Virus record (IMG/VR): IMGVR_UViG_3300029719_000311
Span: 1-31,209 of that record
Length of the DNA stretch: 31,209 nucleotides
Source of the DNA: a virus
Taxonomy: Duplodnaviria; Heunggongvirae; Uroviricota; Caudoviricetes
Reading direction: 5' to 3' (one strand)
How positions within the stretch are numbered: the first letter of the stretch is position 1; each line of letters begins with the position of its first letter. Under the pieces are notes generated by a model. It was not told the origin of the DNA, did no database searches, and saw only the letters and a program-made list of their open reading frames with translations. Position numbers and translations under genes: made by a program. Below are positions 1-31,209 of this stretch, one piece after another.

Positions 1-1254
1 ATGCTGGAACAAATGGGCATTGCCGCGAAGCAAGCCTCGTATAAATTAGCGCAACTCTCCAGCCGCGAAAAAAATCGCGTGCTGGAAAAAATCGCCGATG
101 AACTGGAAGCACAAAGCGAAATCATCCTCAACGCTAACGCCCAGGATGTTGCTGACGCGCGAGCCAATGGCCTTAGCGAAGCGATGCTTGACCGTCTGGC
201 ACTGACGCCCGCACGGCTGAAAGGCATTGCCGACGATGTACGTCAGGTGTGCAACCTCGCCGATCCGGTGGGGCAGGTAATCGATGGCGGCGTACTGGAC
301 AGCGGCCTGCGTCTTGAGCGTCGTCGCGTACCGCTGGGGGTTATTGGCGTGATTTATGAAGCGCGCCCGAACGTGACGGTTGATGTCGCTTCGCTGTGCC
401 TGAAAACCGGTAATGCGGTGATCCTGCGCGGTGGCAAAGAAACGTGTCGCACTAACGCTGCAACGGTGGCGGTGATTCAGGACGCCCTGAAATCCTGCGG
501 CTTACCGGCGGGTGCCGTGCAGGCGATTGATAATCCTGACCGTGCGCTGGTCAGTGAAATGCTGCGTATGGATAAATACATCGACATGCTGATCCCGCGT
601 GGTGGCGCTGGTTTGCATAAACTGTGCCGTGAACAGTCGACAATCCCGGTGATCACAGGTGGTATAGGCGTATGCCATATTTACGTTGATGAAAGTGTAG
701 AGATCGCTGAAGCATTAAAAGTGATCGTCAACGCGAAAACTCAGCGTCCGAGCACATGTAATACGGTTGAAACGTTGCTGGTGAATAAAAACATCGCCGA
801 TAGCTTCCTGCCCGCATTAAGCAAACAAATGGCGGAAAGCGGCGTGACATTACACGCAGATGCAGCTGCACTGGCGCAGTTGCAGGCAGGCCCTGCGAAG
901 GTGGTTGCTGTTAAAGCCGAAGAGTATGACGATGAGTTTCTGTCATTAGATTTGAACGTCAAAATCGTCAGCGATCTTGACGATGCCATCGCCCATATTC
1001 GTGAACACGGCACACAACACTCCGATGCGATCCTGACCCGCGATATGCGCAACGCCCAGCGTTTTGTTAACGAAGTGGATTCGTCCGCTGTTTACGTTAA
1101 CGCCTCTACGCGTTTTACCGACGGCGGCCAGTTTGGTCTGGGTGCGGAAGTGGCGGTAAGCACACAAAAACTCCACGCGCGTGGCCCAATGGGGCTGGAA
1201 GCACTGACCACTTACAAGTGGATCGGCATTGGTGATTACACCATTCGTGCGTAA
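1..1254 (+). CDS. proA: gamma-glutamyl phosphate reductase ProA (complete, 417 aa)
   Basis: Full-length ORF whose translation I recognise as enterobacterial ProA; host-like GC-rich codon usage; followed directly by tRNA-Thr as in the proBA-thrW locus. Confidence 0.95.
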
Positions 1255-1368
1255 ATAAAACCGGGTGATGCAAAAGTAGCCATTTGATTCACAAGGCCAT
1301 TGACGCATCGCCCGGTTAGTTTTAACCTTGCCCACCGTGATTCACGTTCGTGAACATGTCCTTTCAGG

Positions 1369-1444
1369 GCCGATATAGCTCAGTTGGTAGAGCAGCGCAT
1401 TCGTAATGCGAAGGTCGTAGGTTCGACTCCTATTATCGGCACCA
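1369..1444 (+). tRNA. thrW: tRNA-Thr (anticodon CGT), thrW-like
   Basis: 76-nt sequence GCCGATATAGCTCAGTTGGTAGAGCAGCGCATTCGTAATGCG...GGTTCGACTCCTATTATCGGCACCA with cloverleaf features: acceptor stem GCCGATA/TATCGGC, anticodon loop TTCGTAA, T-loop GGTTCGA, 3' CCA. Confidence 0.95.
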
Positions 1445-1445
1445 T
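1399..1445. repeat. att core, left copy (3' part of thrW, anticodon loop to 3' end)
   Basis: 47 bp identical to 21863..21909; integrase gene starts 14 bp downstream. Confidence 0.85.
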
Positions 1446-1458
1446 TTAAATCAATAAG

Positions 1459-2622
1459 TTACACATCATTAGTACCTTCCTTATTTTTTGACTGGGACAA
1501 ATTTGGGACCGATGGGTTCAGGATCGAGTCTATTTGCCGTGCGTGTTCGGTAAGGTGATTAGGTGCAAGGTGAGCATATCGACGAACCATTTCGATAGAC
1601 TCCCAGCCTCCCATTTCCTGTAACACTGACAACGGGACTCCGGCTTGAACCAGCCAACTTGCCCAGGTGTGTCTCAAGTCGTGAAATCTGAAATCATCAA
1701 TACCAGCCCGTCTCAGCGCCGCTTTCCAGGCTGTGTTTGCGTCATACCGCATCTTCCTTACTGTTGGCGCTTTCGTTCCGTCTGGTTTGGTACAGCTTTC
1801 CTTGTACACAAATACCCAACGGTGATGATTCCCGATTTGTTTTTTCAATACGCGACATGCAGTATCATTCAGCGCAACGCCAATTGCGCGGTTTGATTTA
1901 CTCTCTTCCGGGTTTATCCATGCCACCCGGCGCTGCATATCTATTTGTTGCCATTCAAGGTTGATGATGTTCGAGCGTCTTAAGCCTGTTGCCAGTGCAA
2001 ATTCAACAACAGACTTTAATGGCTCCGGACATTCATCAATCAGCCTTTGTGCTTCATGGGGCTCCAGCCAGCGGATCCGTTTATTCTTTGGTTGAGGCAC
2101 TTTAATAATTGGTGCCTTATCCAGCATTTTCCATTCACGCTCTGCGGCTCTTAGTAGGGCCTTTATAAATGAAAGATGCGTAGCCTTCGTTGCAACGGAC
2201 GCTGGTTTTGGCGTGTATTCTGGAACAGGTTTCCCTTTTTTTCTGCATGCTTCTGCCCTGAGTTTCCAGTTTTCCTCATGACGCCGGTTCGTCATTTTCT
2301 GCATTGCTGAATAAATTTTTGATTCAGTAATGTCTCTTAGTTGCATTCCTGCGAAATGTTGAAGCCAGAATCCGATCCGGCTTTTGTCATCGTCCAGTGA
2401 TTTTTTATGTGCTTTCTCTTCAAGCCACCTGACACACGCTTCCTCGAACGTTATATCAGGTATTTCACCAAGTTTGCTGACCCGCCATGCTTCAGCCTTT
2501 AGCTTGTCATGGAGTTCTGTCGCCTGCCTTTTGTCCTTTGTTCCAAGAGACTGTTTAAATCTTTTACCGTTCGGCAATGTGAAACTGGCGTACCATATTT
2601 CACCTCTGCGGAAGAGTGACAT
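1459..2622 (-). CDS. int: Tyrosine integrase, P22 Int-like (387 aa)
   Basis: Translation [46 protein letters not shown]... ending ...[39 protein letters not shown] with tyrosine-recombinase R..H..R..Y pattern; adjacent to tRNA att site; P22 Int is known to target thrW. Confidence 0.95.
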
Positions 2623-2849
2623 TTTCTTTCCTCTGTTATGCCATCACCCGCGCTCACCTGGACAGTATGCAGCGGAGACTGAAGAGCCGCAATGCAGGCT
2701 TGTCGTGTTGTGAGGTAAGGAGATTTATTCTTAGTGGGATCTTTGCGTGTTGCCTGAAGACGCCCTGTGCGTATCCAGTTAATGGCAGTCGGTCTGGATA
2801 TCTTGAGAAAATGACAGGCCTCATCGAGTGTGAGGCTGTATGGCTCCAT
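2499..2849 (-). CDS. xis: Excisionase (Xis), 116 aa, overlapping the int 5' end
   Basis: Internal ATG of ORF 2499..2933 gives [31 protein letters not shown]... (excisionase-type HTH); position immediately upstream of and overlapping int; start overlaps stop of upstream ORF by 1 nt. Start codon choice uncertain. Confidence 0.65.
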
Positions 2850-3154
2850 TATTTCACCTCTTGCTGTGACATTGTTGAGAAATGGATACCAGCTCGTTGC
2901 TGCCAGACGATCCAACCGAGAGTCATATCCCATGCCATGTATTCGTTATCGCCGTTTTTTGCTCTCCGACGATCTACTAAGTCACCAAAACGCTTTTCCA
3001 TGAATAATTCATAAGCTTCGCGTTCATCTGGTTCTACTTCCAGAGATAGGAGTGCGATTTCATAAGCACGGCGCTCAATATCGTCTCGCACGTCAAGGCT
3101 GCTGATACGCTCTTTAATTTCTTTAATCAGTTCTTTGTCGGTAAAAGTGGTCAT
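2849..3154 (-). CDS. Hypothetical phage early protein (101 aa)
   Basis: ORF translationally coupled to neighbours on both sides (shared boundary bases at 2849 and 3154); acidic helical protein; function unknown. Confidence 0.5.
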   Translation of the reverse strand: MTTFTDKELIKEIKERISSLDVRDDIERRAYEIALLSLEVEPDEREAYELFMEKRFGDLVDRRRAKNGDNEYMAWDMTLGWIVWQQRAGIHFSTMSQQEVK

Positions 3155-3516
3155 TATGCTCCAGCCTCCGGTGCTTTTGGCATTACTGCCCAGTGAGTGA
3201 TATTGACGTTTTCAAGGTCCCCGACCTGAAATGTCCACTGCCATTCTCCGGTTTCTTTTTGTCCCCAGGTGTACCAGAGAGAACGCCAGCCAATTAGCCA
3301 GCCTTCTCCGTTAGCATCGAATAACAAAACACTTTCATTTGCTGGTGGCAGTTCAGTTGACACTGGTATTACTTTGTTTTCCTGTGCTGCACATTTAGCT
3401 TCAAGCGCATCGAATTTACGCACCAGGTATTCAGCATCCGTTTCATTCACTTTCAGATCTCGCGGTACACATCTCCCACGAAGAAACCCTTCCATTTCGA
3501 AAACATTCATGCGCAT
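3154..3516 (-). CDS. Hypothetical phage early protein (120 aa)
   Basis: ORF in the leftward early operon, overlaps HD-domain gene by 10 nt; Trp-rich C-terminus; function unknown. Confidence 0.5.
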   Translation of the reverse strand: MRMNVFEMEGFLRGRCVPRDLKVNETDAEYLVRKFDALEAKCAAQENKVIPVSTELPPANESVLLFDANGEGWLIGWRSLWYTWGQKETGEWQWTFQVGDLENVNITHWAVMPKAPEAGA

Positions 3517-4043
3517 TTGCGTAACTCCGATAATTCGTTAAAGCGTTCCATAAACATCCCGTAGGCATGGCCTGGAGCCAGTGGAATCACGTTGAACATC
3601 TCTGTTGCCGGGATACCTTCCAGCACAGGCCAGAAAGAGCCATCATCAAGCCCGAGATCGCGGCGTTCGGTTGCCAGCATAATGAGATCGGCATATTTCA
3701 CTGGCGTGCTCATAACAGGAGGTAACCCGTATTTCTCACGGATTACGGCGTCTATTTTTTCTTCCATCCGTTTATAGTCAGGAAGAAGTCGTTTCAGTGG
3801 TGCGGGGATGTCCTGGCAATATGCTTCTGTTGCATCATGCATTAAAGCTTCAAAAGCAAATTCCTGCGGCACCAGCTGGCTGCAAAGCACCGCATGTTGG
3901 GCGACACTGTAGAAGTGTGAAAGATGTCCTGCAAAGCGACAGATATTTGAAAGGGAAACCGCGATATCGTTAATAACGATGTCGTCTTTATTTATCCTGT
4001 CATAATAAAAATGCTTCCCGGAAAAAGTTTTAATAAATGACAT
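3507..4043 (-). CDS. HD-domain phosphohydrolase (YfdR-like), about 178 aa
   Basis: HD signature in ...HFYSVAQHAV... and ...ALMHDATEAY...; start chosen at second ATG (MSFIKTF) preceded by GGAGAA; the longer ORF could start at 4070. Confidence 0.7.
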   Translation of the reverse strand: MSFIKTFSGKHFYYDRINKDDIVINDIAVSLSNICRFAGHLSHFYSVAQHAVLCSQLVPQEFAFEALMHDATEAYCQDIPAPLKRLLPDYKRMEEKIDAVIREKYGLPPVMSTPVKYADLIMLATERRDLGLDDGSFWPVLEGIPATEMFNVIPLAPGHAYGMFMERFNELSELRKCA

Positions 4044-4099
4044 TTTGTTCTCCACGTATATGCGCTGCACCGCGCTGAATTCGGGTAAAAGGAAGCCCT

Positions 4100-4587
4100 C
4101 ACCGTCCGGCGATTATTGAGTCAATTACATTTCCATAAATGCCCCCGTAGGGGCGGTTAGTTTCTCCACAAAACAGAGAAGAACACCTGCGGTGGCAGCC
4201 GCCCGGATGGATTGGGTTATGAGCCCGTCGTCCGGTGATGCTCTTCTCTGTTTTGTAAAAAGGACGGTACCAGCCGGAAGCAAGGGTACAAACTGGTACC
4301 GCCAGGACTACACACAGCATAAAGTTGTGGTGCCGGGTGCCTCCCGGTGCCTGGCGAAGGTTGCACACCAGGCGGGTGGGTATCCACAGAAGGTCGACTG
4401 TCAGCCTCAACCTTAACCCGCGTGCGCTGAGCCGCATTCACCACAACGCTAAGGATTCTCTCTGGTTGAAAATACTTAGCTGTTATGTGCCTGCTTTTAG
4501 CCACATCAGGCGAGGTGGACCTAGTTATTCCCCAACAACAAGGATTCGGTTAATCTGGTTATCCCCAACAACGCAAAAGGAAAAGAA
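4100..4587. other. GC-rich non-coding segment with nested inverted repeats and two 16-bp direct repeats; candidate structured RNA or early-left regulatory region
   Basis: Perfect 15-bp inverted repeat ACAAAACAGAGAAGA (4168..4182 / 4242..4256) around a 59-nt GC-rich spacer; GGTACCAG/CTGGTACC inverted repeat (4266..4300); GCCCC..GGGGC hairpin (4141..4155); direct repeats GTTATYCCCCAACAAC at 4524..4540 and 4558..4572; track ORFs here overlap on both strands and lack RBS. Confidence 0.3.
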
Positions 4588-5022
4588 ATGTCCGGTAATA
4601 TCTATACGCTGTACAAATCCCACTGTGAAAATGTTGGAAAGTATCGGGGCATTGAAATCAGTGGGGTAGTGTCATCAGTCGAAATAAGCAAAGTTGAATC
4701 AAGGGCAACATTACTTACTCTTTTGGACCTTGTCTTACATGAGCACCGGAAGAAATTCGGCACTCCCTATAATCAGTTGAATGGGAAAAAGGCTCTGGTT
4801 CACCTTATTCTGATGAAGCATCACTGGATGCCAAAACAGATTAATGAGATGAAATTTGATGAACTTCTTCTTTCAATTCAGGATGAACTCACACTTGATA
4901 AAATAAGCGTAACCGCCCAGAAATTTTTAGATTATCGAGACTGGAGATCACAAATTCATCACTTTGATGATTTTGACGAAAATGAATGGGATCCTAATTT
5001 GTCTGCACAATATCTAAAGTAA
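4588..5022 (+). CDS. Hypothetical protein (144 aa), rightward gene at the sieB/N-equivalent position
   Basis: ATG preceded by AAAGGAAAAG; moderately AT-rich; orientation opposite to surrounding early-left genes; no recognisable motifs. Confidence 0.5.
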   Translation: MSGNIYTLYKSHCENVGKYRGIEISGVVSSVEISKVESRATLLTLLDLVLHEHRKKFGTPYNQLNGKKALVHLILMKHHWMPKQINEMKFDELLLSIQDELTLDKISVTAQKFLDYRDWRSQIHHFDDFDENEWDPNLSAQYLK

Positions 5023-5200
5023 CATCCTGTGATAAAACCGTGATTTCCTGATCCAGTTTTTTTAAGGAGTCTATTGTTTCCTGTCGATAAGACAGCACTT
5101 CACGAAGCTGGTTTATAGCTGCCAGCTTCTTTGTCATCCACTCATAAATTTCCTCATCTGTGTAGCCAGGCGCGACGATTTTGGGTTCTGTTTTGTGCAT
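4994..5200 (-). CDS. Hypothetical small protein (68 aa)
   Basis: Start at internal ATG (MHKTEPKIVAPGYTDEEIYEW...) preceded by AGGAG at 7-nt spacing; convergent with and overlapping the 3' end of the 144-aa gene. Confidence 0.4.
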   Translation of the reverse strand: MHKTEPKIVAPGYTDEEIYEWMTKKLAAINQLREVLSYRQETIDSLKKLDQEITVLSQDVTLDIVQTN

Positions 5201-5397
5201 TTCACATCTCCTCAAGTTATCAGTTACTTGTTGATGGGGACCAGATTGTTAAAGAGCTAAGCGTCCTGTAGGGCGCTTTTTTGTTGCTAACGAATCATCC
5301 TGGACTTCATATGCCCCAGGCGGCTACTTCGTGGGCGTCCTGCCTGTTCGTTGTTTCGCTTGGGTACATTATGTATCTCGAAGGTACATTGTCAAGT

Positions 5398-5422
5398 ATA
5401 AAAAAACCTGCCGAAGCAGGTT
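5398..5422 (-). terminator. Rho-independent terminator downstream of repressor gene
   Basis: Minus-strand hairpin AACCTGC-TTCG-GCAGGTT followed by a 7-T run, 13 bp after the repressor stop. Confidence 0.6.
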
Positions 5423-5434
5423 CATAAACATTGA

Positions 5435-6109
5435 TTAGGCTTTGATTTTGTATCTTCTTGGTTTTCCTGAGAAAATCACTGTACCAATTATAGAGCAATT
5501 ACCGTTGATCTTAATGTAAGGCTCAGGCCAGTTTGGGTTTAACGCTTTGAGATAACGCTGTGTCCCATCTTCTATCAACCTTTTGAAGGTGGTTTCGCCT
5601 GTATCGTGCATCAATGCAATAACGTCGTCACCGTGGCAGGCAGGTACTTCAGGATCGACAAAAATCATGTCTCCCGGGCGGTACTCATCAATCATTGAAT
5701 CACCTATCACCCGCAAGATATAAGTCATTTCCCCACAGGGTACAGGGCAGGGATACGTTTCTGCTGTGCTCAAATCAACCTCAGAATATCCAACTTCTTT
5801 CCATGCTCCGGCCTGTACCCATGATATGACAGGGACTAATGTGATTTGTTTATTAGTGATTGAAACATCAGGTTTTTTTGTGATGTTCGTTGTCTGGTGT
5901 TCTTGATCGAGCCATCCGACAGGCAGGTCGAAACATTTTTCGATGTGTCGTGCCATGCTGTCACCGATATTTTTAGTAGCACCATCTCCCATAAACCTGC
6001 TGGTCTGGGTTGGCTCGCGATCAATCATAGTGGCAAAGGAAGAATTCCCGCCAACACCATCTCTCAGTTTTCTGGCGTTAGACCGCCGGATGTCATGGAT
6101 TGTTTTCAT
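5435..6109 (-). CDS. Phage repressor, cI/C2-like (N-terminal HTH, C-terminal S24 LexA-type peptidase domain)
   Basis: C-terminal ...VIGDSMIDEYRPGDMIFVDPE... (S24 GDSM serine motif) plus a downstream Lys; divergent from cro-like gene with palindromic operators between them. Confidence 0.85.
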   Translation of the reverse strand: MKTIHDIRRSNARKLRDGVGGNSSFATMIDREPTQTSRFMGDGATKNIGDSMARHIEKCFDLPVGWLDQEHQTTNITKKPDVSITNKQITLVPVISWVQAGAWKEVGYSEVDLSTAETYPCPVPCGEMTYILRVIGDSMIDEYRPGDMIFVDPEVPACHGDDVIALMHDTGETTFKRLIEDGTQRYLKALNPNWPEPYIKINGNCSIIGTVIFSGKPRRYKIKA

Positions 6110-6123
6110 AACGAAATTAAAAC

Positions 6124-6194
6124 CCTTGTACCGTTAAGGTACAAGTATCTTGAAGGTTCATTTCAATCATGTAATATGTACACCGGAGGTACAT
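6124..6194. promoter_or_regulatory. OR-like operator region between repressor and cro-like gene
   Basis: 21-bp palindrome CTTGTACC-GTTAA-GGTACAAG (6124..6144) and second dyad ATGTAC-N8-GTACAT (6175..6194) overlapping the cro RBS; related GGTACATT sites downstream of cI at 5364..5395. Confidence 0.45.
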
Positions 6195-6199
6195 ATTGT

Positions 6200-6400
6200 A
6201 TGAAAGCGTATTGGGACTCTTTAACCAAAGAACAGCAGGGCGAGTTGGCCGGAAAAGTTGGCTCAACACCTGGCTACTTACGGCTGGTTTTCAATGGCTA
6301 TAAAAAAGCCAGTTTTGTGCTGGCTAAAAAACTTGAGCAATGCACGTCAGGTGCAATTACGAAATCTGACTTAAGACCGGATATCTATCCGAAAGATTAG
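6200..6400 (+). CDS. Cro-like HTH regulator (66 aa)
   Basis: ATG preceded by GGAGG; MKAYWDSLTKEQQGELAGKVGSTPGYLRLVFNG... HTH-like; divergent from repressor. Confidence 0.7.
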   Translation: MKAYWDSLTKEQQGELAGKVGSTPGYLRLVFNGYKKASFVLAKKLEQCTSGAITKSDLRPDIYPKD

Positions 6401-6431
6401 CAGAACACTTTCAATTTTTAACCACAGAACG

Positions 6432-6995
6432 ATGAGGCTAACCGTGGGTAAGCATCACTGGAAAATAGAAAAACAGCCTGAGTGGTACGTGAAAGCTGTC
6501 AGAAAAACTATCGCGGCGTTGCCGGGTGGTTACGCTGAAGCGGCTGACTGGCTCGATGTAACAGAAAACGCTTTATTCAACCGCCTTCGTGCAGATGGCG
6601 ATCAGATTTTCCCGCTGGGATGGGCAATGGTTTTACAGCGTGCTGGTGGCACTCACTTCATTGCTGATGCTGTGGCGCAGTCTGCAAATGGCGTCTTTGT
6701 GTCTCTTCCTGACGTCGAGGATGTGGACAACGCCGATATCAACCAACGCCTGCTGGAAGTCATTGAACAGATCGGCAGTTATTCAAAACAGATTCGTTCA
6801 GCAATTGAAGACGGTGTAGTGGAACCGCATGAGAAGACAGCAATTAACGATGAGCTGTACCTCTCAATTTCGAAGCTGCAGGAGCATGCAGCACTGGTCT
6901 ACAAAATCTTTTGCGTTTCAGAAAGTAGTGACGCCCGCGAGTGTGCAGCTCCGGGCGCCGTGGCGTGTCGTGACTGTGGAGAAACTAACGCATGA
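6432..6995 (+). CDS. Putative phage regulatory protein (CII/YdaT-like position), 187 aa
   Basis: ORF immediately downstream of cro-like gene; assignment by position only. Confidence 0.4.
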
Positions 6996-7330
6996 ACAGT
7001 TTAACAACACACTACCGTCGCTCGCAACTGATTGCGCTTCCTATACCGGGTGGAAAAGCGAAGGTGGAGTATTGCTATGCAGTAAATGTACCAGGTGACA
7101 GGGAAATTGTAACCCACAGCTTTGCAGAGTGGGCTGTGGGTGATTTCAACCGGCAGAAGGAGACAGTCCTTTGCGACAAGTTAACCGCTGGTTCAAAGAT
7201 CACTACGGAGTGCCCGTCAGAGTCATTCGTTGGGAGCCGGAAACACAACGGGTTATCTACCTCCGTGAAGGCTATGAGCATGAGTGCTTCAGCCCGCTCG
7301 AACAGTTTCGTTGTAAATTCAGGGAAATAG
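6992..7330 (+). CDS. Hypothetical protein, possibly frameshifted (112 aa as called)
   Basis: ATG overlaps upstream stop (ATGA) with GGAGA RBS; N-terminal half protein-like, C-terminal half low-complexity; an alternative frame 7171..7350 reads as a compact protein (see findings). Confidence 0.3.
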
Positions 7331-7339
7331 AGGTCGGTC

Positions 7340-8281
7340 ATGAGCACTAAATTAACCGGCTATGTATGGGATGGTTGCGCTGCGTCAGGCATGAAATTAT
7401 CCAGCGTGGCAATTATGGCCCGCCTGGCTGATTTCAGTAATGACGAAGGTGTGTGCTGGCCATCAATTGAAACCATTGCCCGTCAGATTGGCGCGGGGAT
7501 GAGTACCGTCAGAACGGCTATCGCACGGCTGGAAGCAGAAGGCTGGTTAACGCGTAAGGCGCGTCGCCAGGGTAACCGCAATGCGTCGAATGTTTATCAG
7601 CTTAACGTTGCGAAGCTTCAGGCAGCGGCATTTTCTCAACTGTCAGATTCTGACCCGTCAAAATCTGACGCATCAAAATCTGACCCGTCAAAATTTGATG
7701 CGTCGAAATCTGGCAAAAAAGCGGGTTTTCACCCGTCAGAATCTGGCGGGGATCCGTCAGTAAAATCAAAACATGATCCGTCAGATAAAAAAACTTCTCG
7801 TCCGGACGCTTCGCAACCGGACACGCAGACGGCTGAACAGGAGTTTTTAACTCGCCATCCTGATGCGGTTGTATTCAGCCCTAAAAAGCGCCAGTGGGGA
7901 ACGCAGGATGATTTGACCTGCGCACAGTGGCTCTGGAAAAAAATCATCGCCCTGTACGAGCAGGCCGCCGAATGTGACGGCGAGGTGGTTCGTCCCAAAG
8001 AACCGAACTGGACAGCCTGGGCAAACGAAATTCGCCTGATGTGTGTGCAGGATGGTCGTACTCATAAACAAATCTGCGAGATGTACAGCCGCGTCAGTCG
8101 CGATCCGTTCTGGTGCCGTAACGTGCTCAGCCCGTCGAAGCTGCGGGAAAAATGGGATGAGCTTTCCCTGCGCTTATCGCCGTCCGTCAGCACGTACACC
8201 GAAAAACGCGAAGACCCGTACTTCAAAGCCAGTTACGACAACGTGGACTACAGCCAGATCCCGGCAGGATTCAGGGGGTGA
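7340..8281 (+). CDS. Replication initiation protein (lambda O-like role) with origin iterons inside the gene
   Basis: N-terminal winged-helix-like region; central DPSKSDASKSDPSKFDASKS repeats encoded by tandem 15-bp DNA repeats; position after cro/cII-like genes. Confidence 0.7.
   Translation: MSTKLTGYVWDGCAASGMKLSSVAIMARLADFSNDEGVCWPSIETIARQIGAGMSTVRTAIARLEAEGWLTRKARRQGNRNASNVYQLNVAKLQAAAFSQLSDSDPSKSDASKSDPSKFDASKSGKKAGFHPSESGGDPSVKSKHDPSDKKTSRPDASQPDTQTAEQEFLTRHPDAVVFSPKKRQWGTQDDLTCAQWLWKKIIALYEQAAECDGEVVRPKEPNWTAWANEIRLMCVQDGRTHKQICEMYSRVSRDPFWCRNVLSPSKLREKWDELSLRLSPSVSTYTEKREDPYFKASYDNVDYSQIPAGFRG
7640..7793. repeat. Candidate replication origin iterons (5 tandem 15-bp repeats plus 3 spaced copies) with adjacent A-rich tract
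   Basis: Repeats of CCGTCA(A/G)AATCTGA at 15-bp period 7640..7713, further copies at 7731, 7752 and 7777; within the replication initiator gene. Confidence 0.55.
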
Positions 8282-8772
8282 GCATGAGTCTTTTGAATGA
8301 CGTTCAGAAATTCATTGAAGCCCATCCGGGCTGTACTTCCGGAGATATTGCGGATGCTTTTGCCGGTTACTCACGGCAGCGCGTTCTGCAGTCAGCAAGC
8401 AAGTTACGTCAGAGTGGGCGTGTGGCTCACCGTTGTGAAGGAGATACACGCAGACATTTCCCGCGCCTGACTGAGAGAGCGCAGGAACCGGAACCACAAC
8501 CAGTTCGTGAAACCAGACCTGTGCGCAATTTCTATGTCGGCACTAACGATCCCCGTGTGATTTTGTGCCTGACCCGCCAGGCGGAAGAACTGGAGTCCAG
8601 GGGCTTATACCGTCGTGCTGCAACCGTGTGGATGGCGGCATTCCGTGAAAGCCACTCCCAGCCAGAACGAAACAATTTTCTGGCGCGTCGTGAGCGGTGC
8701 TTACGGAAAAGCAGCAAGCGCGCTGCATCGGGTGAAGAGTGGTATCTGTCAGGGAATTACGTGGGGGCTTAA
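8278..8772 (+). CDS. Hypothetical regulator (winged-helix N-terminus; PerC-like C-terminal region), 164 aa
   Basis: ATGA overlap with upstream gene; C-terminal ...EELESRGLYRRAATVWMAAF... resembles PerC-type prophage regulators from memory; low certainty. Confidence 0.4.
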   Translation: MSMSLLNDVQKFIEAHPGCTSGDIADAFAGYSRQRVLQSASKLRQSGRVAHRCEGDTRRHFPRLTERAQEPEPQPVRETRPVRNFYVGTNDPRVILCLTRQAEELESRGLYRRAATVWMAAFRESHSQPERNNFLARRERCLRKSSKRAASGEEWYLSGNYVGA

Positions 8773-9425
8773 TGAGTAATAAATATTGCCAGGCGCTGGT
8801 GGAACTGCGGAACAAACCAGCCCATGAACTGAAGGAAGTGGGCGATCAGTGGCGCACGCCGGACAACATTTTCTGGGGAATTAACACCCTGTTTGGCCCG
8901 TTTGTTCTGGATCTGTTCACTGACGGTGATAACGCCAAATGTGCCGCGTATTACACGGCGGAAGACAACGCGCTGGCGCATTACTGGTCAGAACGTCTTG
9001 CGGAGCTTAAAGGTGCTGCCTTTGGTAATCCCCCGTACAGCCGCGCCAGTCAGCATGAGGGGCAATACATCACCGGCATGCGTTACATCATGAAACATGC
9101 CAGTGCCATGCGTGATAAGGGCGGGCGCTATGTTTTCCTGATCAAAGCTGCCACCAGCGAAGTGTGGTGGCCGGAAGATGCAGATCATATTGCTTTTATT
9201 CGCGGGCGTATTGGTTTTGAACTGCCTGTCTGGTTTATCCCGAAAGACGAGAAGCAGGTACCGACAGGAGCTTTTTTCGCTGGTGCTATTGCTGTTTTTG
9301 ACAAGACCTGGAAGGGACCGGCAATCAGCTACATCGGGCGCGATGAACTTGAGGCATGTGGTGAGGCGTTTCTGGCGCAGGTTCGCCAGCAGGCGGAAAA
9401 ACTGGTCAGGGAGATGGCGGCATGA
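8772..9425 (+). CDS. Phage DNA N6-adenine methyltransferase (Dam-like)
   Basis: Catalytic motif NPPY in ...AAFGNPPYS...; start at ATG overlapping upstream stop (TAATG), giving MSNKYCQALVELRNK... Confidence 0.8.
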   Translation: MSNKYCQALVELRNKPAHELKEVGDQWRTPDNIFWGINTLFGPFVLDLFTDGDNAKCAAYYTAEDNALAHYWSERLAELKGAAFGNPPYSRASQHEGQYITGMRYIMKHASAMRDKGGRYVFLIKAATSEVWWPEDADHIAFIRGRIGFELPVWFIPKDEKQVPTGAFFAGAIAVFDKTWKGPAISYIGRDELEACGEAFLAQVRQQAEKLVREMAA

Positions 9426-9748
9426 CGACGTTAACTCAATGCCAGCAGCAGGTGCTGGATATGCTGATTTCTTATCAGAAAGAACGTGGCTTCCCGCCAA
9501 CCAATCAGGAGGTGGCAACCATGCTGGGATACCGTTCGGTGAATGCAGCGGTGGAGCATCTTCGCGCACTGGAGAAAAAAGGCGTCATCACGATAAAGCG
9601 TGGCGTGGCCCGGGGGATAACGCTTCATACCGCGGTGAAGGACGACGACAGCGAGGCGGTCGGGATTATCCGCGCACTGCTTGCCGGTGAGGAAAACGCA
9701 AGGCTGCGTGCAACCCACTGGTTACATGAGAGGGACCTGAAAGTATGA
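9422..9748 (+). CDS. LexA N-terminal DNA-binding-domain-like protein lacking the peptidase domain (108 aa)
   Basis: LTQCQQQVLDMLISYQKERGFPPTNQEVATMLGYRSVNAAVEHLRALEKKGVITIKRGVARGITL closely parallels the LexA N-terminal winged HTH; no S24 Ser/Lys region. Confidence 0.7.
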   Translation: MTTLTQCQQQVLDMLISYQKERGFPPTNQEVATMLGYRSVNAAVEHLRALEKKGVITIKRGVARGITLHTAVKDDDSEAVGIIRALLAGEENARLRATHWLHERDLKV

Positions 9749-10134
9749 AGCTGATCCTGCCTTTTCCGCCCAGCGTGAACACGTACTGGCGACACCCCAA
9801 CAAAGGGGCGTTTGCTGGTAAGAGCCTGATAAGCGCGGCGGGGCGAAAATTCCAGAGCGCGGCGTGCGCAGCAATAGTTGAGCAGTTACGTCGTCTGCCG
9901 AAACCAACGTCGGCACCTGCTTCAGTGGAGATCGTGTTGTTTCCTCCGGATAACCGGATCCGCGATCTGGACAACTATAACAAGGCGCTGTTTGACGCCC
10001 TGACCCACGCGGGTGTGTGGGAGGACGACAGTCAGGTGAAAAGAATGCTGGTGGAGTGGGGACCGGTTATCCCGGAAGGGAAGGTCGAGATCACTATCAG
10101 TAAGTACGAGAAAACGGCGGGTGCAGCCGCCTGA
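9745..10134 (+). CDS. rusA: Holliday junction resolvase RusA
   Basis: LPFPPSVNTYWRH..., ...RDLDNYNKALFDALTHAGVWEDDSQV... match RusA conserved blocks; ATGA coupling. Confidence 0.85.
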   Translation: MKLILPFPPSVNTYWRHPNKGAFAGKSLISAAGRKFQSAACAAIVEQLRRLPKPTSAPASVEIVLFPPDNRIRDLDNYNKALFDALTHAGVWEDDSQVKRMLVEWGPVIPEGKVEITISKYEKTAGAAA

Positions 10135-10153
10135 TCAAGAGGAGAAACGAAGT

Positions 10154-10951
10154 ATGAATAATCTGATGGTCATTGATGGTATTGAAGTTCGTCGTGATGC
10201 TTATGGTCGTTACAGCCTGAACGATCTGCACAGGGCTGCTGGTTCTCTGGATAAGCATAAGCCCGCATTCTGGCTCCGCAATGAGCAAACTGAACGCTTA
10301 ATAAGCGAGTTGCAGATTTGCAACTCGGTCAATATAGCGCCAGTTAATGTCATTCGTGGTGGAAATAACCAGGGAACGTATGTCTGCAAGGAACTGGTGT
10401 ATGCCTATGCAATGTGGATTAGCCCGTCATTCCATCTGAAGGTGATCCGTACTTTTGACATGGTAACCAGCATACCGGAAAAATTATCCGGGCAGGCTGC
10501 TGACAAGATGCAGGCTGGTGTGATTCTGCTGGACTTTATGCGTCGGGAGTTAAATCTGTCTAACTCATCTGTGCTTGGGGCCTGTCAGAAACTCCAGGAG
10601 GCTGTTGGCTTACCGAATTTGGCACCGCGCTATGCCATTGATGCTCCTGCTGATGCACTCGATGGCTCAAGCCGCCCTACGCTATCATTGAGTGCACTGC
10701 TGAAGCAGTATGGTATCCGCCTTACGGCTAATCAGGCATATCACCAGATGGTGAAGCTGGGGATCGTCGAGCAGCGCGAACGATACAGCCGTACCACGAT
10801 TAACAACATCAAAAAATTCTGGTCGCTGACAGCGAAAGGCTGCATGTTCGGCAAGAACATCACCAGTCCCGCAAATCCGCGCGAGACGCAGCCGCATTTC
10901 TTCGAATCCCGATTCCCTGAGCTGTTAAAGCTGCTCGATATCGTTCATTGA
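10154..10951 (+). CDS. KilA-N domain protein (antirepressor/Bro-like), 265 aa
   Basis: Start at ATG after AAGAGGAGAA; N-terminus MNNLMVIDGIEVRRDAYGRYSLNDLHRAAG... typical of KilA-N domains. Confidence 0.6.
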   Translation: MNNLMVIDGIEVRRDAYGRYSLNDLHRAAGSLDKHKPAFWLRNEQTERLISELQICNSVNIAPVNVIRGGNNQGTYVCKELVYAYAMWISPSFHLKVIRTFDMVTSIPEKLSGQAADKMQAGVILLDFMRRELNLSNSSVLGACQKLQEAVGLPNLAPRYAIDAPADALDGSSRPTLSLSALLKQYGIRLTANQAYHQMVKLGIVEQRERYSRTTINNIKKFWSLTAKGCMFGKNITSPANPRETQPHFFESRFPELLKLLDIVH

Positions 10952-10952
10952 G

Positions 10953-12755
10953 GTGACCGTGAGAGCACTACTGACCCCTGAAATTGCCCCGCGTATGGGG
11001 ATCGTATTGTTCAGACCAGGTTCAGAGCTGATGCCCCTGTTTATGCAGGGGCGTGTCCTGCTGGAGCCTGAGCCGGAACGTTATTCATCTTTCGCCAGTG
11101 GTGCTGTTCCGGCGGCATCACAACCGCTGGCGGATGATCCTGCCGTTCGGGCCGTGTTCCGCAATGAGGCAGTGATCCGTCGTGCTGGTGGCGTGGAATG
11201 TCTTGAAAGCTGGTTACTTCGTGAAAAAGGCTGCCAGTGGCCTCATTCCGACTGGCACAGCGAGAACATGACCACAATGCGACACGCGCCGGGTGCAATC
11301 CGTCTGTGCTGGCACTGCGATAACCAGCTGCGCGATCAGTTCACGGAACGGCTGGAATCAATGGCAACGGATAACTGTGCCCGCTGGGTGTTGTCTGTTG
11401 TGCGTCGGGATCTCGGTTTTGATGACAGTCACGTTGTGACAATGCCGGAACTGTGCTGGTGGCTGGTTCGTAATGACCTGGCGGGAGCCTTGCCGGAAAG
11501 TGCAGCCCGTAAGGCACTGAGATTACCGAAGCCTGTTGTGCCGTCTGTCACCCGGGAAAGTGACCTTGTTCCTTCGGTTCCTGCCACCAGCATCATCCAG
11601 GATAAAGTGAAAAAGGTGCTGGCGCTGAAAGTGGATCCGGAGTCGCCGGAGTCTTTTATGTTACGCCCAAAACGTCGCCGCTGGGTTAACGAAAAGTATC
11701 TGGATTTTTTCAAAGGCGAGATAGGGAAAACCCATCTGGCTCAGGAGCTGTGGACGCAGATTGATAACGGTCAGCTTGCGCCTGACCTGGCTGAAATCAG
11801 GACATCCATTACGGATGTCAGCAATGAAATCACACAGACCGTCAATAAGAAACTGGAAGACCAGAGTGCAGCGATCCAGCAGATACAGAAGGTTCAGGTT
11901 GATACAAATAATAATCTGAACAGCATGTGGGCTGTGAAGCTGCAGCAGATGCAGGATGGACGCCTTTATATTGCGGGTATCGGTGCCGGTATTGAGAACA
12001 CCCCTGACGGCATGCAGAGTCAGGTGCTGCTGGCGGCGGACAGGATTGCGATGGTTAATCCTGCGAATGGCAACACAAAACCGATGTTTGTTGGTCAGGG
12101 CGATCAGATATTCATGAACGACGTGTTCCTGAAACGCCTGACGGCCCCCACCATTACCAGCGGTGGAAATCCACCGGCATTTTCCCTGACACCGGACGGA
12201 AAGCTGACCGCTAAAAATGCGGATATCAGTGGCAGTGTGAATGCGAACGCCGGGACGCTCAACAATGTCACGGTAAATGAAAACTGTACGATTAAGGGCA
12301 TGCTGGAGGCGACTCAGGTCAGAGGTGACTTCGTTAAAGCTGTATCCAAATCATTCCCGAAACAGGCTGGTACGTGGGGTAACACGGAAACACCAAACGG
12401 GACGGTTACAGTTACCATAAGCGATGATCATAACTTTGACCGTCAAATCATTATTCCGCCCATTATCTTTAACGGAATAGCGTATAGCGATCCGGGAAGT
12501 GGTAATAACCCGGGAGGTACAAGATACACGGGTTATGGTTTTGAAGTTCGCAAAAACGGTGTATTAATCGCATCCAGAGAAACTAAAGGGGCTATTCCCG
12601 GTAGCTACAGTGCGGTTATTGATATGCCGAGTGGCAGGGGAAGCGTCACTCTGGAGTTTAAGGTTTTCCATAAAGGCAATCAGTGGGCAGGTAATATCAC
12701 CGACTGTACGGTGATTGTGACCAAAAAAGCCGCTTCCGGCATCAGTATTCGTTGA
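10953..12755 (+). CDS. Chimeric ORF: N-terminal Cys/His-motif domain (DUF968-like early protein) fused to C-terminal tail-fibre J-like region
   Basis: GTG start adjacent to KilA-N stop; N-terminal about 280 aa contains CWHCDNQ; C-terminal about 300 aa is Gly/Thr/Asn-rich tail-fibre-like sequence; immediately followed by lom-stf-tfa as in the lambda J-lom-stf-tfa order. Confidence 0.55.
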   Translation: MTVRALLTPEIAPRMGIVLFRPGSELMPLFMQGRVLLEPEPERYSSFASGAVPAASQPLADDPAVRAVFRNEAVIRRAGGVECLESWLLREKGCQWPHSDWHSENMTTMRHAPGAIRLCWHCDNQLRDQFTERLESMATDNCARWVLSVVRRDLGFDDSHVVTMPELCWWLVRNDLAGALPESAARKALRLPKPVVPSVTRESDLVPSVPATSIIQDKVKKVLALKVDPESPESFMLRPKRRRWVNEKYLDFFKGEIGKTHLAQELWTQIDNGQLAPDLAEIRTSITDVSNEITQTVNKKLEDQSAAIQQIQKVQVDTNNNLNSMWAVKLQQMQDGRLYIAGIGAGIENTPDGMQSQVLLAADRIAMVNPANGNTKPMFVGQGDQIFMNDVFLKRLTAPTITSGGNPPAFSLTPDGKLTAKNADISGSVNANAGTLNNVTVNENCTIKGMLEATQVRGDFVKAVSKSFPKQAGTWGNTETPNGTVTVTISDDHNFDRQIIIPPIIFNGIAYSDPGSGNNPGGTRYTGYGFEVRKNGVLIASRETKGAIPGSYSAVIDMPSGRGSVTLEFKVFHKGNQWAGNITDCTVIVTKKAASGISIR

Positions 12756-12824
12756 AATTGTTATAACCCATATAAGGGCACCAGAAATGGTGCCTTTTTT
12801 ATTGCAGAAAAGCGAGAGGTAATT

Positions 12825-13424
12825 ATGCGTAAACTTTATGCCGCCATTTTGTCCGCAGCCATTTGTCTGGCCGTATCCGGTGCGCCTGCATGGGCATCTG
12901 AACATCAGTCCACGCTGAGCGCGGGGTATCTTCATGCCTTGACGAACGTTCCCGGCAGCGATGATCTTAACGGGATTAACGTGAAATACCGTTATGAGTT
13001 TACGGACACACTGGGGCTGGTGACGTCATTCAGCTATGCAGGAGACAAGAATCGCCAGCTTACCCGTTACAGCGATACCCGCTGGCATGAAGATTCAGTG
13101 CGTAACCGCTGGTTCAGCGTGATGGCGGGGCCGTCTGTGCGCGTGAATGAATGGTTCAGCGCGTATGCGATGGCGGGTATGGCTTACAGCCGTGTTTCGA
13201 CTTTCTCCGGGGATTATCTCCGCGTAACTGACAACAAGGGGAAAACGCACGACGTGCTGACCGGAAGTGATGACGGTCGCCACAGCAACACGTCTCTGGC
13301 GTGGGGGGCTGGCGTGCAGTTTAACCCGACCGAATCCGTGGCCATTGATATTGCTTATGAAGGCTCCGGCAGCGGTGACTGGCGTACCAACAGTTTCATC
13401 GTGGGTGTCGGTTATAAATTCTGA
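12825..13424 (+). CDS. lom: Lom/Ail family outer-membrane beta-barrel protein
   Basis: Signal peptide [24 protein letters not shown], alternating beta-strand pattern, C-terminal ...VGVGYKF; position between J and stf. Confidence 0.85.
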
Positions 13425-13488
13425 TTAGCCAGGTAACACAGTGTTATGACAGCCCGCCGGTTCAGGCGGGCTTTTTTGTGGGGGGAAT

Positions 13489-15903
13489 ATGGCAGTAAAG
13501 ATTTCAGGTGTACTGAAAGACGGCACAGGAAAACCGGTACAGAACTGCACAATCCAGCTGAAAGCAAAACGTAACAGCACCGCGGTGGTGGTGAACACGC
13601 TGGCCTCAGAAAATCCGGATGAAGCCGGGCGTTACAGCATGGACGTTGAGTACGGTCAGTACAGCGTTATTCTGTTGGTGGAAGGGTTCCCGCCGTCACA
13701 TGCCGGGACCATCACCGTGTATGAAGATTCCCGACCCGGTACGCTGAATGATTTTCTCGGTGCCATGACGGAGGATGATGCCCGTCCGGAGGCTCTGCGC
13801 CGTTTTGAACTGATGGTGGAAGAGGTGGCGCGTAACGCGTCCGCGGTGGCACAGAACACGGCAGCCGCGAAGAAGTCAGCCGGCGATGCCGGCACATCTG
13901 CCCGTGAGGCGGCAACGAACGCGAAAGCGTCGGAAACCAGCGCAGAATCCTCAAAAACGGCTGCCGCATCGTCAGCCAGTTCGGCGGCGTCATCGGCATC
14001 ATCGGCGTCTGCTTCAAAAGATGAGGCGACCAGACAAGCGTCAGCAGCGAAGAGCAGCGCCACGACGGCATCCACGAAGGCGACAGAGGCTGCTGGCAGT
14101 GCGACGGCGGCAGCTCAGAGCAAAAGTACGGCAGAATCCGCAGCAACGCGCGCCGAGACAGCAGCAAAACGGGCAGAGGATATTGCATCCGCCGTGGCGC
14201 TTGAGGATGCGAGCACGACGAAAAAGGGGATAGTACAGCTCAGTAGTGCGACTAACAGCACTTCCGAGTCACTGGCGGCAACACCAAAAGCCGTTAAGGC
14301 CGCGTATGACCTGGCTAACGGGAAATACACCGCACAGGATGCAACGACAGCACAGAAAGGGATAATCCAGCTAAGCAGCGCGACCAACAGCACGTCTGAA
14401 ACGCTTGCCGCGACACCAAAGGCAGTAAAAGCAGCCAATGACAATGCTGAGAAACGTCTGCAGAAAGATCAGAACGGTGCGGATATCCCTGGCAAAGATA
14501 CCTTTACGAAAAATATTGGTGCCTGCCGTGCCTTCGGTGGGTCAGTAAGCACAACAACAGGAAACTGGACGACTGCACAGTTTATCGAGTGGCTGGATTC
14601 TCAGGGAGCATTTAACCATCCATACTGGATGTGCAAGGGTTCCTGGTCTTATGGCAATAATAAAATCATTACTGATACTGACTGCGGTAATATTCATCTC
14701 GCCGGAGCTGTCATTGAAGTAATGGGGATAAAGTCAGCGATGACGATCCGCATTACCACACCGACCACCTCCACTGGTGGTGGAACAACTAACGCCCAGT
14801 TTACCTATATCAATCACGGAACAGATTATTCACCTGGCTGGCGAAGGGACTATAACTCCAGAAATAAGCCAACGGCATCAGAGATCGGGGCGTTACCGTC
14901 AGGTGGAACAGCAGTATCATCAGTTAATCTGGCTTCAAAAGGTCGGGTAACCGCGCTGACAGACAATACGCAGGGGGCAGCAGGTCTTGAGTTATACGAG
15001 GTGTATAACAACGGATATCCAACAGCGTATGGAAATATCATTCACCTGAAAGGGATGACAGCCGTTGGCGAAGGTGAGTTACTCATCGGCTGGAGTGGTA
15101 CAAGCGGTGCTCATGCTCCGGCATTTATTCGTTCACGACGGGATACGACCGACGCAAACTGGTCGCCGTGGGCGCAGCTTTACACCTCGGCTCATCCTCC
15201 TGCAGAGTTTTATCCAGTCGGTGCACCAATCCCGTGGCCATCAGATACCGTTCCGTCTGGTTATGCCCTGATGCAGGGGCAGACTTTTGACAAATCTGCA
15301 TACCCGAAACTTGCAGTTGCTTATCCGTCAGGCGTGATCCCTGATATGCGTGGCTGGACGATTAAGGGCAAGCCCGCCAGTGGTCGGGCCGTATTATCTC
15401 AGGAACAGGACGGCATTAAATCGCACACCCACAGCGCCAGCGCATCCAGTACGGATTTGGGGACGAAAACCACATCGTCGTTTGATTACGGAACCAAATC
15501 CACGAATAACACCGGGGCGCATACCCATAGTATTAGCGGGACCGCAAATAGTGCCGGTGCGCACCAACACAAGAGTTCCGGTGCATTTGGTGGCACGAAC
15601 ACGAGCATTTTCCCTAATGGTTATACCGCGATTTCAAATCTAAGCGCGGGGATTATGAGCACAACAAGCGGTAGTGGCCAGACTCGTAATGCAGGGAAGA
15701 CATCATCAGATGGTGCTCATACCCACTCGCTGTCCGGCACTGCTGCAAGCGCAGGCGCACATGCACATACTGTCGGTATTGGTGCTCATACGCACTCCGT
15801 TGCGATTGGTTCACATGGACACACCATCACCGTTAACGCTGCTGGTAACGCGGAAAACACCGTCAAAAACATCGCATTTAACTATATTGTGAGGCTTGCA
15901 TAA
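13489..15903 (+). CDS. stf: Side tail fibre protein Stf
   Basis: N-terminal [30 protein letters not shown]...; Ala/Ser-rich coiled region; duplicated KGI(V/I)[11 protein letters not shown](S/T)[11 protein letters not shown] segments; C-terminal His-rich GAHTHS/GAHAH repeats. Confidence 0.85.
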
Positions 15904-16487
15904 TGGTATTCAGAATGAGTGAACAACCACGGACCATAACAATTTATAATCTGCTGGCCGGAACTAATGAATTTATTGGTGAAGGTGATGCATATATTCC
16001 GCCTCATACAGGTCTGCCAGCAAACAGTACCGATATTGCACCGCCAGATATTCCGGCAGGCTTCGTGGCTGTTTTCAACAGTGATGAGGCATCGTGGCAT
16101 CTCGTTGAAGATCATCGGGGTAAAACGGTTTATGACGTGGCTTCCGGCGACGCGTTATTTATTTCTGAACTCGGTCCGTTACCGGAAAATGTTACCTGGT
16201 TATCGCCGGGAGGGGAATATCAGAAGTGGAACGGCACAGCCTGGGTGAAGGATACGGAAGCAGAAAAACTGTTCCGGATCCGGGAGGCGGAAGAAACAAA
16301 AAACAGCCTGATGCAGGTAGCCAGTGAGCATATAGCGCCGCTTCAGGATGCTGTAGATCTGGAGATCGCAACGGAGGAAGAAAACTCGTTGCTGGAAGCC
16401 TGGAAAAAGTATCGGGTGTTGCTGAACCGTGTTGATACATCAACTGCACCGGATATTGAGTGGCCTGCTGTCCCTGTTATGGAGTAA
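15903..16487 (+). CDS. tfa: Tail fibre assembly protein Tfa
   Basis: TAATG overlap with stf; ...[68 protein letters not shown]... typical Tfa N-terminal region. Confidence 0.8.
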
Positions 16488-16973
16488 TCGTTTTGTGATA
16501 TGCCGCAGACACGTCGTATGCAGAAACGTGCTGCGGCTGGCTGGTGAACTTTCAATAGTGCGAGTATTGAATGATTTCCAGCTGTTATCGATTTTATGTG
16601 TTTTTTGCATGAGGGGATTTCCACCACCTCCCACCGACCATCTAAGACTTTATGCCACTGTCCCTAGGACTGCTATGTACTAGGAGCGGATGTTAAACTC
16701 AGACTCGTTTCAGCTACATTGCGTTTTGAATAATATTCCATCATAATAACTCTTTGAAAAATGTGATCTTTTCATTTATAACACTGATGACTTGCTTATC
16801 TCATTGGGATATCGGAGGAGAATACTTAACTATGACAAGCCCGATTATTATGACACTGGCTATATTATATAGATTGATATTAAAATGTAGGATTAGGTTC
16901 TTGCCAAGGTGTCAAGATTTACAGATAGGTTTAAAACCATATAAATATGTTTTACGGTGAGATACAATACATA

Positions 16974-17000
16974 TTGTAAGGCATAAACGCTTGGTAAAAT
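16974..17000 (+). promoter_or_regulatory. Candidate sigma70 promoter with extended -10 upstream of the large NTPase gene
   Basis: TTGTAA (16974..16979), 15-nt spacer, TGgTAAAAT (16992..17000); 25 bp upstream of the ATG at 17025. Confidence 0.3.
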
Positions 17001-17024
17001 TTTAATTATTGGAAGAAGCTAATC

Positions 17025-20000
17025 ATGGAACCCATATCAATTACAGTGGCAACTTATGTAGCAACTAAACTTATTGATCAATTCATCTCTCAAGAAGGAT
17101 ATGGTTGTATTAAGAAAGCATTATTCCCCCAAAAAAGATATGTGGATAGATTATATCAACTAATTGAAGAGACGGCAATTGAGTTTGAAGAAACATATCC
17201 AGTAGAAAGTGGAGCAATACCATTTTATCATTCCGAACCATTGTTTGAGATGTTGAATGAGCACATCTTTTTTAAAGAGTTCCCTGACAAAGAGATATTA
17301 TTAGACAAGTTCAAAGAATATCCAAGTATCACTCCCCCAACTCAACAACAACTCAGCCTTTTTTATGAGATGTTATCATTAAAAATCAATAATTGTTCGA
17401 AGTTAAAAAAGCTACATATCGAAGAAACGTATAAAGAAAAAATATTCGATATTAATGAAGAGCTCATTCAAGTCAAACTTATTTTACGGTCTATAGATGA
17501 GAAACTAACTTTTCACTTAAGTGATGATTGGTTAAATGAAAAAAATAGTCAAGCAATAGCTGACTTGGGAGGTCGATACACACCCGAACTCAACGTAAAG
17601 CTAGAAATAGCAGAGATATTTGATGGCCTCGGTAGAACTAATGATTTTTCTAAAATATTTTATTCGCATATAGATAGCTTTCTGGTCGCTGGAAAGAAAT
17701 TACATAGTTGCGATGTAATTTCCTCAGAATTATTTGAAATAAACCAGTCCTTAAAAGAAATTTCTGATATATATCAGGAGATTAATTTTTCTAAATTAGA
17801 TGAAATCCCTATAAATAAATTTAATAACTATGTTTCTAGCTGCCAGACAGCTATTGGCGGAGCGGTATCAATATTGTGGGAACTCCGAGAAAAGTCAGAG
17901 CAAGTAGGTGAAACCAAGCATTACAGTGATAAGTATTCATCTACTCTGCGAATGCTTCGGGAATTTGACTATGCGTGCAATGAATTACGTATATTCATTA
18001 ATTCAACAACAGTGAAGTTGGCTAACAACCCATTCTTACTTCTCGAAGGAAAAGCAGGAATTGGTAAGTCTCATTTACTGGCTGATGTGATTAAAAATCG
18101 AATTGCTTCTGGGTATCCTTCACTACTCATACTAGGGCAACAACTTACTTCAGATGAATCTCCATGGTCACAAATCTTCAAGAGATTACAGCTTAAAATC
18201 ACTTCTCGTGAATTCCTAGAAAAACTGAATTTATATGGCAAAAAAACAGGAAAAAGAGTCTTAGTTTTTATTGATGCTATTAATGAAGGTAATGGAAATA
18301 AATTCTGGAATGACAATATTAACAGTTTTGTCGATGAAATCAGATGCTTTGAATGGCTTGGTCTGATAATGTCAGTCAGAACAACATATAGAAATGTAAC
18401 AATTTCACATGAGAATGTTGTGCGAAATAATTTTGAAATTCATGAACATATTGGATTCCAGAACGTTGAGTTGGAAGCGGTTAGTCTATTTTATGATTAT
18501 TACAATATTGAGAGGCCTTCATCTCCTAACCTTAATCCAGAGTTTAAAAATCCTCTATTTCTTAAGTTATTGTGTGAAGGCATTAAGAAAAATGGTTTAA
18601 CCAAAGTGCCTGTTGGATTTAATGGGATTTCAAATATTTTTAACTTTTTAGTTGAAGGGGTAAATAAATCATTAGCATCGCCAAGAAAATATGCATTCGA
18701 TCCCAGTTTTCCTCTTGTTAAAGATGCTCTCAATGAAATCATAAAATTCAAATTAGAGATTGGTCGTAATAGTATTTCACTTAAAGATGCTCACTCAGTG
18801 GTTCAATCTGTAGTTAATGATTATGTTGCTGATAAAACCTTCCTCAGCGCCTTGATTGACGAAGGATTATTGACTAAAGGCATAGTGAGAAATGATGATA
18901 ATTCTACTGAGGAAGTAGTTTATGTGGCTTTTGAAAGGTTTGATGATCATTTAACTGTTAATTTTTTATTAAATGATGTTGAAAATATCGAAAGTGAATT
19001 TAAGCCTGATGGTCGTCTGAAAAAATATTTTCATGATGAATGTGATTTTTATATAAAATCGGGAATAGTAGAGGCGTTGTCTATTCAATTGCCAGAAAGG
19101 TATGAAAAAGAGCTTTATGAATTTCTGCCGGAGTTCAGCAATAATCTTAAATTACTAGAAGCCTTTATTGATAGCTTGATATGGCGCGATATTAAGGCTA
19201 TTGATTTCGAAAAAATTAGACCTTTCATCAATGAACATGTTTTTAAATTTAAAGATAGTTTTGATCATTTCCTCGAGGCAGTGATCTCTATTTCAGGTTT
19301 AGTTGGCCATCCCTTTAATGCTAATTTCTTGCATGATTGGCTAAAAGATTATTCTTTGGCAAATCGAGATTCGTTTTGGACTACAGAACTTAAATATAAA
19401 TATAGTGAAGACTCAGCATTTAGGCATCTAATCGATTGGGCATGGGCCAGAACAGATAAAAGCTTTGTTTCGGATGAGTCAATCGAGCTAGTTGCAACTA
19501 GTTTATGCTGGTTTTTAACTTCTAGTAACCGAGAACTTCGAGATTGCTCAACTAAGGCTTTAGTGAGTTTACTCGAGCCAAGAATTCCTGTATTGAGAAA
19601 AATAATTGATAAGTTTTATGGTGTAAATGATCCTTACGTTTGGGAAAGAATATTTGCAGTTGCATTAGGCTGTACATTGCGAACTGATAATATTAAAGAA
19701 CTAAAATATTTAGCCGAAACTGTTTACCAAAAGGTATTTTGTTCTAAGTATGTGTATCCAAATATATTACTTAGAGATTATGCTAGAGAGATTATTGAAT
19801 TTGCTAATCATCTTGGATTGGAACTTGAAAGCATTGAATTATCCAAGACTAGACCACCCTACAACAGCATTTGGCCTGACAAGATTCCTTCAAAAGAGGA
19901 ACTAGAGTCCCTTTATGATAAAGAACCTTATCGGGAACTCTGGAGCTCTATTATGGAAGATGGTGACTTTTCACGATATACTATTGGAACAAATTATAAT

Positions 20001-21479
20001 CATTCTGATTGGTCTGGTTGCAAGTTTAATGAAACCCCTGTTGACCGTAAGCAAGTTTTTAAAACTTTCAAATGTAAACTAACTGATCAACAAAAAGACT
20101 TGTATGATGCCACAGATCCTTTCATTTATGATGATAAATGCGAAGGAATTAAATTTGGTCGTGTGGTCGGTAGAAAATCACAGGAAGAAATAAAGGCGAG
20201 CAAGAAATTATTTAAGAATTCATTGTCATACGATCTGTTAAGTGAGTTTGAAAATGAAATAGAGCCATACCTGGATCATAATAATAATCTGCTGGAAACT
20301 GATAAACACTTTGATCTTCGACTAGCTCAACAATTTATATTCAATCGTGTTATAGAGCTTGGTTGGGATCCGGAGAAGCATGGTAATTTTGACCAACAAA
20401 TAGGAACTGGACGTGGACGTAGAGAGGCATTCCAAGAACGGATTGGTAAAAAATACCAATGGATTGCTTATTATGAATACATGGCAAGGCTAGCCGATAA
20501 TTTTACTCGTTTTGAAGGTTATGGTGACGAACGAAAGGAAAATCCATACCAAGGGCCATGGGAGCCTTACGTAAGAGATATAGATCCCACTATCTTACTT
20601 AAAGAAACTGGAACGAAAAAAATAAGCAATAAAGAAATGTGGTGGCTTAATGATGAAGTGTTTGATTGGACTTGCTCTAATGAAGACTGGGTTAAAAGTT
20701 CTACTACTATAACTAATTCATATGCTTTTATTGAAGTTAAAGATGATAATGGTGATGAATGGATAGTATTAGAAAGTCATCCATCATGGAAAGAACCAAA
20801 AATTATTGGAAACGATGATTGGGGGCACCCACGAAAAGAGGTTTGGTATCAGATCAGAAGTTATATCGTTAAAGTTGAAGAATTTGAAAATTTTAGATGT
20901 TGGGCAATAGCTCAAGACTTTATGGGCAGGTGGATGCCGGAATGTACTGATAGATACCAATTATTTAATAGGGAGTACTATTGGTCCGAAGCATTTAAGT
21001 CTTTTAAATCAGATTATTATGGTGGATCTGACTGGACTTCGGTAACAGACCGGGAGTCTGGAGCTAAGATAGCTGATGTTAGTGTCACTTCGATTAATTA
21101 TTTGTGGGAAGAGGAGTTCGACAAATCAAAAATAGAAACTTTGAATTTTTTGAAGCCTAGTAACTTAATCTTTGAAAAGATGGGATTAAAAAGTGGGGAA
21201 GTAGAGGGTAGCTTCAATGATGAAAATGGAACTATGGTTTGCTTTGCAGCTGAAGCTGTATATGCTTCAAAGCCGCATCTACTTGTTAAAAAAGAACCAT
21301 TTTTAACAATGTTAAGGGACAATGGTTTTGAAATCGTTTGGACATTATTAGGTGAAAAGGGCGTTATAGGGGGCTCACTCATATCAAGTCATCATTATGG
21401 TCGACAGGAGTTTAGTGGAGCATTTTATTATGAAGACAGTCAGCTAACAGGAAGTCATAAAACTAGCTTTACGAGATAA
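17025..21479 (+). CDS. Large P-loop NTPase with NACHT/STAND-like motifs (1484 aa); candidate antiphage defence protein
   Basis: Walker A GKAGIGKS (18048..18071), Walker B VLVFIDAINEG (18258..18290), downstream IMSVRTT sensor-1-like motif; about 330-aa N-terminal and about 1050-aa C-terminal helical extensions; low GC versus neighbours; located between tfa and attR. Confidence 0.6.
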   Translation: MEPISITVATYVATKLIDQFISQEGYGCIKKALFPQKRYVDRLYQLIEETAIEFEETYPVESGAIPFYHSEPLFEMLNEHIFFKEFPDKEILLDKFKEYPSITPPTQQQLSLFYEMLSLKINNCSKLKKLHIEETYKEKIFDINEELIQVKLILRSIDEKLTFHLSDDWLNEKNSQAIADLGGRYTPELNVKLEIAEIFDGLGRTNDFSKIFYSHIDSFLVAGKKLHSCDVISSELFEINQSLKEISDIYQEINFSKLDEIPINKFNNYVSSCQTAIGGAVSILWELREKSEQVGETKHYSDKYSSTLRMLREFDYACNELRIFINSTTVKLANNPFLLLEGKAGIGKSHLLADVIKNRIASGYPSLLILGQQLTSDESPWSQIFKRLQLKITSREFLEKLNLYGKKTGKRVLVFIDAINEGNGNKFWNDNINSFVDEIRCFEWLGLIMSVRTTYRNVTISHENVVRNNFEIHEHIGFQNVELEAVSLFYDYYNIERPSSPNLNPEFKNPLFLKLLCEGIKKNGLTKVPVGFNGISNIFNFLVEGVNKSLASPRKYAFDPSFPLVKDALNEIIKFKLEIGRNSISLKDAHSVVQSVVNDYVADKTFLSALIDEGLLTKGIVRNDDNSTEEVVYVAFERFDDHLTVNFLLNDVENIESEFKPDGRLKKYFHDECDFYIKSGIVEALSIQLPERYEKELYEFLPEFSNNLKLLEAFIDSLIWRDIKAIDFEKIRPFINEHVFKFKDSFDHFLEAVISISGLVGHPFNANFLHDWLKDYSLANRDSFWTTELKYKYSEDSAFRHLIDWAWARTDKSFVSDESIELVATSLCWFLTSSNRELRDCSTKALVSLLEPRIPVLRKIIDKFYGVNDPYVWERIFAVALGCTLRTDNIKELKYLAETVYQKVFCSKYVYPNILLRDYAREIIEFANHLGLELESIELSKTRPPYNSIWPDKIPSKEELESLYDKEPYRELWSSIMEDGDFSRYTIGTNYNHSDWSGCKFNETPVDRKQVFKTFKCKLTDQQKDLYDATDPFIYDDKCEGIKFGRVVGRKSQEEIKASKKLFKNSLSYDLLSEFENEIEPYLDHNNNLLETDKHFDLRLAQQFIFNRVIELGWDPEKHGNFDQQIGTGRGRREAFQERIGKKYQWIAYYEYMARLADNFTRFEGYGDERKENPYQGPWEPYVRDIDPTILLKETGTKKISNKEMWWLNDEVFDWTCSNEDWVKSSTTITNSYAFIEVKDDNGDEWIVLESHPSWKEPKIIGNDDWGHPRKEVWYQIRSYIVKVEEFENFRCWAIAQDFMGRWMPECTDRYQLFNREYYWSEAFKSFKSDYYGGSDWTSVTDRESGAKIADVSVTSINYLWEEEFDKSKIETLNFLKPSNLIFEKMGLKSGEVEGSFNDENGTMVCFAAEAVYASKPHLLVKKEPFLTMLRDNGFEIVWTLLGEKGVIGGSLISSHHYGRQEFSGAFYYEDSQLTGSHKTSFTR

Positions 21480-21862
21480 AAATGAATCTCAGAGCTGAAT
21501 ATATAAGTAGTATTAGAAACCGGGTTATACTTAAGAAATCAATCTTAAGTGTGGCAGTCGAATGGTAGCTAATATGCTAGCGGCGCTAATGCCTGTTTGT
21601 TGCTCATAACAGGCATTCACTTTAGTTATGGCAGAAAAGTATACATGCTGGGTTGGGAAAGTGTGAAAGAAAGGAAGATTGCTGCGCCGTTTGTCGTCAC
21701 GTTTATCTTCATTGGCTATGCAAGTCGTAATAAAAGGTGGGACAAAACTGAGACACATAAAGCCTCGCAATGGCTTGCAAGGCTTTACATGTTTTGATGT
21801 GGTGGGACGTGTGAGCGCAGTGTTGATGGGGTAATGCTTTGAATTAGAAGCGGATTCTTATA

Positions 21863-21909
21863 ATTCGTAATGCGAAGGTCGTAGGTTCGACTCCTATTAT
21901 CGGCACCAT
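21863..21909. repeat. att core, right copy (attR of element 1 / attL of element 2)
   Basis: 47 bp identical to 1399..1445 (partial thrW 3' end ATTCGTAATGCGAAGGTCGTAGGTTCGACTCCTATTATCGGCACCAT). Confidence 0.9.
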
Positions 21910-22072
21910 CACCTAGTTTTCCCAAGTCAACCCACATCAACAAAATCATTTAAAAACATATATATTACGTTGTTTTCATACGTTTGAGGTCAACCCTTGT
22001 CTCTTGAAATCAACACGCGGTTGGGGGCACAATCAGGGGCATGTTCTGTTCGATCTAGGAAATGTGCCCCCA

Positions 22073-23263
22073 ATGATGCTGAATGCCCGCAAGGTTGAAG
22101 CTGCGAAAGGAAAAGAGAAGAGCTACAAGCTGTTTGATGGAGGTGGCCTATACCTTCAGGTCGAACCTAATGGCTCGCGTTACTGGCGTATGAAATACCG
22201 TTTTGCTGGTAAAGAGAAACGATTGTCCTTTGGTGTTTATCCAACAGTCACACTTGCTGATGCCAGACAAAAACGAGAAGACGCGAAGAAACTACTCGCA
22301 GCAGGTGAAGATCCCGGCGAAGTCAAAAAAGCCAAAAAGCAGGCTTTAAATGCAGCGAGTGAGACACTTAACCCATTCAGAGAAGTGGCGTTAGAGTGGC
22401 ACAAAATGAAATCACCCAAATGGTCTGAGGGCTATGCTTCCGACATCATTGAGGCATTCGAGAAAGACATTTTCCCGCATATTGGGCACAGACCTATAGC
22501 TGATATTCAGCCCCTTGAACTGCTTGAAGTTCTGAGGTTGATAGAAGCTCGAGGCGCTATGGAGAAAGCGAAGAAAGTCCGTCAGCGATGCGGTGAAGTT
22601 TTTCGCTATGCCATCGTAACGGGTAGGGCAATCTACAATCCGGCACCGGATCTTGCCAGTGCGATGCAAGGACATGAAGCAGTCCACTATCCATTCCTCA
22701 AAGCCAACGAACTACCGGAGTTCTTTAATGCCCTTAATTCTTATTCAGGAAGTCCAATTGTATTGTTGGGGGCGCATTTACTTATCCTGACAGGTCTACG
22801 AACTGGAGAACTACGAGCAGGTGAGTGGCGAGAGGTGGATTTTGATAATGCGGTGTGGGAGATCCCAAAAGAACGTATGAAAATGCGTAGGAGCCATATT
22901 GTCCCGTTGTCAAAACAAGCATTATCCCATCTCAAAAGTTTGAAAGAACTAACTGGGAACTACCCGCTGATGTTCCCTGGACGCAACGATCCCAGCAAAT
23001 TTATGAGTGAAGCAAGCATTAATCAGGTGTTTAAACGTATTGGATATGCAGGGCGTGTTACGGGGCATGGTTTCAGGCATACGATGAGTACAATCCTACA
23101 TGAGAAAGGATTTAACAGCGCTTGGATTGAAACCCAGCTTGCTCATTCGGACAAAAACTCTATTCGTGGAATTTATAACCATGCCCAATATCTCGAAGGG
23201 AGAAGAGAAATGATGCAATGGTATGCTAATTATTTATCTGAGCAAATTGGTACTCATAAATGA
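22073..23263 (+). CDS. Tyrosine integrase, P4-type
   Basis: ...KEKSYKLFDGGGLYLQVEPNGSRYWRMKYRFAGKEKRLSFGVYPTVTLADARQKREDAKKLL... N-terminal arm-binding pattern of P4-family integrases; C-terminal ...GHGFRHTMSTILHE... catalytic region; true start probably ATG at 22073/22076 rather than ORF start 22004. Confidence 0.9.
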   Translation: MMLNARKVEAAKGKEKSYKLFDGGGLYLQVEPNGSRYWRMKYRFAGKEKRLSFGVYPTVTLADARQKREDAKKLLAAGEDPGEVKKAKKQALNAASETLNPFREVALEWHKMKSPKWSEGYASDIIEAFEKDIFPHIGHRPIADIQPLELLEVLRLIEARGAMEKAKKVRQRCGEVFRYAIVTGRAIYNPAPDLASAMQGHEAVHYPFLKANELPEFFNALNSYSGSPIVLLGAHLLILTGLRTGELRAGEWREVDFDNAVWEIPKERMKMRRSHIVPLSKQALSHLKSLKELTGNYPLMFPGRNDPSKFMSEASINQVFKRIGYAGRVTGHGFRHTMSTILHEKGFNSAWIETQLAHSDKNSIRGIYNHAQYLEGRREMMQWYANYLSEQIGTHK

Positions 23264-24084
23264 ATATTTTAAAAATTAATAATACTGATTCTCTGCTCAG
23301 AGATTACTACCAGTTGGATGAAGCTTCAGAAAAAATTGGTTGTAGTGAAAAGGATATACTCTGGTTTGCCAGAGAACGAGATGTAGAGCTATGCATGGAA
23401 TTCCATGATGATGAGTATGATGTTTCATGTGGTTTGAAGATTGATGGTCAAATAGATGAGTTCTTATCTAATCTGAAATATTTACCACGAGATAGAAATG
23501 GCAATATTATGTTGTCAGACTTAAGTTCTATAAGAATCCCTGATGAAGATAATTTAATTGATAAAAATGGTTTTATTCGATGCTTCATATCCGGTTTATG
23601 GGCTGTTGATTATGAATATAAAGATCTGTTAGTTAAGCATGAGGGGCAACCGGATTCCTGGCCTATTCATTTTCTACTGGCGGGTACGCCTAATATAAAT
23701 TGTAAGGTAATTCTTTATGTAAATTATGATGAAAAAGAAAATTATTATCTTTTTGAGGTTTTGTGGATTACAAAGGTACAGATTCAAAAATTCATTGATA
23801 TAGTCTTATGCGAACAAAAGCGGATAAAAAACGCCAATAAATATAAATCACAATCTGAGGCGCAAAAACAAAAACATGCTGTTCCTCGAGCTGAAATACT
23901 CATGGCTATTATTTCGCTCTATCATCGTGATATGAGGCTAAGAAGAGAGAGTCCAGCAGCGATAGCTGATTATCTTTTTCAACATGCCAGTGAGTTCTGG
24001 CCTAAGACCGGAGAACCGCCTTTGAGCTATGATACTGTTGTTAGTTTGCTACGTAGTTGCATGAAAAACATTAAGTTTAACTAA
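23260..24084 (+). CDS. Hypothetical low-GC cargo protein (274 aa), translationally coupled to integrase
   Basis: ATGA overlap with int stop; strongly AT-rich relative to int; no recognisable motifs. Confidence 0.5.
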   Translation: MNILKINNTDSLLRDYYQLDEASEKIGCSEKDILWFARERDVELCMEFHDDEYDVSCGLKIDGQIDEFLSNLKYLPRDRNGNIMLSDLSSIRIPDEDNLIDKNGFIRCFISGLWAVDYEYKDLLVKHEGQPDSWPIHFLLAGTPNINCKVILYVNYDEKENYYLFEVLWITKVQIQKFIDIVLCEQKRIKNANKYKSQSEAQKQKHAVPRAEILMAIISLYHRDMRLRRESPAAIADYLFQHASEFWPKTGEPPLSYDTVVSLLRSCMKNIKFN

Positions 24085-24209
24085 ATATTAACAATTGTTG
24101 TGGCTAATGATTTTGAATTTTTTTCATTAGTCACATTTTTCTCATTTATAACCTATGTTTTAATTTTCCGTGTTGAAGCCAATAGACTTAGATAAACGGA
24201 GAATGATGA

Positions 24210-24500
24210 ATGTTATCTAAACATGATAATACTACTTTGCAACGACCTTCAATGGATTCTCTGATCGATATGAAGTTTATTACTTCCGATTGTTTATTAA
24301 GTGATAAATGGATTTATCGATTGATTTCTCTGAATCGCTTTCCAAAACCTATAAAAATAGGTCGGATGTCACGATGGCGCGCTGCTGATTATTATAAGTG
24401 GCGAGATGGGTTTGAAGAAAACTCAGGTCAACAGTTTGAGGGGATGAGAAATAAGGCAAGAGCAATTAATAAAGGGAATAGATTATCACCTACTCCCTAA
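24210..24500 (+). CDS. AlpA-family phage regulatory protein (Vis/excisionase-like)
   Basis: ...LISLNRFPKPIKIGRMSRWRAADYYKWRDGF... fits the AlpA pattern (FPKP.K.G..S.W); GGAGA RBS 8 nt upstream. Confidence 0.55.
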   Translation: MLSKHDNTTLQRPSMDSLIDMKFITSDCLLSDKWIYRLISLNRFPKPIKIGRMSRWRAADYYKWRDGFEENSGQQFEGMRNKARAINKGNRLSPTP

Positions 24501-24706
24501 GCCTTAATTGATAGTTAGTAATATTTAACTGATTAGCCTTTAGGGTCAATCCCGCGTGATTGGAGTTCTTTGCGTAAAATTCTTTTAATCCAAGTTGCCA
24601 ACGCGCTATCTCCATCTTTGCGCATTTCGTTTTCGAGTTGCAACCTAAAATCGTCGGTAAGACGCATTTGGAATGGTGGAGAACGTTTCTCTTGTGGTGT
24701 TGACAT
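24491..24706 (-). CDS. Putative Arc/Mnt-like ribbon-helix-helix regulator (71 aa); not in the supplied ORF track
   Basis: Hand-translated minus-strand ORF MSTPQEKRSPPFQMRLTDDFRLQLENEMRKDGDSALATWIKRILRKEL...; PPFQMRLTDD resembles the Arc N-terminal beta-strand; start codon lies within one of two GGTAATTACC palindromes. Confidence 0.4.
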
Positions 24707-24746
24707 GGTAATTACCCTAGAATATGATGACTACATGGTAATTACC
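24707..24746. promoter_or_regulatory. Two 10-bp palindromes GGTAATTACC spaced 30 bp apart (candidate operators)
   Basis: CATGGTAATTACC repeated at 24704..24716 and 24734..24746, overlapping the RHH gene start. Confidence 0.4.
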
Positions 24747-24837
24747 ATTGTAAGTATAGTTCGCTTGTAAAAGCAATGCCCGATTGTGCGGGAACACAAA
24801 TCGGGCATTTAACCAACCGTTATAAGAGGTAACGAAG

Positions 24838-25014
24838 ATGGCTAAACAGAAGTGTACCTGGTTATTTGCGGCGATCAACCGCAGTCAACGCAATGCCCGT
24901 CCTGTGATGTTAAGGATCACCGCAGATAACGAGCGGTCAGCGCGGCGCAGACTTGCCCCGGACTATGTACTGAGCTTTGCCGGGCGCATTCCCTGCGGAG
25001 GTGAACATGCGTAA
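24838..25014 (+). CDS. Small protein (58 aa), Icd-like position in a P4-like element
   Basis: Hand-translated MAKQKCTWLFAAINRSQRNARPVMLRITADNERSARRRLAPDYVLSFAGRIPCGGEHA; AAGAGG RBS; overlaps the next gene start by 8 nt. Confidence 0.4.
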   Translation: MAKQKCTWLFAAINRSQRNARPVMLRITADNERSARRRLAPDYVLSFAGRIPCGGEHA

Positions 25015-25366
25015 TTATCCGCATCCCGGCGAACGCTGGCAGCATGAACGTGGCTGGACGGTCACGATTATCCGATTAATAGAAGCCTCGCCCTCTGTGG
25101 CGCTGGTTAATCCTGAATTCAGCTGTGAAGTGCTGATACGTCATGACAGCGACAACCAGCTTTCTTCCTGCCCTCTGGCATGGTTTGAACAGCGATATAC
25201 GCGCCTGTTTGATGTACCGCTCTTTAAGCCTGCACCAGCTCCTGCAGGCGGTAGTGGTTCCGGCCCGCTGACACTGCATCCGTCTGTGCTATTTATCCGC
25301 TGGCGGGAGCGTAGCATATGGCGTTCTGCTGAGCCTGATGACGGTCACTATTCAAAGTTTCTCTGA
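25007..25366 (+). CDS. Hypothetical protein (119 aa)
   Basis: ATG preceded by GGAGG at 6-nt spacing; GC-rich; function unknown. Confidence 0.45.
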   Translation: MRNYPHPGERWQHERGWTVTIIRLIEASPSVALVNPEFSCEVLIRHDSDNQLSSCPLAWFEQRYTRLFDVPLFKPAPAPAGGSGSGPLTLHPSVLFIRWRERSIWRSAEPDDGHYSKFL

Positions 25367-25602
25367 CACAATACCGCTGAAAACGGAGTAATCCACGATG
25401 AATATTTCAAACGGGCACAACGGTGCTCAGGGCCACACTTTGCCTGAAAAACACAATACCTGCTGCCCTCCACTGATGGCAAACTCCAGACAACCATTCG
25501 CCCGCCAGAGATGAATCCCCGCAGGCTCTATGTCTTCAACAGCGAGGTGCCGGGTTAAGGCTTTGCGTGAGTCTTATTTATTAAGGGTAACAGGTGAAAC
25601 AG

Positions 25603-25780
25603 GTGGAACAACCGTATTTTACAGGGCTGAACCTGTTCCACCTTCTGAAATAGTGAGGTGGAACAGATGTAACGCCAGCCAATCCGCTGTTCCACCTTGT
25701 TACCCGCGATGTTTCACCGGTGCAGTGTATATAAATGTCTTATAAAACAAAGCTGTAACACATGTTTCACCTGTTCCACC
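25603..25780. repeat. Iteron cluster TGTT(C/T)CACC in both orientations (P4 ori/crr-like)
   Basis: About 8 copies (25603, 25612, 25633, 25657, 25688, 25710, 25763, 25772) flanking an AT-rich core; P4 ori/crr use TGTTCACC octamers bound by the alpha primase. Confidence 0.55.
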
Positions 25781-25868
25781 GCATCAGGGACATAAAGCAG
25801 ACTGAAACAGAGGGCATTTTTATCTGGCTGGCTTTCATAGCCACGTCTGAATAACCGCAAGCGCCCGT

Positions 25869-25924
25869 TGTGCCAGCCACCACACACTGAACACCGATAG
25901 TGTGCTTGTGTCAGCCACGACACA
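25869..25924 (+). promoter_or_regulatory. Candidate Ogr/Delta-activated late promoter (two TGT-N12-ACA dyads)
   Basis: TGTGCCAGCCACCACACA at 25869..25886 and TGTGTCAGCCACGACACA at 25907..25924, 35-90 bp upstream of the sid-like ATG. Confidence 0.4.
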
Positions 25925-25958
25925 ATTGACGTAACGAACCAACCCGACAGGAGAAGTC

Positions 25959-26702
25959 ATGAACAATACCGCAGTAAATAACAACCTTTCCACTTTTCCG
26001 GCTGTAACGCAGCGGGCACTGGAAACCATGAACACAGCCAGAAACGCATGGCTTGAAGCACGTCGTCAGCAGAAAGCGGCAGCGGATAATATTGCGACAA
26101 TCCGCCAGCGTCGCGCTGAAATGGAAGCCACGACGAACACACTGAATGAGGAGTGGCGCACGCTGTTTCGTGAAAGTCAGGGCGTGGTCTCAAAGGAAAT
26201 GAAAAAACTGCGCACGGAAATTGCGCTGGGACGAGAAACGCTTGAGGATTTTGATGAGCTGCTGGCGGCTCAGGAAAGCGAAAATGCACTTTTGCCGCAG
26301 AAAGCTGCAGAATTAGCCGGAAAGTATATCCACGCGCATAACATTCTTGTGGATATTCGCGCAAAACAAATCTGGGAGGATTTTATGCAGTCGCATGGAA
26401 AAGCGCTTATTCAGACGCTGAGCCTGCTTAAATCCACAATGGGCCGGGAAGCCAGTGCCGTTGTGGGTGTGGTGAATTCAGTTAATGACCCGGACACAGT
26501 GCTGAAAGACTTTATTCATAAACATATCACCAGACCGGCTCTGGCTAACGATGCGATGCCTGAGCAGGACCCGGTGTTTAAACTGGCGGGAGTTGCCCCG
26601 GATTATGCGGCGCGTCTGGATTTCAGTAATCAACTCTCTCCGGCAGCTATGCATAAAATTAAGGTTCGTCAGGAACTTGCTGAGAAGGAGAAAGCAGTAT
26701 GA
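25959..26702 (+). CDS. Sid-like capsid size determination protein (247 aa)
   Basis: Helical 247-aa protein (P4 Sid is 244 aa), first gene of the operon ending in an ogr/delta gene; AGGAG RBS. Confidence 0.5.
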   Translation: MNNTAVNNNLSTFPAVTQRALETMNTARNAWLEARRQQKAAADNIATIRQRRAEMEATTNTLNEEWRTLFRESQGVVSKEMKKLRTEIALGRETLEDFDELLAAQESENALLPQKAAELAGKYIHAHNILVDIRAKQIWEDFMQSHGKALIQTLSLLKSTMGREASAVVGVVNSVNDPDTVLKDFIHKHITRPALANDAMPEQDPVFKLAGVAPDYAARLDFSNQLSPAAMHKIKVRQELAEKEKAV

Positions 26703-27250
26703 CGGCCCGAGGCACGCCTGACCAGGCACTTACCAGTTTTCGGAATGCCCGCATTCTGTGGGCCGGACATAATGAGAGCCGAAAAGCCGTTGAACAACAG
26801 ATAACATCTCTCCTCGCTGCCACAGAAAAACCAGCAGATTATGCCCGACAGCTCGAATTACTGCGGGAACGTCTGGATGTGCTGAAATGGCAAATTAACT
26901 GTGCTGCGCGCGAATGCATTTACTCGCAGCATTTACTGATGGAGGCCTGCACAGAAGCCGCTCTCAGCAATTTTATGCAGGCGAATGGGGCAGCCCTGAC
27001 ATCTGCACTGGCTCCGTTCCTGAAGGGGCGCGGAGGGGTTGACGTTGCGTCCCGTATATTACGCAGTGCTCTGGTTCGCCAGCTGGCAATAACACCGCCT
27101 GAAATTGCTGGGGATTATCGTGAGATCCTGGATGAATCCGGTTTGATGCCTGACCCCGGGATGATTCGTGATTGCCAGGGTTCTTACACCCCGGCACAAC
27201 ATCTGCGTTTTCAGCAACGCCTGAATGACATTAACGATATACAGGAGTGA
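26699..27250 (+). CDS. Psu-like polarity suppression protein (183 aa)
   Basis: ATGA coupling to sid-like gene; size and operon position match P4 psu (190 aa). Confidence 0.5.
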   Translation: MTARGTPDQALTSFRNARILWAGHNESRKAVEQQITSLLAATEKPADYARQLELLRERLDVLKWQINCAARECIYSQHLLMEACTEAALSNFMQANGAALTSALAPFLKGRGGVDVASRILRSALVRQLAITPPEIAGDYREILDESGLMPDPGMIRDCQGSYTPAQHLRFQQRLNDINDIQE

Positions 27251-27255
27251 TATTA

Positions 27256-27528
27256 ATGGCACTTAAATGTCCGGAATGCGGTACAGTTGCACACGCCAGA
27301 ACAGCAGCCTATGAAGCTCCGTCAGTTAAACGCTCGTGGTATCAGTGCCAGAATCTGGAATGTTCCTGCACATTTACGGCACTGGAGAGTGTGGATAAGA
27401 TAATCATGAAACCCCGGCGCAATGAACAGGAACCAGACAAATCACAACCCCCGGTAAAACAACAGCAAACGCTCAATCGCTATGGCTCCGCGTCAAAACT
27501 GTCAAGCCGTCAGCAGATTCCTGTCTGA
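27256..27528 (+). CDS. Ogr/Delta-family zinc-finger late transcription activator
   Basis: MALKCPECGTVAHARTAAYEAPSVKRSWYQCQNLECSCTFTALESV matches the Ogr pattern C-P-x-C-x4-HART...Y-x-C-Q-N-x-x-C-S-x-T-F; start at ATG after AGGAG rather than track GTG at 27247. Confidence 0.85.
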   Translation: MALKCPECGTVAHARTAAYEAPSVKRSWYQCQNLECSCTFTALESVDKIIMKPRRNEQEPDKSQPPVKQQQTLNRYGSASKLSSRQQIPV

Positions 27529-27549
27529 TTAGAAAAAAACGCCCACGTA

Positions 27550-27575
27550 ATCCCGGTCGAGTACCGGGATTTTTA
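27550..27575 (+). terminator. Rho-independent terminator after the delta gene
   Basis: ATCCCGGT-CGAGT-ACCGGGAT hairpin followed by TTTT. Confidence 0.6.
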
Positions 27576-27863
27576 ACACCTTTTCCCTGGCTGGCCTGAG
27601 AGCGTATGAGTGCATGTCTATGGCGCATGAAAATGCATGAGTCTTATGCACCCTTTTTGAGGCGAAAACCTTTGTGTGGTGGTATCTGAGACGATTTATG
27701 GCATGCATGAAAACCAGTCTGTTAAGCGAAGCGGGCAGGCGTGCGGGGCTGCCCGCGTAAGGGCGTTGAATGGTATAACTATGGCACGGTTACCGCATGT
27801 TTTGAGCTGTAATCGAAGTTATGAAAATTACTATATAAAGCGGTCGCTGTTGTGGAGATACGA

Positions 27864-27892
27864 TTGCGGGAAGTGATGGAAAGAGCTATAAA
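27864..27892 (+). promoter_or_regulatory. Candidate sigma70 promoter for the RT operon
   Basis: TTGCGG-N17-TATAAA about 30 bp upstream of the RT1 ATG. Confidence 0.3.
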
Positions 27893-27922
27893 AAGTACAG
27901 AGGATAGTTTAATGAGGGTATT

Positions 27923-29200
27923 ATGAACCGTCAGCCGTTTACTTCAGCAGCACTTAAACGAAACTTAAGTGAAAGTGAGAAGGCTTATTATTTTAAAAAA
28001 AATAATGTTGCTGAGTTAGAATCATTAATTAGTGATGCCGTTTTAATTGCTAATGAGAATTTTCGCTCTGGTGTGAGTGTAAAGAAACTAAATATTAAGG
28101 GACGCTGCGTTTACACTGCTTCATGTTTGAAGGAAAAAATAATACTTAGACATTGCAATGCAAATTTAAAATGCCTTGAATCGCTTCGTCCCAAACAACG
28201 AAATACAATAATTAGTGAGCTTAAAATTTATTTGGAAGAAGGTACTCCATTCAAAATATATCGTTTGGATATAAAGTCTTTCTTTGAATCAATTGATTTA
28301 CCGCAGCTTTTTCAGCTCTTACATAACGAAACACGACTGTCTAGACATACAAAAAATTTGCTAGAATGGTATCTTAAATCGTGTGAAAGGCTTCACTCTT
28401 CGAAAGGATTACCTAGAGGGTTAGAAATTAGTCCTATGTTATCAGAATTGTACTTGGCACAATTTGATAATAGTATTCATAGGCATCCAGAAGTATTTTA
28501 TTATTCAAGATTTGTAGATGATATGGTAATCGTTTCAAGTGGTTGTGAATGTGAAGCGTCCTTTATGGAATTTATACAAGATGTATTACCAAAGGGATTG
28601 GCTTTAAATAAAAATAAATTAAAAATATCTCCATGCATACCAAAGAGAAGTAAGGGTTTAAATAAACAGGATAAATTGCTTCATGAATTTGACTTTCTAG
28701 GGTACTCGTTTTCTATAATAGACACACCTTTGAGCAAAGATGGTGAGATTAATAGCTGTTACAGAAAGGTTGTTGTTAATTTATCTAAATCTCGCCTGAA
28801 GAAAATTAAAACAAGAATAGCTAGGTCTTTCTACTCTTATCATATTAATGGTGATTTTAAACTATTGCTAGACAGGATTTCTTTTTTGACTAGTAACAGG
28901 GATTTAAATCGCAAAATAAAATCGTTAAGTTCTTTAGAAAAAAGCAAGATAAGTACAGGTATTTATTACAGTAATGCGAAGTTAGATGTTGACTCCATAT
29001 CCCTAAAAAAATTAGATGACTTTTTGCTATATTGTGTGCAATCTAATACTGGGCGTTTGAATAGTGTTGCAAAAAAACCTTTTAATTTGAAGCAAAAAAA
29101 AGAACTGCTAAGAAATAGTTTTAGAAAAGGCTTTGTGGATAGAGTATATAGAAAGTATAACTTTAAGCGCTATACTGAGATTACAAAAATATGGTTATAA
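27923..29200 (+). CDS. Reverse transcriptase 1 (425 aa), defence-associated RT (UG/Abi-like; DRT3 component by inference)
   Basis: Canonical RT motifs: YRLDIKSFFESID (motif 2), LPRGLEISPMLSELYL (motif 4), FVDD catalytic box at 28511..28522 (motif 5), FDFLGYSF (motif 7); very low GC. Confidence 0.85.
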   Translation: MNRQPFTSAALKRNLSESEKAYYFKKNNVAELESLISDAVLIANENFRSGVSVKKLNIKGRCVYTASCLKEKIILRHCNANLKCLESLRPKQRNTIISELKIYLEEGTPFKIYRLDIKSFFESIDLPQLFQLLHNETRLSRHTKNLLEWYLKSCERLHSSKGLPRGLEISPMLSELYLAQFDNSIHRHPEVFYYSRFVDDMVIVSSGCECEASFMEFIQDVLPKGLALNKNKLKISPCIPKRSKGLNKQDKLLHEFDFLGYSFSIIDTPLSKDGEINSCYRKVVVNLSKSRLKKIKTRIARSFYSYHINGDFKLLLDRISFLTSNRDLNRKIKSLSSLEKSKISTGIYYSNAKLDVDSISLKKLDDFLLYCVQSNTGRLNSVAKKPFNLKQKKELLRNSFRKGFVDRVYRKYNFKRYTEITKIWL

Positions 29201-31209
29201 AGAAAAACATTAAACTTGATAAGAAAGATTATCTCAGGGCTTTACTATGTGATACACTGCCCGGTGATTGTCCAATTATTTTTTCAAATGATGGCTTATA
29301 TATAAACTTAACAGAATATGATAGAGTTTGTAATGATTTGTTACATTTTACTCCGGTTTCTTCTTTCTTAAAAAAAATAGTTAACCCTAATTTAGACTCT
29401 TCTATTAGTGTCGCAGATCGCCACCGAGAAAAGAAGAAACAAAGCTCCCCATTTGGCTATTGTATAGTAAAAGATGCCTTTAGCCAAAGACATCTTTCTT
29501 TAATTCACCCAAGATCTCAAATTAATTATTCGGAATTTTATAAAACATACTCATCCGTTATCACATTAAATACTTTAAAAAGTAATTTTTCTATTCGCTA
29601 CCCACGTAAGGTCGCTAACTCTTTCTTTTTATATGAAAATAATGCTTTGGAAAAATATAAAGGGGAAGATATCGAAACAACAAAGGATGAGTTAATGAGG
29701 AAATATTCATCCTCTTATTTTAGTTATGGCGGTTTCAACAGGATATATAAACTATTTCAAAGTAAGATGTTTATTGAGCTTGAGAAAAGATTCTCGGTGA
29801 TGTGGATGTTAGATGTATCACATTGTTTTGATAGCATATATACGCATTCGGTTTCTTGGGCATTAAAAAATAAATCATATATCAAAAAACATGTTAAACA
29901 CAGCAATCAATTTGGACAAGAATTAGATACACTGATGCAACGTAGCAATAATAATGAAACAAATGGAATACCTATTGGTTCAGAGTTTAGCAGGGTTTTT
30001 GCAGAATTAATATTTCAGCGAATTGATTGCAATATTGAGTCATGCCTTCTTAGTGAGCATGGATGGGTTAATAATAAAGATTATGTTATATTGAGATATG
30101 TAGATGATTTTATTGTTTTTTGTAATGGTGAGTCAAGTGCCGAAGTTATTACAAAAATAATTAATGTGAAGTTAAATGAATATAATCTACAATTAAATGT
30201 AAACAAGCTTAAGAAGTATTCTAGGCCATTTTGCACTAGCAAGACAAGTTTGATTGTCAAAGTTAATGAATTAATTCGCAATTTAGAAATTAAACTGTAT
30301 GAAAAACGTGATAGTGGCTTTACTTTAAATAAAATAAGAAGTAAGCATGATTTAAAGATATATGTAATTAATCATGTCAAGTCTATATGCATTGAAAATC
30401 AAGTGTCTTATTCTGATGTTTCATCATATATAATATCATCTCTTTCCAAAAGATTAATATCAATAATTGATATATTACGAGTTCAAGAAAATGAAGATGA
30501 TGTAGATGTAAAAAAAAGGATTAAGGACTTAATTTTCACAATAACCGATATTATGTTGTTCTTTTTCAGTGTTAACCCAACTGTTTCATCATCTTATAAA
30601 TTATCAAAAACAATGGTTGTTGTTAATAACTATTTGAATGAAATATCTAGTGACTATAGTAGTATTTTTATGACTACGTTAGTGAATGCTGCGGAAAACA
30701 TTAATTTTGGTGAGAATGATAATGGGCTGTTTATTGATGATTTCATTTCAATTGAAAAGGTTAATTTAATCTTGGCTGCTACTTTTTTTGGAGATAATTA
30801 TCTTATAAGTGACAGTTTTTTTCATGGAGTTATACATAAAAAGAAATTGGACTACTTTACTATAATCTCACTGCTATTCTATTTTAGAAACAGAAGATCA
30901 TTCCGAAAATTGAAGTGTATAATAGAGGGTGAAATAAAGGAAATATTAAGTTCTAATATGGATTTGCTGCAATCATCGGAAAAGGCACATTTATTTTTGG
31001 ATGTCATGTCATGTCCATTTGTCTCAATAGAGACAAGGCGTTTTTTATATAGAAAATATCTCAAGAGCTATGAGCCAAAGCTGAACAGAAGTCATCTGGA
31101 GATTGAGAATGATTTGCAATCTCTGCTTCAAATATATTGGTTTGTCAAGTGGGATGAGTTAGATATTGTGAAAATGATTGAGAAAAAAGAATTGAAAGAA
31201 AGCTATTAA
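29191..31209 (+). CDS. Reverse transcriptase 2 (672 aa) with long C-terminal extension (UG/Abi-like; DRT3 component by inference)
   Basis: MLDVSHCFDSIYTHSVSWAL (motif 2), NGIPIGSEFSRVFAELIF (motif 4), YVDD catalytic box at 30097..30108; overlaps RT1 by 10 nt; stop codon is the last triplet of the window. Confidence 0.85.
   Translation: MVIKKNIKLDKKDYLRALLCDTLPGDCPIIFSNDGLYINLTEYDRVCNDLLHFTPVSSFLKKIVNPNLDSSISVADRHREKKKQSSPFGYCIVKDAFSQRHLSLIHPRSQINYSEFYKTYSSVITLNTLKSNFSIRYPRKVANSFFLYENNALEKYKGEDIETTKDELMRKYSSSYFSYGGFNRIYKLFQSKMFIELEKRFSVMWMLDVSHCFDSIYTHSVSWALKNKSYIKKHVKHSNQFGQELDTLMQRSNNNETNGIPIGSEFSRVFAELIFQRIDCNIESCLLSEHGWVNNKDYVILRYVDDFIVFCNGESSAEVITKIINVKLNEYNLQLNVNKLKKYSRPFCTSKTSLIVKVNELIRNLEIKLYEKRDSGFTLNKIRSKHDLKIYVINHVKSICIENQVSYSDVSSYIISSLSKRLISIIDILRVQENEDDVDVKKRIKDLIFTITDIMLFFFSVNPTVSSSYKLSKTMVVVNNYLNEISSDYSSIFMTTLVNAAENINFGENDNGLFIDDFISIEKVNLILAATFFGDNYLISDSFFHGVIHKKKLDYFTIISLLFYFRNRRSFRKLKCIIEGEIKEILSSNMDLLQSSEKAHLFLDVMSCPFVSIETRRFLYRKYLKSYEPKLNRSHLEIENDLQSLLQIYWFVKWDELDIVKMIEKKELKESY

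What the first reader, a model, noticed from the sequence alone, without database searches (positions are those of the whole stretch)
16500..31209. Three low-GC blocks coincide with the candidate cargo genes
The regions 16500..21800 (NTPase), 23260..24200 (274-aa ORF) and 27900..31209 (RT pair) are markedly AT-rich by eye relative to the phage and satellite backbone genes. This indicates independent acquisition of each cargo module into pre-existing elements.
Basis: seen in the sequence. Interest (0 to 1): 0.35.

Follow-up and report, generated by a model that had tools for sequence, protein, structure and literature searches.

The report
AT-rich defence genes in tandem prophages
Three AT-rich stretches are real: two are swappable, already-known anti-phage cassettes (Avs2 and DRT3) carried by a decayed prophage and a decayed P4-like satellite sitting side by side at one tRNA gene, while the third is a conserved, uncharacterised part of the satellite and not acquired cargo.

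Summary
GC falls to 0.34, 0.35 and 0.30 in three blocks, against about 0.46-0.53 around them (2LLR 31-493; largest shuffle value 8.3).

The window is a tandem array at tRNA-Thr(CGU). A 20.4-kb deleted lambdoid prophage (not P2-like) is bounded by a perfect 47-nt att repeat. A P4-like satellite that has lost its primase follows it.

- **Block 1** is EcAvs2, matching PDB 9o4e over its full length (3443 bits). It lies between tfa and the attR arm.
- **Block 3** is a DRT3 reverse-transcriptase pair in the published P4 psu-int defence hotspot.
- **Block 2** is not exchangeable cargo. The 274-aa orphan gene follows this type of integrase in at least five hosts, has co-diverged with it, and stays at GC 0.34-0.36 everywhere.

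For blocks 1 and 3 the GC change-points coincide with the points where related elements lose homology and carry other cassettes. The two carriers have separate histories: Avs2 is in 87 genomes, DRT3 in 22, and the joint junction in 3 of 5,426.

Low GC does not date an acquisition. DRT3 has co-diverged with its satellite (dS 0.26-0.35, within the backbone range), and every cassette in this hotspot has GC 0.30-0.35. The finding is largely ordinary and already explained; the orphan gene is the only open item.

The parts
1..1254 (+). proA, the chromosomal flank
   Evidence: 417-aa ORF, GC 0.543. It is 98-99% identical to annotated proA in VE-T9 and C21.
1369..1444 (+). tRNA-Thr(CGU) (thrW), the integration target
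   Evidence: ARAGORN.
1399..1445 (+). att repeat, copy 1 (attL of the lambdoid element; the 3' end of thrW)
   Evidence: Perfect 47-nt direct repeat with 21863-21909 (D2).
1459..2622 (-). Integrase of the lambdoid element
   Evidence: phrog_10426/phrog_1 integrase, E = 1e-120.
4519..5287 (+). Fourth, milder AT-rich replaceable patch (ECs1072-family gene 4588-5022)
   Evidence: GC 0.399 against 0.476 and 0.436 in the flanks. NCBIfam NF033230. VE-T9 is 98-99% identical on both sides but not here.
5435..6109 (-). CI/LexA-like repressor of the lambdoid element
   Evidence: phrog_4.
10953..12755 (+). Deletion scar: an N-terminal DUF968/HNH part fused to the C-terminal part of tail-tip protein J (J homology starts at 11697)
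   Evidence: phrog_96 matches aa 3-254 and tail fibre/J families match aa 247-599. Homology to J in L001, L003 and L004 begins at 11697. No complete E. coli genome has this junction.
12825..16487 (+). lom (12825-13424), side tail fibre stf (13489-15903) and tfa (15903-16487)
   Evidence: phrog_108 Lom. RefSeq annotation of homologous loci.
16695..21601 (+). Avs2 cassette (AT-rich block 1), bounded by the points where other lambdoid prophages lose and regain homology
   Evidence: Homology breaks at 16543/16690/16694 and 21602/21624/21701. GC change-points at 16546 and 21548. GC 0.341.
17025..21479 (+). avs2 (EcAvs2), a STAND NTPase that senses the phage large terminase
   Evidence: PADLOC Avs2 1752 bits. 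NCBIfam equivalog 1689 bits against a cutoff of 1000. PDB 9o4e_A matched over 1-1484 of 1484, 3443 bits. Walker A GKAGIGKS at aa 346 and Walker B VLVFID at aa 417 (motif starts; one search prints the match starts 342 and 413 with four flanking residues).
21602..21862 (+). attR-proximal arm of the lambdoid element (backbone)
   Evidence: 72-78% identical to the att-proximal arms of other lambdoid prophages. GC 0.433.
21863..21909 (+). att repeat, copy 2 (attR of the lambdoid element and attL of the satellite)
   Evidence: D2. The same 47-mer sits next to the satellite int in L001, L002, L008 and L017.
22004..23263 (+). P4-type tyrosine integrase of the satellite (RefSeq start corresponds to 22073)
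   Evidence: Pfam Arm-DNA-bind_3, Phage_int_M and Phage_integrase. GC 0.458.
23153..24777 (+). AT-rich block 2: the int-linked module of the satellite, not exchangeable cargo
   Evidence: Change-points at 23152 and 24777. Satellites with a different int module start matching at 24778 (H82-84) or 24764 by local BLAST. Present as a unit in 66 genomes.
23260..24084 (+). 274-aa orphan gene; its start overlaps the int stop codon
   Evidence: No Pfam, PADLOC, NCBIfam or PHROG match. AF2 pLDDT 82 with no fold match. Syntenic after int in five lineages. dN/dS 0.12.
24210..24500 (+). AlpA/Vis-like HTH gene (excisionase/regulator)
   Evidence: Pfam Phage_AlpA, E = 4e-4, just below the cutoff. phrog_66 and phrog_2790 excisionase.
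24778..27757 (+). Satellite core with a 3169-bp deletion at 25456-25460. It holds the Icd-like gene, phrog_30862 gene, Sid-position Psu-like gene (25959-26702), Psu (26699-27250), Ogr/Delta (27247-27528) and the conserved cos-proximal stretch 27529-27757.
   Evidence: Deletion mapped against L001, L002 and L009. Pfam Psu and Ogr_Delta. About 820 genomes match only 27529 to ~27757.
27758..31209 (+). DRT3 cassette (AT-rich block 3) in the P4-type psu/delta-int hotspot, cut by the window end before its ncRNA
   Evidence: Homology break at 27756/27757. GC 0.305. Hotspot defined in PMC9122126.
27923..29200 (+). drt3a (UG3-type RT)
   Evidence: PADLOC Drt3a 435 bits. NCBIfam 362 bits against a cutoff of 200. 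FVDD motif at aa 201 (motif start; one search prints match start 197 with four flanking residues). PDB 9z6y_A homologue, 194 bits.
29191..31209 (+). drt3b (UG8-type RT)
   Evidence: PADLOC Drt3b 676 bits. NCBIfam 613 bits against a cutoff of 350. YVDD motif at aa 307 (motif start; one search prints match start 303 with four flanking residues). PDB 9z6y_H homologue, 381 bits.

Best explanation
The window is a tandem array of two integrative elements at tRNA-Thr(CGU) (thrW). Element 1 (1399-21909) is a deletion derivative of a lambdoid prophage. Element 2 (from 21863 to beyond the window end) is a P4-like satellite that has lost its primase.

AT-rich blocks 1 and 3 are self-contained anti-phage cassettes in the variable slots of these elements. 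EcAvs2 lies between tfa and the attR arm of the prophage. DRT3 lies in the satellite's psu/delta-to-att/int hotspot.

Their published mechanisms are as follows:
- Avs2 binds the large terminase of an infecting phage, tetramerises through its STAND ATPase domain, and activates a still uncharacterised N-terminal effector that kills the cell.
- Drt3a, with a downstream ncRNA, makes poly(dT-dG). Drt3b makes protein-templated poly(dC-dA). The resulting dsDNA leads to growth arrest.

Related elements exchange these cassettes, most likely by recombination in the conserved flanks. This step is inferred.

AT-rich block 2 is not a cassette. It is the satellite's conserved int-linked module: an orphan 274-aa gene plus an AlpA-like regulator.

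Low GC is a long-lived property of all these genes and says nothing about when they arrived. Both carriers have decayed while their defence genes stay intact, which is consistent with the host retaining them.
For: **Architecture**
- tRNA-Thr.
- Perfect 47-nt att repeat at 1399-1445 and 21863-21909.
- Lambdoid gene set.
- Intact counterparts of both elements in DETEC-E223.
- Deletions mapped.

**Identities**
- Avs2.
- Drt3a and Drt3b, with catalytic motifs present.

**Mechanisms**
- Avs2: PMC13601566.
- DRT3: PMC13174585.

**Exchangeability**
- GC change-points at 16546, 21548, 24777 and 27984 lie close to the homology breaks at 16543-16694, 21602-21701, 24778 and 27757.
- Alternative cassettes occupy both slots.
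- The P4 hotspot is published.

**Independence of the carriers**
- Genome counts are 87, 66, 22 and 3.
- MLI105 has the satellite without Avs2.
- H8 and ATCC 43886 have the Avs2 phage end without this satellite.
- VE-T9 has the reverse tandem order.

**Block 2 is backbone**
- Conserved synteny, co-divergence and constant GC across hosts.

**Low GC is persistent**
- All cassettes have GC 0.30-0.35.
- DRT3 dS matches the backbone.
Against: - No activity was tested here. The mechanisms are transferred from published homologues. For Avs2 that is the studied protein or a near-identical one: a full-length PDB match at 3443 bits, with percent identity not computed. For DRT3 they are divergent homologues (194 and 381 bits).
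- The DRT3 ncRNA lies outside the window. In identical loci it is supported only by an ACACAC motif 235 nt after the stop codon, and the single-sequence fold is ambiguous.
- Promoter and terminator scans did not exceed chance, so autonomous expression of the cassettes is not shown.
- The canonical P2/P4 cos core was not found with up to 3 mismatches, so the 'cos-proximal' label rests on position and on PMC9122126.
- The recombination route for cassette exchange is inferred.
- In the three Avs2 contexts examined, Avs2 always follows the same tfa. No near-identical phage lacking Avs2 was found; the comparison phages are 77-88% identical in the flanks.
Confidence: 0.85

Rival explanations
1. Each of the three AT-rich blocks is a recent, separate insertion of foreign DNA from low-GC donors into an otherwise E. 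coli-like element, and the low GC is the signature of that recency.
For: - Strong compositional contrast.
- The backbones of both elements share an E. coli-like tetranucleotide signature (r = 0.87), whereas the blocks do not (r = 0.11-0.32).
- The Avs2 block is 99.7-100% identical in the 40 best of the 87 genomes that carry it, which fits recent spread.
Against: - The 274-aa gene is syntenic and has co-diverged with int across genera at constant GC.
- DRT3 dS (0.26-0.35) is like the backbone's, and its alignment to C21 runs unbroken through the hotspot edge.
- All hotspot cassettes share GC 0.30-0.35 whatever the host GC.
- Codon usage is similar across the three blocks (r = 0.71-0.88), so there is no donor-specific signal.
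Confidence: 0.12
2. The whole 16.5-31.2 kb region is one composite defence island that moved as a unit, so the three blocks share a single acquisition history.
For: All three blocks are contiguous at one tRNA locus. The full arrangement recurs in DETEC-E223 at 99.5-100% identity.
Against: - An att repeat separates two elements, each with its own integrase.
- Only 3 genomes have the junction, against 87, 66 and 22 for the separate parts.
- MLI105, H8, ATCC 43886 and VE-T9 show the parts apart or in the reverse order.
Confidence: 0.03
3. The AT-richness is maintained by selection and not by history. One possibility is H-NS-type silencing, or low translation, of potentially toxic defence and regulatory genes. 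On this view the blocks mark a functional class of genes and not horizontal-transfer events.
For: - The orphan gene keeps GC 0.34-0.36 in hosts whose flanks are GC 0.51-0.62, while neighbouring satellite genes drift to 0.59-0.66.
- The unrelated 212-aa gene in the same slot of another satellite is also AT-rich, at 0.307.
- All cassettes have GC 0.30-0.35.
- All genes tested are under purifying selection, with dN/dS 0.07-0.19.
Against: - No direct evidence for silencing or toxicity was obtained.
- This explanation is compatible with the best explanation for blocks 1 and 3 and does not replace it, because their exchangeability is shown independently.
Confidence: 0.35

Closest known systems
P4-like satellite defence hotspot between psu and int (Rousset et al. 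2022, PMC9122126)
   Same: - The satellite has integrase, AlpA-like, Icd-like, Psu, Ogr/Delta and (in intact copies) primase genes.
- A conserved stretch after psu/delta is followed by a variable, AT-rich cassette.
- Many alternative defence systems occupy that position in relatives: a retron, SMEK/AAA/DUF2326, a deaminase and AAA_21-type ATPases.
   Different: - In the prophage form the hotspot lies at the attR end, not directly next to int. The orders agree only in the circular form.
- delta follows psu instead of preceding it.
- The canonical P2/P4 cos core was not found.
- This copy has lost its primase.
- The occupant here is DRT3, which is not named in the main text of that paper.
EcAvs2 (AVAST type 2; PDB 9o4e; PMC13601566)
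   Same: Full-length match to the structurally solved protein (1484 of 1484 residues, 3443 bits), with Walker A and B motifs present.
   Different: Nothing at the protein level. The only addition here is its genomic setting: a moron between tfa and attR of a thrW-integrating lambdoid prophage.
DRT3 (Drt3a/UG3 + Drt3b/UG8 + downstream ncRNA; PMC13174585)
   Same: - Two overlapping RT genes in the a-b order.
- Both exceed the NCBIfam equivalog cutoffs, and both have Y/FxDD motifs.
- In identical loci an ACACAC motif lies 235 nt downstream.
   Different: - Divergent from the solved pair (194 and 381 bits).
- The ncRNA is outside the window, and its structure was not verified.
Lambdoid 'morons' and the b-region accessory slot next to attR
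   Same: An accessory gene of foreign composition sits between the tail-fibre assembly gene and the attachment-site arm. Relatives carry other accessory genes there (ompT/appY, pin/ydfK, SMODS+SLATT).
   Different: No promoter or terminator signal above chance was detected for the cassette, so the classic promoter-gene-terminator anatomy of a moron is not demonstrated.

Membership tests
Avs2 (AVAST type 2) | Full-length match to curated Avs2 models above their cutoff | tested here: met
   NCBIfam NF041813 equivalog, 1689 bits against a cutoff of 1000. PADLOC Avs2, 1752 bits over aa 22-1483.
Avs2 (AVAST type 2) | [quoted passage not shown] | tested here: met
   GKAGIGKS at aa 346 and VLVFID at aa 417 (motif starts; one search prints match starts 342 and 413 with flanking residues). 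The Pfam nSTAND6 hit is weak (18 bits, below the cutoff).
Avs2 (AVAST type 2) | TPR and C-terminal sensor that binds the large terminase; tetramer on activation | not testable with these tools
   Inferred from the full-length match to PDB 9o4e and from PMC13601566.
DRT3 | Adjacent Drt3a (UG3) and Drt3b (UG8) genes, each above its curated cutoff | tested here: met
   NCBIfam Drt3a 362 bits (cutoff 200) and Drt3b 613 bits (cutoff 350). The genes overlap at 29191-29200.
DRT3 | Intact RT active sites (YxDD) in both enzymes | tested here: met
   FVDD at aa 201 of Drt3a and YVDD at aa 307 of Drt3b (motif starts; one search prints match starts 197 and 303 with flanking residues).
DRT3 | Structured ncRNA downstream of drt3b with a conserved ACACAC template loop | tested here: inconclusive
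   The ncRNA lies outside the window, which ends at the drt3b stop codon. In L001 (100% identical over 25456-31209) ACACAC lies 235 nt after the stop. Predicted unpaired probabilities for its six bases are 0.34-0.98, and the fold z-score is -2.1. No Rfam family matched, and no covariation test was possible.
P4-like phage satellite | Core gene set: integrase, AlpA/Vis, primase (alpha), Sid/Psu and Delta | tested here: met
   int, AlpA-like, Psu-like, Psu and Ogr/Delta genes are in the window. The primase is deleted here but present in the otherwise 99-100% identical L001 and L002.
P4-like phage satellite | P2/P4-type cos site next to the hotspot | tested here: not met
   GGCGAGGCGGGGAAAGCAC was not found with up to 3 mismatches. 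Only a G-rich GGCGTGCGGGGCTGCCCGCG at 27738-27757 is present. The helper phage and its cos type are therefore unknown.
P4 psu-int defence hotspot | Conserved flank followed by variable content across related satellites | tested here: met
   About 820 genomes match only 27529 to ~27757. Six different cassettes were seen at this position.
Exchangeable cargo (for the 274-aa ORF) | Presence/absence or replacement among close relatives of the carrier | tested here: not met
   The gene is present in all 66 E. coli genomes that carry this module. It follows int in Citrobacter, Pantoea and Erwinia and in a distant thrW satellite. Only a different int type (tRNA-Leu) has a different, unrelated gene in that slot.
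Lambdoid prophage | int, CI/CII/O-type early genes and J-Lom-Stf-Tfa tail genes, bounded by att repeats | tested here: met
   The element is defective: lysis, head and most tail genes are missing.

The most novel reading that the evidence does not exclude
The int-adjacent 274-aa orphan gene may define an undescribed satellite function that is tied to thrW-type P4-like integrases and held at about 35% GC in every host. It has only 44 cluster representatives among 1.84 billion proteins and a confident model with no fold match. Together with the unrelated AT-rich 212-aa gene in the same slot of tRNA-Leu satellites, it would mark a second accessory slot (int-alpA) in P4-like satellites. The genes there might serve defence, helper interference or control of integration, under selection for AT-richness.
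Probability: 0.25. Interest if true: 0.5.

Novelty: new member of a known kind. Interest (0 to 1): 0.27.

Why it matters
This is mainly a clean worked example of published principles. Anti-phage systems ride in the variable slots of prophages and satellites, and they outlast their decaying carriers.

Two points are of modest use. First, low GC should not be read as evidence of recent or independent acquisition. Here one AT-rich gene is ancient conserved backbone, and one AT-rich cassette has co-diverged with its carrier. Second, the conserved orphan gene next to the integrase is an unstudied, experimentally tractable candidate for a satellite function.

Tried and rejected
- **P2-like phage backbone** (my first guess from the tail-fibre genes): rejected. 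The PHROG hits are lambdoid: CI, CII, O, J, Lom, Stf and Tfa.
- **MLI105 as the source genome:** rejected. It matches only the satellite and has no Avs2. No complete E. coli genome has the DUF968::J scar.
- **Promoter and terminator scans** to show moron anatomy: counts were not above the shuffles.
- **Canonical P2/P4 cos core:** absent.
- **Rfam search of the region from the tfa end (just upstream of avs2) through the satellite to just past the LysR pseudogene downstream of attR (L001 22800-41700):** only a sub-threshold SymR-like hit, and no DRT3 ncRNA family.
- **The 274-aa protein:** no match in Pfam, PADLOC, NCBIfam or PHROGs, searched as a single sequence and across all 16 family members, and no hit in Foldseek against PDB or BFVD. 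The excisionase-type HTH I suspected from the N-terminal sequence found no support. hhalign against the 212-aa gene in the same slot was negative.
- **Codon usage and tetranucleotide signatures** as a test of separate donors: uninformative. The blocks resemble each other in codon usage.

Full report
**1.

The regions between and before them are 0.506, 0.452 and 0.487 (profile). GC3 of the genes involved is 0.25-0.28. For 21 backbone genes the mean is 0.515 (sd 0.071, minimum 0.397), so z = -3.3 to -3.7.

Recursive likelihood segmentation puts change-points at 16546, 21548, 23152, 24777 and 27984, with 2LLR between 31 and 493. The largest 2LLR in 20 shuffles was 8.3.

The coordinates need some adjustment:
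- Block 2 runs to 24777 and includes the AlpA-like gene.
- Block 3 continues beyond the window.
- A fourth, weaker patch at 4519-5287 (GC 0.399) was missed.

**2. What the region is**

proA and tRNA-Thr(CGU) open the window. The last 47 nt of the tRNA region (1399-1445) recur perfectly at 21863-21909.

*Element 1.* Between the two repeats lies a lambdoid element, not a P2-like one. It has an integrase, a CI-like repressor, CII-like and O-like genes, the C-terminus of J, and Lom, Stf and Tfa. Lysis, head and most tail genes are missing. ORF 10953-12755 fuses a DUF968/HNH N-terminus to the end of J, and J homology begins at 11697. No complete E. coli genome carries that scar.

*Element 2.* Directly after the second att copy comes a P4-type integrase, then the 274-aa ORF, an AlpA-like HTH gene, an Icd-like gene, two Psu-family genes and Ogr/Delta. 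This is a P4-like satellite.

*Intact counterparts.* Strain DETEC-E223 has intact versions of both elements in the same order: a complete lambdoid prophage, and a satellite with its TOPRIM/DUF927 primase. Compared with it, the window lacks 3169 bp at 25456-25460.

**3. The genes in the AT-rich blocks**

*Block 1, Avs2.* The 1484-aa ORF is Avs2. It scores 1752 bits against PADLOC and 1689 bits against the NCBIfam equivalog (cutoff 1000), and it matches PDB 9o4e chain A over all 1484 residues. That entry is the EcAvs2 of PMC13601566. EcAvs2 senses large terminases as a C4 tetramer, and its N-terminal effector is still uncharacterised.

*Block 3, DRT3.* The RT pair is Drt3a and Drt3b, both above the curated cutoffs and both with Y/FxDD motifs. 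They are divergent homologues of the solved pair. According to PMC13174585, Drt3a with a ncRNA encoded downstream of drt3b makes poly(dTdG), and Drt3b makes protein-templated poly(dCdA). That ncRNA lies just outside the window. In the identical locus L001, an ACACAC motif lies 235 nt after the stop codon, and a degenerate thrW 3'-end repeat (the satellite attR) lies at 41152-41175. The single-sequence fold is inconclusive, and Rfam has no matching family.

*Block 2, the orphan.* The 274-aa protein matches nothing in Pfam, PADLOC, NCBIfam or PHROGs. Its AlphaFold model is confident (pLDDT 82), but it has no Foldseek match at E <= 0.001 in PDB or BFVD. Only 44 cluster representatives among 1.84 billion proteins match the family profile.

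**4. Cargo or backbone?**

*Avs2 is in a variable slot.*
- Other lambdoid prophages share the sequence just after tfa (to 16543-16694) and the att-proximal arm (from 21602-21701).
- Between those points they hold other genes: SMODS+SLATT, methyltransferase/hydrolase/ompT, or pin/ydfK.
- These breaks bracket the GC change-points at 16546 and 21548.
- The whole 5.4-kb interval from tfa to att occurs in 87 of 5,426 genomes (at least 80% covered). The 40 best of these are 99.7-100% identical.
- In the three contexts inspected, the block follows the same tfa.

*DRT3 is in a variable slot.*
- About 820 genomes match only the ~220-248 nt after delta (to about 27757) and then diverge.
- VE-T9's satellite is 98.8-99.6% identical in its backbone, yet carries SMEK/AAA-ATPase/DUF2326 after position 27757.
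- Other relatives carry a retron St85, an SMC_N/AAA_21 protein, an AAA_23 pair or a deaminase.
- This is the psu-int hotspot described in PMC9122126.

*The 274-aa ORF is not in a variable slot.*
- It follows the integrase, in the same syntenic series, in Citrobacter, Pantoea and Erwinia.
- It also follows the integrase in a more distant thrW satellite that carries a P2-type capsid gene.
- Its amino-acid identity to the E. coli copy (55-58%) parallels that of the integrase (62-63%).
- Satellites with a different integrase (tRNA-Leu) begin to match the window only at 24778, exactly the GC change-point.
- Those satellites have an unrelated 212-aa gene in the same slot, which is also AT-rich (GC 0.307).
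- Block 2 therefore belongs to an int-linked module and is not an inserted cassette.

**5. What low GC does and does not show**

- The orphan gene keeps GC 0.34-0.36 in hosts whose flanks range from 0.51 to 0.62. Neighbouring satellite genes rise to 0.59-0.66.
- Every hotspot cassette examined has GC 0.30-0.35.
- Between the window and the divergent E. coli C21 satellite, dS is 0.35 (drt3a) and 0.26 (drt3b). Backbone genes give 0.20-0.89, and chromosomal proA gives 0.023.
- dN/dS is 0.07-0.19 throughout.
- The nucleotide alignment to C21 runs unbroken across the hotspot edge.

DRT3 has therefore travelled with this satellite lineage for a long time, even though closely related backbones can carry a different cassette. 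AT-richness is a stable property of these genes. It is neither a date stamp nor evidence of independence. Codon usage is similar among the three blocks (r = 0.71-0.88).

**6. The distribution data do show independence**

| Sequence | Genomes (of 5,426) |
|---|---|
| Avs2 block | 87 |
| Block 2 | 66 |
| DRT3 | 22 |
| stf-tfa-avs2-att-int junction | 3 |

MLI105 carries the identical satellite, with the same deletion, next to a different prophage remnant that has no Avs2. H8 and ATCC 43886 carry the Avs2 phage end without this satellite. VE-T9 has the satellite first and the phage second.

**7. Verdict**

The systems and the satellite hotspot are already published, so overall interest is low. What remains is the conserved, persistently AT-rich orphan gene beside the integrase.

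The negative results are listed under "tried and rejected".

Noticed in passing
window 4519-5287: A fourth, milder AT-rich patch (GC 0.399) holds an ECs1072-family phage gene (4588-5022). VE-T9's early region is 98-99% identical on both sides but carries a different 712-bp segment here, so this is another replaceable moron.
   Followed up: partly
window 10953-12755 and 25456-25460: Both carriers are degraded while their defence genes are intact. One scar is a DUF968/HNH::J fusion (J homology from 11697) that is absent from all 5,426 complete E. coli genomes. The other is a 3169-bp deletion that removes the satellite primase and is shared with strain MLI105.
   Followed up: yes
window 23260-24084; L010, L011, L012 and L017: The orphan 274-aa family always lies directly after a thrW-type integrase. 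It stays at GC 0.34-0.36 in hosts whose flanks are GC 0.51-0.62. Neither its function nor the reason for its persistent AT-richness is known.
   Followed up: partly
L009 5346-5984: In a tRNA-Leu P4-like satellite, the slot between int and the HTH gene holds an unrelated 212-aa gene (phrog_30524, function unknown). It is also AT-rich (GC 0.307). This hints at a second accessory slot in P4-like satellites.
   Followed up: partly
window 17025-21479; L001 343-2445: Avs2 senses phage large terminases, yet the intact form of its carrier prophage encodes its own large terminase. How the phage avoids triggering its own sensor on induction was not examined.
   Followed up: no
L001 40759-41176 (just beyond window end): The window stops at the drt3b stop codon. 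That leaves out the required DRT3 ncRNA region (ACACAC at +235) and the satellite attR (GTTCGACTCCTATTATCGCACCAT, one base shorter than the thrW sequence).
   Followed up: partly
window ~24772-24843 (-) (L001 31148-31219): A sub-threshold Rfam SymR-like hit (31.6 bits against a gathering score of 61, E = 0.014) lies right at the 24777/24778 module boundary, upstream of the Icd-like gene. It is probably noise.
   Followed up: no
window 7628-7750: Six 15-nt-spaced iteron-like repeats (TCAAAATCTGAC...) lie inside the O-like replication gene. They are presumably the origin of the lambdoid element.
   Followed up: no
L002 and L015 (VE-T9): The thrW phage of VE-T9 shares the int and early region with element 1 at 98-99% identity, but it has a myovirus-type structural module (sheath, baseplate). 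Element 1's lineage is therefore itself a mosaic of early and late modules.
   Followed up: partly

Follow-up and report, generated by a model that had tools for sequence, protein, structure and literature searches.

A predicted EcAvs2 allele carried as a low-GC moron in a defective thrW lambdoid prophage

Described relatives of the encoded protein

EcAvs2 (WP_063118745.1) is so named in two independent papers. According to one of them (Evans et al. 2026, bioRxiv 10.64898/2026.04.30.721860), it was first used by Gao et al. (2020, 2022). It has been shown to defend against T7, PhiV-1, ZL19 and Pal009, and its K348A variant loses the defence against Pal009, T7 and PhiV-1 (Evans et al. 2026). In the structure of EcAvs2, which was solved at 2.3 Å (PDB 9O4E), the TPR domain and the C-terminal sensor bind the ATPase domain of the large terminase via a bridging ATP, the helical extension adds to the terminase interface, and the terminase-bound protein forms a C4 tetramer; the purified protein assembles with terminase without any partner (Evans et al. 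2026). The effector is absent from the cryo-EM map and no activity was found for it, and the first 15 residues have been likened to amyloid signalling proteins (Evans et al. 2026).

KpAvs2 from Klebsiella pneumoniae, which shares the Avs2-family STAND NTPase and sensor with the protein described here, has the large terminase and Ksap1 as activators, also responds to Ksap2 and some terminase nuclease domains, and acts by abortive infection (Bechon et al. 2024, PMC11564622). However, the N-terminal part of KpAvs2 is a DNA-degrading nuclease of the Mrr family, whereas the present protein has a rarer, non-nuclease helical effector, and the KpAvs2 gene shares an operon with Avap1 and Avap2, whereas the present avs2 stands alone. 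An Mrr-like nuclease effector is typical of most Avs2 proteins and does not define the family; as the defining parts of the family are the NTPase and the sensor, membership in Avs2 stands without it.

SeAvs3 from Salmonella enterica (PDB 8DGC) is likewise a terminase-sensing STAND protein which tetramerises on binding and has a C-terminal sensor subdomain in common with EcAvs2, but it differs in its TPR domain, in having an elongated rather than flat tetramer and a nuclease effector, and in recognising the terminase by its folded nuclease domain. Avs6, Avs7, STAND_DAS50 and Novel_PIN (Evans et al. 2026, Table S4) contain the same all-helical N-terminal module (about 165 aa), in which the hydrophobic core positions are shared. 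In the NTPase and sensor they show at most a distant relationship to EcAvs2, and the PIN class is without a STAND match.

Identity of the 1484-aa protein

The window, i.e. the whole analysed stretch of 31,209 nt (IMG/VR record IMGVR_UViG_3300029719_000311), contains one ORF of 1484 codons with an ATG start (Table 1). A stop-free run of this length has a probability of about 10^-54 given the base composition of the ORF, and the longest runs in the remaining five frames of the region are at most 122 codons. The product scores 1689.2 bits against the NCBIfam Avs2 equivalog NF041813 (cutoff 1000 bits), covering profile positions 1–1317 of 1317, and 1752 bits against the PADLOC Avs2 model PDLC02164 (aa 22–1483), while PDB 9O4E chain A matches it over all 1484 aa with 3443 bits. 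It is equal in length to EcAvs2 and identical to it at 1482 of 1484 positions (99.87%), the only differences being R554 (nt 18685), where EcAvs2 has lysine, and S1052 (nt 20178), where EcAvs2 has alanine. Both positions are variable among Avs2 homologues, and serine at 1052 is the state in homologues of 68–70% identity. The gene is labelled avs2 by PGAP (RefSeq) in 87 of 5426 complete E. coli genomes. Judged by its sequence, the ORF is almost certainly avs2, an allele of EcAvs2 encoding a single-protein STAND NTPase that serves as an anti-phage pattern-recognition receptor and is carried as a low-GC prophage moron. The finding is real yet already known, because the trigger, structure and defence activity of the near-identical EcAvs2 have been published.

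Table 1. Features of the avs2 locus and its prophage, in positions of the window
Feature	Position	Strand	Basis or remark
tRNA-Thr(CGU) thrW	1369-1444		3' end = att core
attL, 47-nt core	1399..1445	+	Inside and just past the tRNA 3' end
Prophage integrase beside attL	1459..2622	-	phrog_10426, E=1e-120
Tail fibre assembly gene tfa	15903..16487	+	Caudo_TAP, E=3.3e-44; directly upstream of the cassette
avs2 cassette (moron), low GC	16650..21862	+	From end of shared lambdoid sequence to attR
68-codon TTG ORF	16754..16960	+	Judged non-functional or dispensable
Upstream 120 nt	16905..17024	+	Published defence construct needs no more for native expression; Table S1 insert maps exactly
Candidate sigma-70 promoter	TTTACA 16918-16923, 16-nt spacer, TATAAA	+	Consensus resemblance only
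avs2 coding sequence	17025..21479	+	Predicted allele of EcAvs2 WP_063118745.1 / PDB 9O4E, 1484 aa
N-terminal effector module, aa 1-165	17025..17519	+	All-helical AF2 model; common to other defence proteins
Helical extension, ~aa 166-330 (approximate boundaries)	17520..18014	+	NCBIfam/PADLOC model starts; Evans et al. 2026
Walker A GKAGIGKS, aa 342-349	18048..18071	+	Motif position
Walker B region VLVFIDAINEG, aa 412-422	18258..18290	+	Motif position
Part of TPR / C-terminal sensor with published contact residues	19965..21410	+	Residue positions
attR, 47 nt	21863..21909	+	Perfect direct repeat of attL

The preliminary description, made from the sequence alone, had proposed an Avs-type STAND sensor with effector, NTPase and sensor parts, carried as a moron at the right end of a thrW prophage, and the Avs2 models and the identity to EcAvs2 bear this out. 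Its placing of a single giant ORF between tfa and attR is confirmed by the coordinates, the Caudo_TAP match of tfa and the 47-nt att repeat. On the other hand, its terms "uncharacterised" and without a named family do not hold, as the protein is assigned to Avs2 by curated models, bears the RefSeq name avs2 and is nearly identical to the solved protein. That reader was unable to name the protein because Pfam yields only sub-threshold P-loop/STAND matches on it.

Domain organisation and conserved residues

As expected from the full-length identity to EcAvs2, the protein has a tripartite architecture of an N-terminal effector, a STAND NTPase with Walker A and B motifs, and a C-terminal TPR domain followed by a beta-rich sensor. 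The Walker A motif contains K348, and D417, which is kept in true Avs2 homologues, is likely the Walker B aspartate. The three motifs reported in the preliminary description are all present, with the sensor-1-like IMSVRTT at residues 448–454. [quoted passage not shown]

The NTPase had been called NACHT-style. Its sequence indicates a STAND NTPase, whereas the assignment to NACHT is without Pfam support: the NACHT family (PF05729) reaches 13.1 bits against a gathering threshold of 26.7 and covers aa 338–357 only. The best Pfam match of the whole protein, nSTAND6, is also sub-threshold (18.4 bits; cutoff 27.7). The proposed check with models of defence families thus turned out in favour of PADLOC Avs2, with Pfam NACHT below its threshold. 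The N-terminal domain of about 330 aa described earlier does exist as a region, but it is composite, an effector module being followed by a helical extension, each of about 165 aa; the NCBIfam Avs2 model begins at aa 178 and the PADLOC models at aa 163–164.

The N-terminal effector module

Structure prediction, which had been suggested as a means of identifying the effector fold, did not do so: the AF2 model of residues 1–165 is all-helical (pLDDT 82.2) and has no fold match in the PDB. No Pfam family matches these residues, 42 diverse effector modules scanned with Pfam show no recurrent family, and no nuclease family, including an Mrr-like effector, is found in the Pfam search of the protein. 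The module has 333 representative homologues and is N-terminal in every one. Its conserved positions are hydrophobic or aromatic, and conserved catalytic residues are absent from it, in line with Evans et al. 2026. Since there is only hydrophobic conservation, without a catalytic motif or a known fold, the module is most likely non-enzymatic. No neighbouring partner gene, such as the executioner of amyloid-signalling (BASS/Bell-type) NLR systems, which repeats the short N-terminal amyloid motif of the NLR, is present beside avs2 in the window.

The module may be a new non-enzymatic cell-death effector that is toxic when clustered fourfold by the tetramer, a proposal which is plausible but on balance doubtful. 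Possible routes to toxicity are membrane perturbation by an amphipathic N-terminal helix, and capture of a host factor. Residues 6–23 are helical in the AF2 model (pLDDT 65–70). A transmembrane anchor at residues 1–25 was considered and rejected, as the hydrophobicity value KD19 is 1.09, under the threshold of about 1.6, which is exceeded in only 7 of 42 homologues; a simple model of membrane insertion therefore lacks direct support. The module is also found in PIN-domain proteins bearing a candidate effector of their own, which leaves room for an adaptor rather than a toxic role. A split arrangement, with an effector ORF and a separate NTPase-sensor ORF, was likewise considered for the homologous loci L002 and L003 and dismissed, as the frames are broken by frameshifts at G5 and A8 runs and the homology spans the frame change.

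Upstream region and alternative explanations

The 120 nt upstream of avs2 are the same as in the published native EcAvs2 construct, and they contain a candidate sigma-70 promoter. A consensus scan for promoters and terminators finds sites no more numerous than in shuffled sequence. A weak ribosome-binding site (GGAAGAAG) lies ahead of avs2. The small hydrophobic ORF further upstream had been put forward as a possible partner or leader. The TTG ORF does exist, and it contains an internal ATG at 16832 with GGAGGAG 11 nt upstream, so that a two-gene system with this product as partner, leader or membrane effector of Avs2 could be imagined. However, the defence-competent native insert of EcAvs2 starts at window position 16905 and excludes both starts, 16754 and 16832 (Evans et al. 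2026); because this functional construct begins 3' of both, the ORF appears to be dispensable. Furthermore, purified EcAvs2 assembles with terminase by itself, tblastn finds no counterpart of the ORF upstream of the homologues of 68–70% identity (L002–L005), the PGAP annotation of the best-matching genome lacks it, and Pfam, PADLOC and NCBIfam give no match to it. A role for it is accordingly given very little credence.

A slightly larger, though still small, probability attaches to a decaying or inactive allele, in which R554 and S1052 are disabling. The host prophage is defective and has lost about 22 kb, and frameshifted avs2 homologues occur elsewhere (L002, L003), but here the ORF and all published functional residues are intact, and the K/R and A/S exchanges are conservative, fall at variable positions and, in the case of S1052, match distant homologues. 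That the protein is a novel NACHT/STAND defence protein belonging to no named family is scarcely credible: Pfam by itself would leave it unnamed, yet curated Avs2 models match it end to end, only two residues separate it from a solved and functionally characterised protein, and its gene bears the name avs2 in RefSeq. An ATPase with a housekeeping role or a structural role in the phage, e.g. a terminase, helicase or packaging motor, could be suspected from the P-loop NTPase core and the adjoining phage tail genes but can be dismissed outright. The Pfam and NCBIfam searches give no match to a terminase or helicase family, the homology named earlier as grounds for abandoning the defence assignment; the PADLOC and NCBIfam models of Avs2 match over the full length instead, and the gene lies in a low-GC insertion that is missing from most related prophages. 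The EcAvs2 allele is thus the preferred reading.

Proposed mechanism

On the model of the reference protein, for which these steps have been shown, Avs2 would stay idle until a tailed phage makes its large terminase, whereupon the helical extension, the TPR domain and the C-terminal beta-rich sensor would close around the terminase ATPase domain and an additional, bridging ATP would occupy the contact surface. With ATP bound, the NTPase domains would next build a flat C4 tetramer, and defence against the four phages named above would result, with Walker A K348 being needed. Tetramerisation is predicted to gather four N-terminal 165-aa helical modules, the clustering of which would kill or arrest the cell by abortive infection. 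The avs2 gene in the window would be expressed from its own promoter inside the 120 nt upstream. In E. coli, DNA of low GC content may be subject to silencing.

Prophage setting

The GC content of the avs2 ORF is 0.343 versus 0.527 in the phage genes at 6432–16487, as the preliminary description had noted in saying that it was far below that of the flanking genes. Other E. coli lambdoid prophages are homologous only up to about 16620–16650, and the cassette from there up to attR at 21909 is common to 87 genomes. The gene thus lies as a moron at thrW inside att-bounded DNA, is foreign in composition and is missing from related prophages. This avs2-bearing prophage is a deletion derivative of a lambdoid prophage that carries avs2 elsewhere, and the large terminase is gone from the copy in the window.

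The value of this avs2 is modest and contextual, given that the gene is in RefSeq and detected by PADLOC and NCBIfam, and that the phenotypes, trigger and structure of the reference have been published; it documents that EcAvs2 naturally resides in a lambdoid prophage at thrW, as a moron that follows tfa. It also raises the questions of how an induced prophage copes with a sensor of the terminase which it encodes itself, and how a non-nuclease effector kills. Intact lambdoid prophages, e.g. the thrW prophage of strain DETEC-E223 (large terminase WP_074527427.1), hold both avs2 and their own large terminase. The prophage is adjoined by a P4-like satellite with DRT3, giving tandem mobile elements that each carry a defence system.

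Identity of the avs2 product

The avs2 gene is an ATG ORF of 1484 codons on the + strand (17025-21479), as found by ORF calling on the window. A stop-free run of this length has a chance probability of ~10^-54 given the ORF's own base composition (stop-codon probability 0.080), and the longest run in the remaining five frames is ≤122 codons. Its GC content is 0.343, compared with 0.527 across the phage genes of 6432-16487, and a perfect 47-nt repeat (attR, 21863-21909) lies 3' of it, the first copy of which (attL, 1399-1445) represents the 3' end of tRNA-Thr(CGU) (1369-1444). The ORF, the three motifs listed in the table, the low GC content and the position between tfa and attR, all noted in the preliminary description, are confirmed, and both the class proposed there (STAND-type antiphage sensor) and the genomic logic (prophage cargo) are correct.

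The protein looks unplaceable by eye because its Pfam matches are only sub-threshold: nSTAND6 scores 18.4 bits (cutoff 27.7), NACHT scores 13.1 bits (cutoff 26.7), and all P-loop/STAND matches fall below threshold. The curated, defence-specific Avs2 models match it unambiguously, namely PADLOC Avs2 (PDLC02164; 1752 bits, aa 22-1483) and the NCBIfam equivalog NF041813 "AVAST type 2 anti-phage system protein Avs2" (1689 bits against a cutoff of 1000, whole profile covered). The PDB sequence search matched a single chain, 9O4E_A "Avs2", also of 1484 aa, which aligns end to end (3443 bits). The cassette in E. coli DETEC-E223 is identical to that of the window except for two nucleotides, and its protein is WP_063118745.1, which is listed as EcAvs2 both by Wein et al. 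2023 (bioRxiv 10.1101/2023.05.28.542683) and by Evans et al. 2026 (Table S1/S4; bioRxiv 10.64898/2026.04.30.721860). Only two residues set the window protein apart from it, R554 (reference K) and S1052 (reference A); both positions are variable within the Avs2 family, and 68-70%-identical homologues likewise have S at 1052. The earlier label "uncharacterised" is thus wrong; judged by sequence, the window gene is EcAvs2 itself bar two residues, hence already known and not a new member or variant. PGAP names the gene avs2 in every genome listed; of the 5426 complete E. coli genomes, 87 contain 80% or more of the 5.5-kb region.

Avs2 homologues with 68-70% identity and the same effector occur in Photobacterium leiognathi (locus L002, 556-5030) and in a metagenome (locus L003, 7001-11480), where gene calling splits each of them into two ORFs (189+1296 aa and 133+1339 aa, respectively). 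The reading frame shifts by +/-1 at a G5 run and at an A8 run, with homology continuing across both; a sequencing error, a pseudogene or a slippage-prone site could each account for this. In contrast to the window protein, Klebsiella pneumoniae Avs2 (KpAvs2) has an Mrr nuclease effector and an Avap1/2 operon, while Salmonella enterica Avs3 (SeAvs3) has a nuclease effector and forms an elongated tetramer; these differences have already been described in the literature.

Features of the window in and around the avs2 prophage
Feature	Position	Remarks
Defective lambdoid prophage	1399-21909	att-bounded element, 20.5 kb
In-frame fusion ORF	10953-12755	DUF968 gene (N-terminal 254 aa) + J C-terminal part; junction ~11697
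Tail fibre assembly gene (tfa)	15903-16487	directly 5' of avs2 region; Caudo_TAP, E=3e-44
Small ORF	16754-16960	68 codons, TTG start; upstream of avs2
GKAGIGKS	aa 342-349 of avs2 protein	
VLVFIDAINEG	aa 412-422 of avs2 protein	
IMSVRTT	aa 448-454 of avs2 protein	
P4-like satellite	22004-31209	directly past attR
Satellite integrase	22004-23263	
274-aa ORF	23260-24084	directly past satellite integrase; GC ~0.35
Two Psu-family genes of satellite	25959-26702, 26699-27250	
drt3a (DRT3)	27923-29200	PADLOC E=6e-131
drt3b (DRT3)	29191-31209	PADLOC E=2e-203

Sensing and oligomerisation

EcAvs2 defends E. coli against T7, PhiV-1, ZL19 and Pal009, and protection is lost in the Walker A mutant K348A (Evans et al. 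2026). In proteome-wide co-expression screens of PhiV-1 and ZL19, the large terminase was the sole gene triggering toxicity, its ATPase domain being sufficient, while Ksap1 (Pal009) and vs.8 (T4) are further activators (Evans et al. 2026). The purified protein oligomerises only with terminase, and cryo-EM at 2.3 A shows a flat C4 tetramer in which each protomer binds one terminase. The pocket is built from the TPR domain, the beta-rich sensor at the C-terminus and a helical extension lying between the effector and the NTPase, and a third, "bridging" ATP is held via T1128, R1132, E1364 and D981 (Evans et al. 2026). K348, D981, T1128, R1130, R1132, W1266, E1362, E1364, E1444 and E1462 are all found at the same positions in the window protein and are conserved in true Avs2 homologues. 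As every published functional residue is present and conserved, sensing and oligomerisation may be taken as established for the window gene from the reference protein.

N-terminal effector module

The effector (aa 1-165) shows no cryo-EM density in EcAvs2 and is called uncharacterised by the authors, who point to its lack of conserved polar residues and suggest a non-enzymatic function (Evans et al. 2026). Searching 1.84 billion representatives with a profile (E <= 0.001) gave 333 proteins; in every one the module occupies the extreme N-terminus, and their lengths fall into classes of ~870, ~1250 and 1400-1490 aa. The partners sampled comprise Avs2 proper, shorter proteins weakly similar to the Avs2 NTPase, an NB-ARC+TPR STAND protein, and one PIN-domain protein (PIN-TPR-GreABC) that lacks a STAND match, in agreement with the carriers in Table S4 of Evans et al. 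2026 (Avs2, Avs6, Avs7, STAND_DAS50 and Novel_PIN). Among 88 diverse sequences, conserved positions are nearly all hydrophobic or aromatic (F67, 100%; L127, 99%; L43 and P105, 97%; F113, 95%), and residues 1-33 retain only an amphipathic pattern. The AF2 model (42-sequence alignment; mean pLDDT 82, pTM 0.67) is all-helical, with helices at 6-23, 36-57, 71-83, 89-97, 107-123 and 125-164; the hydrophobicity of the N-terminal helix (KD19 = 1.09) is too low for a classical transmembrane segment, and no Pfam family turns up repeatedly in the 42 sequences. Our best inference, held with modest confidence, is a non-enzymatic toxic or adaptor module activated by proximity, and the present analysis adds nothing decisive to the authors' statements.

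Upstream region and promoter

The small ORF upstream of avs2 had been considered a possible partner or leader. It has no Shine-Dalgarno at its TTG start, while an internal ATG (16832) is preceded by GGAGGAG 11 nt upstream. It has no family match in Pfam, PADLOC or NCBIfam, and is not called in the PGAP annotation of the best-matching genome; tblastn detected no counterpart in front of the avs2 homologues of P. leiognathi and three metagenomic loci. Decisively, the published defence-competent "native" insert starts CAAGGTGTCAAG..., which maps to window 16905, 120 nt 5' of the avs2 ATG and downstream of both candidate starts. The small ORF is therefore dispensable, the partner or leader role does not hold, and the native promoter is located within 16905-17024, with TTTACA-N16-TATAAA (16918) as a candidate based solely on resemblance. 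In two marine metagenome contigs, a truncated avs2 remnant is preceded at a distance of ~360 nt by an identical 80-aa hydrophobic ORF (L004, 6402-6644; L005, 829-1071) with two predicted membrane-like segments, whose sequence is unrelated to that of the window's small ORF.

The thrW prophage and the adjoining satellite

The window begins in proA (aldehyde dehydrogenase family; proA-thrW synteny), followed by thrW, and the prophage encodes an integrase, a cI-like repressor, cII-like and O-like proteins, lom, stf and tfa. At the same proA-thrW site, DETEC-E223 harbours a near-complete lambdoid prophage with Q, lysis, large terminase, portal, capsid and tail genes, which carries the same avs2 (17538-21992 of region L001) together with the large terminase WP_074527427.1 (L006, NZ_CP116188.1 932475-934577), so that a terminase-sensing gene and a terminase share one prophage; this terminase may evade the sensor, or induction may limit itself. 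From this comparison, the window prophage has lost ~22 kb including the terminase. The fusion ORF, whose J portion comprises the receptor-binding part and the C-terminal tip of that tail protein, marks this deletion, in which Q, the lysis genes, the terminase, portal and capsid genes and most of the tail genes were lost; none of the 5426 complete E. coli genomes spans its junction. Sequence shared with other lambdoid prophages stops ~130-165 nt past tfa, which places the left edge of the avs2 moron near 16650. The gene for the O-like replication initiator (7340-8281) contains, at 7628-7750, a spaced 15-nt repeat (TCAAAATCTGACCCG-like) in six copies, whose arrangement resembles that of lambda-type origin iterons.

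Since the DRT3 satellite directly follows attR of the avs2 prophage, thrW holds two defence-carrying elements integrated in tandem. The DRT3 DNA has a very low GC content (0.27-0.31). Compared with that of DETEC-E223, the window satellite is ~3 kb shorter between integrase and drt3a and seems to be missing the TOPRIM/DUF927 primase. The 274-aa cargo ORF has no match in Pfam or PADLOC and is annotated as "hypothetical protein" (WP_001471076.1) in DETEC-E223. Just 5' of attR and ~275 nt past the avs2 stop lies a palindrome with an 18-bp stem (21753-21792), terminator-like on the minus strand in the scan and followed by TTTTG on the plus strand, which may terminate avs2 transcription or insulate avs2 from the neighbouring element.

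Follow-up and report, generated by a model that had tools for sequence, protein, structure and literature searches.

In phage P22, the immI region combines the ribbon-helix-helix (RHH) repressors Mnt and Arc, the promoters P_ant and P_mnt, and the sar antisense RNA. There, a small RHH repressor gene lies divergent from a strong promoter that is repressed via an operator over its start site, and the opposed promoters overlap, so that repression of one favors the other. The sar RNA, a short cis-antisense transcript, lies over the ribosome-binding site (RBS) of the controlled gene, an antirepressor; the two repressors have adjacent operators, and Mnt carries a C-terminal tetramerization domain. 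In the plasmid pMV158, the antisense RNAII acts on repB. The latter is the initiator gene, and the RHH repressor CopG acts on the copy number of this plasmid (PMC2724298). SymR of E. coli K-12 is a known 77-nt antisense RNA on symE (Rfam RF01809; PMC1891008, Kawano, Aravind & Storz 2007). Among phage satellites, Stl/Rpr have been described as the master repressors of Gram-positive PICIs/SaPIs (PMC6092414).

The present study concerns a stretch of viral DNA of 31,209 nucleotides (hereafter, the window), in which positions 24533-24878 probably form a regulatory cassette that heads the early operon of a phage satellite in E. coli and consists of an RHH repressor, two operators, and an antisense RNA. 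This is an ordinary kind of switch, whose parts are conventional and do not overturn known principles. However, it looks undescribed for phage satellites, as our searches of open-access papers returned no description of an RHH/Arc repressor in P4-like satellites or PICIs. The features of the locus are as follows.

24473..24498, minus strand: terminator-like hairpin with a T-run, located 3' of the RHH stop codon where the RHH and AlpA-like genes converge.
24533..24706 including the stop codon, minus strand: RHH gene for a putative repressor, 57 aa, MSTPQEKRSPPFQMRLTDDFRLQLENEMRKDGDSALATWIKRILRKELQSRGIDPKG; Arc-like ribbon-helix-helix.
24700..24728, plus strand: P_R, predicted rightward early promoter; -35 TTGACA at 24700-24705, 17-nt spacer, -10 TATGAT at 24723-24728.
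24707..24716: O1, proximal putative operator; palindrome GGTAATTACC adjoining the RHH start codon, in the -35/-10 spacer of P_R.
24735..24748: O2, distal putative operator; 14-nt palindrome ATGGTAATTACCAT with its core at 24737-24746, over the predicted +1 of P_R and P_L.
24747..24776, minus strand: P_L, candidate promoter of the RHH gene; -10 TACAAT at 24752->24747, 18-nt spacer, weak -35 TTGCTT at 24776->24771.
24767..24843, minus strand: predicted SymR-family cis-antisense RNA of ~77 nt, covering the RBS and ATG of the Icd-like gene.
24838..25014, plus strand: Icd-like gene, 58 aa, first in the rightward operon; NCBIfam NF033153 (E 5.5e-24) and RefSeq annotation.
24851..24878, minus strand: P_as, predicted antisense promoter; -35 TTGATC at 24878->24873, 16-nt spacer, -10 TACACT at 24856->24851.

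In its layout, the locus resembles P22 immI, as a divergent RHH gene, predicted opposed promoters, and a predicted antisense RNA over an RBS are found here too. In contrast to P22, however, no orthology is detectable, and the profile of our protein family does not find Arc or Mnt. One protein here goes with two palindromes 30 bp apart, the controlled operon would be an Icd-like/primase operon, and the 57-aa protein is without the C-terminal tetramerization domain of Mnt. With pMV158, the locus would share the dual control of a replication gene, whose promoter is the target of an RHH repressor and whose translation initiation is the target of an antisense RNA. The two differ in that copG and repB are co-transcribed, whereas the repressor gene here is divergent from the operon; CopG binds a single 13-bp pseudo-palindrome, from which it spreads along the DNA, and the antisense RNAs are unrelated. 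As with Stl/Rpr, the putative repressor gene is divergent from a satellite excision/replication operon, but it encodes a 57-aa RHH protein, in contrast to those large HTH proteins.

Previously, a first-pass annotation proposed here an unlisted minus-strand ORF of 71 aa ending at 24491. The strand and the divergence from the Icd-like gene at 24838 hold, but the length and the end had to be corrected: the stop codon at 24533-24535 closes the frame at 57 aa (174 nt), and the 71-aa reading requires the frame to slip by one base into the ORF at 24490-24615, which overlaps this one. A database variant (P0085) truly has a frameshift yielding 71 aa; the window sequence is without it. The ORF was unlisted in the track available to that annotation, but RefSeq/PGAP does list it, as the hypothetical protein WP_001605077.1. 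In its 57-aa form, it is a real conserved gene under purifying selection. Nearly all of its 85 homologs, from Enterobacterales, Pasteurellaceae, and Gilliamella, are 57 aa long, dN/dS is 0.06-0.2, and the pairwise differences by codon position are 2862/1461/6616. No clear Shine-Dalgarno sequence precedes its ATG. The terminator-like hairpin and the convergent AlpA-like neighbor indicate that the gene is monocistronic.

The Arc-like reading of the protein was borne out by profile search, in which 38 of 38 family members matched PHROG 228, 'Arc-like repressor' (best family E 2.2e-7; window protein E 3.2e-3). Further matches of the family were to PHROGs 582, 7906, and 3178 (Arc-like), and the distant relatives pulled by the family profile match Pfam Arc (2.5e-24), RHH_1, RHH_5, HicB, ParD_like, and FitA-like_RHH. 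The window protein itself gave no Pfam or NCBIfam match even at E <= 1 and is not filed under PF03869 (Arc). When PDB sequences were searched with the family profile, Arc and Mnt were not retrieved, and the best RHH match was AmrZ (E 0.54); matches to designed helical repeats and SEC31 were rejected as compositional, coming from the helix-turn-helix part and not from homology. In hhalign, residues 8-35 pair with Arc 6-33 at a probability of 24%, with a single Arc sequence as the target, and we used this alignment for register only, in which residues 11, 13, and 15 fall on the base-contacting Q9, N11, and R13 of Arc.

The AF2 monomer model has a coil/extended segment at residues 1-17 and helices at 18-31 and 33-50. 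In the family alignment, D31 and G32 are invariant and D33 nearly so; G32 sits at the helix-helix turn, and the window protein has S34. Thus, the modeled topology appears to be that of an RHH protein, with an N-terminal strand, helix A, a tight Gly-x-Ser/Thr turn, and helix B within ~45 residues. The N-terminal strand is not called beta in the monomer, which is expected since such a strand pairs only in the dimer; fold searches with this monomer model returned no RHH structure. By profile similarity, the 57-aa protein can be assigned to the RHH (Arc/MetJ/CopG) superfamily.

Some sources call homologs 'HicB family', and family members cross-match PHROGs for a HicB-like antitoxin or a partition protein. 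The protein might accordingly have been the RHH antitoxin in a type II toxin-antitoxin system, or have served in partition as a centromere-binding protein. We rejected both roles because the partner gene is absent: nothing is co-transcribed with the RHH gene, its downstream neighbor is convergent with a terminator between, and the element has no ParA-like gene. Besides, the sites lie on a promoter core. We give these roles next to no credence.

The two identical 10-bp palindromes reported earlier, GGTAATTACC, are indeed present 30 bp apart (24707-24716 and 24737-24746), and each copy sits within a 14-nt direct repeat, ACATGGTAATTACC. The RHH start codon (24704-24706, minus strand), which had been described as overlapping a palindrome, abuts the proximal copy and falls inside the 14-nt repeat. 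Exact copies of GGTAATTACC in the 31-kb window are only these two, where 0.64 sites at <=1 mismatch are expected by chance. A search of the satellite with the 14-mer found 0-1 mismatch only at the two known sites; at <=3 mismatches, it gave 5 sites vs. 1.7 expected, with no convincing further operator copy.

These palindromes bracket the -10 box of P_R, one in the spacer and the other at +1. P_R matches the consensus at 11/12 positions, with a predicted start at ~24735, and its -35 box overlaps the RHH ATG. At the corresponding position, 32 of 37 unique loci have a TTGACA -35, and the top promoter score is 9-11/12 in 31 of them. P_R is predicted to drive the Icd-like gene and, in intact relatives, also the primase operon. 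P_L is weak (8/12), lies below the threshold of a simple promoter scan, which gave no leftward promoter, and faces P_R from a predicted start at ~24740, the two start sites being ~5 bp apart. Most loci have a hexamer of the TAnAAT type whose end lies 41-42 nt ahead of the ATG, with TTG(C/T)TT upstream; this hexamer analysis suggests that P_L is the promoter of the RHH gene.

Across 63 related loci, the proximal site invariably reaches up to the start codon, nearly always filling positions -10..-1 relative to it with a lineage-specific sequence, and the distal site stays 30-35 bp from O1; where O1 is perfect, O2 often deviates by 1-2 bases. Proteins with RSP(P/Q)(F/Y)QMRL pair with GGTAATTACC sites, those with RSPQFPMRL with GGTATATACC sites, those with KTDQYQ(I/L)RL with TGTAATTACA sites, and those with GNPPFQFRL with GTGTAATTACAC-like sites. 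Predicted residues 10 and 13 of the ribbon change together with the operator: Q13P accompanies a shift from AATT to ATAT, and a change at residue 10 accompanies the replacement of the outer G by T. This co-variation may reflect some 3-4 independent events among the lineages, and phylogeny confounds it. Conserved position and co-varying sequence support the view that the twin palindromes behave like operators of the 57-aa protein. Palindromes at promoters are generic, and we infer the binding by this protein; another factor (an AlpA-like, helper-phage, or host protein) might bind them, leaving the small protein an unrelated role. That is very unlikely, as changes in the palindrome sequence accompany changes in those residues of the protein that are predicted to read DNA, and the palindrome is physically joined to the gene, running up to its ATG. 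Furthermore, EcCICFT073 has the same layout with a different small protein (phrog_949) and different repeats, twin GTGGGCCACACCT copies around a TTGACG-18-TATAGT promoter, together with a SymR-like RNA match of 49.9 bits.

Further into the intergenic region, the 11-nt perfect inverted repeat AATGCCCGATT/AATCGGGCATT is present at 24775-24785 and 24799-24809, as first described. It had been read as part of the protein-binding switch; by its sequence, it is instead the terminator hairpin of the predicted SymR-family antisense RNA on the minus strand. This RNA begins with AGCCAU, complementary to the first two codons of the Icd-like gene, whose Shine-Dalgarno sequence (GAGG, 24826-24829) and ATG both lie under it. 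Hairpin 1 (24817-24835) presents an anti-Shine-Dalgarno CCUC in its loop, and hairpin 2 (24775-24809) corresponds to the inverted repeat, with GCUUUU (24769-24774) after it. The RNA has an MFE of -28.5 kcal/mol (z -5.05). By RNAalifold and pair counts, 95.8% are paired and 12 pairs have compensatory changes, and 0 of 500 shuffles reach the observed values.

The repeat could still have been a further protein operator of the divergent-promoter switch, being perfect and intergenic. However, its pairing is conserved and its sequence is not (10 of 13 hairpin pairs have compensatory changes), it lies ~40-75 bp downstream of the P_R start, off any promoter, and an RNA terminator hairpin is indicated by its strand asymmetry, by the U-tract, and by matches of the covariance models; an operator here is highly improbable. 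A somewhat better case can be made for a hairpin acting in the sense P_R leader, as a stability/processing element or attenuator, with no antisense RNA at all. The hairpin does lie inside the ~100-nt leader of the predicted P_R transcript, and Watson-Crick compensatory changes alone cannot discriminate between strands. In contrast, G·U pairs outnumber A·C pairs by 90 to 9 when read on the minus strand, which places the RNA structure on that strand, since every such G·U is a mismatch in the sense RNA; likewise, a U-tract follows the stem on the minus strand only. P_as, which falls within codons 5-14 of the Icd-like gene, argues in the same direction. A TAnnnT hexamer stands exactly 7 nt before AGCCAT in 35 of 35 unique contexts, despite differing first genes, and loci with a poor -35 have a TGn extended -10. 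These observations, together with full-length reciprocal matches to SymR, itself a known 77-nt antisense RNA (PMC1891008), leave the sense-leader reading quite unlikely.

For the antisense RNA, the Rfam symR model matches the window over its full length at 31.6 bits (E 0.0074) and the relatives at 26.7-42.1 bits, all full-length 1-77, scores that fall below the RF01809 gathering threshold of 61 bits. Reciprocally, an independent covariance model (R1) matches genuine SymR with 36.8 bits (E 3.6e-7). In sequence, the predicted RNA also has the SymR geometry, being a ~77-nt cis-antisense RNA over the 5' end of its target with the promoter inside the target ORF, as in the annotated symR (L066, 2836-2912, vs. 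symE ending at 2841). The 5' ends of both complement codons 2 and 1 (AGUCAU in SymR, AGCCAU here), and both RNAs have two hairpins and a common inner GUGUU...GCAC motif. In both cases a repressor-controlled promoter appears just upstream: from the sequence, symE has a LexA-box-like CTGTATATATCATCAG, where putative RHH operators occur here. The differences lie in the targets, here the Icd-like protein or, in relatives, another small protein or the primase and not the AbrB-fold toxin SymE, and in the setting, a mobile satellite here vs. a chromosomal restriction-modification island.

Taken together, these elements suggest the following mechanism. By analogy with the Arc-like family, the 57-aa protein would dimerize, and the two-stranded beta-ribbon (residues ~10-16, PPFQMRL) would insert into each of the two 10-14-bp palindromes. 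With O1 in the P_R spacer and O2 at +1 occupied, RNA polymerase would be blocked, and the Icd-like/replication operon would stay silent. The predicted constitutive ~77-nt SymR-family RNA, started inside the Icd-like ORF and ended at the inverted-repeat hairpin, would pair with the RBS and start codon of escaping P_R transcripts and thereby act as a post-transcriptional lock. As O2 covers the P_L start and P_L and P_R are face to face, the same protein is expected to control P_L biphasically. At low occupancy (O1, usually perfect), P_L would be freed from competition by P_R, and at high occupancy (O2, often degenerate), the repressor would turn off its own synthesis. The earlier proposal of an autoregulated repressor switch thus keeps its operator-like geometry, but this geometry points first to repression of P_R, and autoregulation comes second.

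We infer that the protein is a maintenance repressor. It might instead shut off expression only transiently, as P22 Arc does, or have a minor modulating effect, with quiescence set otherwise (AlpA-type activation by a helper, or host silencing); the AlpA-like gene adjoining the RHH gene and the weakness of P_L would fit this. However, a monocistronic gene divergent from P_R is a Mnt/CI-type layout, not that of Arc inside the controlled operon. The putative operators are on the P_R core, and the cassette is kept at primase operons across several satellite families. We therefore regard such a shut-off or modulating role as unlikely and a maintenance repressor as the preferred reading.

The description of the element as a satellite was confirmed: it is P4-like (integrase, AlpA-like, sid-like, psu, delta), with a Pfam match to Psu in the window (E 1.8e-9), and RefSeq annotates an integrase, an HTH regulator, a polarity suppression protein, ogr/Delta, and a TOPRIM/DUF927 primase in an intact relative. 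With the primase deleted from the satellite copy in the window, the switch may stand idle in this element. Of 6 diverse loci tested, 5 have primase genes downstream of P_R, and in a Xenorhabdus locus the primase itself is the first gene of the operon. The cassette stands at the start of primase operons in satellites of both the P4-like and the PICI type; the Pasteurella element Pmp8 has the same layout, and a near-identical cassette occurs in 333 of 5,426 complete E. coli genomes. A tblastn search of the phage collection gave only 4 records, P4 not among them.

The element resembles P4, whose immunity relies on CI RNA, in being P4-like, and P1 immI (c4 RNA-icd-ant) in that the first early gene is Icd-like. 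In contrast to P4 CI and P1 c4, a protein and a cis-antisense RNA would act here, not a processed sense-strand RNA. C4 or isrK RNA gave no match at E <= 1 in window positions 21500-31209 or in the intact relative, whereas the same search found both RNAs downstream of the same cassette in Pasteurella testudinis (L037).

To our knowledge, only P4's own RNA-based immunity is understood among P4-like satellites. For Gram-negative PICIs, no global repressor had been identified according to the 2018 defining paper (PMC6092414). The cassette is a concrete candidate for this missing satellite repressor, and with a different protein and operator allele, it is also present in the experimentally tractable EcCICFT073. 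Tentatively, and with the odds against it, the RHH repressor, twin operators, and SymR-family RNA may constitute a general maintenance/immunity switch of Gram-negative phage satellites. If so, it would be shared by a large part of the P4-like elements, along with cf-PICI-like elements and classical PICIs (EcCICFT073 among them), and its interchangeable specificity alleles would define satellite 'immunity groups'. The co-variation of ribbon residues and operators also offers a small natural specificity series for RHH engineering. The SymR antitoxin RNA gains a wider family and a plausible mobile-element origin. On the general reading, chromosomal SymR/symE would be a domesticated offshoot of the satellite module, with LexA replacing the RHH repressor.

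The element around the 57-aa gene is a P4-like satellite, and its genes and the candidate control sites within it are arranged as follows.

Features of the satellite and of the putative control region
22004-23263: integrase
23260-24084: 274-aa protein of unknown function
24210-24500: AlpA-like protein
24533-24706, minus strand: 57-aa gene (ORF reading; ATG at 24706, stop codon at 24533-24535)
24700-24728, plus strand: predicted promoter P_R (-35 TTGACA at 24700-24705, 17-nt spacer, -10 TATGAT at 24723-24728; 11/12 in a consensus scan)
24703-24716 and 24733-24746: direct repeat ACATGGTAATTACC, each copy holding the palindrome GGTAATTACC
24838-25014: Icd-like protein
24977-25366: 129-aa ORF
25959-26702: sid-like gene
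26699-27250: psu
27247-27528: delta
27923 onwards: Drt3a/Drt3b

Previously, the first-pass annotation had described an unlisted 71-aa Arc-like ORF ending at 24491. The window ORF instead encodes 57 aa; the longer reading requires a one-base slip into an overlapping minus-strand ORF (24490-24615), and the window does not carry that slip. In a 71-aa database variant (P0085), a frameshift joins the first 25 residues to the overlapping alternative frame, and its identical length suggests that the earlier reading slipped frame in the same way. Nor is the ORF unlisted everywhere, as RefSeq annotation of identical copies of the element lists the 174-nt frame as WP_001605077.1, a hypothetical protein. 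Among 5.8 billion proteins searched, 85 relatives were found, nearly all of 57 aa, from Escherichia, Citrobacter, Pantoea, Erwinia, Salmonella, Yersinia, Xenorhabdus, Photorhabdus, Gilliamella, Pasteurella, and others. Among 22 equal-length orthologs, pairwise differences at codon positions 1/2/3 were 2862/1461/6616, and dN/dS was 0.06-0.2. Coding conservation is therefore present, and these substitution patterns indicate that the 57-aa ORF is a real gene.

The Arc-like identity proposed earlier was borne out by profile comparison. Pfam and NCBIfam scans did not recognize the window's 57-aa protein, which thus lies outside Pfam Arc by the curated threshold. However, PHROG 228 ("Arc-like repressor") was matched by all 38 family members tested (best E-value 2.2e-7; window protein 3.2e-3), as were several further Arc-like PHROGs by the family, and distant profile-found relatives match Pfam Arc, RHH_1, RHH_5, HicB, ParD_like, and FitA-like_RHH. 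The family is small, since an exhaustive profile search gave only 44 representatives in all. In an AlphaFold monomer model (pLDDT 73), the N-terminus is extended, and helices at 18-31 and 33-50 meet at the invariant G32 in a D-G-D-S turn, which is the ribbon-helix-helix (RHH) pattern as modeled. Fold searches using this monomer model returned no RHH structure. A low-probability hhalign alignment places residues 8-35 on Arc 6-33, and the same low-probability register would set residues 11, 13, and 15 on Arc's base-contacting Q9, N11, and R13.

The twin palindromes noted earlier are indeed there, 30 bp apart, and are the only exact copies of GGTAATTACC in the 31 kb, where 0.64 sites with at most one mismatch are expected by chance. 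P_R points toward the Icd-like gene, and its -35 box overlaps the ATG of the 57-aa gene on the opposite strand (ATGTCAA). The proximal palindrome (O1) occupies the P_R spacer, and the distal one (O2) starts at the predicted transcription start, ~24735. We fetched 63 related loci and read them in a common orientation; TTGACA stands at the P_R position in 32 of the 37 unique sequences, and in 31 of them the best-scoring promoter at this position reaches 9-11/12. The proximal palindrome always runs up to the start codon, with the second copy 30-35 bp upstream of the start-codon palindrome. Many loci pair a perfect O1 with an O2 that is 1-2 bases off, which would fit graded occupancy. Elsewhere in the window, a weak operator-like ATGAAAATTACTAT (3 mismatches) lies at 27821-27834, ~90 bp upstream of drt3a, within the chance expectation of 1.7 such sites per window.

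The sequence of the palindromes differs between lineages and shifts together with the predicted ribbon residues.

Predicted ribbon residues and the accompanying operator
RSP(P/Q)(F/Y)QMRL: GGTAATTACC
RSPQFPMRL: GGTATATACC
KTDQYQ(I/L)RL and Pasteurellaceae variants without Pro10: TGTAATTACA
GNPPFQFRL: GTGTAATTACAC-like

Q13P, at a predicted base-contacting position, accompanies a change of the operator's central bases, and loss of Pro10 accompanies an outer G to T change, also where Met14 is retained (L041). Such co-variation, seen in only a few independent events, is what would be expected of a repressor evolving in step with its operator. Five loci with GGTA...TACC operators (L012, L016, L017, L022, and L033) carry a third palindrome, of the other type (TGTAATTACA), ~-52 from the RHH start, adjoining the distal operator and overlapping the candidate leftward -10 box; it could be chance or the trace of an operator-type exchange.

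How the 57-aa gene itself is expressed is the weakest part of the model. In most loci a TAnAAT-type hexamer (TACAAT here, 24752->24747) abuts O2 and ends 41-42 nt ahead of the start codon, with TTG(C/T)TT 16-18 nt upstream of it. From this pair we infer a weak leftward promoter, P_L, starting near 24740; the predicted P_L and P_R starts then lie ~5 bp apart, face to face. Repression of P_R would favor P_L, and occupancy of O2 would limit it. No good Shine-Dalgarno sequence precedes the gene. The most serious rival explanation is that the 57-aa protein is a modulator and not the maintenance repressor.

The 11-nt inverted repeat (24775-24785 and 24799-24809) exists as described, but it is a hairpin of a minus-strand RNA, judged by covariation and G·U/A·C bias, and not part of the repressor switch. 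Rfam SymR matches full-length, below threshold, at 24772-24843 on the minus strand (31.6 bits, E 0.0074), and full-length matches in relatives reach 26.7-42.1 bits; by the curated threshold the satellite RNA is outside Rfam symR. Alignment of 32 non-redundant leaders gave a consensus fold of a closing helix (GCCA/UGGU), hairpin 1, with a CCUC loop complementary to the Icd-like Shine-Dalgarno sequence, and hairpin 2, a long hairpin that corresponds to the inverted repeat and precedes a U-tract. Of the cells, 95.8% keep their pairing, with two-sided changes at 12 pairs; none of 500 shuffles reached any observed pairing measure, and slid controls dropped to 34-54% paired. Read on the minus strand, G·U pairs outnumber A·C pairs 90 to 9; therefore, selection acts on the structure in the minus-strand RNA rather than on the sense leader. 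The folding energy of the window RNA is -28.5 kcal/mol (z = -5.05). In 35/35 distinct upstream contexts, a TAnnnT hexamer precedes the 5′ AGCCAT by exactly 7 nt, a spacing kept despite differing first genes, with a TGn extended -10 where the -35 is poor.

The cassette recurs in other elements. A primase-helicase (Zn-ribbon/Toprim/DUF927 or D5_N/DUF5906) lies downstream of P_R in five of six diverse loci tested, and in Xenorhabdus the first gene of all already encodes a primase, of 812 aa. The 15.3-kb Pasteurella element Pmp8, with capsid, portal, terminase, and primase genes, carries a 57-aa family protein divergent from an Icd-like-to-primase operon. In Pasteurella testudinis (L037, 2507-2736), the RHH/promoter cassette stands at the head of a P1 immI-like region, since two Rfam RNAs above their thresholds lie downstream of it, C4 at 65.6 bits and isrK at 60.7 bits; the long "first ORF" predicted at this locus is probably noncoding. 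Neither the window nor an intact relative yielded a C4/CI-type RNA. EcCICFT073 (L068; E. coli CFT073, NC_004431 1379525-1383995), the archetypal Gram-negative PICI, has an equivalent layout built from different parts: an integrase and AlpA-like gene as in the window, an opposite-strand 59-aa YlcI/YnfO-family protein (phrog_949, also matched by 10/38 members of the 57-aa family), a TTGACG-18-TATAGT promoter whose spacer and start carry twin GTGGGCCACACCT repeats, a SymR-like RNA (49.9 bits), then Icd-like and primase genes. A second minus-strand 57-aa ORF of unknown function (phrog_21027) adjoins that cassette.

The window satellite lacks 3,168 bp (15362-18529 of the related locus L001) of otherwise ~99.5-100% identical relatives, which costs it a small gene's end, a DUF5375 gene, and almost the entire TOPRIM/DUF927 primase. 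The junction is at 25456-25460, with 5 bp shared, and E. coli MLI105 aligns continuously to the window, as would be expected if it shared this deletion. The window copy is probably replication-defective. Its AlpA-like protein scores 20.6 bits, just under the Pfam Phage_AlpA cut-off of 21, and is an excisionase/regulator in PHROGs and only a "helix-turn-helix transcriptional regulator" in RefSeq. The integrase directly follows the stretch 1-21479, which has lambdoid prophage tail genes (gpJ, lom, and tail fibre in a relative's annotation) and a 1,484-aa ORF of unknown function (17025-21479), of which L001 has a shorter version, together with an integrase pseudogene. The Drt3a/Drt3b defence reverse-transcriptase pair directly follows delta, the expected position of a P4-type defence hotspot (27923-31209), and the window ends inside drt3b.

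Taken as a repressor system, the cassette probably works at two levels. A dimer of the 57-aa RHH protein would bind O1 and O2, hold the early Icd-like/replication promoter shut, and limit its own synthesis, and the SymR-family RNA would block translation of escaped transcripts. P22 immI comprises Mnt, opposed promoters, and the sar antisense RNA, and RNAII acts in pMV158 repB control alongside CopG. The three closest designs are P22 immI, in those features, control of repB in pMV158 by CopG (PMC2724298) and RNAII, and SymR/symE. The open-access literature on P4-like satellites and PICIs yielded no description of the 57-aa protein or the cassette. The parts of the cassette are conventional; the 57-aa family, its satellite placement, and the SymR link appear new. 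A covariance model built from satellite sequences alone matches the annotated E. coli K-12 symR full-length (36.8 bits, E 3.6e-7), with an identical 5′ end. At symE (L066 2836-2960, E. coli K-12), a LexA-box-like CTGTATATATCATCAG is read just past the SymR terminator, in the position of the RHH operators in satellites. Since the satellite model matches SymR and CTGTATATATCATCAG stands at the operator position, these sequences hint that symER may have derived from a satellite-type cassette.

Follow-up and report, generated by a model that had tools for sequence, protein, structure and literature searches.

The repeat cluster at positions 25585-25780 is, with a probability of about 0.8, the vegetative origin of a P4-like satellite integrated at thrW, which has lost its initiator by a recent deletion of 3,173 bp. 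The window, i.e. the whole stretch of DNA that was analysed, is 31,209 bp long, and the satellite within it has int, alpA-like, sid-like, psu and delta genes all present. The alpha gene is absent because the deletion, flanked by a microhomology, removed the initiator gene. The absence of alpha is very probably owed to the ordinary decay that mobile elements undergo and does not point to a new kind of system.

Results

The repeat cluster

The nonamer TGTTYCACC has ten exact matches in the window when both strands are counted, while dinucleotide-preserving shuffles give a mean of 0.52 ± 0.69 and a maximum of 3. This confirms that the cluster is real and non-random. Eight of the ten matches are located within 188 bp, three on the minus and five on the plus strand. 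The other two (14779 and 14902) are found within a tail-fibre gene and are unrelated to the cluster. Three degenerate copies, GGGTAACA (25585-25592), GATGTAACG (25666-25674) and TGTTACCC (25698-25705), bring the total to 11. The exact copies thus span 25593-25780, and the span becomes 25585-25780 when GGGTAACA is counted. Decay after the deletion was considered for the copy at 25666-25674 and rejected, since the same sequence is present in an intact relative.

A sequence-only reading of this DNA had described about eight TGTT(C/T)CACC repeats in both orientations with an AT-rich core, and the count and positions of the exact matches agree with this description. Its starting point of 25603, in contrast, cuts off the first copy together with the initial base of the next one; the true start is 25593, or 25585 with the degenerate copy. 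The outer tandem pairs of iterons form an inverted repeat with arms 25593-25610 and 25763-25780, the pairs pointing toward each other. Six exact iterons are found to the left of the AT-rich core and two to the right.

Genetic context

The features of the satellite are presented in Table 1. An intact tRNA-Thr gene thrW is located at 1369-1444 and a copy of its 3' end forms attL, which makes the satellite the distal member of a thrW tandem array. The proximal member is a lambdoid prophage remnant carrying Avs2. The RefSeq start of the integrase corresponds to 22073. No primase/helicase ORF is found between int and the sid-like gene, and the small AlpA-like, RHH and Icd-like genes reside there instead, both as the sequence-only reading had proposed (Pfam, PHROG and RefSeq for the small genes). 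The Phage_AlpA match of the AlpA-like gene falls just under the curated cut-off, and RefSeq labels the product an HTH regulator. The homologue of the Icd-like gene in P4 is the C-terminal part of the 'cI ORF', and the ORF at 24977-25366 is kept upstream of the initiator gene in relatives. Judged by its sequence, the strong promoter ahead of these genes is likely the early promoter of the icd..alpha operon.

The two TGT-N12-ACA boxes upstream of the sid-like gene, which we take to be Ogr/Delta activator sites of the P2/P4 consensus, are both kept in Pantoea relatives. Their spacing is consistent with the -55 and -18 arrangement of P4 Psid. The possible cos site has weak similarity to the P4/P2 cohesive-end region and is placed as in P4, on the way from the late operon to the defence hotspot. 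A homologue of epsilon was not detected by BLASTP here or in the intact relatives. An Rfam scan of 21500-31209 returned no C4 or isrK immunity RNA; its sole match, to symR at 24772-24843, was below threshold with 31.6 bits where the gathering score is 61. Searched as DNA among 50,697 phage records, 24200-27600 matched only a Pasteurella phage, over an irrelevant 212 bp; P4 is too divergent at the DNA level to surface in such a search.

Table 1. Features of the satellite and its putative origin (window coordinates)
Feature	Position	Strand	Remarks
attL	21863-21908	+	46-nt exact copy of the 3' end of tRNA-Thr(CGT) thrW
P4-family tyrosine integrase	22004-23263	+	Pfam Arm-DNA-bind_3, Phage_int_M, Phage_integrase; 43% identity to P4 Int
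274-aa hypothetical gene			between the integrase and AlpA-like genes
AlpA/Vis-like excisionase-regulator	24210-24500	+	Pfam Phage_AlpA E=4e-4; PHROG 66/2790
Small Arc/RHH-like gene (weak support)	24533-24706	-	PHROG 228 E=3e-3
Strong sigma-70-like promoter	24700-24728	+	TTGACA-17-TATGAT, 11/12 consensus matches
Icd-like gene	24838-25014	+	PHROG 1743 E=2.5e-16; 54% identity to P4 cI ORF
Conserved satellite ORF	24977-25366	+	119 aa from RefSeq start 25007; PHROG 30862 E=3e-77
orf94 5' remnant	25398-25460	+	21 codons; past the junction out of frame, stop at 25514
Deletion junction	25456-25460		5-bp microhomology ATACC; base-by-base comparison with DETEC-E223
Initiator 3' remnant	~25461/25463-25558	+	last 31 codons and stop, LPSTDGKLQTTIRPPEMNPRRLYVFNSEVPG; stop 25556-25558
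Iteron cluster, putative ori	25585-25780	none	8 exact TGTTYCACC and degenerate copies
Nonamer starts	25593(-), 25602(-), 25634(+), 25657(-), 25688(+), 25710(+), 25763(+), 25772(+)		exact matches
AT-rich core, presumed DNA-unwinding element	25719-25762		44 bp, 68% A+T; separates copies six and seven
Late promoter of the sid operon	25869-25924	+	two TGT-N12-ACA boxes, 25869-25886 and 25907-25924 (direct repeat)
sid-like capsid-size gene	25959-26702	+	PHROG 6165 E=9e-93; 24% identity to P4 Sid
psu	26699-27250	+	Pfam Psu E=1e-44
delta, Ogr/Delta zinc-finger activator	27247-27528	+	Pfam Ogr_Delta E=7.5e-16
Possible cos site (tentative)	27726-27751		blastn match to the P4 cos junction, 83% over 24 nt
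Drt3a	27923-29200	+	defence cargo, satellite hotspot; Pfam RVT_1; RefSeq drt3a
Drt3b	29191-31209	+	defence cargo, satellite hotspot; Pfam RVT_1; RefSeq drt3b

The deletion

The section 21800-31209 was compared by megablast with 5,426 complete E. coli genomes. Relatives of about 100% identity match in two pieces, which extend over 12,583 bp there and 9,410 bp in the query. In the genome of DETEC-E223 (locus L001), the extra DNA contains a 94-aa ORF (orf94), a DUF5375 protein homologous to P4 cnr/orf106, and an 890-aa protein with TOPRIM and DUF927 domains. The stop codon of this last protein, the initiator, lies 35 bp upstream of the first iteron.

Exactly 3,173 bp (L001 9662-12834) are missing in the window, comprising the cnr-like gene and most of orf94 and of the initiator gene. 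Both breakpoints, 9661/9662 and 12834/12835 of L001, are flanked by the pentamer ATACC, which is present in a single copy at the junction. The initiator remnant, once translated, agrees in every residue with the C-terminus of the DETEC-E223 protein of 890 aa.

A query of 321 bp centred on the junction matched 334 complete E. coli genomes. It is contiguous in one of them, MLI105, while in the remaining genomes its two halves are 3.2 kb apart. Of 331 genomes, 326 contain the iteron region at full length, defined as at least 80% of the query, and a TOPRIM+DUF927 gene adjoins it in every full-length match listed. Across the satellite, the window differs from DETEC-E223 by 2 SNPs. From MLI105 it is set apart by 3 SNPs and by its upstream neighbour, and it is thus not MLI105 itself. 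The deletion allele is therefore carried by at least two strains, and it is very young. The 38-aa fusion peptide that arose at the junction was looked up by exact sequence; no record was found, which gives no count of further carriers. The iterons are the same as in the intact copies, which fits a very recent deletion and is neutral on whether they are still used.

Iteron clusters in relatives

Relatives of the 890-aa protein (57-100% identity) were collected from Enterobacterales, one genome per species, giving 55 loci. The comparison of downstream regions covers the 51 loci, from many genera, with usable sequence, i.e. that of DETEC-E223 and 50 loci of other Enterobacterales. An iteron cluster is found downstream of the initiator gene in 50 of them. 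In 47 loci it consists of 5-12 copies of a repeated 7-mer core and starts about 25-45 bp past the initiator stop; in three others it is located about 1.1 kb downstream. The initiator gene of the sole locus without a cluster is truncated. The repeats, whose absence from homologous satellites the sequence-only reading had named as evidence against itself, are therefore present there.

The positions of the copies past the stop codon are also kept: a tandem at about +26 to +45, one copy near +78, copies near +100 and +109, further copies at about +130 to +160 and, after a gap, at about +200 to +220. The sequences at these conserved positions fall into about ten motif classes, including TGTTCCACC, TGTTACACC, TGTTACCCC, TGTTACCCA, TGTTACCAG, TGTTACCAC, TGTTCCCAC, TGTATCCA and TGTAACC, together with the TACATGTA type. 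Seven loci of the TGTTCCACC class were aligned with four Pantoea loci of the TGTTACACC class. In this alignment of 11 sequences, nearly every copy is changed at the same fifth position between the two classes. In one group of the alignment, 5 of 72 iteron columns (7%) are variable compared with 36 of 134 spacer columns (27%, p=4e-4); in the other group, the corresponding values are 2 of 72 (3%) and 47 of 134 (35%, p=1.5e-8). The AT-rich core remains AT-rich in both groups despite divergence of its sequence.

The iterons trail the initiator gene whichever gene comes next: sid, delta, or neither. At the sequence level, the synteny of the cluster and the concerted switching of its copies are the pattern expected of an initiator and its cognate origin.

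The missing initiator

The initiator of the intact relative DETEC-E223 (890 aa, WP_001471075.1) contains the Pfam domains Zn_Ribbon_Prim, Toprim_3 and DUF927. Its residues 3-322, comprising the zinc ribbon and the TOPRIM primase, align with P4 alpha at 38% identity with an hhalign probability of 100%. P4 alpha has an SF3 helicase of the D5 type and, at its C-terminus, a winged-helix domain that binds the origin. According to Pfam, DUF927 takes the place in the initiator where P4 alpha has D5_N, DUF5906 and Pox_D5, and this region of P4 alpha was not detected in the initiator by Pfam, hhalign, or sequence and fold searches of the PDB. In a profile search against PDB sequences, the initiator matched SaPIbov1 Rep (8tch, E=2.7e-17) and the SCCmec helicase Cch (5dgk, E=7.7e-16).

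The protein was modelled with AlphaFold from 18 sequences (mean pLDDT 65, pTM 0.36, ATPase core 514-684 below 50), and the model was used only for the secondary structure of the C-terminus and for a coarse fold search. Foldseek gave 8tch and 5dgk as the best matches, followed by the DnaG and T7 gp4 primases. The P4 origin-binding domain was not retrieved by this whole-chain search, which is a weak test at a pTM of 0.36. In the model, the last 60 residues form two helices and then a beta hairpin, which is predicted to be a helix-turn-helix with a wing.

Substitutions were compared between initiators in pairs that are not independent of one another. In close pairs (at least 94.5% identical) with differing iterons, 10-44% of the substitutions are located in residues 840-890, compared with 0-10% in same-iteron pairs having at least 17 differences and 5.7% expected from length. 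Between the TGTTCCACC and TGTTACACC initiators there is no enrichment in this section (about 5-6%), and the five changes found there are all within residues 860-878. The predicted fold and these substitutions are suggestive, and the C-terminal region of the initiator probably reads the iterons. The variable N-terminal region 90-210 was also considered as a locator of the iteron reader and is uninformative, being hypervariable in all pairs, including those with the same iterons.

Discussion

Comparison with P4

It is useful to compare the cluster with the two sites of P4 (NC_001609). The P4 octamer TGTTCACC occurs in ori1 (9310-9413), just upstream of sid, and in crr (4291-4590), just downstream of alpha; all 11 exact octamers of P4 are located in these two sites, and P4 has no nonamer. 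The satellite has eight nonamers in its cluster and a single stray octamer elsewhere. Both systems have a near-identical TGTT-CACC core, in both orientations around an AT-rich stretch. The cluster is located upstream of sid, like ori1, and in the intact element downstream of alpha, like crr. It resembles both sites in position because the alpha operon here is codirectional with sid and abuts it, unlike the divergent operon of P4. A cnr homologue precedes the initiator gene and the primase domain is homologous (38% over 320 aa), and homologues of int, cnr, sid, psu and delta belong to the satellite as they do to P4.

The differences concern the origin and the protein that would serve it. The repeat is a 9-mer compared with the 8-mer of P4, with one extra central base. 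A single cluster is found in place of two sites 4.5 kb apart: the eight nonamers of DETEC-E223 form one cluster, a relaxed 7-mer scan of the satellite in the window finds the same eight, and there is no second cis site. The helicase and C-terminal parts of the initiator have no detectable relation to P4 alpha. When P4 ori1 and crr were compared by blastn with 25501-26000, homology did not extend beyond the tandem iterons. By these sequence characters, the cluster is not a member of the P4 ori1/crr type, as it has neither the octamer, nor the bipartite layout, nor the cognate initiator. The description of the repeats as 'P4-type' iterons in the sequence-only reading thus holds in part: they are origin-type iterons of a P4-like satellite, but with a nonamer, a single cluster and a DUF927 initiator.

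Comparison with SaPIs, PICIs and alpha-less satellites

The Rep proteins of SaPIs bind 6-12 iterons directly 3' of rep through a C-terminal winged helix; in the SaPI ori, opposed iterons flank a central AT-rich region on both sides, and Rep loads itself (PMC9371898). In Gram-negative PICIs, int, alpA and pri are codirectional and an ori with two sets of iterons around an AT-rich region follows pri-rep (PMC6092414; PMC10111431). For the E. coli PICI EcCICFT073, the cloned pri-rep-ori module replicates a plasmid and deletion of pri-rep cuts transfer about 100-fold (PMC6092414).

The cluster has many features in common with the origins of SaPIbov1, SaPI1, SaPI5 and EcCICFT073. It is placed directly 3' of the initiator gene, at 35 bp, and its iterons (8 exact, 11 in total) form two sets around the AT-rich core with the outer pairs opposed. 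The initiator of the relatives, whose gene is deleted in the window, is of the DUF927/SaPI Rep/Cch kind, with a predicted C-terminal DNA-reading domain and a lineage-specific iteron sequence. The codirectional order int-alpA-...-pri-ori is that of the Gram-negative PICIs. In place of the capsid or terS genes of a PICI, the element has the hijack module of P4 (sid, psu, delta, a Delta-dependent late promoter and a probable P2-type cos), and its iterons are 9-mers compared with the penta- or hexamers described for SaPIs. By analogy, the layout of the cluster is that of a SaPI/PICI origin, set inside a P4-like hijack cassette.

The core set of P4-like satellites consists of int, psu, delta, sid and alpA together with epsilon and alpha, and the alpha-less 'Type B/C' variants of Moura de Sousa and Rocha are frequent in Enterobacterales (PMC8628076). 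Like these variants, the satellite has int, alpA, sid, psu and delta without alpha and without a detectable epsilon. With epsilon sought by BLASTP alone, five of the seven components are present here and six in the relatives, roughly corresponding to 'Type C' and 'Type B', respectively (PMC8628076). Unlike the catalogued variants, the loss is traced here to a single very recent deletion with known breakpoints, and the cis origin is retained. In contrast to the frequency of such variants, loss of alpha is rare in this lineage (1 of 334 complete genomes).

Alternative explanations

The sequence-only reading had offered two explanations for the missing gene: an alpha beyond the window, after the RT cargo, or a replication-defective satellite. 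The window ends exactly at the stop of Drt3b, so that the right end of the element is out of view and an intact satellite with alpha past this point could be imagined. The relatives DETEC-E223 and L002 (99.97-100% identical, 0-3 SNPs from the window across the satellite) make this extremely improbable. In both, a thrW-derived attR core is found about 390 bp past the Drt3b stop, followed by a LysR fragment (a pseudogene) and the chromosomal paoDCBA genes, and no alpha gene is found between Drt3b and these genes. Moreover, the initiator gene is directly upstream of the iterons in about 330 genomes, and its last 31 codons are still in place here. The evidence favours the second explanation, since the initiator gene is deleted, and the satellite would be defective as a result. 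That the deletion is an artefact of assembly is contradicted by MLI105, an independent complete genome with the same junction. The idea that the cluster reflects chance or a host factor, for instance as an array of DnaA boxes, likewise has a negligible probability. The nonamer agrees with the DnaA box TTATCCACA at 6 of 9 positions, but none of the eight iterons fits TTWTNCACA at one mismatch or fewer. One such match is located in the AT-rich core, matches of this kind are not enriched in the window, and the iteron classes of relatives drift from the DnaA consensus. Chance is opposed by the count of ten nonamers against 0.5 expected.

Two other readings accept the repeats as binding sites and assign them to other proteins. 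According to one, they are operators for AlpA, the Arc-like protein or Delta at the late sid promoter and no origin is present. Small DNA-binding regulators are indeed encoded nearby, and the cluster precedes the sid start by 90-370 bp and adjoins the Delta boxes. However, its distance is fixed to the initiator stop and not to sid, and it is also found in loci that lack sid, psu and delta or that have delta as the first gene; this persistence behind the initiator gene, regardless of the next gene, argues against operators of the sid promoter. The Delta boxes are separate and conserved independently, close initiator variants differ in their motif, their substitutions being enriched in the initiator C-terminus, and 8-12 sites around an AT-rich core are the architecture of an origin (PMC9371898, PMC6092414). 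This reading is very unlikely. It is still less probable that the cluster is a true P4-type ori1/crr recognised by the alpha protein of another P4 in the cell. The nonamer is the P4 octamer with one central base added, and the position and the shared gene set would agree with such a use. This added base, however, alters the spacing of TGTT to CACC; the satellite has no cluster of octamers and P4 no nonamer, with no homology beyond the repeats. Furthermore, the gene that co-occurs and co-varies with the iterons encodes a DUF927 protein, unlike the helicase or the origin-binding region of P4 alpha.

Proposed mechanism and significance

The preferred reading, an origin orphaned by deletion of its initiator gene, suggests the following mechanism. 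In the intact satellite, the early operon would run through the icd-like gene, orf119, orf94 and the cnr-like DUF5375 gene and end in the alpha-like gene of the 890-aa initiator. This protein would combine a zinc-ribbon and TOPRIM primase of the P4-alpha/DnaG type, a DUF927 helicase of the SaPI Rep/SCCmec Cch type, and a C-terminal helix-turn-helix plus wing. Following the SaPI Rep model, the C-terminal domain may read the iterons and hexamers of the initiator may load on both sides of the AT-rich core. The core would then melt, the helicase would load itself, and the fused primase would prime synthesis. It is from sequence and analogy that we infer the binding of the iterons by this domain, the firing of the origin and the replication defect.

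The deletion between the two ATACC pentamers took out the initiator along with the cnr-like gene and the greater part of orf94, and the origin is left intact at 35 bp from the surviving stop. Functions that appear to be retained are integration and excision (int, alpA), late activation and capsid hijack (delta, sid, psu), a probable cos and the DRT3 cargo. Without its initiator gene, the satellite would be unable to start its own replication, and it could be amplified only with the help, in trans, of an initiator that has the same iteron specificity.

It is conceivable, although unlikely, that the orphan origin is still used. Since int, alpA, delta, sid, psu, the probable cos and the iterons are intact, the element could parasitise sibling satellites. 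It would then be a satellite of a satellite, firing only with the TGTTCCACC-specificity initiator of a sibling that is co-resident or incoming; alternatively, the array might titrate this initiator and so exclude siblings. Such titration, if true, would be a form of sibling exclusion akin to plasmid incompatibility.

The orphan origin leaves the current understanding of satellite replication unchanged. For annotation, it means that an alpha-less P4-like satellite can have arisen in one step, by deletion, and does not have to represent a functional variant of its own, and comparison of near-identical genomes settles which of the two is present. The initiator family, in which a P4-type primase appears fused to a helicase of the SaPI-Rep type, is widespread in Enterobacterales. 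The iterons occupy fixed positions and fall into approximately ten classes, and candidate residues for specificity are located among the final 50 amino acids of the protein. These data form a natural specificity series, which could guide work on origin recognition and on incompatibility between satellites. The satellite still carries DRT3, and the loss of replication functions may be one route to the chromosomal fixation of defence cargo.

Iteron classes in the relatives

About ten iteron classes, that is, lineage-specific repeat motifs, are found at conserved positions after the initiator gene in the relatives' loci across the Enterobacterales (L004-L058). Different iterons occur even in very close initiator pairs that are 95-98% identical, for example, L031/L020, L026/L029 and L024/L025. 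The substitutions between such close pairs are concentrated in residues 840-890 of the 890-residue initiator. On the evidence of these sequences, the pairs appear to constitute a natural specificity-switch series.

In three loci, those of Klebsiella spallanzanii (L040), Scandinavium (L048) and Apirhabdus (L057), the iteron cluster lies about 1.1 kb downstream of the initiator stop codon, presumably displaced by an inserted gene. These clusters contain 10-13 copies with a GGGAACA/GTGGGAA core, read as TGTTCCCAC. The displacement shows that an origin adjoining the initiator gene is not obligatory.

Three degenerate iteron-like sites are present in the window (see the table). The sequences GGGTAACA and TGTTACCC show no variation across both iteron classes of the alignment. 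The sequence GATGTAACG is a decayed iteron copy; six loci from other genera with the same iteron class have GGTGGAACG at the matching site, and the decayed form is already present in the intact satellite copy of E. coli DETEC-E223. An exact TGTTCCACC occurs twice more on the minus strand, at 14779-14787 and 14902-14910, 123 bp apart in the prophage tail-fibre gene. This pair is probably a piece of an internal coding repeat with no relation to the origin.

Features of the satellite and its surroundings at thrW
Feature	Position	Remarks
Prophage int	1459-2622	
Prophage CI-like gene	5435-6109	
Prophage CII-like gene	6432-6995	
Prophage O-like gene	7340-8281	
Chimeric 600-aa ORF	10953-12755	N-terminal half like phage HNH endonuclease, C-terminal half like lambda J-type tail fibre
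Avs2 (AVAST type 2 defence protein)	17025-21479	1,484 aa; low-GC gene; annotation in relatives
Near-consensus sigma-70 promoter	24700-24728	TTGACA-17-TATGAT; ~110 bp upstream of icd-like gene
Degenerate iteron-like sites	25585-25592, 25666-25674, 25698-25705	
Two TGT-N12-ACA boxes	25869-25886, 25907-25924	upstream of sid; 38 bp apart
Candidate cos site	27726-27751	GGCGTGCGGGGCTGCCCGC; AAGCGGGC just before
Drt3a and Drt3b reverse transcriptases	27923-31209	hotspot between delta/cos and attR

Regulatory sites and candidate cos site

The sigma-70 promoter is likely the early promoter of the operon whose last gene was the deleted initiator. Just downstream of it, a sub-threshold Rfam match to symR was found on the minus strand (24772-24843). 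Both TGT-N12-ACA boxes are kept in the Pantoea relatives despite diverged surroundings, and the arrangement of the pair is consistent with a late promoter activated by Delta, of the kind represented by P4 Psid.

The candidate cos site shows weak similarity, 83% over 24 nt, to the cohesive-end region of P4/P2, and its position, past the late operon and ahead of the hotspot, is that of cos in P4. The site may possibly be cos for a P2-like helper with ends unlike those of P2.

Prophage remnant and defence genes

In the chimeric ORF of the thrW lambdoid prophage, residues 3-254 match the endonuclease and residues 247-599 the tail fibre. The tail module is complete at the matching position in DETEC-E223, and the ORF has the appearance of a scar left by a large deletion within the prophage. 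Together with the deletion in the satellite, this scar places deletions in both members of the thrW array.

The segment encoding Drt3a and Drt3b has a GC content of about 30%, compared with about 50% in the satellite core. The Avs2 gene has the tail-fibre assembly gene of the prophage on one side and the thrW repeat on the other. The satellite is therefore flanked by two defence systems, Avs2 at the integrase end and DRT3 at the cargo end.

Follow-up and report, generated by a model that had tools for sequence, protein, structure and literature searches.

Two TGT-N12-ACA dyads form a predicted Delta/Ogr-activated, Psid-type late promoter in a diverged P4-like satellite prophage

The late genes of P2 and of the satellite P4 are both activated by delta and ogr (PMC8628076). 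The consensus of the P2 late promoters is TGT-N12-ACA, and the Ogr motif is CX2CX22CX4C (PMC3931495). The single-domain Delta of phiR73, as well as Pag and Ogr, activates the P2 late promoter PF (bioRxiv 10.1101/2022.11.09.515794). PMC13586616, citing Reiter et al. 1998, describes psu-delta-sid as one operon under the sid promoter, and a swap in the order of psu and delta has been reported in about 20% of P4-like elements (PMC8628076). In P4 itself (NC_001609), Psid (~9493-9557) contains exact dyads at 9493-9510 and 9531-9548; the X51522 record was found to carry no promoter annotation.

The stretch of DNA analyzed here (31,209 nucleotides, referred to as the window) carries a satellite prophage of this type. 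In the initial annotation, two TGT-N12-ACA dyads were described 35 to 90 bp upstream of a sid-like ATG, and this region was assigned to a P4-like late operon. The dyads were found where they had been placed: with the ATG at 25959, the distal dyad spans 73 to 90 bp and the proximal dyad 35 to 52 bp upstream of it. The elements of the predicted promoter are as follows.

25869 to 25886, plus strand: distal TGT-N12-ACA dyad, TGTGCCAGCCACCACACA; predicted activating Ogr/Delta site, centered at about -55.5.
25898 to 25903, plus strand: weak -35-like hexamer, TAGTGT, 17 bp upstream of the -10 hexamer.
25907 to 25924, plus strand: proximal TGT-N12-ACA dyad, TGTGTCAGCCACGACACA; predicted second Ogr/Delta site, with a modulatory role.
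25921 to 25926, plus strand: predicted -10 hexamer, CACAAT, invariant in the 64 distinct promoters described below.
25933, plus strand: predicted transcription start, an A (±2 nt), placed by adding 55.5 to the distal center at 25877.5.

This layout coincides with that of P4 Psid. In both elements, the dyads lie 38 bp apart, and their starts precede the sid ATG by 90 bp (distal) and 52 bp (proximal). Both also have CACAAT sharing bases with the 3' arm of the proximal dyad, iterons of the replication origin 80 to 280 bp further upstream, and the sid, psu, and delta genes downstream of the promoter. The shared spacing and ATG distance, together with the Sid-like, Psu, and Delta genes downstream, bear out the P4-like late-operon assignment. 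The operon consists of the following features.

25959 to 26702, plus strand: sid-like gene, 247 aa (phrog_6165, 8.7e-93), the first gene of the operon, as in P4.
26699 to 27250, plus strand: psu, 183 aa (Pfam Psu, 1e-44; 30% identity to P4 Psu).
27256 to 27528, plus strand: delta, 90 aa from the annotated ATG, single domain (Pfam Ogr_Delta PF04606, 7.5e-16).
27549 to 27575, plus strand: terminator-like hairpin, a 9-bp stem followed by a U-run (fold of -13.8 kcal/mol, z of -2.5).

The gene order is sid-psu-delta, the swapped arrangement mentioned above. The sid-like product is 24% identical to P4 Sid over 226 aa (E of 1e-12), and the delta product is 36% identical to P2 Ogr and 32 to 45% identical to P4 Delta. 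An Ogr/Delta gene in the same operon, also proposed initially, was confirmed by its Pfam match and by its CX2CX22CX4C motif, whose four cysteines align without exception with those of Ogr and of both P4 Delta halves. The gene is annotated in the near-identical locus of E. coli WCHEC025970 (L001), whose RefSeq annotation agrees on the satellite genes. The hairpin at 27549-27575 is conserved in relatives, with compensatory variants in the stem, and probably ends the sid-psu-delta operon.

The significance of the dyads was assessed against the rest of the window. Although the bare TGT-N12-ACA pattern occurs at chance frequency (10 matches, with 8.6 ± 2.9 expected), the pair is beyond chance. Both dyads are copies of a 19-nt direct repeat, TTGTGYCAGCCACSACACA; the copies lie 38 bp apart and share 17 of 19 bases. 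With up to three mismatches allowed, this repeat is found only at these two places in the window (0.00 expected). The proximal copy has perfect 6-bp arms (TGTGTC-N6-GACACA). In the other intergenic regions of the satellite, a single further exact dyad was found (21594, upstream of int). Two other exact matches within the satellite look like chance or coincidences of coding sequence: one at 21998-22015 overlaps the start of the listed int ORF, and one at 27268-27285 within delta corresponds to the codons of the CPECGT zinc-finger residues. A third dyad further upstream of the pair was considered and rejected, as the best candidate was a degenerate copy (11 of 18 positions) at 25833-25850. Likewise rejected was a second, PLL-like late promoter, for which one-mismatch matches at 24118, 24171, and 27615 had no support.

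To position the start site, we used the activator-site and start coordinates annotated for four late promoters in the P2 RefSeq record. The site centers calculated from these coordinates are -55.5 for PO, PP, and PV and approximately -57.5 for PF. On this geometry, which is borrowed from P2, the distal dyad is assigned to -55.5 and the proximal dyad to approximately -17.5, over the spacer and the -10 region. The leader from the predicted start at 25933 would be 26 nt long, with AGGAG at 25949-25953, and CACAAT, which is part of the conserved block CACAATTGAC, would occupy -12 to -7. A position near -55 thus fits the distal dyad and not the proximal one, which overlaps the spacer and the -10 hexamer. 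Placing the proximal dyad at -55 is implausible because transcription would then start within the coding region, despite the conserved ribosome-binding site and N terminus. By this calibration, the role of the -55 site is open to the distal dyad alone, and the two dyads are not equivalent.

The core promoter itself has a recognizable -10 hexamer and a poor -35 region: TAGTGT is a poor match to TTGACA, with TAGT partly conserved among relatives. A consensus scan of the promoter interval revealed no sigma-70 consensus promoter, which fits an activator-dependent promoter.

Conservation of the promoter was examined in 18 loci from one-genome-per-species contigs (Sid identity of 41 to 100%), representing Shigella, Enterobacter, Citrobacter, Pseudocitrobacter, Pantoea, Mixta, Scandinavium, Erwinia, and an unclassified Enterobacterales MAG, and in 138 viral-contig loci, from which two that matched only in part were excluded. 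The total of 158 loci includes the window, the two E. coli loci L001 and L002, and P4, with Sid identity of 22 to 100%. Both exact dyads were retained in all 158 loci. Removal of duplicates left 64 distinct promoter sequences, comprising 25 distal and 16 proximal sequence variants. The dyad spacing was 38 bp in 58 of these promoters and 39 bp in the other 6, and CACAAT followed the dyads in register in every one. The distal TGT and ACA were likewise invariant, while the interior of the distal dyad accounted for the 25 variants. In distant relatives, the upstream flank, the leader, and the inner bases of the distal dyad showed near-random identity to the window; the dyad triplets matched at 6 of 6 positions, apart from a one-base displacement of the distal dyad in one locus (L013). 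The architecture persists with either of two gene arrangements upstream: a co-directional TOPRIM/DUF927 alpha gene, the arrangement of the window, or a divergent operon encoding a P4-type alpha. The pattern is a phylogenetic footprint of function and does not stem from shared ancestry alone. Within E. coli, 326 of 5,426 complete genomes had a match covering 80% or more of a 601-bp query (25500-26100) that includes this promoter.

The upstream context also bears on whether the operon needs this promoter. In the lineage of the window, alpha lies directly upstream on the same strand, and a scan of 25400-26100 found no terminator-like site between alpha and the dyads, so read-through could contribute to expression. 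It could be argued further that most expression of sid-psu-delta comes from transcripts entering from the co-directional operon upstream (icd-like ... alpha) and that the dyads are vestigial. We consider this very unlikely: vestigial dyads would not be expected to remain exact in all 158 loci amid randomized flanks, and the promoter is also kept in P4-type elements that have nothing co-directional upstream.

A regulator other than Ogr/Delta that recognizes TGT/ACA sites is extremely improbable. The candidates are host CRP and a PpsR/CrtJ-type repressor, the latter with TGT-N12-ACA as its site. Both dyads do contain TGTG...CACA, and a literature search for TGT-N12-ACA yielded mostly papers on PpsR/CrtJ. 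The CRP consensus is TGTGA-N6-TCACA, with 8 bp between TGTG and CACA; in both dyads this distance is 10 bp, neither dyad matches the consensus, and centers at -55.5 and -17.5 are neither class I nor class II positions. PpsR/CrtJ come from purple phototrophs and not from Enterobacterales. CRP and PpsR were rejected on these grounds of spacing and taxonomy, and the dyads always travel with an Ogr/Delta gene.

The two-site reading has a simpler counterpart, in which only the distal dyad is bound and the proximal TGT and ACA are conserved as parts of the core promoter (the spacer and the -10 hexamer). The proximal ACA lies within the invariant -10 hexamer, so half of the conservation of the proximal dyad could stem from the core promoter alone, and P2 helper promoters function with a single site at -55. 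Several points speak against this reading. The proximal 5' TGT (approximately -26 to -24) is invariant in the 64 distinct promoters even though its position is in the spacer, a part of sigma-70 promoters that is little constrained in sequence. The 6-bp arms of the proximal site are perfect in many lineages (TGTGCC-N6-GGCACA, compared with TGTGTC-N6-GACACA in the window), the proximal and distal sites of the window agree at 17 of 19 positions, and P4 Delta reportedly footprints a second site near -18 in Psid. Binding at the distal site alone is judged quite unlikely.

The reading we favor, in which both dyads are Ogr/Delta sites, leads to the following model. The region from 25869 to 25933 is very probably a Psid-type late promoter of a P4-like satellite prophage, activated by Delta or Ogr through the distal dyad. 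A dimer of a small Cys4 zinc-finger activator would bind the distal dyad at approximately -55.5; this activator would be either the satellite's own Delta (27256-27528) or an Ogr-type protein of a P2-like helper. Ogr acts via the alpha subunit of RNA polymerase, and the activator bound here may contact the same subunit, recruiting polymerase to a core promoter whose -10 (CACAAT) is usable and whose -35 (TAGTGT) is poor. The transcript would run from near 25933 through sid, psu, and delta and stop at the 27549-27575 hairpin. With delta in the very operon that Delta would activate, a positive-feedback loop is predicted, and the Ogr of a helper could trigger it. The second dyad, at -17.5, overlaps the footprint of polymerase; its most likely role is to modulate output, probably lowering it when activator concentrations are high. 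We infer the start site, activator binding, the alpha contact, and the role of the proximal site, as well as helper-dependent activation, from these comparisons.

Of the core set of P4-like satellites (int, alpA, alpha, sid, psu, delta, and cos), the window has int, sid, psu, and delta, along with an alpA-like gene and a cos-like block; alpha is reduced to its last ~100 bp. A P4-type integrase gene, the AlpA-like gene, an Icd-like gene, and replication iterons lie upstream of the promoter. The satellite and its surroundings include the following features.

1369 to 16500: tRNA-Thr(CGT), then a lambdoid prophage remnant.
17025 to 21479: Avs2 (AVAST type 2) anti-phage protein, a 1,484-aa ORF (NCBIfam, 1689 bits).
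25457 to 25558: alpha remnant, the last ~100 bp of alpha.
27706 to 27760, core at approximately 27724 to 27751: cos-like block, ...TGCATGAAAACC...AAGCGAAGCGGGCAGGCGTGCGGGGCTG, from a gapped alignment with the P2/P4 cos junction (one indel).
27923 to 29200 and 29191 to 31209 (the last base of the window): Drt3a and Drt3b antiviral reverse transcriptases (NCBIfam equivalogs, 7e-108 and 7.7e-184).

Compared with L001, to which it is otherwise 99.9 to 100% identical, the window has a 3,168-bp deletion, with the junction at 25456-25460 and a 5-bp overlap. The deletion removes the 3' part of a hypothetical gene, a DUF5375 gene, and most of the TOPRIM/DUF927 alpha primase gene; alpha is intact in a Shigella flexneri locus (L004). 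Alpha-less P4-like variants are reported to be frequent (PMC8628076). Given the loss of the alpha primase gene, this copy of the satellite is probably unable to replicate, and its promoter may have ceased to take part in a productive cycle of the satellite. The region at 25589-25783, between the alpha stop codon and the dyads, contains at least nine iteron copies in both orientations (ACCTGTTCCACC / AGGTGGAACA and TGTTTCACC variants). They resemble the type-1 repeats of the P4 ori (GGTGAACAG), which also lie just upstream of Psid in P4 (9310-9413). The region is likely a replication origin.

A block of ~230 bp after the hairpin is conserved and ends in the cos-like sequence; an ungapped search of the satellite in the window with the P2/P4 cos 19-mer gave no match. 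Relatives are conserved to about 27752 and then carry differing cargo, which indicates that the cos-like block marks the edge of a defense hotspot. Here, the hotspot downstream of delta and the cos-like block is filled by the DRT3 pair, and the drt3a and drt3b names also appear in the RefSeq annotation of L001. The succession of hairpin, cos-like block, and divergent cargo suggests that DRT3 probably lies outside the late operon and has its own promoter. At the other end of the satellite, the Avs2 ORF, which gave no Pfam match, lies between the lambdoid prophage remnant and the P4-type integrase gene. No P2-like helper was found within the window: the first 16 kb are a lambdoid remnant, which is not such a helper. 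The genes of the remnant include those for an integrase, an S24 repressor, a CII-like protein, a KilA-N protein, a DUF968-J tail-tip fusion, Lom, and a tail fiber. An Rfam search gave an IS009 RNA match at 16246-16444 and no match in the satellite.

Despite the loss of the primase gene, the satellite has kept an intact promoter, sid-psu-delta, the cos-like site, and flanking defense genes (DRT3 downstream and Avs2 beside int). It is conceivable, if unlikely, that the element is a replication-dead, domesticated cassette whose double-dyad promoter responds to Ogr from an invading P2-like phage and switches on Sid and Psu, which would then sabotage the invader. The promoter would then be a defense trigger and no longer part of a satellite life cycle, and the conserved -17.5 site, which is missing from helper promoters, could be a satellite-specific governor of that defense response.

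Two further observations were made around the promoters of related loci. Most of the P4-type relatives examined have a conserved motif, (C)CTTTTCC-CTGGCTGGCC, located 22 to 29 bp before the distal dyad. The window has a degenerate copy upstream of Psid (25824-25832) and a good copy just after the delta terminator (27578-27596), and P4 (L003) has one at 9458-9476. In one Pantoea-type relative (L011, 3868-3915), the motif folds into a strong hairpin with a T-run after it (-20.1 kcal/mol, z of -3.9). The CTGGCTGGC motif upstream of the distal dyad folds into a strong terminator-like hairpin in some Pantoea-type relatives such as L011 but not in P4 or the window; in four relatives (L012 to L015), its matches fall inside coding sequence. 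The (C)CTTTTCC motif may act as a terminator or an insulator, or it may bind a protein. Separately, the 8935-10072 region of E. coli EC1515 (L002), beside a sid-delta satellite that lacks psu, carries a P2-like portal gene on the minus strand. Two exact dyads lie upstream of the portal gene (TGTGTCGTGAACAGTACA at 9997 and TGTGTCAAATTCGATACA at 10055), in what looks like a remnant of a helper-type late promoter.

The comparison with known systems places the window promoter close to P4 in layout and far from it in sequence. The window proteins are 24 to 45% identical to those of P4 (best local alignments). The gene order is sid-psu-delta rather than sid-delta-psu, Delta is a single 90-aa domain rather than a 166-aa tandem duplication, and the replication operon upstream points the same way as the late operon, whereas that of P4 is divergent. 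A blastn search with 25400-27600 and a tblastn search with the Sid-like protein gave no match in a phage collection that includes P4, because the divergence from P4 is too great for database-scale searches.

In P2, the Ogr-dependent promoters PP, PO, PV, and PF have a TGT...ACA-type site at approximately -55 from the mapped start, like the distal dyad of the window, and the left arm of PO and PP, TGTGTCAG, is that of the window's proximal site and of P4's distal site. P2 Ogr and the window Delta are Cys4 proteins of one family. The P2 promoters differ in having a single, inexact site, whereas the window has two exact dyads: the sites of PO, PP, and PF have one mismatch, PV has no 18-mer within one mismatch of the dyad at its annotated site, and in none of the four does a dyad within one mismatch occur near -18. 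By its description, the retronphage phiR73 is also similar, having a satellite-encoded, single-domain Delta that drives P2 late promoters (bioRxiv 10.1101/2022.11.09.515794).

These comparisons fix the regulatory annotation for islands of a type that is very common in E. coli and Shigella and that carries anti-phage cargo, here DRT3 and Avs2. They reveal no new mechanism; what they add, modestly, is family-wide invariance. Every P4-like locus examined has the two-site layout that was first described in P4, with a spacing of 38 to 39 bp. The layout is absent from helper promoters, and the promoter-proximal site stands out as a feature that helper phages lack. Two TGT-N12-ACA dyads 38 to 39 bp apart, followed by CACAAT, provide a search signature for satellite late promoters. 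Judged by its sequence, the window promoter is a diverged addition to the known P4 Psid class, an ordinary and well-conserved example of a known switch.

Follow-up and report, generated by a model that had tools for sequence, protein, structure and literature searches.

A DRT type 3 reverse transcriptase pair carried as cargo by a P4-like satellite at thrW in Escherichia coli

Our analysis of a 31,209-nucleotide stretch of Caudoviricetes DNA (hereafter, the window) focused on the two reverse transcriptases (RTs) encoded at its 3' end, Drt3a and Drt3b. Together with a downstream noncoding RNA (ncRNA), drt3a and drt3b very probably (probability ~0.92) form a DRT type 3 anti-phage system that is complete, looks functional, and works by the mechanism published for its homologs. 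The drt3 module is cargo in a variable hotspot of a P4-like E. coli satellite integrated at thrW. The locus is an already known system and not a new kind: RefSeq labels the pair drt3a/drt3b in 22 complete E. coli genomes, database entries identical to the two proteins bear the NCBI names Drt3a and Drt3b, and both the structures and the mechanism of the family appeared in print in 2026. Annotation of the two genes is now safe, and another ~420 bp past the window end, containing the ncRNA and attR (at approximately +393 to +416), are needed to complete the system.

As the preliminary description had it, the two RT genes are tandem, co-oriented, and overlapping, and the window stops at the stop codon of the second RT, the last base of that codon being the last base of the window. 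The features of the module are as follows:

27775..27922, + strand: drt3 cargo 5' leader, placed from the GC profile and from the backbone sharing, which stops near 27757-27774
27923..29200, + strand: drt3a, ATG start, 425 aa, class 2 (UG3) reverse transcriptase, from the ORF list
29191..29200, + strand: drt3a/drt3b overlap of 10 nt, from the ORF coordinates
29191..31209, + strand: drt3b, ATG start, 672 aa, class 1 (UG8) protein-primed reverse transcriptase, from the ORF list

The 10-nt overlap between the drt3a stop and the drt3b start suggests translational coupling, and the same overlap was found in two diverged E. coli variants. In 76 of 77 loci, drt3b directly follows drt3a in the same orientation, and at most junctions the two genes are estimated to overlap slightly (mode, -10). 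The module is also as AT-rich as had been claimed, with GC of 0.27-0.32 over 28001-31000 (~30%) versus 0.48-0.52 over 24501-28000 (~50% in the flanks), and ORFs of this length (425 and 672 aa), both intact, are not a product of chance in DNA of 30% GC. A promoter scan 5' of drt3a revealed none above chance.

The assignment to DRT type 3 (UG3 plus UG8), originally proposed from protein size and gene order, is borne out by PADLOC, NCBIfam, and PDB matches, which all agree. Drt3a matched the PADLOC Drt3a profile (6e-131) and the NCBIfam equivalog NF041747 (361.6 bits; cut-off, 200), both over residues 1-424, and its best PDB match was the solved Drt3a chain 9z6y_A (E 5e-56 over residues 13-424); the RefSeq product name of WP_001471072.1 is 'antiviral reverse transcriptase Drt3a'. 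Drt3b, whose sequence is that of NCBI protein cluster P0001 (100% identity), matched the PADLOC Drt3b profile over its full length (2e-203) and the NCBIfam equivalog NF041748 over residues 16-672 (613 bits; cut-off, 350). Its best PDB match was the solved Drt3b chain 9z6y_H (E 1e-112 over residues 3-672), and EcoDRT3b (26cz_A) matched with E 1e-78. Both RTs exceeded the Pfam RVT_1 gathering score of 29.6, with 61.3 bits for Drt3a and 53.9 bits for Drt3b. A profile check against the UG classes, which the preliminary description had suggested, ranked the Drt3a and Drt3b models best, with the next-best PADLOC classes far behind (UG17, 100.9 bits, for Drt3a; Drt6, 138 bits, for Drt3b). In addition, the profile and PDB chain matches revealed that the C-terminal half of Drt3b is alpha-repeat, as in the Drt3b family.

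Both catalytic boxes reported earlier, FVDD in the first RT and YVDD in the second, are intact. In the Drt3a translation, YYSRFVDDMVIV places FVDD at aa 197-200, motif A being D116 and motif C F197-V-D199-D200. Residues D116, D199, and D200 are conserved among 116 Drt3a homologs, and the first residue of motif C is mostly F (87 homologs) and otherwise Y (29), making FVDD the majority state. In the Drt3b translation, LRYVDDFIVF places YVDD at aa 303-306. We mapped the Drt3b residues by explicit alignment onto EcoDRT3b (26cz_A, SUMO offset 108), which gave the following correspondence, with the EcoDRT3b residue in parentheses: D26 (E22), R100 (R71), catalytic D208 (D182), F213 (F187), R268 (R241), YVDD 303-306 (276-279), and C-terminal Y672 (priming Y666). 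As judged from this alignment, all published essential Drt3b residues are kept (D182, F187, R71, R241, YVDD, and Y666 are all matched), and the gate residue E22 is represented by Asp26, a natural variant. The mapped residues, D26 included, do not vary among 28 homologs with identities of 40-90%.

The closest solved relatives of the window Drt3a and Drt3b are those of the DRT3 complex 9z6y/9z6z, which probably belongs to Deng et al. 2026. Both 9z6y and the window have the two genes in the same order, and in each the Drt3b protein has Tyr as its last residue, a YVDD box, and an alpha-repeat C-terminal half. However, 9z6y Drt3b is only ~55% identical to the window Drt3b (as read from the alignment) and has Glu at positions 21 and 26, where the window Drt3b has Asp; the latter is also longer by ~20 residues in the region between positions 45 and 80. 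EcoDRT3 (DRT3b structure, 26cz) is reportedly the system of Gao et al. from 2020. It has the same three parts as the locus studied here, with the ncRNA 3' of drt3b and an ACACAC template. EcoDRT3b is ~35-40% identical to the window Drt3b, as estimated from bit scores alone, and the two systems differ at the Drt3b gate, in the Drt3a box (YVDD in EcoDRT3 versus FVDD in the window), and in the ncRNA, which at the window locus is 245 nt long and carries an insertion absent from most homologs. Among more distant systems, DRT10/UG17 (the second-best PADLOC class for Drt3a) likewise copies a short ncRNA-loop template repeatedly, in a telomerase-like synthesis of tandem repeats, but it combines a single RT with a SLATT effector, has no second template-free RT, and scores far under the Drt3a model. 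AbiK, DRT4, and DRT6, the next-best classes for Drt3b, are class 1, protein-primed, untemplated RTs that resemble it in forming a hexamer, in tyrosine priming, and in having an alpha-repeat domain that replaces the thumb (PMC13174585). They act alone and make random or unconstrained ssDNA, whereas Drt3b has Drt3a as its partner and its product is a defined dinucleotide repeat.

DRT3 defence needs both RTs. Its mechanism has been described by Wang et al. 2026 (PMC13174585), and a review (PMC13314766) summarizes the finding of Deng et al. 2026 that DRT3 is a 6:6:6 complex with the ncRNA. For the present locus, we infer all four steps by homology, from experiments on homologs of ~35-55% identity. 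Drt3a would bind the cis-encoded ncRNA and copy its 5'-ACACAC-3' loop repeatedly, in a telomerase-like manner, into poly(dTdG). The Drt3b hexamer would use the hydroxyl group of Y672, the C-terminal tyrosine, as its primer and synthesize poly(dCdA) with no nucleic-acid template, and side chains beside the active site (Asp26, R100, and R268) would enforce the A/C alternation. The two strands would then anneal into a poly(GT/AC) duplex whose synthesis is constitutive and whose level host RecBCD keeps low. Upon inhibition of RecBCD by a phage (e.g., by lambda Gam), the duplex would accumulate and lead to growth arrest or abortive infection. What sets DRT3 apart is that Drt3b picks nucleotides by protein side chains and not by a template strand.

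The ncRNA was expected to lie 3' of the window, and this proved to be the case. In E. coli MLI105, which is the probable source genome (NZ_CP116929.1, where the sequence 3' of the window lies below position 3478403 on the minus strand), and in identical loci, the RNA begins 18 nt beyond position 31209; the identity of MLI105 continues over 410 nt after the window end. The RNA is 245 nt long and extends from +18 to +262 after the drt3b stop, with its 5'-ACACAC-3' template at +235. A search of the window itself revealed no motif match at ≤3 mismatches and no covariance model (CM) match better than E = 0.11. Extension of the sequence in the 3' direction and a search for a structured ncRNA, both advised in the preliminary description, uncovered a conserved closing helix, a stable fold, and a targeted CM match. 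Specifically, ACACAC occurs ≤600 nt 3' of drt3b in 60 of 63 loci, compared with ~0.15 per locus by chance; the template and its flanks are strictly conserved across downstream regions, and the 17-mer ACACACCTGATGTTGAG is identical in the E. coli locus and in distant genera. The 12-bp closing helix is found in the same register in all 16 loci compared, with 93.9% of cells paired versus 37-47% when the register is slid and at most 64% after shuffling, and compensatory changes were observed at 11 of its 12 pairs. These pair statistics were computed in Python, MAFFT having put gaps into the gapless mini-alignment.

Further analysis was carried out on an E. coli locus, L001, in which positions 15826-16076 (251 nt, containing the 245-nt RNA) fold at -88.3 kcal/mol (z = -7.1). 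A CM trained solely on non-enterobacterial homologs gave a full-length match at L001 15823-16071 in a targeted, filters-off search (E ~8e-4 within the pre-specified 600 nt), whereas with default filters over 494 kb it missed L001 and found only near relatives of the training set, with L075 at E = 0.22. RNAalifold, applied to three E. coli variants that differ too little to define internal helices, predicted base pairing for part of the template, at odds with the loop that has been published. The Rfam search of the module and downstream region revealed no family, the sole match being a chance snoRNA (E = 0.48), and hence no curated DRT3 ncRNA family is available. Among E. coli variants, the ncRNA is 93% and 79% identical, while dS at synonymous sites is 0.26-0.34 and 1.4-2.3. 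Its length is 245 nt in E. coli, compared with 171 nt for Siccibacter and 130-175 nt for the majority of the others, an insertion of ~75-98 nt being specific to the E. coli clade; because of this insertion, MAFFT misplaced the E. coli 5' part in an alignment of 16 downstream regions. Within the inserted segment, 5' of the template, an 11-bp hairpin (at about +165) followed by a U-run resembles an intrinsic terminator.

The surroundings of the module had been described as a P4-like satellite. This holds for the integrase, sid-like, psu, and delta genes and for the thrW att site, but the alpha primase of the core set has been lost in this copy. The satellite features in the window are as follows:

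21862-21908, + strand: attL at the left end of the satellite, 47 bp identical to the thrW 3' end; window 1399-1445 matches L001 3291-3337 exactly, the latter corresponding to window 21862-21908
22004-23263, + strand: tyrosine integrase (PF22022, PF13356, PF00589)
25456..25460, no strand: junction of a 3.17-kb deletion; lost are the alpha primase (TOPRIM/DUF927) and two small genes
25959-26702, + strand: Sid-like gene (PHROG Psu-like, 8.7e-93; RefSeq annotation)
26699-27250, + strand: psu (Pfam Psu, 1e-44)
27247-27528, + strand: Ogr/Delta zinc-finger activator (Pfam Ogr_Delta, 7.5e-16)

A 394-nt spacer separates the Ogr/Delta gene from drt3a, in keeping with the reported placement of the RT pair after the sid-psu-delta operon. 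An AlpA-like match in the satellite reached 20.6 bits (cut-off, 21). Window 21602-25460 corresponds to L001 3031-6888 and window 25456-31209 to L001 10057-15810, and the alpha primase is intact in L001. The deletion junction was found in 1 of 5426 complete E. coli genomes, that of strain MLI105. Since the alpha primase is deleted, the element is a degraded satellite member and not a complete satellite. An imperfect copy of the thrW end is located at L001 16203-16226, where the core chromosome common to 3777 genomes starts. A query for the P2/P4 cos sequence gave no match at ≤3 mismatches.

We considered three other readings of the locus. That the RTs represent a retron, a group II intron, or a duplicated single-RT Abi/UG system (AbiK, DRT4/6, or DRT10) has next to no probability. 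The two proteins do show sub-threshold matches to group II, retron, UG17, Drt4, Drt6, and AbiK models through the shared RT palm core. However, the matches cover the RT core only and fall far under the curated cut-offs (71.7 and 43.3 bits for group II model TIGR04416 against a cut-off of 300, and 50.7 bits for the retron St85 RT model against 235), whereas the Drt3a and Drt3b models span both proteins end to end with 3-6 times the rival scores. The Rfam search revealed no group II intron or msr/msd RNA, no tRNA or Rfam family was found in the RT region, and the ORF list contains no maturase, endonuclease, or retron effector gene; the absence of group II intron and retron features, noted at the outset, thus stands. 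Retrons, group II introns, and other UG classes are ruled out for both RTs by the profile scores. It is also very improbable, if less so, that the module is an inactive remnant, that is, decaying RT cargo in a satellite without primase that is unable to replicate. The loss of the alpha primase, with a junction unique to one genome, and the terminator-like hairpin upstream of the template would fit such decay. Nevertheless, both RT ORFs are full length and 100% identical to copies in primase-bearing satellites, the essential RT residues are all kept, and with a dN/dS of 0.05-0.16 between E. coli variants, drt3a and drt3b are under purifying selection. Moreover, the ncRNA is intact in MLI105, and defence cargo has no need of satellite replication.

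The third reading has a somewhat better, though still slim, chance. It holds that the locus is a DRT3-fold system with modified output or regulation, in which the Asp gate and the 245-nt ncRNA alter product composition or fidelity (e.g., more poly-dC) or make the template RNA conditional via the hairpin. Indeed, Asp26 is invariant in 28 of 28 Drt3b homologs, the E22D mutant of EcoDRT3b retains poly(dCdA) synthesis only partly (PMC13174585), and the ncRNA insertion is clade specific. Yet a considerable share of natural Drt3b homologs is reported to have Asp here (PMC13174585), R100, R268, and Y672 are unchanged, and the conservation of the ACACAC template and its flanks implies that the strand needed from Drt3b is still poly(CA). 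We favor a DRT type 3 system with the published mechanism, and it is improbable that the Asp-gate Drt3b clade and the E. coli-specific 245-nt ncRNA constitute a functional DRT3 sub-type. If they did, the fidelity or yield of product synthesis might be different in this sub-type, or its template RNA might be made only upon conditional read-through, and the window allele is a ready natural test case for both the Glu-to-Asp gate variant and the enlarged ncRNA.

The drt3 cargo is placed as in the P4 psu-int hotspot, i.e., between sid-psu-delta and, in the circular form, the att site plus integrase. A further 822 E. coli records share only window 27400 to ~27757-27774 with the locus and then diverge, and the variable hotspot cargo has its left boundary at about 27757-27775, coincident with a drop in GC. 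According to the searched part of Rousset et al. 2022 (PMC9122126), each P4-like satellite carries a different defence system in this hotspot, and that part mentions a UG5-nitrilase RT system and retrons but not DRT3. An Avs2 gene was also noted upstream.

The two reverse transcriptase (RT) genes at the end of the window form a DRT3 locus of a kind that is already known and annotated in RefSeq. They are arranged as follows:

27923-29200, + strand: drt3a, intact ORF of 425 aa
29191-31209, + strand: drt3b, intact ORF of 672 aa; the last base of its stop codon is the last base of the window

The ORF listing of the window places these genes in the same orientation with a 10-nt overlap, and Pfam detects an RT palm domain above the gathering score in each product. 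In the translations, FVDD occupies aa 197-200 of Drt3a and YVDD aa 303-306 of Drt3b. GC content is 0.27-0.32 over the pair versus ~0.50 in the 3 kb before it, and a Sid-like gene, psu, and an Ogr/Delta gene lie immediately 5'. The preliminary description of these ORFs, their catalytic boxes, overlap, AT-richness, and place after sid-psu-delta was accurate throughout, and its DRT type 3 call also proved right. PADLOC returned the Drt3a class at 6e-131 (residues 1-424) and the Drt3b class at 2e-203 (residues 4-672), with the runner-up classes, UG17 (101 bits) and Drt6 (138 bits), both far behind; in this profile comparison with other RT classes, of the kind that had been proposed, Drt3a and Drt3b came out best by a wide margin. 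The NCBI equivalog models scored 361.6 bits for Drt3a (cut-off 200) and 613 bits for Drt3b (cut-off 350). The top solved-structure matches were chains of the Drt3a-Drt3b complex 9z6y/9z6z (5e-56 and 1e-112, respectively). A further Drt3b match (1e-78), the SUMO-fused RT 26cz_A, is identified by its residue numbering as the 667-aa published homolog EcoDRT3b. Group II intron and retron models scored far below their cut-offs, on the shared RT core alone, and these identities were rejected.

Drt3b already has a 100% identical counterpart among the NCBI protein clusters. Among complete E. coli genomes, the module DNA occurs at ≥99.7% identity in 15, at 90.6% in 3, and at 78.5% in 3; every copy bears the RefSeq label drt3a/drt3b, and an Ogr/Delta gene always precedes it (15 + 3 + 3 genomes). 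One more genome, H19, matches 80% of the query at 99.8%, with the Ogr/Delta part outside the match.

EcoDRT3b is a hexamer that primes DNA synthesis from Y666, enforces alternating dA/dC addition through E22, R71, and R241 beside the active site, and coordinates metal through D182 and YVDD 276-279 (Wang et al. 2026, PMC13174585). Window Drt3b was aligned explicitly to 26cz_A (offset 108), which gave these equivalents:

E22: D26
R71: R100
D182: D208
F187: F213
R241: R268
YVDD 276-279: 303-306
Y666: Y672, the last residue

All of the mapped residues, D26 included, are invariant in 28 aligned homologs of 40-90% identity. The sole departure from EcoDRT3b is Asp for Glu at the E22 position (the gate); Asp is frequent there among homologs in nature, and EcoDRT3b carrying E22D keeps partial activity (PMC13174585). 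In Drt3a, D116, D199, and D200 are conserved across 116 homologs, and FVDD is the majority state of the box (F in 87, Y in 29). Neither FVDD nor the Asp gate is a defect; both belong to the normal variation of the family.

DRT3 requires an ncRNA 3' of drt3b, in which a 5'-ACACAC-3' loop templates poly(dTdG) (PMC13174585). The template motif was not found anywhere in the window with up to 3 mismatches allowed, and a covariance-model search of the window gave no match better than E = 0.11. The window does not contain the whole DRT3 system: the ncRNA and attR fall in the next ~420 bp. As the preliminary description had noted, the window ends at the drt3b stop and any downstream ncRNA is out of sight; it is present beyond that point in E. 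coli MLI105. For 410 nt past the window end, MLI105 is identical to L001, an E. coli locus with the same module in a primase-bearing satellite (own coordinates), and both have ACACAC at +235. This motif occurs ≤600 nt 3' of drt3b in 60 of 63 DRT3 loci from many phyla (chance ~0.15 per locus), and its context CACACACCTGATGYTGAG, which E. coli matches exactly, is conserved in the subgroup of ≥38% identity. A 12-bp closing helix pairs sequence just 3' of this motif with a 5' arm close to the stop codon. The helix keeps the same register in 16/16 loci, and an AATATTRCT-like motif always follows it; 93.9% of cells are paired, whereas slid registers reach 37-47% and shuffles at most 64%, and compensatory changes occur at 11 of the 12 pairs.

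L001 15828-16072: E. coli DRT3 ncRNA, 245 nt

The enclosing 251 nt (L001 15826-16076) fold at -88.3 kcal/mol (z = -7.1). The covariance model, trained on non-enterobacterial homologs only, missed the E. coli ncRNA when the search was broad and the filters were at default. With filters off and only the 600 nt 3' of drt3b searched, it gave a full-length match (L001 15823-16071; 16.9 bits, E ~8e-4, the model's E-values being rough), with an insertion of 98 nt, specific to E. coli, assigned to a hairpin loop. The ncRNA is 93% and 79% identical between E. coli variants, whereas synonymous sites of the adjacent genes have dS of 0.26-0.34 and 1.4-2.3; the ncRNA is therefore under constraint.

The E. 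coli-type ncRNA contains an 11-bp hairpin, ACCAAAGCCUA/UAGGCUUUGG, with AUUUU behind it (L001 15951-15977, ~+141 to +167 past the window end); it lies upstream of the ACACAC template and resembles an intrinsic terminator. This hairpin is part of the insertion absent from most homologs, and L076, the 78.5% variant locus, has a different, shorter one instead. There is a modest possibility that yield, fidelity, or regulation is changed by the Asp gate, normal as it is for the family, and by the enlargement of the ncRNA, including its terminator-like internal hairpin. Homology between L001 and L076 stops right behind the ncRNA 3' arm, which suggests that the mobile cargo, too, ends at the ncRNA 3' end. 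From ~5736 in L076, where window-type homology is gone, tandem CCCATGCTT units directly follow that arm; they may be a cargo boundary or a recombination scar.

The module lies in one of two tandem integrated elements behind thrW, each with copies of the thrW 3' end at its boundaries:

window start: proA, then thrW (tRNA-Thr CGU) at 1369-1444
1459-16487: defective lambdoid prophage remnant
1459-2622, minus strand: prophage integrase
further prophage genes: S24 repressor, CII-like, KilA-N, 600-aa DUF968/J-tip fusion, Lom, tail fibre, tail-fibre assembly (Tfa)
17025-21479, + strand: Avs2 (antiviral STAND NTPase), 1484 aa, GC ~0.33
21862-21908: exact 47-bp copy of the thrW 3' end, attL
23260-24084, + strand: unannotated 274-aa ORF, GC ~0.35, overlapping the integrase stop codon
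satellite gene order: integrase, 274-aa ORF, AlpA-like regulator, Icd-like, Sid-like, psu, delta; then DRT3

An imperfect thrW copy beyond the window (L001 16203-16226) is attR, where core chromosome common to 3777 genomes starts. The satellite backbone is shared with 822 other E. coli satellites up to ~27757-27774 and then diverges, and the DRT3 cargo lies where Rousset et al. (2022, PMC9122126) describe the psu-int hotspot of P4-like satellites. The earlier view of a P4-like satellite holds, with the qualification that the alpha primase was lost in a 3.17-kb deletion relative to L001 (junction 25456-25460, missing L001 6889-10056). The deleted stretch encodes the alpha primase (TOPRIM/DUF927), a DUF5375 gene, and a small ORF; the window satellite is therefore degraded and primase-less. 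Of 5426 complete E. coli genomes, that of MLI105 (NZ_CP116929.1) is the only one with this junction, which makes this strain the probable source of the window.

The main rival explanation, that the module is a dead remnant in this decaying satellite, is unlikely: intact satellites carry identical copies of it, and selection acts on it (purifying on both drt3a and drt3b, dN/dS 0.05-0.16). What the sequence shows is the DRT3 parts list, namely intact genes under selection, essential residues, and an ncRNA with its template. We infer the chemistry and trigger from homologs: Drt3a with the ncRNA would make poly(dTdG), Drt3b would make poly(dCdA) in a protein-primed and protein-templated reaction, and the strands would anneal. 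RecBCD would hold this duplex low until phage Gam or RecBCD loss frees it, leading to growth arrest. GreA is also required for DRT3 defence (PMC13174585; PMC13314766).

The Avs2 ORF, matched nearly full length by PADLOC (1752 bits) and without a Pfam match, occupies the distal end of the neighbouring prophage, just before the satellite attL, so the thrW island carries two defence cargos (Avs2 and DRT3). The prophage ORFs scanned included no head or replication genes. The 274-aa ORF, inside the satellite and across att from the known hotspot, has no match in Pfam, PADLOC, or PHROGs. In addition, Rfam IS009 (RF02111) matches 16246-16444 (+) at 222.7 bits versus a gathering score of 117, overlapping the 3' end of the tail-fibre assembly gene.
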